A stretch of DNA of 64,000 nt from Paraspadella gotoi (Eukaryota; Animalia; Chaetognatha): assembly GCA_051294375.1 (NCBI GenBank), contig CM119271.1, forward strand, positions 16,454,212 through 16,518,211, read 5' to 3'. How positions within the stretch are numbered: the stretch's first letter is position 1; every line of letters begins with the position of its first letter. A program made the position numbers and the translations under genes. Below the pieces are notes generated by a model that did no database searches, had not been told where the DNA came from, and saw only the letters and a list, made by a program, of their open reading frames with translations. This document shows positions 1 to 64,000 of this stretch, piece by piece.

Positions 1-246
1 ACAATATTAATAATAATAATTAATAATAATATTAAATAATTTTATTGTTATTGTAATTTTATATTTTTTAGTAAAAATGAAGACAACGTCGACGGCATCG
101 TCCAACTCAAAGTCGCAAATCTTTAGACAAAAGATAAAATAAACAAAAAAGAAAAAGAGTTTAAATTTTTTTTCCTTTTTTTTTGTGTCGATGAAAAAAA
201 GTTGCGAAAATCGAGATTTCTGGAGAAAAAAGTCTGACCGGGGGTA

Positions 247-278
<32 letters not shown>

Positions 279-388
279 GGAGGAGGAAGAGGAAAGAATG
301 ACAAAAAATCCCTGGCCGTTGCGGGCCGTTTCAAGCCGCGGTTTATTTTTCCCCCTCGTCCCTTTTTTCTTTTGTTTTTCCGCCCTCA

Positions 389-502
389 CCGATTTATTTT
401 CTAGACCGATTTATTTTCTAGACCGATTTATTTTCTAGACCGATTTATTTTCTAGACTGATTTATTTTTGAGACCAATTTATTTTCTAGATCGATTTATT
501 TT
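389..502. repeat. 17-bp satellite (CCGATTTATTTTCTAGA)n next to an N-gap
   Basis: About 7 tandem units. Bases 1-502 also recur, with many indels, at ~3017-3660. Confidence 0.9.
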
Positions 503-679
503 NNNNNNNNNNNNNNNNNNNNNNNNNGATATAATTTAAATTAATTCTTACATATTAAAATTAATTAATAATTTATCGATTAATTAATTAAATTAATTAA
601 TCGATTAATTAATATTAATTAAATTATCGTAGGCAGATCCGACATTGTTTGCTCAAACTTGTTTATTTAGTTAATCACC

Positions 680-1450
680 ATATTAAACCCACGCACTTAA
701 ACATGCCAGCCTTCCCGATATTTATTTCTAAATAATTTTTTAAATATAAAAAAAAACACTTCCCTAATGGGAATCGAACCCTGGACTACTAGATTCTTTT
801 ATTTCAACATGTAATGGCCATCTTGCGGGGAAATTAGAAACCCAAAAATAAGATTTTTTTTTTTCTTTTACGATGTGGACCGAGGTGACATGATGTGACA
901 AGAAGTACATGATGACGATCTGTTCATGGGCTTATGATTTTTTAGTTAGTTAATCTTCATATTGAAACCCGCACTTAAACGTGCCAGCCTTCCGATATTT
1001 TATTTCTCAATAATTTTTTTAATATAAAAAAACCCTTCCCTAATGGGAATCGAACCCTGGACTACTAAATCTTTTATTTCAACATGTAATGGCCATCTTG
1101 CGGGAGAAATTAGAAACCCAAATATAAGAAAAAAATTTTTCCCTTTTTGGATGTGACACGATGTGACACGATGTGACACGAGGTGACACGAGTGACCGAT
1201 GTGGCGATGTGACTATATGTGTACTGGGCACTGGAATTTTTTGAATTTGCTAATTCCCCAATATTTAACCCCCGCACTTAAAAGCCCCGCCTTCCCATAT
1301 TAAATGTTTGTTTTAATGAAAAAAATACTTTTCCTAACGGGAATCGAACTCGGGACTAGTAGAATCTTTTATTTTGACATGTAATGGCCATCTTGTGGGA
1401 GAAATAGAAATGCAAAAAAATAAGGAAGAATTTTTCTGCCTTTTTGGACA
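680..1450. repeat. Three diverged tandem copies of a ~280-bp unit with a tRNA B-box-like motif
   Basis: The blocks CCCGCACTTAAA...TTCCCTAATGGGAATCGAACCCTGGACTACTA...CATGTAATGGCCATCTTG repeat at ~690, ~968 and ~1270. The minus strand reads GGTTCGATTCCC. Confidence 0.75.
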
Positions 1451-1464
1451 GTGAAAAATACTGG

Positions 1465-1890
1465 TCTGGAAGGAAGAAAAAAGGAAGAAAAAAAAGGAAG
1501 GAAAAAGGAAGAAAAAAGGAAGAAAAAGAAGAAAAAGGAAGAAAAAAAGGAAGAAAAAAAGAAGAAAAAAAGAAAGAAAAAGGAAAAAGGGAAAAAAAGG
1601 AAAAAAAAAAAAACGGAAGAAAAAAGAAAGAAAAAAAGAAGAAAAAGGAAGAAAAAAGGAAGAAAAAAAAGAAAAAAGGGAAAAAAAAAAAAGAAAAAGG
1701 AAGAAAAAAAAGAAAAAAAAACAGAAAAAAAAGAGGAAAAAAGGAGGAAATAAAGAAGGAAAAAAAGGAAAAAAAAGAAGAAAAAAAAGGAAAAGAAAAA
1801 AGGAAGAAAAAAGGAAGAAAAAAAAAAAGACCTTGTGATTAAAAAAAAACAAACAAAAAAAAACAAGGGACGTCTGATTTTTCTTTCTTT

Positions 1891-1923
<33 letters not shown>

Positions 1924-2500
1924 TTAACCTCTTCCTTTTTTTCTTTTCTTTTTTCCACTCCATCCTTCTATTTTTTAACAACTTCCTTTCTTTCCCTTTC
2001 TTTCTCTACTTTTCTTTTTTCAACCTCTTCCTTTCTTTTCTTTTTCTCTTTTTTCCTTTCATCTTTTTTTTTAATAATCCTCCTTTCTTTTTTCTTTTCT
2101 TCTATCCTCTTCTCTTTTGAACGTCTTTCCTATTTTTTCTTTTCTATCCTTTCTCTTTTTGAACGTCTTCCTCTCTTTTCTTTCTCTCCTTTTTTTTCTT
2201 TTTCAACCTATCCTATCTTTTTCTTTTCTTTTTTCTCTCATTCTTCTCATTTTTTAACTTTCTCTCTTTCCTTTCTTCCTTTCTTTCCTTTCTCCTCTTT
2301 TTCCTTTCTATCTTCCTCTTTTTTCCCCCTAAATTTTAATCTTTTTTTCTTCCTTAAATATAAAATTTTGCTCTCTCTTTGACGGGGTTGGCTGGGCAAA
2401 ACAAGGAAACTGGAACAAAGAAGGATCTCTCTCTCTCTCTCTCTCTCCTCTCTCTCTTCTCTCTCTCCTCTCTCTCTCTTCTCCCTCCTCTCTCTGGTTC
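1465..2500. repeat. Purine- and pyrimidine-rich low-complexity tract
   Basis: An A/G-rich run followed by a T/C-rich run. The overlapping ORFs are compositional artefacts. Confidence 0.9.
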
Positions 2501-2839
2501 AAACCACAACCGCAATTTATTCCACCGCCGAAAATTTTGGTTTTTTTCATATATTTTCCTTATTTTTATTTTTGAATCTGATCCCCGGTTTTAACAATAA
2601 AAAAAAATGTTGGTGGCTTAATTCGAAGCAAACGTCGGCGTATTTGCGATTTTACGAAGATTGATGACTTGGTTCCGGAGTGGCCAACTGGCAAAGTGAT
2701 GCGAAATCGGAGAAGGCGAGATCTTTCGACAATGAGATGTAAATGAACGAAATTGAAGAAGATATGAGATAATGGTAGAGACAAAGATAGTTATTTCGTA
2801 ACAATGATGTTAGGTAAAAATAATAATATAATAATAATA

Positions 2840-2883
<44 letters not shown>

Positions 2884-3427
2884 TAATAATAATAATAATA
2901 ATGATAAAATAATGAAATAAAAATAAGAATATTAATGTAACATCACAGATTGAAATGAAACCCCGAACAAGAAGAAGAAGAAGAAGAAGAAGAAAAGAAG
3001 AAGAAGAAGAAGAGAACAATATAATAATAATAATAATATAATTAAATAATTTTATTGTTATGTAATTTTATGTTTTTTTTAGTAAAAATGAAGACACGTC
3101 ACGGCATCGTCCAACTCCAAAGTCACGCAAATCTTCTAGACAAAAGTTAAAGATAAACAAAAAAGAAAAAGAGTTTAATTTGTTTTTCCTTTTTTGTTGT
3201 TGTCGATGAAAAAGTTTTGCAAAATACGAGATTTCTGGACGAAAAAAGTACTGACCGGGGATAGAGGAGGGAAGAGTGAGGAGGGAGGAAGGGAGGAGAG
3301 GAGAAGAGGAAAGAATTGACCAAAAAAATCCCTGGGCCGATTGCGGGCCGTTTCAAGCGCCGGTTTATTTTTCCCCCTCTCCCTTTCTTTCTTTTGTTTT
3401 TCCGCCATCACGATTTTCTTGCATTAA

Positions 3428-4217
3428 GACCGATTTATTTTCCTCAGACAATTTATTTTCTAGACCGATATTATTTTTAACCGATTTATTTTCGAGACCA
3501 ATTTATTTTCTAGCAATAATCGATTTATGTTTCTAGACGATTTATTTCTAGACCGAATTTATTTTCTAGACCGATTTATTTTCTAGACCGATTTATTTTT
3601 CCTTAGACTGATTTATTTTTTGAGACAATTTATTTTCTAGATCACTTTATTTTTCTTAGACGATTTATTTCTAGACCGATTTATTTTCTAGACCGATTTG
3701 TTTTCGAGGAACAAGTTTATCTTTCATCGATCGATTATATTCTAGGGACTGATTTATTCTAACCGATTTAATTTTCTAGACCGAATTTATTATTCTAAGA
3801 CCGATTTATTTCTAGACCGATTTATTTTCTATACCAATTTATTTCCTGACCAATTTATTTTCAATAGGACCGATTTATTTTCTAGACCGATTTATTTCTC
3901 ATAGGCCAATTTTATTTTCTAGATCGATTTATTTTCTTAGAACCGATTCTATTTTCTAGACCGATTTTTTTTCTTAGACGATTTATTTTCATAGACCAAT
4001 TTATTTTTTAGATCGATTTATCTTTTCATTAACCCGATTTATTTTCATAGACCGATGTTATTTTCTAGACCAATTTATTTTCTAGAATCGATTTATTTTT
4101 TTCTCTAGACCGATTTATTTCTAGACCGATTTATTTTCTAGACCAATTTAGTTTTCAGAGATCGATTTATTTTCTTAGATCTGATTTTATTTTCTAGACC
4201 GATTTATTTTCTAGACC
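3428..4217. repeat. Degenerate 17-bp satellite array (CCGATTTATTTTCTAGA)n
   Basis: About 45 units with scattered indels. Confidence 0.92.
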
Positions 4218-4390
4218 CTGTTTTTTCCCTCTTTTCTTGTTTGTCATTGTCCTTCAGTGCATCGCGCTTCCAGTAAATGTTTTGTTTGGAAGATGGCAGA
4301 AACCATACGAAATGGAGGGGGACATCAAAATTTAGGCGGGGTTTGGGGGCTCAGCAAGAGAGGGAGAGCAGAGAGAAGAGAGATAAGAGG

Positions 4391-4435
<45 letters not shown>

Positions 4436-4516
4436 TAGAGAGAGAGGAGAGAGTGAGAGAGAGAAAAGAGAAGAGAAGACGCGAAGAGAGAGAGAGAGAG
4501 AGAATAGAGAGAGATT

Positions 4517-4549
<33 letters not shown>

Positions 4550-5439
4550 CAGAGAGAGAGGGGAGTTTTGAATCAAGTTGTGAGAAGAACAGGGAGGAAG
4601 AGGACAGAGGAGGATGAAGAAGGAGAGGAGGGTGGAAGGAGGAAGGAGAGGATGAAGAGGAAGAGGAGGAAGAAGAGAAGCGGAAGAGGAGGATGAAGAG
4701 GCGCCGGACTGAAATTTGAGACGACGGATCAGGTCAGCGTAAAAACCACCAAAGAAAGAAAAAGAAAGAAAAAGAAAGAAAAAGAAAGAAGGAAGAAAGA
4801 AAAGAATAGAAAGAAACAAAAAACCTAAATTATTAACAAAGAAAGATAAAAGACAAAGAAAATAAGCTGATCGCGACATATTTTAATCAATCCTTAATTA
4901 TTAATAATAATATTAATAAGGGTGCCGACTAGTTTTCTAGTTTTCTTCTTTGTGTCAAGTTCCTTTCGTTTCGTTGTTTTAAGCGAATTAGGAAAGAAAA
5001 AACTGACTTTCCTAGTTTTCTTCTTATAACCATTTACTTTTTATATCTAGTTATACGAAAAAATTTTAAAAATAAAAATAACACATGTATTTACTTTATT
5101 ATATATTTGTTTACATGTAATTTTATAAATACCCTCGCCTCTTTTTTTTAAATCCAACCGCCCGCCTGCCCTCACTTTTCCAATCTCAACTTCGTTAAAT
5201 ATCCCGAGTTTCACCAGAAAGAAACAAAGAAAACTCTTTAAGTCCGTGGATCGAATCCCGCCCGCGGCGATTTTTCGGTCTTCGCAAAGATCTTTTCGGG
5301 TCAATCGGACGCTCGGACCAATTCGAGAGGAACTCGTGAAATTCACATTTAACGTGCATTTTTTCAGTGATCGCCTTTTGGGGGGGGGCAATGGGAGGAG
5401 ATGAGAGAAAGAGAGAGAGGGAAGAGAGCAGGGTAGCGG

Positions 5440-5585
5440 CACCTGTAATATTTTCCGTCATCCACCCTACAGAGCTCTTATAAATATAATGTAGTCGTTC
5501 TGGCTTGGTAGCGAGAATCTGTGATATTTTCCATCATCCACCCTACTAAGCTCTTATAGTGGGAGCCGTTTGTGATGAACTGTTA
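5440..5585 (-). repeat. About 1.5 units of the 70-bp minisatellite found at 29.8-30.5 kb
   Basis: The reverse complement reads CCCACTATAAGAGCTTAGTAGGGTGGATGATGGAAAA..., matching the start of the 29763 array. Confidence 0.85.
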
Positions 5586-5871
5586 TAATTTGATAAGAAT
5601 AAAATTAGAATAAAATGAAGAATCAGAAAGTAGACTGCTGAATTCGATACTGTGTACGTGTTTATCTTATTTATTTAATAATATAATCTATACATAGGTT
5701 GTGTCAATTTCATATGCAAAGATTAATATTGAATACATTACTTTAATATTTTTTAGTTTGTATAAATAATTTTGTTATATCTTCGTAATCCCTTGTTTTT
5801 GTCGGGCGGAAAAAGAAATTCAGGAGTCGGGATATTTTGTTTTGTTGATGTTATCTCCGCGGAGGTTATGA

Positions 5872-5929
<58 letters not shown>

Positions 5930-6607
5930 ATTCCGGAGCGAAAAAGGATCTCGAGATGAAAACGTTTTCTTTAAATGTAACTTTATTGTTTCGTTTCATT
6001 TTTTTTTAGATATTTAAAGTTTTTTTAATTGATTCTGATAGAGCTCAAAAAGTTAAGCAAAAAATATAATTACAACTTTTTAAAATTTTCATGTTTTATT
6101 ACTATCAGGCCTAAGGGATAATAGGGTAGCACTAGGTTTATTTCCTCAGGGAACAATATCTGTTCCGGCTCAAACAAGAGCAACCCCACTATCCTCATAG
6201 CCAATGACACACCAATGACCCGGCACCTTCATAAGGCCAAGGGGGGGCCAGCTCATTTTGAGCTCTTTCTTAATTCTAAATTTCACTATTATCTTTCACT
6301 TATCTAACCCTAACCTTCTATTCAATTTCAATTTTTCAAAATTTTCAAACTTACTTTACTAAAACAACTCTTTGCTTAAATTATTTACTTATTTATTTCT
6401 AAAGTGTTAATAGTCAAGTTTACTTTATATCTTTGTTGGAAATTGCTCAAATGTAATTGTCTCTCTCTATCTCTTTCTCTCCCTCCATCTCTCTCTGAGA
6501 TTCTCAAACTCATCTCCTTAACTTTTATGTCATAAATGCAGAGGAATGCCTTTTCTCTTTTCCACTTGAATCTCTCGAGACAAAAAAACGGCATCCATGG
6601 TCCTCTT

Positions 6608-6782
6608 AGCCTTACCCTGATTCTTGGCCTTTCCTTTGGCCTTACCCTGATTCTTGGCCTTTCCTTTGGCCTTACTCTGATTCTTGGCCTTTCCTTTGGC
6701 CTTACACTGACTCTTGTCCTGTCCTTTGGCTTTTACTTTGGCCTTACCCTGACTCTTGTCCTTTCCTTAGGCCTTTCCTTTG
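6608..6782. repeat. 30-bp minisatellite
   Basis: 5-6 copies of GGCCTTACCCTGATTCTTGGCCTTTCCTTT. Confidence 0.85.
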
Positions 6783-7484
6783 CATCACTCTCGCACGTCA
6801 TTTTTTTTCTTATTCTCAAGTCTTTCGATCAGAGAAAATTATATCGTGGATCTCATTAATTATTATTCCCTGCGGTCATTGGCGTTCTAAGTTCTTGCCC
6901 CGTGTTAGGACGAGGCGCTGATCCGCCCGTAGCATCGTCATTGTTGGCTGCAGTACGTCTCTACCCTCCACGCGGTGCTAGCGTGGGAACATTCCTTTCG
7001 GGATGGCAAAAGAGACGTGGTAGCACAATGCCATCATAGAGTGAAAACCGAAAGGCGGTAATCTCCCGATCTGTCTTTCTTTGAGTAACGGGAGGGGTCA
7101 GGCCAGCCGACCTGGTCACCTCCCCCCTCTTCCTCACCTTCCCAATCCCCTCCCTTCCCTTCCTCCTCTCTCCCTCTCTTCCTCTATCTTTCCCCCCCTA
7201 TTTAAACAACATTTCTGGCTGCAGCCTCTCAAGGCAAGTCTCAAGTCTACCCATCTTAGACAGCTTTGGGAGTGAGTAGTCCCTCGTTGGGTAGAATGCC
7301 TTTCTCCAAGTCAGTCATCGTTCATTGTGTAACGGCCCGAACCGATGCTTAGTTTATTAATTAATTCATAACTATTATTCTGCATTATAAATAAAATTGT
7401 AACCAGTATAACAATTATTCATTCATAATTCATTAAAAAAATAAATAAATAAATAAATTAATTAATTAATTAATTAATTAATTA

Positions 7485-7556
<72 letters not shown>

Positions 7557-8322
7557 ATTAAAAAAAAATAAATAAAAAATAAATAAATAAATAAATAAAT
7601 TAATTATATATGAATAATTCGTTACTTCCGCTGCGTTATATGAAATTATAAATGTATTTTCTGATATATTTTCCATAAAACCTAATTTTTCTATCTCCAA
7701 ATCTCGATCAGAAATTTTGTCTCAAATTTCTCATCGTGTCCTTGAAACAAAAAATATTTTGTGGTTTGGATCGAAAACTAAACATCCGCAAAGCTTAACC
7801 CGAAGGAGAGCGCGTGCCCCCGGATGTAAGCTGAACTTACTTTTATCTTCAAAAAACTGATCCTTACCCTCTTCATCATCTTGCTCTTCCTCCTCCTTCC
7901 GTCATCTCAGTCTCGACAAATTCTTTTTTTTTTTACAGTTTTCTCCGGTTGTAACGAACTCGTTTTTTACGAGCCCCAGCGTTTCTTTAACGATGTTCCG
8001 CTTTTAACGAAGTCGTCTTAGTCTTTTTCGCGTCTATTTGTCGCGAGAGTCTGGATTTAGCGAATTTGAGGGGAAAAGACGATGATTACGAGAATGATGA
8101 TAACAGTGAAGACGACAACGACGACGACGACGGCGACGATGACAATGTCATCATTGTCATCGTCGATAAGGATGAAAATGATAACGATGACGATGAGAAA
8201 ATAGACGGCAATGATAATGACAATGATGATAATGATAATGATATGATGATTATAAATTTACGACATTTACAAAACTGGAACAAATATCAAAATGAAAACA
8301 ACAAAGAAGTAAAAACTGACAA

Positions 8323-8355
<33 letters not shown>

Positions 8356-8750
8356 TGCTCCGCTTTTTACGAGTTCGTCTTGACGAGACTTCCTCGTTAA
8401 AAAGGTTTTTGTCGCCGAAGCGTTGAATTCGTCCAGGAATGTCGCCGCCGCAATCATCCTAGTCGTCGTCGTCGTCGTCGTCACTGATAACGTCGTTGTT
8501 ATTTGCCAATGTTTCAGATGATCCGTTGTCGTCGTCGTCGTCGTCTTAGTCGTCGTCGTCTTAGTCGTTGTACGTCAACGTCAATGTGCAACGTAACTTT
8601 CTTTTAGTTAGGCAATATATATTATGTTTGTTAATTATTCCACGTACTTCAGAATTCTGGCTCACTTTTGCGTCGCAAGGTTTTTTAGTTCCTTTAGAGA
8701 ATTCGGCGTAAGAGGGTCGAGGGCTTTACAGTTGTAGTGAATCTCTGGTC

Positions 8751-8878
<128 letters not shown>

Positions 8879-9288
8879 TTTCATCTCATCGATTTCTTCC
8901 AAGTCTCCCTCCAAAAAATCTGGATCAGACCGGATCTTAATCCTCGTTCCGGCAATCATCCGGAAAATCGATGCGGCCGCCGACGCCGCACATCGGACGC
9001 CGGGATCCTCCGGGGCGGAAATCGGCGTCGCTTATGTTTTTGTCGGAAGTAAAAATCGTTTCTGAGACTGAGAGAGAGAGGGTGAGGGAGAGAGAGGCTT
9101 TCCAATCTCGAGACAAAAGTCAAAATGGACACAATTTGTTTTAATTAAAAGTTGCAAAAATGATATTGATTCTTAATTAGAAAATAGTGGAGATGGTTAT
9201 GATCAGTCTTTCGTTCATCTCAATTTGTGTTAGGGTTAAAATTTAATCAATTTTGTACGTAAATAATGAATTACTTTTTTTGAATACC

Positions 9289-9605
9289 TCAAACGAAATC
9301 ATCATGTGTTTCAAGGTAATCACATAACCAAATGATATTCCAGATCGCCAAGGGAATTAAAGCGAATCCGATGAGGCCAAAAGCCAGACCCGCGATGGAT
9401 AATTGATAAGCCAGGGCGTATTTTTTATCGTTGAGTTTGGTGAGAGCGCAGGCACTGAGCACAATCCCCGGGACGCCGATGAGACAAATTAGGAACAAGA
9501 CGTCGGTGACACTGAAAACGAGGCCAGCGATGGAAAAGGCTTTCGTCCGACGAGGAATATTCTCAGATTGAGGTTTTTCTCCGCTGCCGCTGCTGCCGGC
9601 CGCAG
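9289..9605 (-). CDS. Terminal coding exon of a small two-TM protein (CD225/DUF4190-like hydrophobic pattern)
   Basis: CTGCAG acceptor, then an open frame ...KAFSIAGLVFSVTDVLFLICLIGVPGIVLSACALTKLNDKKYALAYQLSIAGLAFGLIGFALIPLAIW...* in a GC-richer island. The upstream exon is unresolved. Confidence 0.5.
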
Positions 9606-9851
9606 CTGCAGTTTGGAATCAAAATTTAACAGTTACATCCTGAAAACTATTACAGAAAATGTCGATTTTCTAGCTGGCGATTCGGAACTTTTTCGTTTCG
9701 CCCTTAACGAAATGCTTGAGTCGCCGTAGGAATTATGAAGTAAATACTCATATGTAGTTATTTTTTTCTTCTTTTACAATTATAGTAGGCCAGTCACCTT
9801 ATTTTATATATAGTACTACCCTTATATAATGTCAAAATATCGAAATGGTTT

Positions 9852-11006
9852 TTTTTTAGTCTGATCTGCTTTACAGCAGATCTCGACTCTATAATTCACT
9901 TTGTCGGTCCGTCGGTCCGCCCCCGCAATCTTATCGGGCATTCACTTACAGATCTGCTCAAAAAAGTTTAATAGTTATGATAAAATCATTTTATTTCGTT
10001 ATTTGAAGGAAAATATTACTTTTTAGGATTCAGTTAAATAATACATTGTTGGACCACGATTTGCACCGTCTCCATGAGACAAGGGAGAGAGTCGTAGAGG
10101 CTGAGCAAATATTAAGGGTTCAGCTCCCCCAAATGTGTTTTAAATTTTTTAAAATTTTGTCGACTGTCATTTCATTGTACTGCAAAATGTCCCTTTTCAT
10201 CCTTGACCAGACATTTTCAATGATGTTGCAGTCGGGTGAATTTCCGGGCTAACCTTTGAGCACCTCCATCCCGTTTTCTTCATGAAGTTTTTTGGGGGCT
10301 TTGGCTTTGTATCCAAAAGCTCTATCCTCCATGAAAAGCCGCCCATTCACTGTTAAATGACTGGCAACAATTTTTCTTCTCTCCATTATTTTCTCAACTG
10401 GCTTACAGAAGCCTTATGGTCTTAAATTGCGAAACTTTCCAAGTCATCATCCTTGCTCTTTGTGGATATGCACAGCCACTTGCTTCCAACAGTTCGTCCA
10501 AGGTTTCCAGTTGCATCAAATTTGTTGACAACTCTGCAGATGGCTGTAGGAGAGAAATGAAGCTGTTTGCCGATCCAATATCCAGACAAACCCGCCTTCC
10601 AAAGTACAACAATTGCAGCTTTCTTTTTGGGGTTTAGCTGTTTTGAAGTTTTCATAGTAAAAAAACATAAAAAACACAAAACACAGATGGATAAAAAAAT
10701 TTTTTTCGCAAAAAAAAAAGTTGTAAGAAAATATTTTAATTCTTTTTTTTATTTTAGTACTGCTACTATAATATTTAGCCTAAAAACCTCGTCATAGGCT
10801 CGTTTGAAAGATATTTGTCTTGGCTTTCATATCAACCCAAGATTTAATTAATAGGATGACAAACAAGCGAGATAGTTGGGGGTTCCAAGTTTAAACTTTT
10901 TTTTGATCTGTATATCATGTCAGAACATCGAATTATGATAAATTATAAAAAAAATAATGTCTGTCCGCCCGTCTGTCTGTCTGTCTGGAGTTTAATGTTA
11001 AGGTGG

Positions 11007-11037
<31 letters not shown>

Positions 11038-11182
11038 GGGCATAATTTTTTTGTATAATTTATCATAATTCGATGTTCTGACATGATTTAAGTGACTTAG
11101 CGACAAGATTGAGGGGGCGGACCGAAGGACAGACACAGTGGTTTTCAGTCGGAATCCGCTGATAAGCAGATCCGACTAAAAA
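9852..11182. mobile_element. Fold-back element made of two inverted DINE-1/HINE-like left ends, hosting a Tc1 insertion
   Basis: TTTTAGTCTGATCTGC... at the left end and ...GCAGATCCGACTAAAAA at the right end, with (GTCY)n/(GACA)n tracts at 10960-11040. Confidence 0.75.
9949..10910 (-). mobile_element. Internally deleted Tc1/mariner transposon with a transposase pseudogene
   Basis: TA|CAGATC...AAAAAAGTTTAA and TTAAACTTTTTTTTGATCTG|TA TIRs with a TA TSD. N-terminal HTH remnant KAAIVVLWKAGLS..IGKQL..S.TAICRVVNKF..TG and catalytic remnant FMED...*PGNSPDCNIIENVW (WPxxSPDLNPIE motif). Confidence 0.9.
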
Positions 11183-11262
11183 ACTATTTCAATCTTCATG
11201 ATGAGATGAGATTTTCCAGAGTTGAGAATTCCAATGATACGAATGATAAGACTTAACCTTAC

Positions 11263-11475
11263 CCAATTTTTTAACTCGACCTGCGACTCACCTCGTTCTT
11301 CACTCGTCGGTTGCGCTTTATCGTAGTTGACATTTTCATTGCCGTTGTTGTTGTTGTTGATGCGGACAACGAAATTTGTTATTTGGTCGTCGTCATCTTT
11401 GTCGTCGACGTCATCTTTGTCGTCGTCGTCGTCGTCGTCATTCCGCCCAGGCCAATCTATGTTGAACTTTTTCAT
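11263..11475 (-). CDS. Possible first coding exon (acidic, low complexity)
   Basis: ATG at 11475, open to a TGG|GTAAGG donor. Its phase does not match the 9605 exon directly. Confidence 0.25.
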
Positions 11476-12020
11476 CCTTACGTTTTAAAAGCGTAAAAAA
11501 ATTGTTTATGTTTACGTTGTGTTTATGTACTTTATCCATGCATTTTGTCTATAACCGATATACTTAAGAGTAGATTTTAAGTTTAATTTTACACCTGCTT
11601 TTTTTTATCCCTAATTATCTTGCCAGACTTCTTGGTTAGATTTTGCTTCGGCTCAGGTTCTTTGTGACGTCGTCGTTAGCATCACGCTTTTTTCTTATAT
11701 AGTTTTGACTAGGCCTTACAATTTTGTTTTTCTTAAATAAAAACTAAATCTTTGCAATTGTCATGTTTCATATGGAATAAAATATTTTTTGTTTGAATTT
11801 TTTCTCATTATGATTTACTGCAATATGCAACATGTGATTTTAAAAGACCTTTTTGATGGGAAGCTATATCTAAATTTTAATAAAATTAACAATACACACT
11901 TTTACAACTTGCAATTGAAAAAAACTGTAAATATTTTCAATTGTGAACGGTTGTGTTCTTTAAATTATATATACATATATTTTTTGTCAGGCGCATACAT
12001 TTAATCTGATTAATTAAAAA

Positions 12021-13172
12021 AACAAGTTTGAGCAAACAATGTCGGATCTGCCTACGATTATTAAGTGGTAATAAGCCAACTTGGTCAACTTGCATAATTT
12101 AATTAACTTGCATTATTTGGTCAACTGGCATAATTTGGTCATATGACATAATTTTGTCAGCTGGCATAATTTGGTCAACTGACATAATTTGGTCAACTGG
12201 CATAATTTGGTCAACTGGCATAATTTGGTCAACTGGCATAATTTGGTCAACAGGCATAATTTGGTCAACTTGCAGAATATGGTCAACTGGCATAATTTGG
12301 TCAACTGGCATAATTTGGTCAACTTGCAGAATTTGGTCAACTGGCATATTTTTGTCAATTTGCATAATTTGGTCAATCAATCAATGAATCAATCAATCAA
12401 TCAGAGAAAGATAGAGAGAGTGAGAAACTTTAAAAAATTCAAATAAATGTGTCTTTTGGTTTTCTAATTTGAACTCTTTTCCACTCCTACGATTCCATCA
12501 AAAAATTTATATCCAGCTTTATCACATACTTTTCTACCCACACACAAAATTCCATTTAAATTTATCTATCCAATTTATCCAACATAATAATTATGAGTAA
12601 ATTTAAGTAAAAATACTTCAAGTAAATATGACTTTTGTTTTTTCCATTTTAACTCATTTCCACTCACACGATTCCATTGAAACTTTATATCCAGCTCAAT
12701 CACACACTTTCCTTCTATCATACAAAATTTTAAGTCAATTGCTATATCCACTCATGAGCAATGGGCGTTCAAATAGTGAAATATATTTTTTTGTTTTTTC
12801 CATTTAAACCAATTTTCACTGGCACGATTCCATCGAAACTTCATATCCATCTCAATCACACAGTTTCCTACCCACACACAAAATTTCATACCAATCCATC
12901 CATCCAATCGCGAGTAATTGGAGTTTTTGGCTAAGGGGGGACGGATGGACGGATGGACGGTTGGATGGACGGACGGAAGGACATCATTTATTTTATCATA
13001 AGTTTATCATTATATATTTCCTTCTCTCTTTTTATTAATTGTATTGTTACATAATTCGAGGTTCTGATATGATAATAATGATTTACCTTCAATATTTTGG
13101 GGTGGGACCGACCGACCGACAAAAGTTGAATTATAGAGTCGGAATCCGCTGATAAGCAGATCCGACTAAAAA
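12021..13172 (-). mobile_element. DINE-1/Helentron-associated (HINE)-like non-autonomous element
   Basis: Sub-terminal inverted repeat GTCGGATCTGC at both ends, terminal hairpin, (GGAY)n tract, internal 18-bp array GTTGACCAAATTATGCCA (12085-12378), A/T-run flanks. Homologous to 24647-25769. Confidence 0.8.
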
Positions 13173-16162
13173 CGAGTTCAGCTCTGCAGCGCTTGTATAA
13201 GAGATAAGAGATAAGAGATAAGGATTTTCCAAGATGTTCAGTGGAAACAGTTTAACTCTGAATGCGCAATACATTAGTATTTTACTTGATAGAATCTTGA
13301 CTTGACTTGGCATTGGTGAAGAATGCTCGCTTACTATGTAAACTAAGTCTTTAATATGTGTATAGCTAGTTAGCTTTTCCCACTATTTATAGATCTCTAT
13401 TATATTATGCTTAAACCTTATTGAACACAATTTAGCACTATTAATGATTAACTATTAAGGTTATTAATCTTATGCTGATTGAGCTCTGATAATGAGACAT
13501 AGATTCTAACAAGAGAGTACATCCTTATAAGCCATAACCATTTTTTTTTAAGCCAACTCTGTTCCATTTTTTTTTATTAATAACAAAAACGATATTAACA
13601 CAATTGTTAAATAGAAAAACAGCAATAGTATCAATAAAAACAATATTTTTTAAAGTTATAAACTAATTTATAAGAATCTATAAAAAATAATGTTCCAGAA
13701 CGTTCAAGGATTAAATAACAACGCTATCAAAAAACGTAAAAACGTAAAAAAACGTAAAAAGACTGGAACTGTATCTGCTAAATATTATTTTTTAAAGTTA
13801 TAAATTAATTCATAAGGATCAAAATCATAAAAACCAGAAACAGCAAAAACCGAAAAAAATCAAGTATAAAAAGTAAGCAACATTAATAAAATGTTCAAGA
13901 ATAATACAACGTTAATAAAAATAAAAAAAAGTAAAAAATATGAAAACAAAAACAAAACAAAAAGTATAAAGCATAAACAAAAAACTTGAGAGCAAAAACA
14001 AATAAACTATAACATTATAAAACGTTAGGAGTGTTTAATGCGTAAACATTCACGGTTTTGTTTTTCATAAAACGTCATTATTATTTAATGTGGAGTGTAT
14101 AACATATACCTAAAAATGTATAATTATAAGGTGTTAAAGTAAAGGGCAGAGGGACCACAATGCTATTAATAGAAATAAAAAACTACAATCAATATATATA
14201 TATAAGTGGAGGACGGAATTTTTAGAGATAAATAATTCGAGACCAAAGTAAAATGAATGTGAATTTATTTTAGCGTAACATCGAAGGGAAAATGCGTGCG
14301 AGAATAAAATAACTTTTATATGAACTACTTTGTTTACCAAAGTAGGACTGTGAAAGCGAATGGAATTTTAGGCCGAGAAATATTATTGACATTTTAGCAA
14401 TTTACAGAATTCTTTCTCACGAACTTCACTTATATTTAATATATATATATAAGCACGCTAACAGAACTGAACAGAACTAACTGAAATGACACTAACAAAT
14501 ACACAAATACCCAAAAAACTGTATCACGTAGATATCACGTAAGTGTAAGAGTAAAAATAATCCCTACATCACCAATAAATAGAAACACGATATCACGCTA
14601 TAAACTGACAACAGACTCTACCACATAAAAAGAGACTCTAATAAAAACAAAGAGATGCTAATAAAAACAAAGACAAAAAAAAGAGATGCTAATAAAAATA
14701 ATGATAATAATAATAAAAACAAAGAAACGCTAATAAACAAACAATATGAGCAAATTAACTCTTTAAGTAATAAAATGTCTAAGTAATTATTAATTAATAA
14801 ATTAGTTAAAATATTACTATAACTCAAGTTAATCATAAAGACTATATTTAGCTACTGGAAAACCGTAAAACAGAACTAATATTAATATCCAAAATAAAAA
14901 TAGACTTAAAATTAAGACTTTTAATACTTAAAATTTAGATTTAATACTGCAATATGTAAATGAGATTGAGAAATTCAATTTCATTTAAGATCATATTAAA
15001 TAATCATGTCTGACAGTTGGACTTTTCTTTTTATTCTTTTTCTTTCTCTCTCTCTTTCTTTTTCTCTCTCTCTATTTATCTATCTCACTCAATCACGCAT
15101 CATATTAGTGAATAGTAATCTGTAATTATTATTTTTTTTTATAAATATAGTAGCCCAGTCAGCCTATTTTGTATATAGTATTACCCTTATATAATGCAAA
15201 ATTTCAAAATGTTTTTTTTTTAATTCTGAGAACAGATTCAGATTCCTCGTTAAAAGTTAATAAATAAATTAATAAATCTTTTTCAAAAATTATGTCATTA
15301 AGTAGGTTAATATTACAAAAAACTATATTTTTAAGCTGGAAATTTAAAATCGGCGTCTTAAATATAGTTTTTTACATTTTTGACTAACTTAATGAAAGAA
15401 TTTTTAAAAAAGAATTGTACTTTCTTATAGTAACTTTTTCAACAATGTTCTTTTAGAAATGTTCTTAGTCTAAGCGCCTTATTTTTATAGAATATCTCTT
15501 AATATACTTGTCCTATTTTTTTGGTATAAAGATGTCGTTTATCAATTCTTAAATTAAATTGCAAAAATTATTTCGATTCGTTGTTATGAGATTAGCAAAG
15601 AGAATTTGTTTTTAATTCGACAACGATTAAAAATAAAATCGTTGTCGAATTAAAAACAAATTATCTTTGTTAAATTAAATTATAATTTTAAAAGGTTTGA
15701 TAAAAATACATACATAATGAATAATAATGTATATGGCAACTGTAATCTGTCGGAATTCAATTAAGTTTCAAATCTGAAACAACTAATGAACGAAACAACA
15801 ACAAAACAACAACAACAATCGGAACTCCCCGGCGCCGAGATTTGTAAAAAGGCGGACCATCCCAGAATTCCGCGCCACTCTCTCTCTCTCTTTCTCTCTC
15901 TCTTCTTTCTTCACCAAACCCCGCTCCCTAATCCCCGTCAATGTATTTTTAAATCTGTGGCGACTTACCAAGGTCAAAAGATAGAATCTCTCTCTCTCTC
16001 TCTCTCTTTCAACGAGAACTTGATTAAAATCGTCAACTCGAACGTGAATCGCCGCAGGTGTAACATTTTTTCACATTTGTTCTCAGATGCTCACGAGAAG
16101 TGTGACTCTTTTTAAAAGCGATGAAAAAAAGAAAATGTACGTTGAATCTTCTTTTATGAGAG

Positions 16163-16204
<42 letters not shown>

Positions 16205-16857
16205 AAATCCCCGCCTCTGCAAAGTCAACAGCCCCCTGATCTCAAGCGGGTCAAGAAAGAGAGAGAGAGAGAGAGAGAGGAGGAGAGGAGGAGAGAGAGA
16301 GGAGACAGAGAGAGAGAGAGAGAGAGAGGAGAAGAGAGAGAGAAGGAAGATCTCAAGCGGGTCAAGAGAGTCCTCAGTCCTGAGCGGCTCAGAAAAAGGG
16401 CCGGGTCCGGGGTCCGGGGTCCGGGGGTCCGGGGTCTGGAAGAGATTAATGAGAGGAACGAGTAAGGCGGAACAAAATTTAGGAAAAAAAATTAGGAAAT
16501 CTGAAATACAAAATTCATTTCTCCATTATTAAAAAAACTAGTGAAGCATTGAATAACATTGAAGAATTTAAAATTAAATATTAAATAGAGGAAAAACCTT
16601 TAAAAATTTTCATCATCATCATTATATCATAAATTTTACAGTTTTTTTCTTATTTAAACCAATTAAACATAAAAATTAAAAAATCTTGTAATAATATTTT
16701 TATCTATTTTAAAGCTCTATCAGAATTCAATATTATAAAAACATTTTTTTACGATAATACATTAAACTTTAATGGCTTTTATATTATTAACTATACGAAA
16801 ATTCGGACATTTTTATACAGAGAAAAACATGTCATGTCATAACAGGCTTATTACTGG

Positions 16858-16909
<52 letters not shown>

Positions 16910-17280
16910 AAGAGAGAGAGTTCACGGCTAGAATCTTCGGCCAAAACGATTGGCCAGTGGCTCCTCAAGGGGGCATTGAAGTGCATTTCGCCAAAATTTA
17001 GATATGGCTTCTCACTTTTATGATCTTTGCAATTATAATGTTTCATATGGATTTAAGTATTTTTTTGTTTGAATTTCTTTCTCATTTTGATTTACTGCAA
17101 TATGCATATTACTTTCTATAATATGCAAATTAGTATATAGAATACTATATTCTAATTTGAATATTGCAGAAAAAACTTATACAGAAAATACTTGAATCAA
17201 TATGAAACATGTGAATTTATCAAATTGTGATAGGATATCTTAAATCTTTTTTTCTTAGGCTCTTTCATGATACTTATATA

Positions 17281-17903
17281 TGGTCTTTTCATACAATTGA
17301 AACATTCTTTGAAATATTATACCACTTCATTGATAGGGAAGCCAGGTACTCTGGGAGTGAATAAACGAGACTGTGAGAGAGTCTTGATTGAAAGCTTGCA
17401 GGGACCTGCTATGTCATTATCTTGTAAGAGTGATGGAGGCCTTAAACCACCAAAGCCTGTCCAAAGTCAGGGGCAAGATAGCTTATTTATTAAATGAATG
17501 GATAATTTTTATATTGGTTGTACCAATTTCATATATATATATATTTAATTATAATAATTTAAACAGGTCATATATTTTAAAAAAAGATTTAAAATTTTTA
17601 ATAATTCACTTTTGACTCTCTTAATTGAATCGAGGCTGGGCAGCTTAATTTTTATGAAATTGGTACAACCAATATAAAAATTATCCATTCATTTAATAAA
17701 TAAGCTATCTTGCCCCTGACTTTGGACAGGCTTTGGTGGTTTAAGGCCTCCATCACTCTTACAAGATAATGACATAGCAGGTCCCTGCAAGCTTTCAATC
17801 AAGACTCTCTCACAGTCTCGTTTATTCACTCCCAGAGTACCTGGCTTCCCTATCAATGAAGTGAAAAATATTTCAAAGAATGTTTCAATTGTATGAAAAG
17901 ACC
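17281..17903. repeat. Inverted pair (~250-bp arms) of dispersed repeat family E
   Basis: 17281-17532 is the near-perfect reverse complement of ~17653-17903. Other copies lie at ~19392, 38375, 44052, 45590, 50757, 56870 and 61185. Confidence 0.9.
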
Positions 17904-20900
17904 ACTCCCTTAAGTATTAGATCGGGGAATACTTATTGTACTCCGCACTAGCATCATGTTAGAGCTTTCGTACATGTATCATTCTCTTCACATTTTTAAG
18001 GGCTTTCAGAGGATATTAATATTGATAATATCTTAATTAATACTTTGTCTAAATAAAGTGTTTAAATTTAAAAAAAATCGATTTAAAAACAGTGAGTTGG
18101 AAAATAAAACCCCATTTTAAAAATTAACTTTCTCCACTCATTGTCAAGGCATATCTTAACTGATCAATATAAAATTTGAACACATAAATGATTTTAGTAT
18201 TTTTTACTCAACTATCTTTTAAAATCAATGAAATAACCACAGGTTTACAAATGGCAGCGTTTTTTTACCGGCGCTTGTAAAATTGTCACCATGTAAATAA
18301 AAATACATACTTTTTAAATTAAAAAAAATTGTAACAATTAAATTTAATCTAAAAACGAGTTTAGCTCTCCCTTAATAATTTTATGGTCAATCTCGTTTTT
18401 AGATTAAATTTAATTGTTACAATTCGTCCGGTCATTTTGTTACCGCTATTTTTTCTGGTCGTACTCAATTTTTGGAGAGATTGAACCAGAATTTTTAGTT
18501 CTGTTTTAATACTCAAACAATAAAACGTTCGCCTGTTTTCGAACCCCGTTTTTACGGGTTTCCGGTGGACTGAAATATTTGTACAATAAAATTTCATTAT
18601 TACTACCAAAAATATCTTCTTCTTCGTGAAACCTACGTTAAGCAGTCGAAAGAGGCAACATCCGGATGCTCGTCTTGCTAGCGTGAGAATAAACCATTCT
18701 TCACAACAATTAATAATTCATCGTGTCAATGAATGACTATCATCTCATCAATGAATGACTATCATCTCATCAATGAATGACTATCATCGCATCAATCATT
18801 TGGTTATCATAGCATCAATAATAAATTACTATGACATCAATCAATTACTATTTCATCAATAATTCGTTATGGCATTAATCATTCGTTTTTTTCTCTGGAT
18901 TTTGTCATTAATTTTCTTTGATAGTAACGTCTAGCGAGATCACTATACTTTAAAGAATTTTTTTTTCATCTTTTTTCTTCATTTTCCCATAAGCCTCCAC
19001 AACGAAATCAAATCCAGGATCGCCATCACTTTTGTCTCTCGATAAAATGATACAAATTTTCCACAGATGTCGCTAATAGAGAGATTTTTGTTCGCGCAAT
19101 CACAAACAAAAGATTTTCGCCTAAAAAAAGGAAAATATGGAATTAAAAAAAATTATAGGCTGCTTGAGTGATGACTCACACTTTGGCGGAAATAACAACG
19201 CTTTCATTTGTTTGCGACAAATATATATACATCAGTCCGTCCATCTGTCCACTTCATTCTTTCGTGGTTGAATTAATTCCCTCATTCTATGGTGTAACGT
19301 CATTCTGGGATCTTTTTCTGTGGCTGACATTTACCAGTTTCTTGATTGTTTAATTGTTTAAAGAAATGTTTTTCCTAATTTGCTAACATTTTGATGCTAG
19401 AGCGGAGTACAATATAGTATTTTCCGAACTAATACATAAGGGAGTGGTCTTTTCATACAATTAAAATATTCTTTGAAATATTATATCACTTCATTTATAG
19501 GGAAGCCAGGTACTCTGGGAGTGAATAAACAAGACTGTGAGAGAGTCTTGATTAGTTAACTGTTAAGTAACCAACTAAAGACTGAGAATTGAACCCCCCC
19601 CAAAAAAAATAAACCAAAGATTAGAAAATGTAAAATAATTTTATTATGATTTTAATAACGTTTTTATTATTTGATTTAAGCGCTGATGAAGGCTTTCATA
19701 CAATTGAAACATTCTTTGAAATATTATATCACTTCATTGATAGTGAACTTAAATCTTTTACTTTCCTATTCCTCAACATCTTTATTTCCATTTCATCTAA
19801 ATTTCAATTTCTTAATTCAATCTAAATTATTTAGTTTAGCTATTAAGTCTATTTACATATTTATTAATTTTATTATTGTATTGTATTGTTTCTAAATGTT
19901 AACCTCTGCTTCTCTCTCTCTCCCTGTCTTTTCCCTGTCTTTTCCCTCACTCTCTCTCTCTCTCTCTCTCTCTCTCATCGGCTTGGGCAGTAGAGCGTAG
20001 TAAAAGTTACATACGGAAATTCTAAAAGTCAATTATGAACAACATACCATCAGTGAACATTAATTTGTAAAAAAAATTAATTTTATGTTTTTTTAATTTT
20101 CGCAGTAGGCTATATTTATATATAGTACTATCAAAATAGGCTTTTCTCAATTTAGATTGCAGATTTGAATTCCTCGTCAAAATTTGATAAAAAAAATATA
20201 AATCATTTTTAACAATTATTTCATTAAGTGGGTTAAAAATTAAAAAAACTATATTTAATATATAGGCTTTTTCTAATTTTTGACCCACTTAATGAAAATT
20301 TTTTTAAAAAAGAGTTATATTTCTTTTTATCAACTTTTTATGACAAATCCAAATCTGCAAAAAAATCTTAGAAAAAAGTCTTTTGAAATTTTAACATTTA
20401 TTAGATTAGTACTAGTATAATATTTGAACAACAATTGCACATGATGGATAGGGCAATTGCCTTGAAATTTGTATGATGGTAGGAAATGTGTGATTGAGGT
20501 GGATATAAAGTTTCAATGGAATCGTGCGAGTGGAAATGAGTTAAAATGGAAAAAAACAAAGTCATATTTACTTGAAGTATTTTTTACTAAATTTACTCAT
20601 AATCATTATGTTTATTAAAAATTGGATAGATAAATCGAAATTGAATTTTGTGTGTGGTAGGAAAGTATGTGATAAAGCTGGATATAATTTTTTTGATGGA
20701 ATCGTAGGAGTGGAAAAGAGTTCAAATTAGAAAACCAAAAGACACATTTATTTGAATTTTTTAAAGTTTCTCTCTCTCTGATTGATTGATTGATTGATTG
20801 ACCAAATTATGCCAATTGACAAAAATATGCCAGTTGACCAAATTCTTAAAGTTGACCAAATTATGCCAGTTGACCAAATTCTGCAAGTTGATCAGTTCTG

Positions 20901-21179
20901 CAAGTTGACCAAATTATGCCTGTTGACCAAGTTATGCCAGTTGACCAAATTAGGCCAGTTGATAAAATTATGCCAGTTTGCCAAATATGCGGTTGACAAA
21001 TTATCTAATTGATCAAATTAAGTCAGTTGACCAAATTATGTCAGTAGACAAATTAAGTCAGTTAACCAAATTATGTCAGTTGACCAAATTATGCAAGTTG
21101 ATTAAATTTGCAAGTTGACCAAGTTAGCTTATTACACTTAATTATCGTAGGCAGTCCGACATTGTTTGCTCAAACTTGT

Positions 21180-22101
21180 TTTTGGGAAGATCTGAGTTCG
21201 AGTTGTGGATTGGCAATATCCACTCCTAGTCGTCATTCACGTAATATTCTTGGTGACGGCGTTCGTGCAAATCTTCTCTTGCGTTTCGACCGTGTTCGTT
21301 CTCTCATCACGGTTCACAACATCGATTGGCGTGAGAGGAAAATCACGAGTGAACGAAAACGAAACCCTTCACGTCAACACTTCGCCACAACCGCAACCAT
21401 CAATGCCAACGTCGTTGCACAGTTTATAACAACGGCGCTTTCCATTGCGATCGGCGTCGTCGTTCTCTTTATCGGTCGCTTATGGCGTCGGAGGCGGCGT
21501 AGATGACCGTCGATGGAAAAAGCGTCAAAACGCCGGAGCGTCGCTTTGGTGCGGCGTCGTCTTTCTACTAGTCTCATGGCTCGGCTTCAAAGCGGCTCGA
21601 TTAGGACAAAACGTTTATTTAATCCTTTTTCTCTGCTTCAACGTCCTCGGGACAATTTTGTCGCCGGTGGAGATCATAGCCGCGTCCTTCGCTATCGCTG
21701 ATTACGATGAAGACATGTTGGTGAAAGATCGAAAGTGCGATCCCTATTGCGAATACATCTTGGCCGATAACGCCTCTAGATTCGTTCTCCCTCTCATCCA
21801 CCTTGATGGCGTGCTCATTCTGACCGGGTTACTGCATTTTGCCTTCAGCATTTGGGGCATCGCTTCGGCATCGAGGGCGCTGCATCGCGACAGAGTGTGC
21901 GCTCGCTGTTGTGGTGATTGCTGTTGCGGCTGCTGTGGCGGCGACTCAAGGTCCGCAGTGAAGTACGTGGTGGCGCGCGGATCGGCGGAGGGAACTCTTG
22001 TGCTGGTGCCGATCGATAACTCCGTTGCTGTGGACTCCATCGCCGTTCAAACGACCGTCATCGACGGGGAGAGGACGACAGAACTGCAGCTACCTGCATG
22101 A
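21180..22101 (+). pseudogene. Frameshifted partial duplicate of the MS4A-like gene (3' portion only)
   Basis: Nearly identical to 25770-26697, but with several frameshifting indels in 21200-21480 and no N-terminal segment. Confidence 0.7.
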
Positions 22102-22655
22102 ACTTCAGGGACGGAAATTGGAACTGTTTCTCTGACATTTGAAGAAGGGAAAGACAGTGAATTTCAAAATGAGTCGTGAAATTGTGAAATTGTCTTCTTA
22201 TACTATGTAGTATGTACTATGTATGTCGGAGAAATGCATTCACTTGACCCTGGACAGTATTTTCGTTTGAGAGAGAGAGATGAAAAAAAAAAGAGAAAAA
22301 GAGGTATATAAGTACATATTTGATTTCGATATCATACCATTAGCTTATCAACATAATCTTGCTATTTTGAAGGATATATTTTTCATTTACGTATGTTTTT
22401 TGGTTTAAACTTTTTGTTAGGGATTAAGTTATGTTCTCGGTTAGTGGTTAAAAATATGGGTTAGTTAGTAGGGTTGACAATACAAGACTTGACATAGGTT
22501 GTCATGACATGGGGCGTGTACATAAAATTAATAAAATTTAAAAAAAATCAGATTGTAGCAAAATCAAATAGCTACAAGCAGATTTTTTTTGAAAATGCAA
22601 AATTCGTACCCTATTTCCAGATCTAAAATACGCAAAGCTCAAATTATTTTTATCC

Positions 22656-22906
22656 TATGGCAACAGCCGGGTTGCTGTGATGCCCTTGGGATGGGGCATC
22701 TCACTGTTGGCTTTGGGGCTTCCGACCCTCATTGACGCCTCCAGTCACTGGCGCGGTTACCCTAGGACGGTCTCGCTTTGCAACACAGAGGGAAGACGTT
22801 AGGACTGTGGATGGAACACTACGCCTGGGATGCTGTGTTCCCCCTCTGAGCCTATGGATTTGGCTGAAGCATGGTGGACGTGAGGCAGTGTGAATATACC
22901 GCCACA
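22656..22906 (-). mobile_element. Solo LTR, family B, with a twister-like motif
   Basis: TATGGC...GCCACA termini, flanks ATCC/ATCT, homologous to 33838-34086. Confidence 0.85.
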
Positions 22907-22912
22907 ATCTAT

Positions 22913-23135
22913 TATGGTGGACTAAAATCCACTAACCGTTCATCAGCGGCCATTGGTGCCGCAGGAAAGTCATTCGTCTCCCAACCCAAAGGTCCGGGGT
23001 TTTAGCCCGATGGTCGCCTAGCAGTTAAGAGGGACGGGGCGCTTAACCCGCCTGTAACATGGTGTTACAGCCTGATCCAAAGCTCAGGGACTGTATATAT
23101 TGAACGGTTCTGTCACTAAACCATAACAGTAATTA
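22913..23135 (+). mobile_element. Solo LTR, family C, 3'-truncated by the duplication breakpoint
   Basis: Homologous to 27515-27748. Confidence 0.85.
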
Positions 23136-23533
23136 ATTAGTTTGAATTGAGAGTAAAAAACTTGTGAAAGATAAAACTGAAACACGCTCGTTAGTTAGCT
23201 CTCGTAACAGCTGATCGCGGGGAAGAGTAAATTCAGATATTCAACGGAAACAAATGATTCTATCGATCTAAACGAAACTAAACAATTATACGCGAATAAA
23301 AAGGCATCGCTTTCTCCAGGAAGAATAGTAGAATACATCAGTTCTTGTTATTATATGAAATGAGTAATAATTTCTAAAAAACGTAGCTTTTAAAGGCAGT
23401 GTAAAACACTGGCCTCAAGCCCCACTTTTCCTTTCAATTTATTTCAATATATTTCTCTCTCTCTCTCCCTCTTTCTCCCTCTCTCTCTCTCTCAAAAGTC
23501 ATATTGAAAAACCGAAAAATGTGAAATTGTCAA

Positions 23534-23577
23534 ATGCGCTGATGAAGGCTTGCATGAAAGCCGAAACATGTCATAAT
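23534..23577 (+). ncRNA. Degenerate minimal hammerhead ribozyme (Penelope-like)
   Basis: CTGATGA-A-GGCTT-GCATGA-AAGCC-GAAA-CATGTC. Stem I is not complementary. Confidence 0.6.
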
Positions 23578-23885
23578 AAAATCAAATCGTTATTGAAAAG
23601 ACTTCATTTCCTAGTAATTTCTTTGTAATAAAAACATCGTTGTTGTAAACCGAGTTTCAAGTATTTTACGTTTTCTTGTATCAAACGCAACAGAAACAAA
23701 ACAAAACAAAACAAAAAAAAGAGCCCCAGCTTCATTATGTGCGGTTCGATCGAGTCACTCAATGAAAGCGGAGCCAAGAATCTCCGTCAACACGGAATCA
23801 TCCAAACAGGGACGTGTAGAGGAGTCACACTCTCTCCACGTATATAAAGGGAAAAAATTAATATAAGAATATCAAGGCTTAATAA

Positions 23886-24097
23886 TATGGCACGGTTGGC
23901 TTTGGGGGCTTCCGACTCTCAGTGACGCCTCCAGTCACTGGCGCGGTTACCCTGGGACGGTCTCACTTTGCTAACGCAGAGGGAAGTCGTTAGGGCTGTG
24001 GATGGAACAGTACGCCTGGGATGGTGTGTTCCACCTCTGAGCCAATGAATTTGGCTGAAGGATGGTGGACGTGAGGCGGTGTGAATATACCGCCACA
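23886..24097 (-). mobile_element. Solo LTR, family B (one hairpin deleted), with a twister-like motif
   Basis: TATGGC...GCCACA termini, flanks ATAA/ATAG. Confidence 0.85.
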
Positions 24098-24304
24098 ATA
24101 GCTGTCATCTTAGGCTTGTTGAAAGAGATTAAATTTATATGATAATATTTTTTTGATAATAAAAAGTTATCTCAATTTATAAATGATAAATTAGGATAGT
24201 CTTTAATGAGACAGAATATATACATATATTCTGCTAGCAATTAATTTTTAGCCATACAATAGAAATTTCTTTGTTAAAGGGGATTTTAAGAGGGGCCCGT
24301 TAAA

Positions 24305-26697
24305 ATGATCATTGGAGGGGCCTGCCTTTTCTCTACACGGTCCTGCGCTTCAAACAGTCTGTGGAATCCTCTCCATTATCTTTTCCGTTACGGATCTCGT
24401 TCTCATTAAAACCTTCCTCCATCATCACGCGCCTTTCAGCGGCACCGCTAGCAGCGGCGGCTGCGGCGGCGTCATCTTCGTCCTCGCCGGCGTCGTCGCT
24501 CTCGTAGCCGGCGTTAAGCGGCTCGTGTTCGGCTGGATCGTCGCTGCGCTGACGTGTCAGCTTTGCAGCGCCTGCTGCTCCCTATTTCATTTCGTCAACG
24601 CGATTTTGTCATTGATCGTCGATCGATGGCTTTGGCATTGTGGTCGTTTTTTTAGTCGGATCTGCTTATCAGCAGATCCCGAATCTATAATTCACTTTGT
24701 CGGTCCGTCGGTCCGCCCCTTCAATATTGTTGGGCATACACTTATATCATGTCAGAACATCGAATTATGATAAATTATGCAAAAAAAATGATGTCCGTCC
24801 GTCTGTCTGTCTGTCTGTCTGTCCGTCCATCCATCCCACCTTAGCAAAAAACTCCAATTACTCGTGATTGGATGGATGGATTGGTATGAAATTTTGTGTG
24901 TGGGTAGGAAACTGTGTGATTGAGATGGATATGAAGTTTCGATGGAATCGTGAGAGTGGAAATTGGTTTAAATGAAAAAAACAAAAAAATATAATTCACT
25001 GTTTGAACAACAATTGCACATGAGTGATAGGGCAATTGACTTGAAATTTGTATGATGGTAGGAATGTGTGATTGAGGTGGATATAAAGTTTCAATGGAAT
25101 CGTGCGAGTGTGAAATGAGTTAAAATGGAAAAAACAAAAGTCATATTTACTTGAAGTATTTTTTTACTTAAATTTACTCATAATCATTATGTTTATTAAA
25201 AATTGGATAGATAAATCGAAATTGAATTTTGTGTGTGGGTAGGAAAGTATGTGATAAAGCTGGATATAAATTTTTTGATGGAATCGTAGGAGTGGAAAAG
25301 AGTTCAAATTAGAAAACAAAAGACACATTTATTTGAATTTTTTAAAGTTTTCTCTCTCTCTGATTGATTGATTGATTGATTGACCAAATTATGCCAATTG
25401 ACAAAAATATGCCAGTTGACCAAATTCTTAAAGTTGACCAAATTATGCCAGTTGACCAAATTCTGCAAGTTGATCAAGTTCTGCAAGTTGACCAAATTAT
25501 GCCTGTTGACCAAGTTATGCCAGTTGACCAAATTAGGCCAGTTGATAAAATTATGCCAGTTGACCAAATTATGCCGGTTGACCAAATTATCTAATGGATC
25601 AAATTAAGTCAGTTGACCAAATTATGTCAGTAGAGCCAAATTAAGTCAGTTAACCAAATTATGTCAGTTGACCAAATTATGCAAGTTGATTAAATTATGC
25701 AAGTTGACCAAGTTAGCTTATTACCACTTAATTATCGTAGGCAGATCCGACATTGTTTGCTCAAACTTGTTTTTGGGAAGATCTGAGTTCGAGTTGCGTG
25801 GATTGGCAATATCCACTCCTAGTCGTCATTCACGTAATATTCTTGGTGACGGCGTTCGTGCAAATCTTCTCTTGCGTTTCGACCGTGTTCGTTCTCTGCA
25901 TCACGGTTCACAAACATCGACTTGGCGTGAGAGGAAAATCACGAGTGAACGAAAACGAAACCCTTCACGTCAACAACTTCGCCACAACCGCAACCATCAA
26001 TGCCAACGTCGTTGCACAGTTTATAACAACGGCGCTTTCCATTGCGATCGGCGTCGTCGTTCTCTTTATCGTCGCTTATGGCGTCGGAGGCGGCGTAGAT
26101 GACCGTCGATGGAAAAAGCGTCAAAACGCCGGAGCGTCGCTTTGGTGCGGCGTCGTCTTTCTACTAGTCTCATGGCTCGGCTTCAAAGCGGCTCGATTAG
26201 GACAAAACGTTTATTTAATCCTTTTTCTCTGCTTCAACGTCCTCGGGACAATTTTGGCGCCGGTGGAGATCATAGCCGCGTCCTTCGCTATCGCTGATTA
26301 CGATGAAGACATGTTGGTGAAAGATCGAAAGTGCGATCCCTATTGCGAATACATCTTGGCCGATAACGCCTCTAGATTCGTTCTCCCTCTCATCCACCTT
26401 GATGGCGTGCTCATTCTGACCGGGTTACTGCATTTTGCCTTCAGCATTTGGGGCATCGCTTCGGCATCGAGGGCGCTGCATCGCGACAGAGTGTGCGCTC
26501 GCTGTTGTGGTGATTGCTGTTGCGGCTGCTGTGGCGGCGACTCAAGGTCCGCAGTGAAGTACGTGGTGGCGCGCGGATCGGCGGAGGGAACTCTTGTGCT
26601 GGTGCCGATCGATAACTCCGTTGCTGTGGACTCCATCGCCGTTCAAAAGACCGTCATCGACGGGGAGAGGACGACAGAACTGCAGCTACCTGCATGA
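24305..26697 (+). CDS. Tandem double MS4A/CD20-like multi-pass membrane protein (~8 TM, Cys-rich tail), interrupted by a HINE-like insertion; may be disrupted
   Basis: The 5' part (LQTVCGILSIIF...GGVIFVLAG...CQLCSACC...HCGR) joins in frame to FWEDLSS...(25770-26697) once 24647-25769 is removed. Two repeats of the MS4A-like Q...G / WxGxxF / L...S pattern. The ATG at 24305 is 1 nt out of frame, so the start is uncertain. Confidence 0.6.
24647..25769 (+). mobile_element. Full-length DINE-1/HINE-like element inserted in a T-run
   Basis: TTTAGTCGGATCTGCTTATCAGCAGATCCCGA start, (GTCY)n, 18-bp array at 25380-25712, GCAGATCCGAC...CAAACTTG|TTTTT end. Confidence 0.85.
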
Positions 26698-27252
26698 ACT
26701 TCAGGGACGGAAATTGGAACTGTTTCTCTGACATTTGAAGAAGGGAAAGACAGTGAATTTCAAAATGAGTCGTGAAATTGTGAAATTGTCTTCTTATACT
26801 ATGTAGTATGTACTATGTATGTCGGAGAAATGCATTCACTTGACCCTGGACAGTATTTTCGTTTGAGAGAGAGAGATAGAAAAAAAGAAAGAGAAAAAGA
26901 GGTATATAAGTACATATTTGATTTCGATATCATACCATTAGCTTATCAACATAATCTTGCTATTTTGAAGGATATATTTTTCATTTACGTATGTTTTTTT
27001 GGTTTAAACTTTTTGTTAGGGATTAAGTTATGTTCTCGGTTAGTGGTTAAAAATATGGGTTAGTTAGTAGGGTTGACAATACAAGACTTGACATAGGTTG
27101 TCATGACATGGGGCGTGTACATAAAATTAATAAAATTTAAAAAAATCAGATTGTAGCAAAATCAAATAGCTACAAGCAGATTTTTTTGAAAATGCAAAAT
27201 TCGTACCCTATTTCCAGATCTAAAATACGCAAAGCTCAAATTATTTTTATCC

Positions 27253-27507
27253 TATGGCAACAGCCGGGTTGCCTGTGATGCCCCTTGGGATGGGGCATCT
27301 CACTGTTGGCTTTGTGGGCTTCCGACCCTCATTGACACCTCCAGTCACTGGCGCGGTTACCCTAGGACGGTCTCGCTTTGCCAACACAGAGGGAAGACGT
27401 TAGGACTGTGGATGGAACACTACGCCTGGGATGCTGTGTTCCCCCTCTGAGCCTATGGATTTGGCTGAAGCATGGTGGACGTGAGGCAGTGTGAATATAC
27501 CGCCACA
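27253..27507 (-). mobile_element. Solo LTR, family B, with a twister-like motif
   Basis: Perfect 4-bp TSD ATCC on both sides of TATGGC...GCCACA. Confidence 0.9.
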
Positions 27508-27514
27508 ATCCTAT

Positions 27515-27748
27515 TATGGTGGACTAAAATCCACTAACCGTTCATCAGCGGCCATTGGTGCCGCAGGAAAGTCATTCGTCTCCCAACCCAAAGGTCCGGG
27601 GTTTTAGCCCGATGGTCGCCTAGCAGTTAAGAGGGACGGGGCGCTTAACCCGCCTGTAACATGGTGTTACAGCCTGATCCAAAGCTCAGGGACTGTATAT
27701 ATTGAACGGTTCTGTCACTAACACATAACAGTAATTATTGTCTCTTCA
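27515..27748 (+). mobile_element. Solo LTR, family C, with a twister-like motif
   Basis: TATGGT...TCTTCA with a perfect TSD CTAT. Confidence 0.9.
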
Positions 27749-29039
27749 CTATTTTTTTTAACAAATGTTTATGGTACAGAATTTGTAGTCCGAACGGTTT
27801 TAAAATATACACATATGATTACAATAATATGACTTAACTCAAAATGTCTTCTTTATTCTTTGCCGCAATACATGAGGAACACAGTAAAAAAAGAAATTCA
27901 AATCTTGAAAAAGTGGGAAAAAAATTTGTTTTCAAATAACGCGTGCGGTATTATTGATTTAAAGCTTCAAGTTTGGCTCACAGATAAAGAAATAAGATAA
28001 AAATTTGCATGGGTACGTTTCGCCACGTTAACTTTCACCGTGTTTTATATACATTATTTTACGACTAATACTCTTTATTACGAAATTATATGCCGCTTAA
28101 TGGTGAATGATGATTCATTTTTGGACTGTCCCAACTGCCCATTAGAATGGAGCACTTGAGAACAAAATTTTTATTGGAGATATACATGTACTACACGTCG
28201 TGTAGTGATATAATTATGAAATAAAAGAAAGGATTCATTCCCATTCTGCAGGGATCAGAACAGAAATAACAATATATTTATAGTAATAACCTTATAAAAT
28301 AGTAAATTTTCAAATTTTTTAAAATTTACAAAAATGTAAAACATGTTAACAAAAAATTCAATGTCTTCAGGGTCAAAAATAGAAAAAAATGATTAAATTT
28401 TATATTTTTTCTCTTTCTGTAATAGAAACTATTATATGACGAAATGTTTTAATCGTCACATTACAAAAGTTTTTAAATTTTTTCTGGAGAATCTGAATAT
28501 ATTTTTAAAAATTAAAAAAAATATAATTTTGAAATTTTATTAATTTATAAGGATATTACTACAAAGAAAACTAAATTACGCTCAAAAACTTTGTAAAGAG
28601 AGTGAATTTTGTCCTTTATATTTACAGAGGCAACAAATAAATATTAACATATCCCAATCTTTTCATCACTCCACCCTACTGATCATCATTTGGTCAGATA
28701 GAACTATCAGAGAGTTACGAAGTTAGTATCAAAATTTCATGAGGATAAAACAGAGATTGGAGGAGGAGGAGGAGAAGGAGGAAGAAGAGGAGGAGGAGGA
28801 GTTAGGATAGAGATTTCAAGGTTAATCATAATATAGGACTGTCAAGTTCAAGGTATTTTCTCACCAAAAGCGAAACCAGATCAGGGGATCGATCTCCGCC
28901 GGAATGGAATCTCCGAACCTTGATTGGTCGAGATGTAACCGGAATCGACCAATCAGCGCTCAAGAATAAAATATAAACACTGAACTTATATCTGAAAATT
29001 ATCAACTAAAATAATCCAGTGTTCAAAACCTTTAACAAA

Positions 29040-29228
29040 ATAAGCCGCATAGGTTTAATAATTATATTAACGACTCTCTCCCTCGTCACATGGAAACGGT
29101 GCTGAAAGCAAATGGTGGTCCGACAATGTATTAACTAACTGAGTCCTAAAAAGTATTATTTTCTTTCAAATAAAGAAAAAAAAAGCTTTTATCATAACTA
29201 TTAAACTTTCTTTTAAGCAGATATGTAT
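29040..29228 (+). mobile_element. 3' fragment of a second Tc1 copy (transposase end plus TIR)
   Basis: Encodes DSLPRHMETVLKANGGPTMY* and is reverse-complement-similar to ~9947-10095. Confidence 0.8.
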
Positions 29229-29361
29229 AAATAGACTTAGCTTTCCTTAGTTTCAGTAGCATTGATCAAGACTCCTGCGTGTGTCTCACCGTCATCCTTA
29301 TTCTCTGAATAAATCTCATCCTGATTTCGTCCCTAGAAATCCATGAGTTTTTCCTTAAATG

Positions 29362-29402
29362 TGGTGGCAGCGGTGTGATTCAAACCCACGCCTCCGAAGA
29401 GA
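29362..29402 (-). other. 3' fragment of tRNA-Leu including CCA (extended PBS or tRNA retrocopy)
   Basis: TGGTGGCAGCGGTGTGATTCAAACCCACGCCTCCGAAGAGA matches the complement of the metazoan tRNA-Leu(AAG/UAG) 3' end plus CCA with about 2 mismatches, compared from memory. Confidence 0.8.
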
Positions 29403-29762
29403 GGCAGGGAGATCGAGTACAGATTAAACGACTACCTAACTAGTGGAGCTGAGCTGGAGAAAATCAGGAAGATCTTCGACACTGTTTCCAGCGTCGACAA
29501 AGAAAAACTCGTCAGCGCCCTCGTAACCAAAGAACTGACCGACCAAGACTGGACGGCGAGCACAACGGCCTTTTACCAGGGCACCATGCTGCAAGAGTTG
29601 AACAACGTTAACGAGTCCATCAAAGAGATGAAAAGCCAACTCGGAAAACCGACTCACCCAAGGGGATGATCGACGCCGAGACGATCGACGCGACGAGCGC
29701 CGCTATGATGACCACGAGCGTGGAGATACCAGATGTTTCGAAAAAACAAATCAAAGGGGCCC

Positions 29763-30537
29763 ACTATAAGAGCTTAGTATGGTGGATGACGGAAAATATC
29801 ACAGGGCCTCGCTATCGAGCCAGAACAACTACACAATAAGAGCTTAGTAGGGTGGATGACGAAAAATATCACAGGGCCTCGCTATCGAGCCAGAACAACT
29901 ACACTATAAGAGCTTAGAAGGGTGGATGACGAAAAATATCACAGGGCCTCGCTATCGAGCCAGAACAACTACACTATAAGAGTTTAGTAGGGTGGATGAC
30001 AGAAAATATCACAGGGCCTCGCTATCGAGCCAGAACAACTACACTATAGGAGCTTAGTAGGGTGGATGACGGAAAATATCACAGGGCCTCGCTATCGAGC
30101 CAGAACAACTACACTATAAGAGCTTAGTAGGGTGGATGACAGAAAATATCACAGGGCCTCGCTATCGAGCCAGAACAACTACACTATAAGAGCTTAGTAG
30201 GGTGGATGACGGAAAATATCACAGGGCCTTGCTATCGAGCCAGAACAACTACCACTATAAGAGATTAGTAGGGTGGATGACAGAAAATATCACAGGGCCT
30301 CTCTATCAAGTCAGAACGACTACACTATAAGAGATTAGTAGGGTGGATGACAGAAAATATCACTGGGCCTCGCTATCGAGCCAGAACAAATACACTATAA
30401 GAGCTTAGTAGGGTGGATGACAGAAAACATCACAGGGCCTCGCTATCGAGCCAGAACGACTACACTATAACACTATAAAAGCTTAGTTGGGTGGATGACG
30501 GAAAATATCACAGGGCCTCGCTATCGAGCCAGAACGA
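29763..30537 (+). repeat. 70-bp minisatellite, ~11 copies
   Basis: Unit ACTATAAGAGCTTAGTAGGGTGGATGACGGAAAATATCACAGGGCCTCGCTATCGAGCCAGAACAACTAC at 29763, 29833, 29903 and onward. Confidence 0.95.
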
Positions 30538-31368
30538 GGTTGGCGCGATGAAGATAAGAGAGGAAAACGCTTTTCAAAATTCGGGAAAAGACGAGACTTA
30601 GTGTTTTTGAATGAAGACTTAGAGAATGATTCAGCTGACGATGAATTTTTCAATGTGAAAAAAAGAAAATTGCATTATCCATCTGTCATAAATAAAAACA
30701 AAATAAAAACTCTAGCGGAAATAGCAAACAGCTTTCGAGGGAAATCGACGTCAGCAAGAATGCATAAATTCTTAAAAACGCTCAAACACAGGGAGCTGAT
30801 CGTAGTGAACAGAATTATGCATCAGATGGGCTGGAAAGATTGGAGCGACTCGAAAGAAGCAGAACAAAAGGCAAAAATTAAAAGATGAAAAGCCTACATC
30901 AATCTCGTAAGGAGAGCTGAGCGGAACGAAAAAGACATTATTCGCTCAGTCTTTACAGGTTTTTTGTCTGGTCCCAAATAGTCCCCTTGTCGTTCAATCA
31001 TGTCCGAATTCCGGTTTTTTGATTATGTGTTATGAACCGTTTATAAGCTTAACCTTGAATGAAGTTTCAGGGATAAAGGCCCGACCTGTTTTTAAAAGAA
31101 CATTTAGGAAATGGATTCGTTTTAAATAGTGTAAATCTTTTTTAAATACAGAATATTTAAAACAGCAGTAAGTTTTGCCTGTCTGTTCACCCTGAGCATT
31201 AAACTCCAATTACTCGTGATTGGATGGATGGATTAGAATGAAATTTTGTGTGTGGGTAGGGAAGTGTGTGATTGAGTTGGATATAAAGTTTCGCTGGAAT
31301 CGTGCGAGTAGAAATGAGTTTAAGTGGAAAAAACAAAAAAATCTATTTCACTATTTGAACGCCAATTA

Positions 31369-32209
31369 CAGTGTGTCCCAATGGTAATAATGTCTGTTAA
31401 CTTTTACATATTGTGCGGAACTATGTTGTTAAATTTCATTTCTGAGATAACAATGGCAAAGATAAGTTCTTACCATTTATTATACTATATTTCAAATTCA
31501 ATTTTTAAAAATTTTTCTGTGCAGAACATTCAATTTAAATCAGTCCTCATTCCTCACTTTTTTAAATTTTAAATATTTTTTTATTTTAAAATAATTTCTT
31601 ATTAAAAAATTATGTTAAAAATATTTTAAATAGATATAAATTATTTAAATTTTAATTTTTATAAAGTAAGTGCATTATTAAAAGGAAATAAACAAATATT
31701 AAAAAAATATAAAAATTTATAAAAATATGCTAATTAATTTGATATTTAAATTTTTTTATTTGAAGTTGTGAACAATTAAATCATTAAGCCAGAACAAAAT
31801 GGTTGCTATTTATTCAATAAATTATTATTAAATCAATTGAAAAAGTAATATGAACAAGGTAAGTAAATAATTTTTAAAATAATGATTACTGCTTTATAAA
31901 AGCTCTGGAGCTAAAAATATGCGATAGTTTCTTACTATCCTGTATCTAAAGAAAAGATTAAAAACATTATTTAATCTATATTATGAAAAATATTTGATAA
32001 ATATTAAAAAATATATAATTTATATATTTTTTTAAAAAATCACTAAAAATTTTTTTTTACCAATTGCTTTATTTCCTAATTTTAAAAATTTAAGTATCCT
32101 ATAAAATGGTCCATTCTTGTGCGCATTTTCATTATAATGAATTAAAGTTTTTCGATCTGCTCAAGGAGCAGTAAGCTTTTCTTAACAGACAGTACCATTG
32201 GGACACACT
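31369..32209. mobile_element. Tc1/mariner-type MITE nested in a HINE fragment (~31200-32490)
   Basis: TIRs TA|CAGTGTGTCCCAATGGTA ... TACCATTGGGACACACT. Confidence 0.8.
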
Positions 32210-33424
32210 ACTTATGAGTGGACGGGGCGATTGATTTATAATTTTGTATGTGGGTAGGAAAGTGTGTGATTAAGCTGAAAATCAAGTTTCGATGGAATCG
32301 TTTGAGTGGAAATGAGTTTAAATGAAAAAAAAAACCTGTTTCACTAATTGATTATGCTTCTTTTTTTATATTAAATGTAAATGCAAGACGTTTTAATTAA
32401 TCAAATAATTAATCAGTTAATTAATCAATTAGTTAATTAATTAATAAATAATTATTTAATCGGTCAATTGATAAATCAATTAATTATTCAATCAATAAAT
32501 TTATTTAGTTTTGCCGCGCGGTTCTCCTTCGCGTTTTGGATCGCAAAAATGTGAGCTTCTTCCCTGTGGCTCCGGATTGGCTGGCCTTAACCAATCGACG
32601 ACGAGAGTTTCGAGAAGATAATATTACCTTTGTTCCCGCGAATTTAGCGCAAGGTCGACGAGAAAACGTGTTGGCCGAGGGTTAATTGATTCTCTCTATC
32701 TACTTGTTTTTATCTTGTTTTTATCTTGTTTTTATTCCGTTGAAGAGACAGTAATTAATGTTATATGTTAATGACAGAACCGTTCAATATAGGCAGTCCC
32801 TGAGCTTCGGATCAGGCTGTAACACCGTGTTACAGGCGGGTTTGTTAGATCCAAAGACTCGCGAATCGTGATATCTGAGTTCGAACTTTACTTCGTCACA
32901 AGGATTTATCGTTTGGATCATTTCGTCATTCGTGCCATCAACGGAATGGACCTATAAACGGACTTGGTTGGCCTTGTGATGTGATTGCTCGTCTCCTTCA
33001 TGAATCATCAGAATGCCGACGAATCACAGACCTTACTTCAACCTTAGAATGACCAATGACCGTCAGAGGAACCGACGGAGGGATTGATGGTCAAAATTGC
33101 TAAGAGAACTCTAGGCATTCACCTCTACACCCAAACTCAAGAAAGAACTCTTCTTCAAATAATTATTGAACCATTTAATATTGTCATCATCTTTGTCTTA
33201 ACCTTTGTCATCGTGTTGATGGTGTCATTCCGTTGATGGTGCTTTAGTTTATTCATTGGTTTTTGAGTTTATACTGATTTTTGTAATTCTTTTGAGCGTT
33301 TAAATAATAACTTTGATAATTATTCTTTATTGTACTGTTTCAATATCTATATGCTTTGATTATTTTATTAAGTTAGTATGGCAACGGGAGGACTACCTTA
33401 TACCGGCCGGGGGTATCTCACTAA

Positions 33425-33503
33425 CTGGCGTAGGGGCTGCGGACCCTCAGTGACCGCCTCCGTCACTGGCATGTTTATACCGGCACCGTCACATTTAAGC
33501 CAG
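33425..33503 (-). ncRNA. Predicted type-P5 twister ribozyme (LTR-A)
   Basis: CTGGC-ttaa-ATGT-GACGG-tgccggta-TAA-ACAT-GC-CAGTGAC(ggaggcg)GTCACTG-AGGG(TCCGCAGC)CCCT-A-c-GCCAG shows P5, P2, P1, P3, P4, T1 GC/GC and T2 CCG/CGG. Predicted cut at 33477/33476. Confidence 0.8.
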
Positions 33504-33887
33504 AACCGGATACCCAGGGATTGAACCCGGGACGCACGGATGGAATGAGATGATTTAGCCTGCTCAGCCATTGAACGAGGCTGAGGACGGACAGCAGTGA
33601 GGCAGCTTTAAGTCTTGCTGCCACAGGATCCCCCACCAGACCTCTCCACAGGGGCCTCAATCCTGAGGAGATGTCTGAAGGTTTTGATCTCATTGCATAG
33701 TGAGAGCGAGCGGGCGAGCGAGCGAGTCTGGAGCGTTACCAGAGAAGTAGGGCATAGGCGTGATATGCATACCCTAAGCGACTAAGCGTGGCACGCCGTG
33801 CGCAGCGGTTGCGTGTTCGATAGTAGGGCTCACCACTTATGGCAACAGCCGGTGCCTGTGATGCCCATTGGATGGGGCATCTCACTG

Positions 33888-33963
33888 TGGCTTTGGGGGC
33901 TTCCGACCTCCAGTGACACCTCCAGTCACTGGCGCGGTTACCCTAGGACGGTTCGCTTTGCCA
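33888..33963 (-). ncRNA. Predicted type-P5 twister ribozyme (LTR-B)
   Basis: TGGC-aaa-GCGA-(G)ACCG-tcctaggg-TAA-CCGC-GC-P3-P4 loop TCGGAAGC, with T2 CGG/CCG. This copy lacks the G that other B copies have in GACCG. Confidence 0.7.
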
Positions 33964-34366
33964 ACGCAGAGGGAAGTCGTTAGGACTGTGGATGGAACAC
34001 TACGCCTGGATGGTGTGTTCCCCCTCTGAGCCAATGGATTTGGCTGAAGGATGGTGGACGTGAGACGGTGTGAATATACCGCCACAGGATCCCCGGGTCA
34101 AGACATCACTCAGGTTCCTCAAGCCTGAGAGGTGTCTGACAAGACTGTTACATAGTGGTGGAGAGAGAGAGCAGCGAGTTGTGGGGGCATAGGCGTTGTC
34201 GTAGCGTACCCCAGGGCATAGGCGTTTGTTGTAGCGTAACCCGAAGTCGGCAGGGCATAGGCGTTTGTCGTAGCGTACCCTGAGAAGGTTGCGTGTTCGA
34301 TAGTAGGGCTCACCACTTATGGCACGGGAGGATAGCCTGTGATCCAGGGCGCGGGTATCTCACTAA

Positions 34367-34445
34367 CTGGCGTAGGGGCTGCGGACCCTCAGTGACCGCC
34401 TCCTGTCATGGCATGTTTATAACGCGCACCGTCACATTTAAGCCA
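34367..34445 (-). ncRNA. Predicted type-P5 twister ribozyme (second LTR-A)
   Basis: Same core as 33425-33503, with small indels in P3 and P1. Confidence 0.72.
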
Positions 34446-35656
34446 AACCGGAATACCCAGGAGTGAACCCGGGACGCACGGATGGAATGAATGATTTAGC
34501 CTGCTCAGCCATTTGAGACAGAGCTGAGGACGGACAGCAGTGAGGCAGCTTTAAGTCTTGCTGCCACATTATGTACCCCTTTTTAAACTCTTCATAAACT
34601 CAGAGAAATAAGAGAGACTATTTGATCGTCGATCTGCTCAAGCCACCAAATCATGCCTTTGAAGAATCTCTGGTCTACCGAAGCATCTCGCCGGGGCTGA
34701 GGAGTTTCCTCAAATATTCTTCGAATATTCTCGGGGGCGTTTTAGGAGGAGGACGGACCGGCGGGTCCTTACAGGTTAAGCCCCCCGTCCCTCTTAACTG
34801 CTAGGCGACCACCGGGCTAGAACCCCGGACCTTTGGTGCCTCCGGCACCAATGGCCGCTGATGAAGGGTTGGTGTGTTTTAGTCCACCATACCGTTTTTA
34901 TTCCGTTTTTATTTGTTTCGTGCCCTTTTTGATGCATTACATTATTTTATGCTAACCTTCGGAAACTTGGTCGAAATATTTAGTTCTAGTCGGCGCAAGA
35001 TCAAACATATCTATTAATTAATTATTTAATCAATCAAGTCAATCTTTATATTGTCATCGTCACCATCATCGTCGTTGTTGCTTTTGTTGTGGCCAGTGAT
35101 GAAAAGACCTTAAAACAAACATTTCAGATCAAATTAATTAATTTATTAAATTATTATTTTAGTTTATATAGTCTGTAATAATTAATTAATTACCGCTAAT
35201 GATCGTGGACAGATCCGACATTGTTCGATAGTGAACAAGTTTGAGCAAACGATGTCGGATCTGCCCACGATCATTAGCGGTAATTAATTAATTAATACAA
35301 ACTATATAAACTAAAAAATAATTTAATTAATAAATTGTTTTATAATTAATTAATAGGTAACTAAATAGATGGATTGAATAGTTGATCAATTATTTATTAA
35401 TTAATTGACTGATTGATTAACTGATTAATTAATTAACTAATACATCTTACATTTACATTTAATATAGAAAGAAAAAAAAGCATAATCAATTAGTGAAACA
35501 TATTTTTTTTGTTTTTTCCAGCTTAATCACACTTTCATGCCCACACAAAAAATTTCATTCCAATCCATCCATCCAATCACGAGCAATAGAAGTTTTTTGC
35601 TAAGGTGGGACGGACAGACGGACGGGCATCGTTTATTTTTTTTTGCATAATTTATC

Positions 35657-35872
35657 TGGCGAAAACAAAGTTTAGATTTGTACTACAACGATTTTATTTA
35701 ATATAAACAGACATGTTTCGACTCTTGTTCGAGTCTTCAAAACACTGATGAAGACTCGAACAAGAGTCGAAACATGTCTGTTTATATTAAATAAAATCGT
35801 TGTAGTACAAATCTAAACTTTGTTTACGCCAAATACTAAAACACAACGAAACGAAAGGAATACCACAATATG
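35657..35872 (+). mobile_element. Penelope-like terminal fragment with an inverted 5' arm and a 12-bp TSD
   Basis: GCATAATTTATC flanks both sides (35645-35656 and 35873-35884). 83-bp palindromic arms at 35657-35739 and 35749-35831. Confidence 0.75.
35740..35783 (+). ncRNA. Minimal type I hammerhead ribozyme
   Basis: AAACA-CTGATGA-A-GACTC(gaacaa)GAGTC-GAAA-CATGTC^TGTTT: 5-bp stem I, 5-bp stem II, palindromic ACATGT stem III. Confidence 0.85.
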
Positions 35873-37325
35873 GCATAATTTATCATAATTCGTTGTTCTG
35901 ACATGATATAAGTAAATGCCCGACAAGATTGAGAGGGCAGACCGACGGACCGTCAAAGTGAATTTTAGAGTCGGGATCTGCTGATAAGCAAATCCAACTA
36001 AAAACAATTAAATTAGATTTAATGAAAATGAGGAGAAATGAAATAATTCTATTAATGTTTTCTGACCTTGCTTAATCGATCAAACTCGCTGTGGAATTCA
36101 AGGTAAGCGATATTTTTTTTAAAACCTGTACTCAATGTCAAAGTCAAATTTTTAAGAGAACAAGAAATCGGAACAAATGGAGACATTTTTAACGTACATC
36201 TTTTTTTCTGATTTTGGATTAATATAAAAAAAATTAGACGCACAAATTTGAAAAAAAGTATAACTAAAATCTTTAATTTATAATAGAAATTCTTTTTTAA
36301 ACAATATTCACATTTGTATTAACCAACTACGTTCATCTAATCAAAATTAAAAAAGATTAAGTTTGTTCTTTTTTCTCCTCAACTAAATCACTTAATACAA
36401 AATAAACGTAAAACATTTCATGTTCTATAAAAATTTTATAAAAAAATTGTTTTTGAATTTATTATCAGGCAAAAAAAATGGGGCTAAATTCTACCAATCG
36501 GAGATTAGAGAAAAAACGTCAGGTAAAAAAAAAATACCATGATGGAAAAGAAAAGTGTCGCGGTTACTTTCCAGTTATTTTTCGGCATTTTAATGAAAAG
36601 AATCGAAAAAGAAAATCTAGATATAAAAAAATTTTGGCTTTTTGTGATTCGTATGAGCTATGTCTCATTTATGTATGATAAAAAATACAGGAGTTCTATG
36701 TAAAAAAATATACATTGTCCAAAAAAATGTTATTTTTTTATGATTTTTATATCTATACTTTTTATTTATATTAATTTTTATTTTTTTATTACTTTTTAAG
36801 TTTAACTAATACTATTAAAAATCCTTGCCTTTTCTCAGTCTTATGTTAAATGGTTATGGCATTATCTCTATTAGGATAGATTCAGGTATAAATCTTAATT
36901 CATATGTCAAAAAAAGAGCAATATTAAAAATACATTGATATTGTAGATGTTACAAAATATTATTTTTAAATTGTAAAATATCAATAAAAATTATGTTTTG
37001 GGTAACCTTTTTATAAACAAAATAATCATTTTTATTTACTTTTGGATGTATTATCAGAATCAAGTATCAAACAAGTCCAAAAATAAAAAAAATAATATTT
37101 TGTTAAAGTGAAAGCCAATAAATTATTAAATTATGCAGTAATAACTCGAGCCTGGTTTATTTTATAAACAATCAATCTTTTTCACTGCTTGTTAAGGGCC
37201 ATTTTTTGCCCCAAATATGATAAAAATTATCATGTCTGATATATAATTTTAACAATAATATGAATAATTCTCTTAGTGAAAACAAAGTTTAGAGTTTGTA
37301 TTACAACGATTTTTTATTTAATTTA

Positions 37326-37368
37326 ATCAGACATGTTTCAACTCTTGTTCGAGCCTTCATCAGTATTT
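37326..37368 (-). ncRNA. Minimal hammerhead ribozyme copy with a weak stem I
   Basis: CTGATGA-A-GGCTC(gaacaa)GAGTT-GAAA-CATGTC, followed by the same AT-rich tail as at 35780-35830. Confidence 0.7.
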
Positions 37369-37893
37369 GACAGACTATCAAAAACTTTTGCAAAAGTAAA
37401 TGTGAGAGAGAGAGAGAGAGAGAGACAGAGTTAAAGTTTCCAACAAAATGGTGAGACAGAATAGTGGTCAGAGGTGAGGACAGGTGAAGGCAAGGACAGA
37501 TTGAGTGAGTTTTTGAAAAAGAAAATGAAATGGTCAAACAGAGAGAGAGAGAGATAATATGATACATTTGTGCAATGTACAATAAAGATATGTTTCTTAA
37601 AGTGGAAATAACAATTAGCTAAATAATAAATTAAATATAGAATTTGAAATGTGAAATAAGAAAAATTACATTTGTTAGGGATAGTTAAGTTAAAGAGAAG
37701 AAAAGATGAAATATAAGAGATAATAATTCTCTTAATCAAAAAAGTAAAAACAGAGACAACCTCTTTTAAAAGTATTTGAATGCATTGAATAATTTAATAC
37801 TAATAAAAAATTATTTTATTCGGTCTTAGGGAGGTTATATTATTTATTAATCTTATTTATTATTATATTATTATATATTATTTTTTTCCCATC

Positions 37894-40800
37894 ATGGTAC
37901 AATCTAAAACCTTGAGAGAGAGAGAGAGGGAGAAAGAGAGAGAAATAACGAGAGATGAAATTATTTATTTAAATGGCAAAGCGAGACTGTCACAAGATAA
38001 TCTTTCTCTCCCTTCCCTGACTTCTCACCCCAAAACCAGTCCCCCCCTTCTTCCGACGACGACGACCCCACTTCCTCCCTTCTTCCTCCCTCCCCTTCCT
38101 CCCTTCTTCCTCCCTCCCCTTCCTCCCTTCTTCCTCCGTCCCCTTCTTCCTCCCTCATCTCCTCCATTCGATCTTCTCCTTTCCTCGTTCTCTTCGTCGT
38201 CTTTGTCGCCCTCTGGTTGGACACGATGACCCTGACGATGGTCGCCCCGATCATCCCCGAGTATCTCGTCAAAATCCAAGGCCTCGTCAACGTCACCGTG
38301 GGCGGAAACGGCAAAGCGTCCGGTGAGAACTTTGGTCTATGAAAATTGACGAAATTACTTGTTCTACAATGGAATGAAATTGGTACAACCAATATAAAAA
38401 TTATCCATTCATTTAATAATTAAGCTATCTTGCCCCTGACTTTGGACAGACATCACCATTACAAAATAATGACATAGCAGGTCCCTGCAAGCTTTCAATT
38501 AACACTCTCTCACAGTCTCGTTTATTCACTCCATTCACTCCGCTATGTGATTATCTTGTAATAGTGATGTCTGTCCAAAGTCAGGGGCAAGATAGCTTAA
38601 TTATTAAATAGGTTTTATATAGGTTAAAAATTGGGTAAATATTAGGGAGAAAAGTAATTTCAGGGGATAATAATGAAAAATAAGTCGCTTTTGAATGATA
38701 TCTGATTTGACACTTTTCAGCAGAATGGATGAAAAAACATTTCGCTAATCAAGACCTTCGAGTAACAATATTATTTGCTTCCAAAGCTGCGGTTCAACTT
38801 GTTACAAACTTGTTTGTTGGTCCACTCACCAACCAAATCGGTTACAGGTACGAATGATGAAGATGATTATGACTACGAAGAAATATTAAGCTTTTTTGTT
38901 ACATGAAATCGGTTTTCCCTACCCGATTTCTGCGCCCTCTTTATTATGATTTTCCTAGAACGTCTTATTTTTAAAGGTTAAAATTAAATCTGGGATAAAC
39001 AATCAAAGACGGGGCACTCTCAAAAAAGATAGCCATGATTTCCTCATTACCTGGCCTTTCTTCCCCTCTTACCATTTGCCACTTGCCACTTGCCATCAGC
39101 TTCCCTATGTTCTTCGGATTCGTCATTCTTCTCATTTCCACAATCACTTTTGCTTTTGCCAAAACTTACGCTCTTCTCTTTGTGGCGAGAGCAGTTCAAG
39201 GAATTGGATCTTCACTCACCAGCGTTGCAGGTAAGGTTTGATTGTAAATCACTGCAGCTCTACAAACAGGAAAGCTTTTTGTAAGACAAAGGAACATTCA
39301 AAATAAACTTTATCTGCACCAACTAGATCTTCACTTACACCTGCACTTCATTAAAAGAGCAATTTTTTAAAAAAATTTTACTGTACAAATATAACTAATA
39401 TCTTAAATCTTTTAAATAATATTTTTTATTATTTTTAAATTTTTTTTTTAATTCTATATTATTTTATTCAATTTCTTATTCTATATCTTTTTAATCATAT
39501 ATCGAAACAAAAAGAATATAATAATAATATAATATAATAATATTTTTGCAAGTACAAAAATGTTATTGGTGCTGCAGTAACAGTTCAGTTTAAGCCTTTG
39601 AAAGTGATTTACATGTATTGGCGCAGCCACTGGTTTAGCTAGTTGACTGGTTAAGGTGGGTTGAATCAGTGAGACCAAATTAGTTTCTTCATTTAAGACA
39701 CATCCATTTTTTTGTATTAGCCTTCATAAAATTTCAACTCTTTTCCAAAAATGCTTCTTCTCCCCCTGGATCCTTAAACTTAATTTTAATCTTAATATTT
39801 GAAGGTGTAGAAGACGAAGAATGTAATAATAAATGTGAGGAGAAGGTGAAGAATTGTGACGATTTAAGAGAAGTAGAAAAGAAGTGATACGAGCTCTCTC
39901 CTGATCCACTTTTATCATCGCCCGGACCAACTTGACCTTACGGTCTCCTCGGCCCTATTACTGTATCTGGTCAATCTAAGGTCATTGCCAAAGCTAGGGC
40001 AAAGTGACCGTGTGGAATAGACCGGCTCGGAGAAAGAGGAGAGAGGAAGGGTTTAGTGAGAGAGACCTGTGGTAAGTCGCTAAAATGGCATTCCATCACT
40101 TAAACCTAATTCTTAACCATAACTTTAATCCCTAATCTCTAAACTTTAATACCTAACCTTAACCTAACCCTTAACCATAATCCCTAACCTAATCCATTAT
40201 CTAATCTGTAATCCAAACATCTAACTCAATCCTTAAAACTAAAGACTAACTTAATTCGGAATTTATGATGAAATGGGATGTTTTTGGAATGTAAGGCAAA
40301 GTTATCCCGGTCATCTTAATACAAGGCATGGGAATGCTTGCTGAGCACTATCCAGACGACAAAGCACGAGGCCAAGCCATGGGCATCGCGCTCGGCGGGT
40401 TGGCACTCGGTACTGTCATGGGTCCTCCATTCGGCGGCATCATGTATCAGTTCTTTGGGAAAACTGTACCGTTTCTGGTTGTTGCCGTTTTGGTTTTACT
40501 GGATGGTCTAATTCAGGTGAGGATGAAGTAAACATTATTAAACACTACAGGGTAGTGATTCAAAACTTAGAAAATCCGTATCTCGTCATCTTTTTTTTAT
40601 TTTGTAACGCATCGGTGCATTTAAAGAAAAAAATTTAATTGAAGATACTTAACCAGACCTTGTTCTAACTATTAAAGAAGTGCGACAAGCACTACTGCAA
40701 AAACCACTCCTGCCACAGCACCTAAAAGAATCACAGCTGCTCTTCATAAACGCTTCTGAAAGATTGATTCACAGCTCCTAGACGGTTTACCCTATGCCAT

Positions 40801-43800
40801 TGATATTTTGGTTGAAAGTCATATGGGTCTCCCCCTATTTAAAACGCCTTACTTAGCACAGTTTAGGGGAATTAGATTCGGATATTTTCAAGCCCGGAAA
40901 TCATTCAGTCAAAAATTAAAATGTTGCTACAGCTGAAATTTTTTTTTTAAGCTGTATATAACAATGCCCTTTGTTACAGCCATGCATAATAACCCCAAGA
41001 GTATTGGCTCTTTATACATGTCAAGAAATTGAATCTGAGAACAATACAGTAGACTGCAGCAATGGATTTTTGACCAAGAGCAAAAATATAAGGAAGTATT
41101 TATCTTTCATCTGATGCTGAAGTAGATTGCATTAAGTAATGTATTTGATATTTTATACTACATCAGTTATTGATTTCATAAGCTCAGAGAGATGGCACTC
41201 GACCAGAGTAGCCACTACAGTATGAACTTAAGAAAAAAAAGACATTTTTACAGCATCTCAAAATTGCATTTATTAATTAAGGTTAAAATAAGTCTTGGTA
41301 AACTGCGGCAGTTAAATGGCCATAGGATAGTAAATATTTCTAAATGGAGTTCTTCATTTGCTCTCTTTAAAATTTTTCTTTCAGCATAGAAAAGAGCTAC
41401 TAGCGTGCATATTGTTGGTTTTGGTTATGCTATTATTGCTACCTGCAGCATATATATGGCCCTAATCGACTCGGGCTTGAGCGCATGTTTTCCCGACTAA
41501 GAATAGTAGTTATTCCTATTCTTATTAACCTTCTTAATAATATAACATACTGCTAGGGAACATTGACATAATTAATAGTGGTTTTAAGCTCTAAACCGGC
41601 GCAGAGCAAATTCAACAAATGTCGCATTCTTTTTAGTAGCGTAGCGTATTGAAAAAGCTAGAGGAAAATAAAACCTGTATCAGAAAAAGAAAACATCACT
41701 GATTATTTTAATGTATTATAAAAAGACATTCGTTAACTTTTTGCCTATAAAATCTGATGGTAAATACTATTCTAAGTTTTGATTAATAAATATATATACA
41801 GTGTATATATATTAATATTTATATATTATGTGCTCACAAAAGATTTAATTTATTTTTCATTCAATACAAATACAAATTTAAAAAAATTAAAATTAAAAAA
41901 AAAAGAAATAAGAAATAAAAAAGATAAACAAATACACAAATAAATAAATAGACAAATAAATAAATAAATATATACTCTTTCAAAATTAAATGACAAATTT
42001 TCAATTAACTGCGTTTTCAAACTGCAGCTGGTGATGTTACAACCTCGGGTCGATAAGAACAACATCCAGGGTCCTCCGATGCTTAAACTTCTCTCCGATC
42101 CTTACATCCTGCTCTGCGTGGTGGCCATTTCACTTGGCAACATGTGTATAGGGTTCTTAGAACCCACTCTGCCACTGCACATGATTGAAGTCATGCATTC
42201 CAAAGTTTGGGAGATTGGTTAGTATCTTAACTAGGTTTGTGCTCATTGCTCTCAAAACTTAATTTTGACTTTCAAATCCACTTACATATATGTTTTGCTG
42301 ATTTAAAACAAAAATTATTTCTGAGGCAGTGTATGTATAAAGTTTGAGCAAAGGCAGGGAACTCCAGTTAGCCAAAGTTAGTTGGTTACTAATATGAAGC
42401 AATAGCCTGTCAAGGAATTGCGACTAAAATAAAAGGTTTTGAATGTCAGAGTTTCTACACAATCTAGGTCATATTAAAACCCTCCTGAGAAACTTAATAA
42501 AAAATATTTACTATAAATCAATATCGTTAAAATAAAAGTAAAAAAAGGGTAATTAACAAAAAATGGTATTAAAACAGGATTAATCTTCTTACCCGCCACC
42601 GTCGCCTACTTATTTTCAACAAATCTCTTTGGATACTTGTCCACATTGATGGGCCGCTGGATCATTTGTTTAATTGGTGAGTAAAAGTTTATCAACTTTC
42701 TCTCATTGTATATATAACTCCGATTAGTTAATGGACACAAGTATAATTATTATATAAAAATATAGTGTTTTTGTATTTGTTACAACGATTTATTTTAATA
42801 GACGGACATGTTACGACTCTTTGGGTTCGAGTCTTCATCAGCATTTGAAATTCACAAACTTTTTTCAAATGCTGATGAAGACTCGAACCCAAAGAGTTGA
42901 AACATGTCCGTCTATTAAAATAAATCATTGTAACAAATTCAAAAACACTTTGTTTTCTCTAAATATTAAATAACAACGAAAAGAAAGTATTCCTATCATA
43001 TTTCCTTCCATTTAGCTTAGGAGTTATTAAATTTGTAGATTTAAAAATAGTCAAGATTGAAAGCTGGTCGGGTCGGGTCCGTTTAAAGTAAAGAACAAAA
43101 AAAAACAAAAATGTTTGCTCGTGAATTCATTTTAATTTAAAATCAATTCAACAAATATAATATTCATTTTTTCCTTCAGGAAATATTTTGGTGGGCGCAT
43201 CTTTAATCTCCATCACTTTTGCTCTCAACATCTACGAACTCATAGCTCCAATGTTTGGCCTCGGTTTGGCCTGCGGAATGATAGATTCCTCAATGTTTCC
43301 TCAGTTGGGTAAAGCCTATTGAAGATTGTTTATAAGTGATAAAAATGAAATTGCTGTTAAATTAACAAACAAACAAAATTGGGCTTTCCTTTCTGTTCCT
43401 TAATCTCTTAACTTAATTTTAATTTTAATATTTAATCTTACTTGGTTAACTTCTCATAACCCAATAACCAACCATAATTCCAAATCGATAATCTAATACC
43501 TAACCTAATTCATTAACCTGATCACTAATGTAATCCTTAACCCTAAACTTAATCTTTAAACTAATCCTTTAAACCTAAAGACTAATTCCAATTCAGAATT
43601 TAGATTAAATGGGGTGTTTTGGGAAAATGATAATAAAATGGGACGTTTTGGGAAAATGAAGATAAAAAGGGGGTTTTGGGAAAATGAGGATAAAATGGGT
43701 CGTTTTGGGAAAATGAGGATAAAATTGTTTGTTTATTCTTAGCTCAGGACTAACTCAATCTGGTGTTTGTCATTTTGAAAAAGAATAATCTTTAAAAAAA

Positions 43801-45192
43801 TTTAATAGGTAGTACTTACCCTAACCAACTATAACAACAGAGTTAAATAATTATACATTTTTATTTTAAAACTAAATCTAAATATAATTTCAGGTTATCT
43901 TGTGGATATGCGCCACGTGGGAGTCTATGGCAACGTCTACGCCATTGGAGATTTGGCAATTTGCCTCGCCTTTGCAATTGGACCCTTCCTTGCCGGGCCG
44001 ATTATAAAAGCAGGTGACGATTTGAAGGATGAACTGGTTGACTACTTTATTATGAAATTGGTACAACCAATATGGTGGTTTAAGGCCTCCATCACTCTTA
44101 GTTTTACAAGATAATGACATAGCAGGACCCTGCAAGCTTTCAATCAAGACTTTTTCACAGTTTCGATTATTCTCTTCCAGAGTGCCTGGCTTCCCTAATA
44201 ATAAAGTGGTATAATATTTCAGAGAATGTTTCAATTGTATAAAAGAACCACTCCCTTATTTGATTGATTGATTTGAGTCATTGATTTCTTAAATGTCATT
44301 GATTGATTAATCCCTTGATAAATATAATGATGGATTAATTGATTTGATAATTAAATTATTTAGTGATTGATTAATGATTAATTGATTGATTATTCAGTAA
44401 GGCAAAGTAAAATTTATAAAATAAACTTTAATTAAAATTCTAAAAGTGAAGAATGAACAACATTATACAAATGAACATTTAAGTATCAATAAATTTTATT
44501 ATAAATTTTACAATTTACGCGGTAAGCTATATTTGTACATATTACTAATCATATAAATGTTAAAACTTTAAAATAATTTTTTTAAGGATTTTTTTTGCAG
44601 ATTTGTAGATTTATATTTTCTTTTATCAACTTTTGACGAGGAATTCAAATCTGTAATTAAAATTAAGAAAATCCTATTTTGATATTTTTCAATTTTATAA
44701 GGATAAATTATAAGTATAAATTTAACCTACTGCGAAAATTAAAACACATAAAATATTTTTTTATATAAATTAATGTTCACTGATGGTATTTGTTCATAAT
44801 TAGTTTTTAGAAATTTTGTGCATAACTTTCACTACGCTTTATTATTAAGTGATTGATTGATTTTTTTTATTGATTGATTGGTTTGAGTCATTGATTGCTT
44901 AAATGTCATTAATCGCTCAATTGCCATTGATTGATTAAAATCGTATGAAATTTTTTTTAATAAAATAATTTATTTGGTAATTAAGTTAATGAGTGATTGA
45001 TTGATTGATTCAGGTGGATTCTCCATCGCCTGCTTCATCGTGGGAGGCCTCTCCATCAGCAGCGCACCTCTGCTTCTATTTCTTAGAAATCCGAAAGGAA
45101 GGAAAGAAGGGGAAGAGGAAGAGGAGGAATCTGGGGGTGGAGGAGATTCAGTGGGTGTTGGAGAAAGTGTCGCTTACGGGAGTTTAGGGTGA
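37894..45192 (+). CDS. VMAT: Vesicular monoamine transporter (SLC18A1/2-like MFS transporter)
   Basis: Exons 38040-38322, 38721-38847, 39100-39230, 40326-40516, 42028-42217, 42578-42676, 43180-43308, 43894-44013 and 45014-45192 have phase-compatible GT-AG junctions. The start may be ATG|GT at 37894. Motifs [33 protein letters not shown] (VMAT rather than VAChT), FLEPTLP, IDSSM and [14 protein letters not shown]. Confidence 0.93.
42764..42949. ncRNA. Palindromic pair of minimal hammerheads (Penelope-like) in a VMAT intron
   Basis: 87-bp inverted arms. The + copy CTGATGA(42872)-A-GACTC..GAGTT-GAAA-CATGTC has an intact core. The - copy has GAAA changed to GTAA. Confidence 0.8.
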
Positions 45193-45781
45193 ACGAAGTG
45201 AAAGGGGGTGGAGTGATGGTGGGCGTTGGCGGCCCTTATTTTCTGAAAGCGATCCATTTCAGGTTAAATCTAGAATTAAGATTGATTTTAAATTTAAAAA
45301 TTAAAGATGTTAGGTTAAGGTTTAGGAATATGGTAATATCTTTGGTTGGGGGTTAAGAAATAGGGTTAAGTGTATAATATAGTATTAAATATTTGGTAAG
45401 ACTAAAAGGTAAGGGGAACTTTCGAAAAATAGTGCTGGAGACGAACCATTTGAGATATTCGTTGTCTCGCGTGCCACATTTCAAAGACGATAATCAATCG
45501 TAACATTTTACTTTTGCTCAAATAAACAAATATTTTCTACCGAATCCTTTTTCTTTTTTTTTCAACTCAAATTATGAGTTTGAGTTTATGGCTCCAACCA
45601 ATATGTTGTATAAAAATGATCCATTCGTTTATTTTAACAAAAAAGCTATCTAGTCTCCTATCAGGCTGTACTAGTGTACTCGCGCGTATAAAATAATAAC
45701 ATAGCAGGACCCTTTAATCTTTCAATCAAGACTCTCATGGCAAAGCTCATCGACTTCCAGAATATCTAATAAAGTTGTTGT

Positions 45782-46438
45782 TATAGTGGACTAAAATCCA
45801 CCAACCGTTCATCAGCGGCCATTGGTGCCAGAGGCAAGTCATTCGCCTCCCAACCCAAAGGTCCGGGGTTCTAGCCCGGTGGTCGCATAGCAGTTAAGAG
45901 GGACGGGGCGCTTGACCCGCCGGTAACACGGTGTTACAGCCTGATCCAAAGCTCAGGGACTGATTATATTGAACGGTTCTGTCACTAACTCATACCAATG
46001 AAGAGACAGTAATAATTGTTGAGCCCGACTTCCGAACACAACAGCAACAACACCTTCAGGCGACATGCCTCAACCTGGCGATGCACTTTCCGCCCACAAT
46101 ACATCAAGCGACATGCCTCAACTTGGTGACAAACTTTTCACCAACAACAACAATTCACTGAAGAGAGGCAACAGATTTCTCCCTGCAGGAGGGGGGGATG
46201 TATGGTGGATTAAAATTCACCAACCGTTCATCAATGGCCATTGGTGCCAGAGGCAAGTCATTCGCGTCTCAACCCAAAGGTCCGGGGTTCTAGCCCGGTG
46301 GTCGCCTAGCAGTTAAGAGGGACGGGGCGCTTAACCCGCCTGTAAAACGGTGTTACAGCCTGATCCAAAGCTCAGGGACTGCTTATATTGAACGGTTCTG
46401 TCACTAACACATAACATAACATAACAACTGTCTCTTCA
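45782..46438 (+). mobile_element. Two-LTR TRIM-like element, family C
   Basis: LTRs at 45782-~46015 and 46201-46438, ~180-bp non-coding interior, PBS (TGGT)GAGCCCGAC scrambled by a micro-inversion, PPT AGGAGGGGGGGATG. The outer flanks do not form a TSD. Confidence 0.88.
46309..46382 (+). ncRNA. Predicted type-P5 twister ribozyme (LTR-C) with a T2 mismatch
   Basis: GCAGT..GG-GACGG-ggcgct-TAA-CCC-GC-P3-CCTGA(TCCAAAGC)TCAGG-G-ACTGC. Confidence 0.6.
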
Positions 46439-48328
46439 ACGGAATAAAAACAAGATGAAAACAAGTAGAGAGAGAGAATCATAGGCAATTACATAAAAAC
46501 GCTGGTTTTGGAAACGGTAGGACGGTAGGCCATCCAAGGGGCAAGGTCAAGGCGTCTCAATTAACCCCCGGCCAACACGTTTTCTCGTCGACCTCGCGCT
46601 AAATTCGCGAGAACAAAGGTAATATTATCTTCTCGAAACTCTCGTCGTCGATTGGTTAAGGCCAGCCAATCCGGAGCCACAGGGAAGAAGTTCACATTTT
46701 TTTGATCCAAAACGCGAAGGAGAACCGCAAAACGAAATAAATTTCATTATATAGCAATGGTGGGATCGCCTGGGCGCGGGGTAACTAACATTAAATGACC
46801 GCCTCCTATCACGCATAGTATAACCATTAACCAGAGAATGAGGATATCCGGGAATTTTATCAAGGACGCACGGTTAATGCTGTTCGGCTATCAAGACGAG
46901 GCTGCAAGCGGATATTAGTGAAGACACTAAATTGTACAGCCAGAGTTTCATAGATTTGCAGCTGTCACAAATGTAAAAATAAACTATTTACTTCTTAATG
47001 TATATCTATATACTAGAGTAGCTATGATTGGTGTATAATTTCAAAAACTGCTTATCAGGCACAGTAAAAAAAGTATCTTTTATATTTTTTTTAATTAAGC
47101 CTCGCACCAAAATAGGCGTATAAAAGTATATTCAACAGGTACAATTTTCTCCAAGACCACTGTAAAAAATGTAACAAAATAAATTTACATAAAACTATTA
47201 TAAGTAAATTGGAAAAATTCCTGGAGATCGGAAAAGTGGAAGGTAAACAAAATTATTTATAGTGCGTAAACAAAAAGTCTGTCACCATAACAACAAAAAA
47301 GCCATTTAGAGGTGGAAGAATAAAATGATAAAAAAATGGGTGAGACAAAGTCATTTGAGATTATTTTTCATAGATGTACATTTTTTTACTCGCGTTTGAA
47401 AAATTAAAAACGATGTGAAAAATACTATAATTTATGTACATACAAGTGTTTATGTATGTATTTACATGTTTATGCTCATGAGCATACATACGTCACGAAT
47501 TTTTTAATTGAGATTGTAATTAAAAATAGTATAGTAAGTTTCAATCCTCTCTATTTTTTCAAACATTTCAAACAATATTATAATAAACAGATTTTTCCTC
47601 TCCAAATCGTTTATGAAAAAAAGAGGGTACAACTCGGTGCCAAAAATATTTGAGCAAATTCAGGCATTTGATTTTTTTTTTTGGGGGGGGGGTTCGGTAG
47701 CGACTACCCAGGGCTTAAAATCGCCCAAAAATGTTTTATGGAATGTAAAAGACTGTGAATTTAATGTACAAATGACCCTCGCTTAAAAAGTGTAAAAAAT
47801 GTTGTTAAAACCTTTTTTTAAGAATCAGGCTGAGAACTTTATCTATTATTTACAGAAAATCGTTAATGTTTTGGAGTTCCTGAAAAAGTTGCACTTCCAA
47901 GGAATAATTACTTCTGCAGTTGAGTGTAAATTGTAAATTGTAAAGAAATATACATTGTCCTTAACCAAGAGTATATTGTAAAGAAATATACATTGTCCTT
48001 AACCAGGTAGAACGAAAAAAAAGGAATGTCATGTAAATAATCGCACGTAGTTAATTTGAGAATATAACCAAAAAGTCGCCAAGAAAATTGCTTGAAAAAA
48101 ATTGCTTGCCGTTTTGATTGATTTGACTCGTTTCCTCGTACTAATAGTACTACTAATAGTACTGCTAATAGTACTAATAGTACTACTATTTCCTCATCTT
48201 CCTTCTCCTAATTATTTACCTCTTCATCCTCCTCTTGCTTTTCCTCTTCCTCCTCCTATTCATTTTCCTCTTCAACCTCCTCTTCCTTTATCTCTTCCTC
48301 CCATTTCCTCCTCCTCCTCCTCCCTCCT

Positions 48329-51300
48329 TCAGCAAGTCGTGGTGACTCCCTTCTTCCGGAACCGTTCGTCCGCAAAGGCAGATGGATCGAGCGATTGAGG
48401 CTGAGGATTAGTGTCAACTCTGAACAAATCCTCGTCTACAGTATCCATGGAAACGCGGTCACCGTCCTGAAGCGGCGAGGGGGAGAAGGAATGGACGGAG
48501 GGGCAATAATTATATTTTTTGGAAAGTTATTCAAGCATAATTGATAAATTTTATTGAAAAATACACAACTTTAATCTTTAAAAAATAATAATCTAAAAAG
48601 TTTTTGAGGTAATTATTCAGATGAGACCGGGTATAATTAATTAATAAAAAGTCTACAACCGACATCAGCATTTTCGAAACTTTTCCATTAATCTCGACTG
48701 ACCGACTTTCCCATCATTGCCACTTTTCCCATATCTCGACTGACCGACTTTCCCATCTATCCCACTTTTCCAATCTCTCGTGAAATCTCGACTGACCGAC
48801 TTTCCCATCTATGCCACTTTTCCCATAATCTCGACTGACCGACTTTCCCATCTATCCCACTTTTCCCATTATCTCGACTGACCGACTTTCCCATCTATGC
48901 ACTTTTTTCATTATCTCGACTGACCGACTTTCCCATCTATGCCACCTGCCAAATGACGTTCGGTTTCCCAGATTCAAGATCACCGTCTTCCTTTGGGTTT
49001 TTGTTGACGTCATTGCCGTCTGCTCCAGTGGCAACAGTGTTGGTGGAGCCGGCGTTAGTCTAATAGTGGAGTGGGAAGGTGGAGTGGGGAGGAGGAGCAA
49101 GGATTGAAGCCGATTATGAAGCGCAATCGTGGAATAGACAACCTTAAACTCATTAGCATATTGTATTATTCACAAGGATGTTTTTAAATTTTAAATATAA
49201 TTTTATTTATAATTAATCTCATGTAATAGTTTTTATTTTAATGCTCTCGATATACACATCTTATATAGTGTTTTTCGGATTTCTGAGAATTTTGAGAATT
49301 AAAAAACACATATTTCGACTCAAACTCGTTGTTTGTAACAAATAAAAACCATGAAACGGCTTTGAACCTGGCGTGGGGGGTCGCTATGCCCCCCAAGCCG
49401 TCCTCACGCTTTCCGTAGAGCAAGTACCTGGTTGGGAATGATCCCGATTCCTGGTTTATTCCCAAACTTTGCCTCTATCACCATGCCCACTGCCCAGTCC
49501 CAAACTTTCCCCGTCCCCACCCACAAACCCATCTTCCCCTCGCCCCCTTCCAAACACCTTATACGTCCCCCATCTCATCTCCTCCACTTTTCCGATGCAT
49601 CCGGCGCAGCAAGCAATGGTCTTCAACTTCTTCATCACGATGTTATCCTTCACCGCGCAGCAGACGACGATGATGACGACGATGGCGATGATGACGAAGA
49701 TGATGACGATGATCCATCCTAGACATAGACATAACCGATGAAAATTAATTGCTAATCTGTACAGTGTCATCAGCATAGGAAATAAATATTTTGTTCTGAG
49801 GGTACTAGTCTAATTAAAAGTTTTATATTACTACGTACGTACGTACTATATAATCAAAATATTTTTAAATCTTAAAATTTAAAGTATTAAAAGTTTTCTT
49901 ACTGGAAATTTAAAAAAATGATAAAATCATAGAAAGATGATATGTTGATGATGACTTATATATTTTTATAAGTTTATATTACTTTTCTTATTTATGACCC
50001 ACTTATTATCAAACTATTGAAAAAATAATTATGTAGTTTATGTAGAGAACTTTTTAAAAAGCAACCTAAATCCGGTTTTAAAAATTTAATTTAATCGAAG
50101 AAAAACTTTTTGTCTTTCCCAGCTTTTTTAAAATGTATAAAATTATAAACTATAAATTTTCATTTGAGCAGCTGTACTCACTTCAAATTTTTGACTCACC
50201 CCATTGAGTCAGGCTATCTCAGGGAGGTGGGTAATCTCTGTCTTCTTACTTAATTCTAAAATTAAAAGATGGTAATCAAATTTTGTATTGAACCTTTTGT
50301 GCTCTATCAGAATCTATCAAAAAAATTTAAGATTTTTTTTAAAAAACTTTTTCTCGTTATAACTATATAAATATAGTAATATTGTAATTTTGATACCAAC
50401 AATAAAAGCATTAAAATCGAACTTTAAAAAAAAATCTTTTTTTACCTGAAAGTAGACTTCCAGACTAAACTTTTAAACCCCAGTCCCTTTTGATTTTAAT
50501 TTCATTATAGATATAATCTACCGATAGGAACTGCTTGCGAGGACGGGTCCGTGGGTGAAATAGTCGTCGGGCGTAACGTTACGCGGCACGGCGTTGGAGC
50601 GGCGTCGTTTTCAAAGACGGAGGCGTTGACGACGCCGCAAGTGTAGACGAGCTCTTCGTTGGCGACGCCGGTCGGGGAGAGACGGACGTACTTTAGGGGG
50701 AGAAAGAGAAGGCCGATAAATGAAGGAAGTTGACCGAAAGCTCGCAGGGTTTTGTTATGAAATTGGTACAACCAATATAAAAATTATCCATTCATTTAAT
50801 AAATAAGCTATCTTGCCCCTGACTTTGGATAGGCTTTGGTGGTTTAAGGCCTCCATCACTCTTACGAGATAATGACATAGCAGGTCCCTGCAAGCTTTCA
50901 ATCAAGACTCTCTCTCAGTCTCGTTTATTCACTCCCTTTGTTATTATCTCCTTAGAGAGATGAAGGCATAAATTTACCTCAATCTGTCAAAAGTTAGGCA
51001 ATAAAATAGCTTATTTATTGAATGACATGATAATTTTTGTATTAGGTGTACCAATTTTATAAAAGTCAGCGCCTTGTATTTGGAAAGGGGGGAATGGGAT
51101 GATGCTCATCAAAAGCATGCGAGGTTTTGGGGCTCTTTTTTCCAAAAGGGTCTCATATCTGTTCCTTAATCCCTGTACTTAAGCTTCAACCCTATAAATA
51201 GAATGAAACGGAAAAAATGTAGATATAATTAACGAAATAATCTTACCTTTCGCTCATTGTTGTTCGATGTCATCATTGAAAAGTTAACATTTTTCCACTC

Positions 51301-52481
51301 CAGTTGAACAACGTTGCCTTGTGACCCGGACCAGGGCAGCGAACAACCCAGCATGATGTTTTCAAGCAGTTCATTGGCACTCACATCCTTTTCGAACTGG
51401 TTCTGCGGCGGCTCCCCTGTAATTAGGATAAATAAAGTAGTTGAAGTTATTAGATAATAATGCTTAAAAGATAATGATAATAATAAATTATTTATATCAT
51501 CTTAGGGCATACGTTTTTTGGATCATTGATTGTATCATTTTCTAAAAGGGCCCCTTAATTAAAAATTTTCGAATTATTTGCGAAAAAAAGTAATAGGAAA
51601 TAGATATAAATAGATATACAACAAATAGGAGGGATTTTCAGTACAAAACGAATTCGATTTCACATAAAGATCTGTAATCGCCGAACGTGGTAAGTCCTCA
51701 CTTCAAACTTACCATTAACGTCGCAGAGAACACTCGGCGCGTAAGAGTTCACGTCGAAAGTTTCTCTGGGCGCCGCTTCAATCTCGCTCGTATCTTCCCA
51801 CGAGCAGTGATACGTCCCCGCGACCTCCTTCACATCCTCGGCCGAGTTCACTTCCTTCGTGAATGTTCTCGATCCCGTGAGGTTGGCCGAGACGTCGTTG
51901 TTCTTAAAAGTGACGCGCGGAGTCAGAAAAGGATTTTTGTGCGAACATTCGAAAGAGATTCGCCCGACGAAATGTTTGTAGTGATAATCCGGCGCCAAAT
52001 CGAAATTTTGAACGAAGACTCCAGCGTCAATGACATCGAAAGGTTCGTAGACTTTAATCTTTAGCGAAGTGAGACTTCTTCTCCGAAAGAACACTTTGCT
52101 CAACGAGTCGCTTGAGCAATTGTGAATTTCGAGACCCGAGCTGGAGCCGCTGACGTATTGGATGTCGAAGCATCTGTCTTTATCCCTGACGGCATTCTTG
52201 TAGAAACTAACTTCTGTGATTTCGTTAAGCAACTTGTCTCTTCCCAGACCGAATTCGCAAAACTCGCCGTCTCTCCCAGTCTCCTTGACGTTTGTGTTGG
52301 CGGTGAAGATTTCAATGTGGAGACCGTCTTTGATGACCGATGGTTGGACGCTTTCTTCCTCCGCGTTTGGTCCGCAGACGTCAAACTTATTATTCTCTGC
52401 GACGACGACGACGACGACGACAGCGAAATGTAAGACAACAATGGAAAAGTTAAAAATCGATGAGAGTTTTCCGGTTGGCAT
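48329..52481 (-). CDS. Unassigned type I membrane protein with Ig-like ectodomain, TM helix and C-terminal T-T-C motif
   Basis: Exons 52481-51713, 51416-51247, 50690-50522, 49718-~49558, 49059-48946 and 48466-48329 are phase-compatible. Hydrophobic N-terminus, C...GTYHC and C...W...VYTC Ig-like motifs, TM GWIIVIIFVIIAIVVIIVVCC. Confidence 0.75.
48690..48945. repeat. Intronic ~42-bp minisatellite
   Basis: About 6 copies of ATCTCGACTGACCGACTTTCCCATCTATGCCACTTTT. Confidence 0.9.
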
Positions 52482-53688
52482 CTTTTTTGTCTTTTGTTCT
52501 CGAATTAAATATGATTTTTAATTTTAAAATAATGTCTTCTAAAAAAAGAAAAAAAATGGAAATGTTCATTAAAACTATTTATAAAAAACTTGTCAAATTT
52601 TATTTTTAATGTTGTCTATAACATTTACAAATATTTAATCCCGTAAATCCTATAAAAAGGAAGAAAAGGTGTAAAACGTAAAATGGCATGAAGTTTAAAA
52701 AAGTAAAAAAAGAGCAAAGCAGAAATATGGAGCAGTTTAACAGTCGAAACTTATTATTTTTTGTTATTTTGGAATTCATATTTTGGCGTTCAATATTTCT
52801 TAAAATGACACTGAGCATCAAGGCTTCATTGAAGCTCTAGAGTTTAAAAGAGATATGAATTCATACACAAAATTTTAAAAAACTAAGTGATAAAACTAAA
52901 TGATAAAAGGTTCATACATATAATGGCAACCCTATTGGCAAAGACCGAAGATTTTTTGTTGGCAGCTGCGATGCAAAACTGAGAAAGAAAATGTCGCAAA
53001 AAATGGCACAAATTAAATTCGAGTTGAGAGGAGGAAATTTCGGAACGATGGACATCAGGTTGAACATTTTATTTTTTAACAAGTTTTTTAAAAAATGTAC
53101 TAACCTGTGGATAAAAAAAAAGAGGACAACCAAAAAACTTTCAAAGATAAATTAAGTTCATGAAAAAGAGAACAATTGATGTTTGAAAGTCATGATTTTT
53201 TTTTAAAAAAATATTTATTCAAACTTCCATTTATTTGAAAGTAATGATTTTTTAAAAAAATATTTATTCAAACTTCCATCTATTTAAAAAAGTATTAATT
53301 TTTTTAAAAAAAATATTCATTCAAACTTCCATCTTTTTGAAAGTAATGATTTTTAAAAAAAAAATTTATTCAAACTGACCGCTCAGCAAAAGAAAAATTG
53401 ATTACTGGTTTGTTGTAGTTCCTTACGACAAGAACGATTTTGTTTGAAACTCAAAAATTTCCTAATTTGTAATTTTTATCATTTTTAATTTGTAAGTTTT
53501 AATTGTTAATACAAGGTCCGTAATTTTTTGGCACGCCTCTGTATTTAATAAGTTTTCATGAGGACGATACATAAATATATTCATTACTTACATAAACACA
53601 AACATTAAAAATATCCATCGTTACGAAAATTGCCGTAGCACAAGTAAAAAATATATACTAATCGCTATATCGTTACAAAATAAATATA

Positions 53689-54134
53689 CAGGAGGTCCAG
53701 CTCTAATGGGACTAACTTCAAGTGAGACAGGACAAAAACGGTTTAGGATAAAGGGGAAGGGGGACAAGTTGGAAACTGGGCTAAATTTAATTTGATCGAT
53801 TTAAAAACGTCTGGAAAATCCAAGAGAAAATACTGTAATTAAAGCTTTTTGCATAACATGTCAAATATTTTTGCGCCGCTTGCTTAAAAAATTTTGAGAA
53901 ATTTTGCCGAAAATCAAGATGAAGGTTAGTGACAGAAATGAGAGCATTCCCAACGGGCACGGTCGGAAAAACATATGCTGCTTTCTCTGAATCTTTGGAG
54001 AAGATCTTGGTTGAAAAAGATAAATCTTTTTAATTGATTGAATTATCAATTGTACCAATTTTCATTCAATTATTTTTTTATTTACCCATCCAAACGATTT
54101 TTTAAAGTTAGTCCCAAATGAGCTGGACCCCCTG
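53689..54134. mobile_element. Tc1/mariner-type MITE
   Basis: TA|CAGGAGGTCCAGCTCTAATGGGACTAACTT ... AAGTTAGTCCCAAATGAGCTGGACCCCCTG|TA. Confidence 0.85.
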
Positions 54135-54418
54135 TATTATATACTCTTAAAAGCATATAATGTGATAAACTAAATTCTAAGTTTGACCGGCGATTGTCCT
54201 GTTTATGCTCGTGCGAAATAAAAAATCGATAAATAATACAAAAAACTTTTTCGGAGAAAGCTAGTGGTTCAAATGTTACATTTTTAAGCACAATGTAAAA
54301 AAATGTAAAAATGTACACAAAAAACGAGAGTATTTTTAAACAGGCCCCGATTTATGACAGGAAGAATTTTTATTTAGACGCTATCGTCGTTTTTGTCACT
54401 CTCTCTCTCTCTCTCTCT

Positions 54419-56344
54419 TCACAACAAAAACAAATCACTCACACTTGTCACCTCCACCGTGACCTTTCCCGGTTTCGGCAAACCCTTTTCTCTCCACCTG
54501 CCCTCCAAATCGGCCGTGTACACTCTCGTATCGTCAGTGACCGGGCAAGGAAAGACCGCCTTGCCCATGTAAGAATCCTTGAGAAGGTTGCTGTTCCAAA
54601 CTTGGACTGTGATTGGACGAGAGGGAAAGCGACGATAGAAGATGAATTCTTCGCCGAATCCCGGGTTGAGGTTGTCCTTTTGTTTACATAACAAATTAAA
54701 TAATCATTCTTAAATTGGTAACACCAATTTCATAACAATATTATATTATAATTTATATAAATTTTATTTCTATTCAATCACACTGCCCACCATCTCCGAC
54801 CACACTGCCCATCATCTCCGACCACACTGCCCACTTACCTTGACCACCTCCGTCTCTACTTTCTCTCCACCCACGACGCCCTTCTCGCACTTGACTGCGC
54901 AATAAGGATCAGCGCCGCCGGAAGCGTCTTCCTTCTCCAACCCCATCGCGCTTACGACCTTTTGATGGGATTGAAGCAATCATTTATTCAATTATTTAAT
55001 TCTTGAATCATTCATTCCATTCATTAATTAAATGATTCAATTCTTCATTCGATCTTTCATTCATCCAGTCATTCATTCTTTCATTCACTCTTTCATTAAT
55101 TAATTCAATCATTATTACTTACCTTGACCCTCACGGCGGAGTTGTAATCCGGTCCGCAGAATTGGTGCCAAGCCTTGGACGGGTGATGCTCGATCAGGGC
55201 CATGGCGCTCGACCTTTTGTCGGTGTAGATGCGAAGAAGAAAATCACCCTGGAACAAATTGGGATTAGTATGAAAGGAAGGGCTAGGGTTAAACTCAATC
55301 ACTTAATGTTTTCAGAATTTGGATGCTTATATGTAGTGATTGATCGACTTGTCTGCCTTAGCGATTCTAGATCAGTCTAACTATATTCACATTAAGCTAT
55401 AAGCATTCCCAATGGCCATGCTAATAGTCTGATTCATTCAGCCCTGCTTGGTCCGACCACCGTAAGACCCCCAAGCATAACCGAGCATAACCTGTCCAAA
55501 GTTTATTAAATGAAATAATATTTTTTATACATTAGTTGTATAATAGTATAATAGTATAACAATATTCACACGCTATATAATCATATGATGAAAAAAGGAC
55601 TCCTACAGACCTCGTGACCCGGATCGAAGGTGCAGGGCACGACGACGTAGCGGCCCGCAGGAAAGCGGCGGCGCAGAAAGACGCTGCGAGAATTGACGTA
55701 AGTCGAGGCGGCGACCGTCTTTCCTATTTGATGGACGATCGAGCGTCGGTTCTTCTCCACCTATTTTTGGGGTAAGGAGAGTTGGGGAAGAGAGAATGGT
55801 GAGTTTAGGGCGGGGGGAGGGCGGGAGGGGGGAGAGAGAGGGAGAGAGAGAGGGGAACGGGAGCAGAGAGAGTGTAAAAAAGTGTAAAGGGCAAAAAGAA
55901 GAAGAAAGGGAAGGAAAGGAAAGGAAAGGATAGGAAAGAAAAAGATAGGTTAGAAAAGGTAGGAACTAGGAAAAGATTAAAAAAAGAAAAATGATGGAGA
56001 TTACAAGATGTGAAGAAAAGAAAAGAAAAGAAAAGAAAAGAAAAGAAAAGAAAAGAAAAGAAAAGAAAAGAAAAGAAAAGAAAAGAAAAGAAAAGAAAAG
56101 GAAAAGAAAAGAGAGAAGAGAAGAAAATCCTAACCTTCATGATGCTAAATCCCATGGAAAGGTTTCCCTCTTCACCAGACTTTCGATTCGCCCGTCGATC
56201 TCGTTGCTGCAAAGAAATCAGCACCAACTCCCCATTCTCGTCATTCTCTACGCAGCTGAAGGCGAACTGGGGATTCTTCAAGAACGTGTCTCGGTTGTTC
56301 GGGCAACCACCGGCTAAGTCTGGGCGCGTCCAAGAAGCTTTTGG

Positions 56345-56392
<48 letters not shown>

Positions 56393-59300
56393 GAGAGATG
56401 GGGAGGGAACAAGTTTGAGCAAACAACGTCGGATCTGTCCACGATCATTATCATTATCATAATTAATTAATTAATTAATTAATTAATTAATTAATTAATT
56501 AATATTAATTCAAGTTAATTAATTATTTGATTAATTAATAATTAATTTATTCAATTGAGTTATTTAATTAATTAGGAAATTAATTAATTAATTTGATCCG
56601 TAATGTTTGTTTTTTTTGCAGAATTTTCCAAACTTTGTTAAATCATAGTTTATCATAATTCGATGTTCTGACATGATAAAAGTGAATGCCCGACAAGATT
56701 GAGGGGGCGGACCAACGGACCGACAAAGTGAATTATAGAGTCAGGATCTGCTGAAAGCAGATCCGACTAAAAAGACAGGGAATAAGTAAAACTAAAAGGG
56801 ACAGAAAACTATTAAAATTAACAGTGAAAGTTTTAGTTTTATTAAGAAAGGCCGTTTAGCCCTTCCGGAAATAGGGATACTGAAGCCAGGTCGTCTGGGA
56901 GTTAATAAACTGGACTGAGAGTCTTGATTAAAAACTTTCAGGATCTTGCTATGTCATTATCTTGCTATGTCATTATCTTACTATGTCATTATCTTGCTAT
57001 GTCATTATCTTGCTATGTCATTATCTTGCTATTATGGTGGACTAAAATCCACCAACCGTTCATCAGCGGCCATTGGTGCCGGAGGCAAGTCATTCGCCTC
57101 CCAACCCAAAGATCCGGGGTTCTAGCCCGGTGGTCGTCTGGCAGTTAAGAGGGACGGGGCGCTTAACCCGCCTGTATCATGGTGTTACAGCTTGATCCGA
57201 AGCTCAGGGACTGCTTATATTGAACGGTTCTGTAATTAACACTTATCAATAATTACTGTCTCTTCACTATGTCATTATCTTGTAAGAGTCAGGGAGTCAA
57301 GATCGTCGAATTCTTATTACTAAAAATTCAGTCCTCCACTATGGAGGCTATAAACTACTGAAGCCTGTCCAGAGTTAGGGGTCAGATAGCTTATTTCTTA
57401 AATGAATGGATAATTTTTACATTGGTTGAACTAATTTCATAAAACTTAAACCAAAAAATGACAATAAAAAAATTAATGAAAAAATCCGGAGAAAATAACG
57501 AATGATTCAATAAAACAAATGCGTGTATGAGTGAGAGAAAGAGAAAAAGAAGAGAGAGAGAGAGAAAAGGTCGATGTGTCGTGAATTGTGAAGTTGAGAC
57601 GGAAGGAGAAGAGGAGGAAGAAGAGGAAGAAGAGGAGGAGGAAATAAAAAAGAAAGACAAAAAATTGATGCGATAATAACCAAATGATTGATGCAATGAT
57701 AACCAAATGATTGATGCGATGATAGTCATTCACTGATGCGATTATAGTCATTCATTGACGCGATGAATTATTCAACGTAAATAAAACAAACAAATGCGTG
57801 TATAAGTGAGAGAGAGAGAAAAAGAGAAGTTAAACCGCTGCAGAGCTAAAATCGGTTTTTTTAAATGAATCAGAAGTTGCAGCGCATGACAAAAGAAAAA
57901 TAAATATATATATAATTTAAAGAAATAAAAGAAAGACAAAAAATGTTACAATTGTTTACAATCGTATTTAAATATTGTATACAATTGTAATTAAAAGAGA
58001 AAAGAGAGCTTCATACACCCAAATTTAATTATAAAAAAGGCGATCGATAATTTGTAACGACGACGACGACGACGCCTAAGCTACGCCACTTATGCCCAAA
58101 AGCGTTACTAGCGATTGCTACGATAAAAAAGCGTGACGCCGACGCAGACAACGACAACGATTACGACAACGACGACGACGACACAAAGAAGCTAAAGCGA
58201 TCCAAAATCTAGCCAAGACCGGCTTAAGCCCGTCTGGCGAGATAACAACAATCTCTCCCCTTTATTCCTTTTCGTTCACCTGAGAAACAATACTCGAAGA
58301 AATTCCTTTCAAAAGAAAGAAAGGAAGTGTTGACGACTCGACAAACAGCGACATCAGTAAATGCGGAGACGAAATCGTCAAACGACATCCAGAACTCTCC
58401 ATTGTCCTCAAAGGAAAGATCGAGTTTGGCTTTTTCTGAGTCGGAGATCTTGTTCCATCTTAAGATAAAAGGGTCGTGTGGCAAATAAACGACTTAATAT
58501 CGACTTCAAATGAGTCAAAATGGAGGTGGGATTCAAAAAAATGAGCTCCTGGCGATTCCGAAATGAATTCACTTTGAACATATGATGCGTTTTACGCCAT
58601 ATATTATATTATATTTATATTACTATGCATAGTAATATAAAAGAAAAGAAAACTATCTGAAGCGAAAACAAAAAATTCAATAGAAATAATTTTGTAATTT
58701 AAACTTGTTTCCAAATAAAAAAAAACTTATAAAACCAAAACAATAAATTATTATGCGACAGAAACGATTTTATTAATATGTCTCTGTATTGAATTTCTGA
58801 AAAAGTTTCGAGTAAGATTGATACACATTTTTTAAATTGATATTACTGCAGACTGAAAAGGGGAGGGAGGGAGAGAAAAAGAGAGAGACAGAGAGAGAGA
58901 CTCATTTTGCCCCTACCTTTCATCGCCGTCAGAGAATGACCCATTCCACTCTTTCTGACCCCAAGGATTTCGTAGTCGAATCATATCAAGTTTTTCTCCT
59001 CCACCAAAAAGACCAAAAAGCCCAGAGTCGCCGCCTGTGGAAATCTGAAAAGAACACAAAATATCATTTGCATATTACAGTAAAAACTTGTTGGTAAGTT
59101 TTGGCCTCCAAACGACCTTATTAGGAAATTGTCTATGTTTCGCCAACTTTTCTATGCATAATTATTATTTTAGGCTAAAGAAGAACAAAAATTAATTCGA
59201 AAAAATTATCTTGGGTTATGTTTAAAATAATTAATGTGGAGTATAAGAGAAAAAATCATTACCACGTAGAAATCTTAACGCTTTTCCGAATTAATTAAAT

Positions 59301-61773
59301 AATTAATTATTACCATTTTATAAATTTCTAAATTTACTTTCATTTGTTTATGTCGTATTTTTTCTTATTTTTTTACACTCGTTTTGTTTCAAAATTTAAG
59401 CCTTCTTTGTATAATGAAATAGTTGAGATTGACAAAAAGTGTCGCGATAATATTATGACATCTGAAGCGAACCCGTTTGACGGCTGTGATCCCGTAGGCG
59501 TGGCCCTGGACGAGCCCATTGTCGAGTTTAGCTTCCATCTCTTCGGCGGACTTGGCGGAGATGGCCGCGGCGAGTAGGGCTTCGCGCGAATGGGCTTCCT
59601 GATAAATGAAACAATATTTAAATACTAATTCTACAAATGTATTCATCATTTTGAAAATCTTACTAAAATTTTATATTGAATTAGAAATCAAAAAAGATGA
59701 ATATGAAACAACAACAACAATAACAACAACAACAATAACAACAACAACAATAACAAACAATACCAACGAAAGGTTAAAAAAAACTATGATAAAAAGTTTA
59801 CAAAACATCAAAAACTCACTCTCTCTCACACTTTTCTATAAATTTTCTCGTTTTTGTCATTTATTTTAAGATTTTACTTGTTTGTTTATTTTCTTATTTT
59901 CCAAATAATAATTATAATAAAGAGGAAAACAAAACTCCAAAGACCTTGAGCTTCTGAAAAAGCTCTTCTCTCTCCTCCTCCCGTTCGACGTAATTGTCCT
60001 CCACCAGATCGATTGGCTCCGCGACGCCTCCGGTGAAGTCGACGAGCGCTTCCGCAAGATTGCCTCCGTCGAGGACTTCGTAGCAGCTGTGGACCTTGTG
60101 GAGATGAGAGAGGAGGGTGTAGAGATGAGAGAGGAGNNNNNNNNNNNNNNNNNNNNNNNNNNNNNNNNNNNNNNNNNNNNNNNNNNNNNNNNNNNNNNNN
60201 NNNNNNNNNNNNNNNNNGGTTGTGGAGATGAGAGAGGAGGGTTTGGAGAATGAGAGAGGGTGTGGGAGATGAGAGAGGAGGGTGTGGAGATGAGAGAAGA
60301 GGGTGTGGAGATGAGAGAGGAGGGTGTGGAGATGGAGAGAAGAGGGTGTGGAGATGAAGAGTGGGTGTGGAGATGAGAGAGGAGGGTGTGGAGATGAGAG
60401 AGGAGGGTGTGGAGATGAGAGAAGAGGGTGGAGATGAGAGAGGAGGGTGTGGAGATGAGAGAGGAGGTGTGGAGATGAAAGAGGAGGGTTGAAGATGAAA
60501 GAAGAGGATGTGAGGAGAGGAGAGAAGAGGAATGATGTAGATGATGGAGAGGAGGGTGTGAGAGATAGAGAGAGAGGGTGTGGAGATGAGAGAGGAGGGT
60601 GTGAGATGAGAGAGAGAGGGTGTGGAGATGAGAGAGAGAGGGTGTGAGATGAGAGAGAGAGGGTGTGGAAGCATGTGAAAAGAGAGAGGAGGGTGTGGAG
60701 ATGAGAGAGGAGGGTGTGGAGAAGAATTGGGATTTCAGAAAAAAACCAGAAACCGTGACAATCCTCACCTTTGCGTAATTCTTGACCAGCAGCTAATCTT
60801 CACCTTGGCGTAAGCCTTCTTCAGCAGCCAATCCTCACCTTGGCGTAAGCCTTCTCCAGCAGCCAATCCTCACCTTTGCATAATTCTTGACAGCAGCCCA
60901 TTCTCACCTTGGCGTAAGCCTTCTCCAGCAGCGCGCTCCAGAACTCGTTCCTCTCTTTGGAATGGATAAAGATAAGTTGGCCATCGACGGTCGGCAGTCG
61001 ATCGTCGATCACAACGTCGATCCATTCACCAAATTGCCAAAAGTGAAAGTGGAAGATTCCGGCATAAGGATTCTTTTCCTCCCATTCTTGTCCGGAGGGA
61101 ACGATCTTAAAAAAGGGGTTTGAGGTTTGAGAAGGAGGGGTGAGATGTATATTCATATATATTCATATATAAATTCATATATATACAATTGAAACATTCT
61201 TTGAAACTTTATTCCAATTCATTAAATACGGAAACCAGTTACTCTGGGAGTGAATAAAGGAGACTGTGAGAGAGTCTTGATTGAAAGCTTGCAGCGACAT
61301 TATGTCATTATCTTGTAAAAGGGATGGAGAGTTGTAGACCTTGATTCGCAAAATCCAGTCCAAAATCAAGGTCAAGATACGTATATTTTTCAGAATTATT
61401 TTATACATTTTCTCTCTCTATCTCTCTCTCTCTCTTTCGTATGGATCATATCATTTTACAGGATTATTTTATACATATTTTCTCTCTCTCTCTTTCTCTC
61501 TCTCTCTCTCCTCTCTCTCTTTTCTCCTTTCGTATGGACAGTATCATTTTTCAGGATTATTTTATACATATTTCTCTCTCTTCCCCTCTTCTTCTCTCTC
61601 TCTCTCTCTCCTCTCTCTCTTTCTCTTCGTATGGACCGTATCATTTTTCAGGATTATTTTATTACATATTTTCTCTCTCTTCCTCTCTCTCTCTCTCTCC
61701 TCTCTCTCTTTCTCTTTCTCTTTCGTATGAGATATCATTTTTCAGACGAGTTTATACATATCTTTCTCTCTCT

Positions 61774-61840
<67 letters not shown>

Positions 61841-61903
61841 CTCTCTTTCGTATGGACCAGTATCATTTTTCAGGATTATTTTATACATATTTTCTCTCTC
61901 TTC

Positions 61904-61934
<31 letters not shown>

Positions 61935-62043
61935 CTCTCTTTCTCTTTCGTATGGACCGTATCATTTTTCAGGATTATTTTATACATATTTTCTCTCTCT
62001 TCCTCTCTCCTCCTATTCTCTCTTTCTCTCTCTTTCTCTCTCT

Positions 62044-62084
<41 letters not shown>

Positions 62085-63025
62085 TCTCTCTCTCTCACTC
62101 CACCCTACCTCCTTCAAAATCTTCTTCTTCGTCGCCAACACCGAAGTCGCAGCCACGAGCCAACAATTCCCCAACCGCCCTTGAGAGACATCGCCCGAAG
62201 AACTTCCATCCACGAACAACTTGGGGTCGTCGCAGATCTCGGATGGACGTTTCCATTCCACGGCGCCAGCCTGTTGGAATTTAAGAACAAGTGGTTGCTC
62301 ATTTTTCTTTTGTTTATATCGAACTGGATCAATGTCTGGCTTTTTCTGTCCGAGACGGTGGGTCTTTCAGACTTTCTCTTTCACAAACTGTCCGATGATC
62401 ATCACTGGGCGCTATTTTCCGAAAGTTCCCCAGTTCAAGTCATTAATAAAGTATTAAGTTTTAACCAAATATATAATCTTATATATTTTATTCAATCGAT
62501 GACTGAATTTTTAATTTTAATTTTAATCCATAACTCTATCCCCTAACCCAAAACCAAAATCTGTTACCCTTATCCAAAACCGAATAACTAACCTGATCTC
62601 TAACTTAAATCGCTAACCTAACCAAACCTTAACTGAATCATGAATATAAACCAAACCTATTCTTAACTCTTAACTAAATATTTAAATATTGTCTTAAGAC
62701 TATTGTTTATAAACAAATAAACTTTATTTTCTTTTTAATATTTTTATATAAAAATAAATTCTGAATATGAACTGTGTCACCTTTGGAAAACATGGCCCAT
62801 CTCTGTATGTCTCCCGCCATATCTTACTCTGTGTCTACATCTGACAGACAGACGGACTGACTGAAACTCTCACAGACAGACAGACCGATCTAGTACCTTT
62901 CCCGGCGTAAAGAAAAGACTGGAATCTACGGCTGGGAACTCCGGATCCTCGAAGAGCGTGCCCGAGTCGGTCGAGGATTTTTTGAGGCTCTCAAAGTCTT
63001 GACCTTTAAAGGGTTTGACCGGCAT
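54419..63025 (-). CDS. CAPN5: Calpain-5/TRA-3-type cysteine protease (CysPc, CBSW and C2 domains)
   Basis: 12 exons: 63025-62897, 62270-62109, 61105-60908, 60094-59945, 59598-59473, 59044-58917, 58458-58280, 56337-56135, 55760-55611, 55248-55123, 54958-54839 and 54676-54419. Catalytic triad [12 protein letters not shown] and RNPWG. The C-terminus is C2-like ([21 protein letters not shown]) rather than penta-EF-hand. Confidence 0.93.
56409..56773 (-). mobile_element. Short DINE-1/HINE-like element in a calpain intron
   Basis: Both family termini are present and the interior is largely deleted. Confidence 0.75.
57033..57266 (+). mobile_element. Solo LTR family C inserted in repeat family E
   Basis: TATGGT...TCTTCA with a perfect TSD CTAT. 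Confidence 0.9.
57141..57214 (+). ncRNA. Predicted type-P5 twister ribozyme (LTR-C, intact T2)
   Basis: GCAGT-taaga-GG-GACGG-ggcgct-TAA-CCC-GC-P3-CTTGA(TCCGAAGC)TCAGG-G-ACTGC, with T2 CCG/CGG. Confidence 0.7.
60098..60722. repeat. ~22-bp intronic minisatellite spanning an N-gap
   Basis: GAGGGTGTGGAGATGAGAGAGG repeats. Confidence 0.9.
61385..62095. repeat. Intronic tandem array of a conserved ~42-bp core plus variable (CT)n
   Basis: About 6-7 copies of CGTATGGACCGTATCATTTTTCAGGATTATTTTATACATATT. Confidence 0.9.
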
Positions 63026-64000
63026 GATGGAGACGAAGGAGGTATGTAATTGGATTCAGTGGTAAAGGACGAGACGTCCGAGGATGTAATTAGATTTAGT
63101 GTTAAAATAATCGTTTGGAAGTAAAAAAGACTTTGGTTTGACTAACGATTTAGTTTATAATGATTTTTGATCTGCGGATTTAAAAAAGTGATTTTAAACA
63201 TTTTATTCAGAAAAAACCATCATGGTAAAAAATACCCGAATAAAAAATACAACTGATTTAAAGAAAATGAGTATTTTCTCTCAGACGAAATACGTCAAAA
63301 CAATAAAATCGTCAAAAGTAAAAAATGGATATAGACATCGGTGTTTTTAAAAAATGGAACGTGGAACAAGTGAGAAAATTTAAAAAACATTTTAATGTCA
63401 TATGAACCAATTCCCAAATCAAAGGTAATGTGATATTGTAATACAAAAACGTGGTGTAAATAAAGTAAAAAAAAGGTGAAAAATTACCCAAACTTTTCCG
63501 TATAAAAACGAAAGAAGGCATGTGACATGACAGTATTAAAAAGAACAAGTCATTATTAACAAGATCGGTCCATCAAATGTGTTGCGCCGCAGTGACTTTC
63601 TTTTCACATGTGATCTCGTGACTATGAAATTTATGTATAACAAACGTCTTATGGTTGATCACTCTGTAAAGTTTCAACTCAAACAACCCGACATTACAAG
63701 AAATATGCCGCATTTACTTTTTGATTTAGATATATTTAGTCAGATAAGTATTCACTAAAATGACTCTGTATTTTGTGAATTATGCCGCATTACATTTTAT
63801 CCCGAGTATTTCCATGTATTTTTGACATGTACTGCATTGGAATTCTCTCTTTTACTTTTTAAAGTTTATATAAGATTTCTTTAAAAAAACAATAGGTAGC
63901 GCTAGCAGTCGCTTAGATTTGAAGGTATTTCCTGTCATAACAAAGTATAGGCGAGTTATGTACTTTTTATCGTAAGTGGGACAGACCGTTGGACAGACAT

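Follow-up and report, generated by a model that had tools for sequence, protein, structure and literature searches.

Background

Reviews up to 2026 divide retrozymes into plant elements, which have LTRs and a type III hammerhead, and animal elements, which are non-LTR and have a type I hammerhead, and they link eukaryotic twisters to the 5' ends of RTE elements. For plant retrozymes it is established that, once the 5' LTR has been cut, the RNA lacks the terminal redundancy on which ordinary strand transfer depends, and that a circular template restores this redundancy. We found the design of LTR plus ribozyme described only for plant hammerhead elements. The LTR elements with a predicted twister fold that we describe here, from a 64-kb window of animal DNA (the window being the whole stretch analysed), contradict both pairings, the retrozyme split as well as the twister-RTE link. 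With them the twister would gain a second testable biological role, and the LTR-plus-ribozyme design would have arisen, or been re-fitted, more than once.

Three families of miniature LTR elements

The window contains 12 LTR copies of protein-free miniature LTR retrotransposons (TRIMs), which belong to three related families (A, B and C) with LTRs of 234-255 nt and an overall identity between families of 50-61%. The most complex locus is a non-coding array on the minus strand (33377-34568) with the order LTR-A/internal/LTR-B/internal/LTR-A, whose LTR ends read TGTGGC...GCCATA. The three minus-strand LTRs of about 250 nt announced by the earlier note are indeed present, at 34568-34318, 34086-33838 and 33625-33377. 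The features of the array are as follows.

34318-34568, minus strand: LTR A1, which opens the array on its 5' side, with box A at 34500-34511 and box B at 34459-34469
about 34365-34447, minus strand: predicted twister fold in LTR A1 (predicted cut 34419/34418)
34283-34315, minus strand: first split tRNA-Trp primer-binding site, after LTR A1
34087-34317, minus strand: internal region 1, 231 nt, without notable ORF; G-rich PPT-like run 34090-34094
33838-34086, minus strand: LTR B, middle of the array (predicted twister fold 33885-33965, predicted cut 33940/33939)
33807-33835, minus strand: repeat of the split tRNA-Trp primer site, in a 38-nt block identical to that behind LTR A1
33626-33837, minus strand: internal region 2 of 212 nt, with a G-rich PPT-like run at 33629-33637
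33377-33625, minus strand: LTR A2, the 3' LTR of the array
33517-33570, minus strand: Pol III-type promoter motif of LTR A2 (box A 33559-33570, box B 33517-33527)
33425-33503, minus strand: best-kept P5-permuted twister fold, in LTR A2 (palindromic P1 33478-33485, predicted cut 33477/33476)
33373-33376, minus strand: 3' target-site copy of the array, 3 of 4 nt equal to the 5' copy at 34569-34572; run contigs show empty-site joints

The other copies, and the repeat in which the array lies, are these.

32843-34773, minus strand: element D, a TGT...ACA solo-LTR-like repeat of about 735 nt with a perfect 4-bp TSD; the A-B-A array is inserted within it
32741-34891, minus strand: split solo LTR C, perfect 4-bp TSD; twister broken by D just past the predicted cut
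27253-27507, minus strand: solo LTR B flanked by a perfect 4-bp TSD; cut predicted at 27359/27358
22656-22906, minus strand: solo LTR B, related to the 27 kb copy by segmental duplication; cut predicted at 22759/22758
23886-24097, minus strand: solo LTR B carrying a deletion on its 3' side; cut predicted at 23949/23948
27515-27748, plus strand: solo LTR C, perfect 4-bp TSD; predicted twister fold 27622-27698 with one pseudoknot mismatch
22913-23135, plus strand: solo LTR C, 3' end not found
57033-57266, plus strand: solo LTR C whose core is intact, flanked by a perfect 4-bp TSD; cut predicted at 57164/57165
45782-46438, plus strand: two-LTR family C element of 657 nt (LTRs 45782-about 46015 and 46201-46438)

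The nesting of the array in two other LTRs had been overlooked by the earlier note, as had the tRNA-type promoter motif and the palindromic P1 treated below. At 657 nt the family C element is within TRIM size (<1 kb, two LTRs of 100-250 nt); it has a decayed tRNA-Trp primer site (46017-46039), a 12-purine PPT (46187-46198) and a predicted cut-to-cut unit of 419 nt. Over nine testable insertions in the window, the TSD agrees at 4/4 nt in five, at 3/4 in three and at 1/4 in one. The two-LTR C element shows no TSD. No retroelement ORF, pol-like match or helper element occurs in the 64-kb window.

Thousands of matching contigs were found in independent public runs, with many independent insertions; the 5' end of LTR B passes into unlike flanks in 99 and 93 run contigs (agreement 0.41-0.42). 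Two runs guessed to be of RNA also contain matching contigs, which gives no measure of expression or copy number. Among metagenome, GTDB and IMG/VR contigs, the primer-site and core patterns gave 0 matches. The three-LTR order of the array comes from the assembly alone, because no single run contig covers the whole array. The same 38-nt primer-site block follows both LTR A1 and LTR B, and the locus probably arose by recombination between an A and a B element at this common block. Paired LTRs share only 89-90% identity, a point against the retrozyme reading proposed below. Contig junctions likewise suggest that the normal elements would be A-int2-A and B-int1-B.

A predicted type-P5 twister fold in the LTRs

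A circularly permuted type-P5 twister fold in the LTRs is supported by chance controls, by covariation and by the recovery of family C through structure. On the sense strand the predicted order is P5-P2'-GA-T'-P1-UAA-P2-GC-P3-P4-L4-P5', with the cut at U^A, and in all copies the fold lies 3' of box B. It follows the conserved core order of the class, UAA / GC / U-NNN-N-AGC / GA with P2 and P4. The earlier note's order (P5-P2'-GA-T'-P1-UAA-P2-GC-P3-P4-P5') is borne out in the array LTRs, and its cut sites at 34419/8, 33940/39 and 33477/6 all coincide with the U^A of the predicted fold. A relaxed twister descriptor matches five of the six A/B LTRs, missing only the middle LTR B (cut 33940), compared with at most 2 of 20,000 shuffled LTRs and 0 matches in block-shuffled windows (n=40). 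That the fold is a chance resemblance or an assembly artefact has next to no probability in our estimation: single-base deletions are common in the window relative to the run contigs and the whole array is spanned by no contig, but the descriptor controls, the 12 copies in three families and the thousands of contigs in independent runs all speak against it.

In the A/B fold alignment 88.9% of 162 pair cells are paired, compared with 26-42% in slid controls. Between A and B, 5 of 27 pairs are changed on both sides (P2 accounts for two, and the 3-bp pseudoknot, P5 and P1 for one each), a covariation drawn from two families only, in which each double-sided change counts as one event. The 3-bp pseudoknot is 100% paired in A/B, with its one double change, and the 2-bp pseudoknot is invariant. 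In the consensus of Rfam and of Schistosoma this pseudoknot is CCC/GGG, from which A departs by one flipped pair and B by two; in the Osa-1-4 twister, pseudoknot pair swaps retain activity and mismatches abolish it (PMC5113685). A model built on A/B alone finds family C in 5/5 unsplit copies at 20.6-29.5 bits, the best other match reaching 14.4 bits, even though C LTRs are barely alignable to A/B (50-52% identity, compared with 47% for shuffles). In LTR A2 the twister fold lies just 3 kcal/mol above the minimum fold, pseudoknots uncounted; the twister core of this best-kept copy measures 79 nt. Fold penalties of this kind are used here for A and C.

The match to Rfam twister covariance models that the earlier note had proposed as a check did not materialize: at gathering score there were 0 matches in the 64-kb window, and those models cover other permutations. 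Searches by E-value returned only partial twister-P1 matches of 15.1 bits (E 8.9) and 12.7 bits (E 3.2), far from the cut-off of 67.2, and no twister-P5 match; a scan of the two-LTR C element gave nothing relevant. Such elements are probably under-counted, because the Rfam models miss the P5 permutation seen here.

The fold is imperfectly kept. GA, UAA and both pseudoknots are all retained in 6 of the 11 copies parsed for core positions, so that the claim of a twister in every LTR is overstated. Four of the five family C copies have a pseudoknot mismatch, P2 has a C-A mismatch in B and just two in-register pairs in C, and L4 of family A has C where A is usual. In the assembly, the core GA of the middle LTR B of the array is without its G; at the positions where this LTR departs from the fold (core G, P4, P5), the letter that would keep it is the one often or mostly found in contigs of two DNA runs. 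As plain sequence, A and B agree at 50/83 positions of the core, which is no better than the 32/54 of the LTR's 3' part; the 5' part has 63/123. Substitutions in B, counted among 40 of 77 rows, include at least one true polymorphism in the core (loop L3) and at least six in the 5' 124 nt, which are small numbers.

These flaws raise the question of whether the ribozyme is a relic, an ancestral TRIM having captured a tRNA-headed SINE or a LINE end with a twister whose fold is now decaying and plays no role in transposition. Kojima proposed that Helenus originated by SINE insertion into an LTR (PMC10886601), and the core defects in 5/11 copies and the very low Rfam scores would fit such a history. 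We nevertheless consider it quite improbable, since compensatory changes are seen between families of just 50-61% identity, palindromy is retained with three different P1 sequences, the fold is better kept in the run contigs than in the window copy, and published retrotransposon twisters are P1-type at RTE 5' ends, not P5-type.

Palindromic P1 and folding of the predicted units

P1 is a palindrome of 6-8 nt with a different sequence in each of the three families, and it is self-complementary in 9/11 copies. Alone it can form no hairpin, and the P1-P1 duplex was computed at -8 to -11 kcal/mol. This sequence property suggests that the ribozymes would cleave as dimers, comparable to hammerheads with a weak helix III, which cut as dimers (PMC7761336). 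The predicted units fold little better than shuffles (z of -2.4, +0.1 and -1.25), with 56-61% of their nucleotides paired, whereas more than 70% is quoted for retrozyme RNAs.

A tRNA-type promoter motif

Judged by its boxes, a tRNA-type Pol III promoter motif is predicted 5' of the ribozyme, clear in A, weaker in C and eroded in B. LTR A2 has box A at 9/9 and box B at 10/10 in a T-arm-like hairpin, spaced 43 nt apart (0/300 shuffles), and family A boxes score 17-19 of 19 (0/300 shuffles). Family B boxes are matched by 40 and 123 of 300 shuffles, which is not significant, and those of family C by 5 and 35 of 300, a mixed result. A search of these LTRs for an Rfam tRNA match gave none.

The ribozyme could instead serve against read-through, cutting host or Pol II transcripts that cross the LTR and so freeing the element RNA, with circles as a by-product and Pol III without a role. 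Read-through has been proposed for plant and animal retrozymes (PMC7761336), and the promoter boxes are eroded in the abundant family B; the perfect box A and box B of LTR A2 at tRNA spacing, and the matching motifs at the same place in C, make this a highly improbable account.

A T4 run behind box B is absent from all A and B LTRs, and TTTT is present inside the full C element. As a statistical claim, "ribozyme replaces terminator" was dropped, the absence of T4 being equally found in 1177 of 2000 dinucleotide shuffles.

Primer site and helper

The priming by tRNA-Trp that had been claimed agrees with a split site in which 10 nt are complementary to the tRNA-Trp 3' end with CCA and, after a 4-nt gap, 18 nt to the T-arm and variable region; the match is to another organism's tRNA-Trp gene. 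With our first tRNA pattern, T-arms of tRNA-Thr and tRNA-Ala also came up, in 2/8 viral loci, which shows that the T-arm portion by itself does not single out Trp. A longer primer pattern found, in two loci, one tRNA-Trp gene and one BEL/Pao primer site; the BEL/Pao element also has a long tRNA-Trp primer site, and its region gave no match to the A/B twister model. The claims of a PPT and of a 4-bp TSD hold in part: C has 12 purines, A/B have a G-rich run of only 5-9 nt, and the TSD of the array agrees at 3/4 nt.

The CsRn1 Gypsy lineage is defined by a tRNA-Trp primer and a 4-bp TSD (PMC3630058), and animal Helenus elements have 4-bp TSDs and are Gypsy-dependent (PMC10886601). On the tRNA-Trp primer and the 4-bp TSD, a CsRn1-clade Gypsy is our best guess for the helper.

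Proposed cycle

We favour, with a probability of roughly 55%, the reading that these elements work as twister LTR retrozymes. Transcription by RNA polymerase III would begin from the promoter motif of tRNA type in the 5' LTR, and the twisters of both LTRs would cut, likely paired via the palindromic P1. The unit freed between the cuts would be closed to a circle by a host ligase, and the circle would be copied to DNA by a Gypsy-type helper reverse transcriptase with tRNA-Trp as primer.

The predicted cuts in the array are 479 and 463 nt apart, and the earlier note had proposed the release of circles of these sizes. We regard them as doubtful, because halves of two incompatible ribozyme families would be joined (the P2 strands and pseudoknot strands of A do not pair with those of B) and because the middle LTR would be needed, yet is without the core G; a 942-nt unit is likelier.

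The same parts could also serve a linear cycle, in which the 3'-LTR twister, rather than an oligo-T terminator, makes the RNA 3' end, the twister of the 5' LTR hardly acts, and a stretch of roughly 100 nt from the Pol III start to the cut forms an R repeat for ordinary strand transfer, as in Cassandra. Agreeable to this are the absence of T4 and, by eye, the T-rich run right behind the tRNA-like unit in many animal Helenus LTRs; a weak P1 could slow the 5' copy, the predicted units are without viroid-like stability, and ribozyme-free TRIMs are known with tandem and mixed arrays (PMC6934838). The T4 absence is not significant, however, fish Helenus have neither T runs nor a visible ribozyme, no silencer of the 5' copy was found (the fold penalty is nearly the same with U3 and without it, 5.1 vs 5.2 kcal/mol), and the palindromic P1 favours two copies acting in concert. 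On balance we hold the linear cycle to be unlikely, though it deserves serious attention beside the circular one.

Comparison with known systems

The elements resemble Helenus/TRIMp3 (Kojima 2024, PMC10886601) in TRIM size, in box A and box B in the LTR and in the 4-bp TSD, and Helenus-2_SyJa and Helenus-2_SyUm of Synergus wasps share the tRNA-Trp primer. By eye, the LTRs of these two start with TGTGG, have no T run behind box B, and contain, on the 3' side of that box, what reads as a complete type III hammerhead, a previously unremarked motif at the same place as the predicted twister here. PMC10886601 mentions no ribozyme for any Helenus, and there Pol III transcription is likewise putative. 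The elements here differ in that their ribozyme is a twister, their boxes are clear in A only and their primer site is split; five L4 octamers gave no match to the LTRs of the Helenus supplement, where line breaks may hide matches. A bolder and distinctly tentative generalization, to which we give less than even odds, is that animal LTR retrozymes are Pol III-driven tRNA-Trp TRIMs with an exchangeable ribozyme 3' of the promoter (a dimer-gated P5 twister or the Synergus hammerhead), in which P1 would allow cleavage of the two-LTR precursor yet spare the one-ribozyme circle, and circle copying would give rise to mixed arrays such as A-B-A. If true, no earlier retrozyme would be based on a twister, and no other natural twister would depend on a partner copy.

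With the twister class (Rfam twister-P1 RF03160; Osa-1-4, PMC5113685) the predicted folds share UAA, the GC/GC and 3-bp pseudoknots, GA, P2, P3, P4 and the AA before P2'. They differ in being open at P5 yet having P3, in a P1 that is a 6-8-nt palindrome, and in scoring far under the Rfam cut-offs. The Schistosoma Perere-3/RTE twisters (PMC8501958) are also retrotransposon-linked, with a similar P3 and a tolerated poor P1, but they are P1-type and sit singly at the 5' ends of non-LTR elements that are autonomous. The ta-TRIM (PMC4558846) and biv-TRIM (PMC6934838) elements are likewise short LTR elements of animals that lack coding capacity and also occur as solo LTRs and in tandem arrays; these texts mention no ribozyme.

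The plant LTR retrozymes (Cervera, Urbina and de la Pena 2016, PMC4918200; review PMC7761336) are likewise non-coding, with a self-cleaving motif per LTR, a primer site, a 4-bp TSD, solo LTRs, multimers and an inferred Gypsy helper; their PPT has as counterpart here the 12 purines of C and the short G-rich run of A/B. They live in plant hosts, whereas the elements here belong to an animal and their circles are predicted; a hammerhead scan of the LTRs described here found none. The plant LTRs measure about 350 nt with units of 600-1000, compared with 234-255-nt LTRs and 419-479-nt spacing here, and the tRNA-type promoter motif and weaker overall folding also set our elements apart. Finally, the plant elements use tRNA-Met as primer and a type III hammerhead as ribozyme, in place of the tRNA-Trp and the predicted twister fold (type P5 with P3) of the animal elements.

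Anatomy and spread of the array

The non-coding array combines two related families, A and B, of miniature LTR elements (TRIMs), and is itself nested in a further repeat, element D.

34568-33377, minus strand: array, in the order LTR A1, internal region 1, LTR B, internal region 2, LTR A2
32843-34773, minus strand: element D, about 735 nt, TGT...ACA, with a perfect 4-bp target-site duplication (TSD); hosts the array

The two A LTRs are 90% identical, while A and B share 61%; B also occurs as three solo LTRs between 22 and 27 kb of the window. The primer site, which starts 2 nt past each 5' LTR, is split into 10 nt matching the tRNA-Trp 3' end (CCA added) and, separated from these by 4 nt, as many as 18 nt matching the T-arm region, the reference being another organism's tRNA-Trp gene (locus L010, called by ARAGORN). 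This agrees with the tRNA-Trp primer named in the earlier note. Its 4-bp TSDs hold in part: among nine testable insertions five are perfect, three match at 3/4 positions and one fails, and the array's own TSD matches at 3/4.

Element D lies inside a solo LTR of a third related family, C. Joints in two public DNA sequencing runs skip 1201-1204 nt at the array, corresponding to D copies without the insertion. The runs show D to be repeated, and it may represent a helper's solo LTR. The 4 nt that D duplicated begin precisely where the family-C twister is predicted to be cut, which may be chance. Insertions of the miniature elements are many, since 6,858 and 6,591 contigs of the two runs match the array and the B 5' end continues into unlike flanks in 99 and 93 of them, contig depth in these runs not being equivalent to copy number. 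The better-matching run may derive from the very material that was assembled into the window.

A probable twister fold in three families

Our descriptor of the permuted core, partly post hoc because it was built from the wording of the earlier note and an Rfam line, matched three of the six A/B LTRs in strict form and five when relaxed, against at most 2 of 20,000 LTR shuffles and none in 40 shuffled windows. The core had been reported in every LTR; across 11 parsed copies GA and UAA are each present in 10 and the 3-bp pseudoknot is fully paired in 7, but all of these features coincide in only 6. The Rfam search proposed alongside that claim gave no match in the window at gathering score and none to twister-P5, but partial twister-P1 matches below cut-off (15.1 and 12.7 bits).

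Pairing holds in 88.9% of cells across the six A/B cores. Five pairs differ on both sides between A and B (P5, two in P2, the pseudoknot and P1), each counting as one event in a comparison of two families. Relative to the CCC/GGG pseudoknot of Rfam and Schistosoma twisters (PMC8501958), one pair is flipped in A and two in B; in a scan of Osa-1-4, activity survived such swaps, and mismatches in P1, P2 and P4 were tolerated (PMC5113685). P2 is imperfect in families B and C, loop L4 of family A has C in place of the usual A, and plain A-B identity is no higher in the core (50/83) than in the 3' part (32/54).

The best independent test of the fold is family C. A model built from A and B alone found all five unsplit C copies with scores of 20.6-29.5 bits (E roughly 1e-4 to 1e-7), its best match outside the families scoring 14.4 bits; BLAST missed the family. 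C LTRs are 50-52% identical to A/B, barely above shuffles (47%). The two-LTR C element (657 nt) has a 12-purine PPT and the same primer-site gap as A/B; it is without a TSD, and its 3' flank is common to a split C copy at 32741.

45998-46016, plus strand: in the full C element, the 5' LTR is inverted over about 17 nt at its 3' end, adjoining the decayed primer site

We put the probability that the twister fold is real and selected at about 0.88.

The middle LTR and the origin of the array

The middle LTR B is without the G of the core GA, which three other B copies retain. At this position G is seen in 74 and 81 contigs of the two runs (37% and 34% of summed depth), and 39-57 further contigs, clipped there, also show it. 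Throughout 33377-34568 the window has many single-base deletions relative to the majority of run contigs, which suggests an unpolished long-read assembly whose single-copy defects in this region need care; an assembly error is thus a plausible but unproven explanation of the missing G.

Since one contig joins LTR B to internal region 1 and one joint links LTR A to internal region 2, B-int1-B and A-int2-A are probably the standard forms, which would make the A-B-A locus a recombinant via the primer block of 38 nt that they share. The units of 479 and 463 nt proposed earlier are doubtful, as they would combine mismatched ribozyme halves of A and B; the A-to-A unit is 942 nt. Such an array might derive from a circular template or from intermolecular plus-strand transfer, and ribozyme-free TRIMs also show mixed arrays (PMC6934838).

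Palindromic P1, promoter boxes and a proposed cycle

Two features escaped the earlier note. P1 is a palindrome of 6-8 nt, different in each family and self-complementary in 9 of 11 copies (naive chance of three Watson-Crick palindromic inner tetramers, post hoc, (1/16)^3). Alone it cannot fold; as a duplex it reaches a computed -8 to -11 kcal/mol. Dimeric cleavage is known from hammerheads whose helix III is weak (PMC7761336). Dimer gating through P1 may be partial, because twisters can also cleave slowly without it (PMC8501958, PMC5113685).

The second is a tRNA-type promoter motif, box A and box B, 5' of the ribozyme. The boxes match at 19 of 19 positions in A2 (spacing 43 nt) and 17 in A1, with none of 300 shuffles as good for either; two C copies score 16 and 15 (5/300 and 35/300 shuffles), and family B is not significant against shuffles.

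From the directly established anatomy, spread, fold, P1 palindrome and A boxes, we infer the following cycle. Pol III would start just 5' of box A, and the twisters of two LTRs would pair via P1 and cleave about 100 nt downstream of that start. In the released unit, P2, P5 and the pseudoknots would keep the 5'-OH and cyclic-phosphate ends in contact, and ligation would yield a circle with a single ribozyme and no partner copy. A helper reverse transcriptase primed by tRNA-Trp would travel round this circle and rebuild two LTRs, and a Gypsy integrase would leave the 4-bp TSDs. We lean slightly towards this chain as a whole. Alternatively, an active twister in the 3' LTR could form the RNA 3' end of a linear cycle, with ordinary strand transfer following and the 5' copy mostly silent; we consider this unlikely, but it is kept alive by the modest folding of the predicted units (z -2.4, +0.1 and -1.25).

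As for the helper in the circular scheme, tRNA-Trp and a 4-bp TSD mark the CsRn1 lineage (PMC3630058, PMC3587641). A long tRNA-Trp primer site is, however, present in a BEL/Pao element from an unrelated contig as well.

L013, 4257-15150, minus strand: BEL/Pao retrotransposon with a tRNA-Trp primer site of about 40 nt

The L013 contig is filed in a bacterial MAG; like it, L010, whose tRNA-Trp gene is of eukaryote type, looks like eukaryotic contamination.

Genomic setting

The window has the base composition of AT-rich eukaryotic DNA and contains a calpain exon (top PDB match calpain-5) and a CD20-like gene (match below the Pfam cut-off), two families that suggest a probable animal host. Solo LTRs B and C stand head to head, 6-7 nt apart, at 27253-27748 and 22656-23135. 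The window also holds minimal type I hammerhead-like motifs (CUGAUGA...GAAAC), resembling the kind described for Penelope-like elements.

25741-26697 and about 21430-22101: CD20-like gene, within a segmental duplication together with the solo LTR B and C pairs
29762-30535: tandem array in which a 70-nt unit recurs about 11 times, with 92% matches
19683, 23539, 35745 and 42872, plus strand: hammerhead-like motifs
37363 and 29515, minus strand: hammerhead-like motifs

Comparison with known systems

In line with the earlier note, the LTR retrozymes described in the open-licence literature are plant elements with hammerheads (PMC4918200, PMC5680766, PMC6765202, bioRxiv 2026.07.22.740005), and eukaryotic twisters are placed at the 5' ends of non-LTR RTE elements (PMC7761336). 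In open-licence PMC and bioRxiv texts we found no LTR retrozymes outside plants or without hammerheads, although earlier notice is possible. Other twisters occur in viroid-like circles (bioRxiv 2022.07.19.500677), the known permutations being P1, P3 and P5 (PMC10085705), and animal TRIMs are described, in the parts consulted, without mention of ribozymes (PMC4558846, PMC6934838).

The same box A/box B design is found in Helenus/TRIMp3, whose animal members have 4-bp TSDs and Gypsy helpers, and in whose description, as far as consulted, no ribozyme is named (PMC10886601). By eye, in parts of its supplement, we recognised in two Synergus wasp elements, Helenus-2_SyJa-LTR and Helenus-2_SyUm-LTR, a type III hammerhead that lies 3' of box B and is complete (7-bp stem I, CUGAUGA, 4-bp stem II, GAAAC, 6-bp stem III, a GUC site and complementary loops); the same parts showed no twister in the remaining Helenus elements, and this pair is their only tRNA-Trp-primed consensus. 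The hammerheads go unremarked in the consulted text of that paper, and a review from 2020 alludes to unpublished type III hammerhead elements of insects (PMC7761336). LTR retrozymes as defined have a hammerhead and a tRNA-Met primer, and the elements described here have neither. By their sequence features, they would work like an LTR retrozyme and appear built like Helenus.

What the first reader, a model, noticed from the sequence alone, without database searches (positions are those of the whole stretch)
57141..57214. Three divergent LTR families keep the same twister fold through compensatory changes
Seen: family C has almost no primary similarity to A or B, yet the core is retained. T2 is CCG/CGG in A, CGG/CCG in B and CCG/CGG in C. 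P2 is ACAT/ATGT in A, CCGC/GCGA in B and CC(C)/GG in C. P3 is CAGTGAC/GTCACTG versus CTGTAACA/TGTTACAG, P4 is AGGG/CCCT versus CCTGA/TCAGG, and P5 is CTGGC/GCCAG versus GCAGT/ACTGC. Twelve LTR copies occur in this 64-kb window. Inference: selection acts on ribozyme structure, so self-cleavage is probably part of the elements' replication. P2 is imperfect in B and C, and several C copies carry T2 or UAA mutations.
Basis: partly seen in the sequence, partly recalled or inferred. Interest (0 to 1): 0.85.

Follow-up and report, generated by a model that had tools for sequence, protein, structure and literature searches.

The report
Twister ribozymes in animal LTR mini-retrotransposons
Small non-coding jumping elements in this animal genome carry a twister-type self-cutting RNA fold in each terminal repeat, which likely cuts their RNA to unit length for copying, possibly by two copies pairing up, a design so far described only in plants and with a different ribozyme.

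Summary
Twelve LTR copies (2 A, 4 B, 6 C; about seven insertion events) carry a P5-permuted twister fold. At positions fixed by the invariant core, 52 of 54 cells pair across families, and 10 of 14 positions show both-sided changes.

A and B have TGT…ATA ends, a tRNA-Trp-type primer site, short purine tracts and 4-bp target duplications. This is the signature of CsRn1-clade Ty3/gypsy elements, so these look like animal counterparts of plant LTR retrozymes with twister in place of hammerhead.

In all four families P1 is a 6–8-nt palindrome too short for a stable hairpin. Its centre differs between families yet stays self-complementary, which suggests a strand-swapped double twister.

Against: no Rfam hit at threshold; published work finds P1 dispensable; predicted circles are not unusually structured; many copies are decayed; no relatives were found elsewhere. 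Cleavage, expression and circles are untested.

The parts
57033..57266 (+). Solo LTR C5 (TAT…TCA), flanked by a CTAT target duplication and inserted into a family-D copy; holds the flagged ribozyme
57141..57214 (+). P5-permuted twister fold of C5: P5 57141-45/57210-14; P2 57149-52/57167-69 (bulged A); general-base G 57153; T1 57155-57/57197-99; T2 57170-71/57202-03; P3 57172-90; P4 57191-95/57204-08
57158..57163 (+). Palindromic P1 linker GGCGCT: only 1 bp plus a tetraloop as a hairpin, 6 bp as a homoduplex
57164..57165 (+). Predicted U^A cleavage site (inferred from twister consensus)
34318..34568 (-). LTR A1 (TGT…ATA), 5' LTR of the A-B-A tandem; predicted U-1 at 34419; P3 and P1 carry indels
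34087..34317 (-). Internal region 1 (231 nt): tRNA-Trp-type primer site at 34315-34306, three copies of a short repeat, short purine tract at the end
33838..34086 (-). LTR B1, middle LTR of the tandem; one base missing at the GA of the catalytic core
33626..33837 (-). Internal region 2 (212 nt): same first 31 nt as region 1 including the primer site; purine tract at the end
33377..33625 (-). LTR A2, best-preserved twister (all core pairs; P1 TGCCGGTA); predicted U-1 at 33477
22656..22906 (-). Solo LTR B2 with intact catalytic core
27253..27507 (-). Solo LTR B3 (duplicate of B2), GGAT target duplication, P4 broken
23886..24097 (-). Solo LTR B4 with a deletion near its 3' end; P4 and P1 substitutions
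22913..23128 (+). LTR C1 (duplicate of C2, 3' end lost); T1 has an A·C mismatch
27515..27748 (+). Solo LTR C2, CTAT target duplication; T1 has an A·C mismatch
45782..46438 (+). Two-LTR C element: C3 (UGA in place of UAA; terminal ~18 nt inverted), 185-nt internal region with primer-site-like box at 46017 and purine tract before 46201, then C4. No target duplication
32741..34891 (-). LTR C6, ACGG target duplication, split just after its UAA by a 1.93-kb TG…CA insert (32843-34773, AACC duplication) that itself contains the A-B-A tandem
17420..17477 (+). Family D twister (non-LTR dispersed repeat): P5 TCTTG/CAAGA, P2 ACC/GAGT, T1 CCA/TGG, P1 AGGCCT, T2 AC/GT, minimal P3, P4 CCTG/CAGG; weak Rfam Twister-P5 hit of 25.8 bits (gathering 37.6)
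17709..17766 (-). Second intact family-D twister, in the inverted partner copy

Best explanation
These are small non-coding LTR elements whose every LTR carries a twister-ribozyme fold on the genomic strand, and they likely replicate like plant LTR retrozymes: predicted cutting at the same site in both LTRs would release a unit-length RNA that is likely circularised and copied by a CsRn1-type Ty3/gypsy helper from a tRNA-Trp-type primer. Shown by sequence: the fold and its compensatory changes, the LTR ends, primer site, purine tract, 4-bp target duplications, and a palindromic P1 in all four families. Inferred: cleavage (about 0.75); loss of terminal redundancy, hence ligation to a circle on which reverse transcription runs through the junction (about 0.5); mobilisation by a CsRn1-clade element (about 0.75 for A/B); pairing of two ribozyme copies through the P1 palindrome into a strand-swapped double twister that promotes cutting when both LTRs are present (about 0.45).
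For: Core: U^AA, G-A, U…A in L4, T1, T2 and P4 lie at consensus spacing when compared with the Rfam twister consensus lines. 52 of 54 anchored cells pair, against a permutation mean of 40.5, reached by 0 of 100,000 permutations (one best copy chosen per family). C/D alignment: 11 of 20 pairs change on both sides.

The departures seen are of kinds reported as tolerated in PMC11662667 section 32: imperfections in P1, P2 and P4, A-to-C at the A·A position (family A), and C·A mismatches in the long pseudoknot.

LTR anatomy: TGT…ATA termini, the TGGTGAGCCC primer site and 4-bp duplications match the CsRn1-clade description in PMC2582038. Of 8 insertion units, 4 have a perfect target duplication, 3 have one mismatch and 1 has none. 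Plant LTR retrozymes have the same layout, including trimers.

P1: the four linkers differ, yet 12 of 12 central cells are self-complementary (permutation p 0.003), and the innermost pair cannot form within one strand. Hairpin energies are +2.4 to +5.6 kcal/mol, homoduplexes -8.3 to -11.0. The swapped dimer is 11.7-15.1 kcal/mol below two monomer folds in 5 of 5 copies tested. Unconstrained cofolding of A2 returns the complete double-twister secondary structure. Precedent: palindromic short-stem hammerheads of Penelope-like elements are thought to cleave as dimers (PMC6765202).
Against: No cleavage, expression or circle data. No Rfam match at gathering score. P1 is dispensable for cleavage in PMC5408937 and PMC11662667, and a 6-nt tether could simply loop, so dimerisation need not be obligatory. 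PMC5408937 also relays a suggestion that changing the number of P2 pairs may disrupt the active site, and C and D lack one P2 base.

Only 1 of 8 unconstrained cofolds gave the full double twister, and 3 of 8 a P1-centred duplex; any hairpin RNA gains energy by dimerising. In whole-element folds the two P1 linkers are essentially unpaired to each other (0.0 and 0.009 expected pairs; pseudoknots not modelled). For C alone the P1 duplex is not unusual among permutations of its letters (7 of 60).

Predicted circles are 55-61% paired with z from -0.3 to -2.0, below the 'above 70%' quoted for metazoan retrozyme candidates. Variation within families is mostly disruptive: only A1, A2, B2 and C5 of the 12 LTR copies keep an undamaged catalytic core. 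No helper element lies in the window. C termini (TAT…TCA) do not fit the CsRn1 pattern.
Confidence: 0.55

Rival explanations
1. The twisters are active as monomers and only trim the element RNA: they free its 5' end from read-through transcripts or form its 3' end, as proposed for non-LTR elements. The palindrome serves RNA dimerisation for packaging or strand transfer rather than catalysis.
For: P1 is dispensable and imperfections in it do not lower cleavage. 5'-end processing is the role proposed for twisters of Perere-3 and RTE elements. Predicted circles are not unusually stable. No poly(A) hexamer was found in the 3' half of 7 of 7 LTRs scanned.
Against: Both LTRs carry the ribozyme, so cutting removes the terminal redundancy that ordinary LTR strand transfer needs (established mechanism). 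The palindrome sits exactly in the P1 slot, also in non-LTR family D. No LTR chimeric at the cut site was evident among the 12 copies, though the A-B-A unit would yield them if each ribozyme cut alone (small sample).
Confidence: 0.25
2. The fold is a relic captured from the tail of a Penelope-like element such as family D. The LTR elements now move as ordinary TRIMs without needing it.
For: The C core aligns with the D core (score reached by 0 of 300 shuffles). Both LTRs of the two-LTR C element share the T1 mismatch, so a mismatched copy probably transposed. Most copies are damaged.
Against: A and B share LTR ancestry along their length and termini, yet differ by both-sided changes in T1, P2 and P1, so selection acted after they were LTRs. 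C differs from D by compensatory changes in P5, P2, T1, T2, P4 and P1. C·A mismatches in that pseudoknot are reported as better tolerated.
Confidence: 0.15
3. The pairings are chance matches in GC-rich repeat DNA or DNA-level palindromes, not an RNA structure.
For: Free-energy z-scores of the cores are unremarkable (-1.5 to +0.6). No Rfam hit at threshold. The loose descriptor hits shuffled DNA often.
Against: The strict descriptor gives 0.13 hits per shuffled window. Both pseudoknots covary, and sliding the partners destroys pairing (95% falls to 25-50%). The fold lies on the same strand as the primer site in all three LTR families.
Confidence: 0.03

Closest known systems
Plant LTR retrozymes (Cervera et al. 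2016, PMC4918200, passages read; review PMC7761336, passages read)
   Same: Non-coding element, ribozyme inside each LTR, primer site after the 5' LTR, purine tract before the 3' LTR, 4-bp target duplication, solo LTRs and trimers, dependence on a Ty3/gypsy helper.
   Different: Animal host; twister instead of type III hammerhead; tRNA-Trp-type rather than tRNA-Met primer; smaller (LTR about 235-255 nt, internal 185-231 nt); predicted circles not strongly self-paired; circles not shown. Those papers state that metazoan retrozymes lack LTR, PBS and PPT.
Type-P5 twister ribozyme (Rfam RF02684; anatomy from PMC5408937, passages read)
   Same: Permutation, U^AA, general-base G, A·A and U·A positions, T1, T2, P4, optional P3, closing P5.
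   Different: P1 is a 6-8-nt palindrome rather than a stem with a loop (the Rfam model's 14 P1-internal positions align to none in D). P2 has three pairs plus a mismatch (B) or a bulge (C, D). In C the P4 pair next to the loop is A-U, not the nearly invariant G-C. All copies score below gathering.
CsRn1-clade Ty3/gypsy elements PwRn1 and AgCR (PMC2582038, passages read)
   Same: TGT…ATA termini, TGGTGAG/CCCC primer site for tRNA-Trp, purine tract, 4-bp target duplication.
   Different: No gag-pol here; TRIM-sized; the passages read mention no ribozyme; family C has other termini.
Twister T-variants of Perere-3 in Schistosoma mansoni (PMC8501958, passages and section 19 read)
   Same: Twister tied to a retrotransposon; weak or variable P1 tolerated.
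   Different: Non-LTR RTE element with a type-P1 ribozyme at its 5' end and P1 completed by the target site. Here the ribozyme is P5-permuted and internal to an LTR.
Dimer-cleaving minimal hammerheads of Penelope-like elements (as summarised in PMC6765202 and PMC7761336; the primary paper PMC5785218 was not held)
   Same: Short palindromic stem that cannot close stably in one strand; tandem copies supply the partner.
   Different: Different ribozyme class. In hammerheads that stem is needed, whereas twister P1 is reported dispensable.

Membership tests
Twister ribozyme (type P5) | U^AA in L1 and general-base G followed by A | tested here: met
   Of 11 unsplit LTR copies, UAA in 10 (C3 has UGA) and GA in 10 (B1 lacks a base); both present in D1 and D2
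Twister ribozyme (type P5) | Pseudoknot T1 (three Watson-Crick pairs) and T2 (two pairs) | tested here: met
   T2 complete in 11 of 11 LTR copies; T1 complete in 7 of 11, A·C mismatch in C1-C4; both covary across families
Twister ribozyme (type P5) | P4 with 8-nt loop U…A, and closing P5 | tested here: met
   P4 is three pairs in B and broken in B3 and B4
Twister ribozyme (type P5) | Four-base-pair P2 | tested here: inconclusive
   4 of 4 in A; 3 plus C·A in B; 3 plus a bulge in C and D. Imperfect P2 is reported as tolerated
Twister ribozyme (type P5) | P1 closed as a hairpin stem | tested here: not met
   1-2 bp with a 4-5-nt loop and positive energy; self-complementary instead. P1 is reported dispensable
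Twister ribozyme (type P5) | Rfam gathering score | tested here: not met
   0 hits; best are D at 25.8 of 37.6 bits and B1 at 15.1 of 67.2 bits; none for C5
Twister ribozyme (type P5) | Site-specific self-cleavage | not testable with these tools
   Needs an in vitro assay
LTR retrozyme | Self-cleaving motif in both LTRs, with PBS, PPT, non-coding interior and 4-bp TSD | tested here: met
   the purine tracts before B1 and A2 are short
LTR retrozyme | Type III hammerhead and tRNA-Met primer site | tested here: not met
   Twister fold; tRNA-Trp-type site
LTR retrozyme | Highly self-paired unit-length circle | tested here: not met
   55-61% paired, z -0.3 to -2.0 for 4 of 4 predicted circles
LTR retrozyme | Circular RNA accumulates in vivo | not testable with these tools
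   No read data were obtained
Non-autonomous derivative of CsRn1-clade Ty3/gypsy | TGT…ATA/AAA termini, tRNA-Trp PBS, 4-bp TSD | tested here: met
   Met for A and B; C has a PBS with one mismatch and 4-bp TSDs but TAT…TCA ends
Non-autonomous derivative of CsRn1-clade Ty3/gypsy | Autonomous partner with matching ends in the same genome | not testable with these tools
   No whole genome held; no RT or integrase motif in the window's ORFs
Penelope-like element tail (family D) | Fixed 3' end, 5' truncation, inverted partial copies | tested here: met
   pattern described in PMC8557442
Penelope-like element tail (family D) | Linked RT or GIY-YIG ORF | tested here: inconclusive
   A 75-aa frame over the tail found no relative

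The most novel reading that the evidence does not exclude
A class of animal LTR retrozymes, parasitic on CsRn1-type Ty3/gypsy elements, that replicates through small circles cut by a natural strand-swapped double twister. The palindromic P1 would work as a coincidence detector: only RNAs with two like LTRs are cut, solo LTRs in host transcripts stay quiet, and an unlike LTR (B inside A-B-A) rides along uncut. The ribozyme was captured at least twice, once from a Penelope-like tail.
Probability: 0.3. Interest if true: 0.88.

Novelty: new variant of a known kind. Interest (0 to 1): 0.74.

Why it matters
The reviews read state that ribozyme-bearing LTR elements are a plant, hammerhead phenomenon and that animal retrozymes lack LTRs, primer sites and purine tracts. 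This window shows that architecture in an animal with a different ribozyme class. That points to convergence on cut-and-circularise replication and gives twister a second retrotransposon role. A P1 kept palindromic through several different sequences would also be a natural reason to retain a helix that biochemistry finds dispensable, and a first case of dimer-gated twister activity. Both points can be tested with 60-85-nt RNAs. The motifs fall below Rfam thresholds, so such elements would be systematically missed.

Tried and rejected
Rfam at gathering score: nothing. E-value scans gave only weak twister hits; the miRNA hits are inverted repeats.

Searching for relatives elsewhere: a canonical-core pattern with a short P1 gave 6 viral and 47 prokaryotic-genome loci. 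The genome hits mostly lack P2 pairing and look like chance. The twister-like ones I recognised (L002, L003, L005, L023) look like junctions between neighbouring twisters, not these elements. A C/D-derived pattern gave 1 viral and 10 metagenome loci, none with a matching L4. So there is no outside member to add covariation.

Free-energy folding does not reveal the fold. The model built from C/D recovers A2 only weakly (11.9 bits, E 0.25) and no B copy. The hit at 37971-38041 was inspected and rejected as a chance match. The automatic parser misplaced D3 and D4; those two rows were not used. Protein searches with the D-tail frame found nothing. A homologue search meant to hint at the host group used a poorly chosen low-complexity stretch and found nothing. 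ARAGORN found no usable tRNA to check the primer site; a longer match of that box to tRNA-Trp is recalled, not tested. An apparent co-variation of P1 with a downstream segment in A1/A2 was set aside, because these copies differ mainly by indels (16 gap columns, 6 mismatches).

Literature: ten searches. In the listings and passages seen, none reports a twister in an LTR element or a natural dimeric twister. The library lacks most subscription papers, and the supplement of PMC11662667, which lists about 2,600 natural twisters, could not be read and may contain such cases.
Full report
Setting. The window is AT-rich, repeat-rich DNA with calpain exons, consistent with an animal. No whole genome is held and no sequencing-read data were obtained, so everything rests on the window, public motif scans and papers.

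The observation. Self-comparison gives 2 A, 4 B and 7 C pieces. Two C pieces are halves of one LTR with an ACGG duplication, split by a 1.93-kb TG…CA insert, so twelve copies is right. B2/B3 and C1/C2 lie in one duplication, which leaves about seven events. All quoted stems are present. The order P5, P2', GA, T1', P1, UAA, P2, T2, P3, P4/L4, P5' is the P5 permutation. A and B are homologous (0 of 300 shuffles reach the whole-LTR score). C is not detectably related to either (19 and 45 of 300). C's core does resemble a fourth family, D (0 of 300), first seen as weak Rfam Twister-P5 hits.

More than chance? Rfam gives nothing at gathering score and nothing for the flagged copy. Plain folding is uninformative, as expected for a double pseudoknot. 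A strict descriptor finds four real copies and one false hit, against 0.13 per shuffled window. With positions fixed by GA, UAA and L4, the best copy of each family pairs in 52 of 54 cells. All 10 variable positions of 14 show a both-sided change. On a sequence-only alignment of four C and two D copies, 95% of cells pair and 11 of 20 pairs change on both sides; sliding partners drops pairing to 25-50%. On six A/B copies, 87% pair and 4 of 22 pairs change on both sides, a count that 159 of 500 shuffles also reach. These shuffles ignore relatedness, and there are only four families. A model from A/B finds all five whole C copies but also one false positive of similar score, and misses D. The reverse model recovers A2 only weakly and no B copy.

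The elements. On the minus strand, 34568-33377 reads LTR A, primer site, 231 nt, purine tract, LTR B, primer site, 212 nt, purine tract, LTR A. At 45782-46438 two C LTRs flank 185 nt with a primer-site-like box and a purine tract. Of eight insertion units, four have a perfect 4-bp target duplication, three have one mismatch and one has none. PMC2582038 describes CsRn1-clade Ty3/gypsy elements with TGT…ATA or AAA termini, a TGGTGAG/CCCC primer site for tRNA-Trp and 4-bp duplications. A and B match this; C matches in primer site (one mismatch) and duplication length but not termini. No RT or integrase motif was found among 552 open frames. The twister lies on the genomic strand, with the predicted cut about 149 nt (A, B) or 132 nt (C) into the LTR. 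Family D is different: fixed 3' end, 5' truncations and inverted pairs, the pattern of Penelope-like elements, though no protein link was found.

Would it cut? A survey of about 2,600 natural twisters found about 94% active, with imperfections in P1, P2 and P4 tolerated. A-to-C at the A·A position and C·A mismatches in the long pseudoknot were also tolerated, while changes to the A after the cut abolished activity (PMC11662667, abstract and section 32). By that standard A1, A2, B2, C5, D1 and D2 are plausible active copies. C3 (UGA), B1 (missing core base) and C6 (split) are probably dead. C1, C2 and C4 are uncertain. One review relays a caution about altered P2 length, which applies to C and D.

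The P1 anomaly. Between T1' and the cut site the families have TGCCGGTA (A2), TCCTAGGG (B), GGCGCT (C) and AGGCCT (D). As hairpins these give one or two pairs at positive energy; as homoduplexes, six to eight pairs at -8.3 to -11.0 kcal/mol. The central four bases differ in every family yet are always palindromic. A random four-base centre is palindromic 6-8% of the time, and 12 of 12 central cells pair (p 0.003). Two molecules joined by this duplex place the GA/T1' half of one beside the UAA half of the other, as in double hammerheads. Unconstrained cofolding of A2 gives exactly that structure, and the swapped form is favoured in 5 of 5 copies evaluated. Against: only 1 of 8 cofolds gives it in full; whole-element ensembles do not pair the linkers; C's linker is not exceptional among its permutations (7 of 60); A1 and B4 have imperfect linkers; and P1 is dispensable in published work. 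Earlier AI notes describe similar palindromic-P1 twisters in Naiad tails of other genomes. I had formed the idea before seeing them, did not check them, and do not count them as support. None of the eight notes shown concerns true LTR elements.

Mechanism. Cutting at the same site in both LTRs of a read-through transcript releases a unit-length RNA without terminal redundancy. In the plant retrozyme model such an RNA is ligated to a circle, primed by tRNA, reverse transcribed by a Ty3/gypsy enzyme into more than one unit, and integrated with a 4-bp duplication. I commit to that cycle here, with a tRNA-Trp-type primer and a CsRn1-type helper, and with pairing of two like ribozymes as a likely aid to cutting. 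The A-B-A tandem fits: two A ribozymes could cut out a 942-nt unit carrying B, and no LTR chimeric at the cut site was evident. The predicted circles, however, are not notably structured. Every step after the sequence anatomy is inferred.

Comparison and novelty. It works like a plant LTR retrozyme but is not a member as defined: hammerhead and tRNA-Met site are not met. It is twister-like in every catalytic feature testable here but fails the P1-hairpin and Rfam-score tests. Passages from PMC7761336, PMC4918200, PMC9695139 and PMC11722881 place LTR retrozymes in plants and describe animal ones as non-LTR with hammerheads. Twisters are linked in print to Perere-3/RTE 5' ends. Ten searches showed no twister in an LTR element and no natural dimeric twister, within an open-access library and without the supplement of PMC11662667. 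Scans of viral, prokaryotic and metagenome contigs gave no relatives.

Papers seen: passages of PMC8501958 (plus section 19), PMC7761336, PMC4918200, PMC6765202, PMC2582038, PMC10085705, PMC5680766, PMC9695139, PMC5408937, PMC8557442 and PMC11722881; abstract, passages and sections 32 and 35 of PMC11662667; others as search listings only.

Verdict. A real, selected twister-like fold in true LTRs of animal mini-retrotransposons: a new variant of a known kind. Interest 0.74.

Noticed in passing
window 17281-17538(+), 17648-17962(-), 19383-19553(+), 38374-38532(-), 38542-38609(+), 44051-44258(-), 45609-45736(-), 50752-50936(-), 50936-51064(+), 56876-57449(+), 61183-61379(+): Family D: about 11 pieces of a dispersed repeat with a fixed 3' end, 5' truncations and inverted pairs, Penelope-like in pattern. 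It carries its own P5 twister with palindromic P1, and a 75-aa frame (17689-17916, minus) runs through the ribozyme.
   Followed up: partly
window 33377-34568 (-): Mixed tandem LTR A - internal - LTR B - internal - LTR A. The family switches fall in the shared primer-site and purine-tract boxes, suggesting recombination between co-packaged A and B RNAs.
   Followed up: partly
window 32843-34773 (-): TG…CA element of about 740 bp (without the A-B-A insert) with an AACC duplication, inserted just after the UAA of LTR C6; single copy in the window, possibly a solo LTR of a larger element.
   Followed up: partly
window 34087-34317 and 33626-33837 (-): A short motif ending in CGCCTATGCCC occurs three times in internal region 1 and once in region 2, predicted as hairpins in part; possibly a packaging signal.
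   Followed up: no
window 27507-27515 and 22906-22913: A B LTR and a C LTR are inserted back to back with overlapping target duplications; C3 and C5 also sit in or beside family-D copies, hinting at shared target preference.
   Followed up: no
window 20423-23135 and 25002-27737: A 98%-identical duplication containing a CD20-like membrane protein ORF (25741-26697; Pfam CD20 E 7.9e-5, below cut-off). The first copy is frameshifted, possibly from assembly error.
   Followed up: partly
window 54422-54676 and 56132-56338 (-): Exons of a calpain with domain III and a C2 domain (Pfam), consistent with an animal host.
   Followed up: partly
window 46333-46744(+) and 32497-32842(-): C4 and C6 share their downstream flank, so that flank is itself repeated; this may explain the missing target duplication of the C3-C4 element.
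   Followed up: no
L003, L005, L002 (viral contigs) and L023: Twister-like cores that look like closely spaced neighbours, joined by a 6-7-nt linker between one core's T1 strand and the next UAA. This is the same local topology as here and a possible route to the P5 permutation.
   Followed up: no
window 35653-35835, 42757-42956, 29692-30540: Long near-perfect inverted repeats and a 70-bp tandem array, unrelated to the finding.
   Followed up: no
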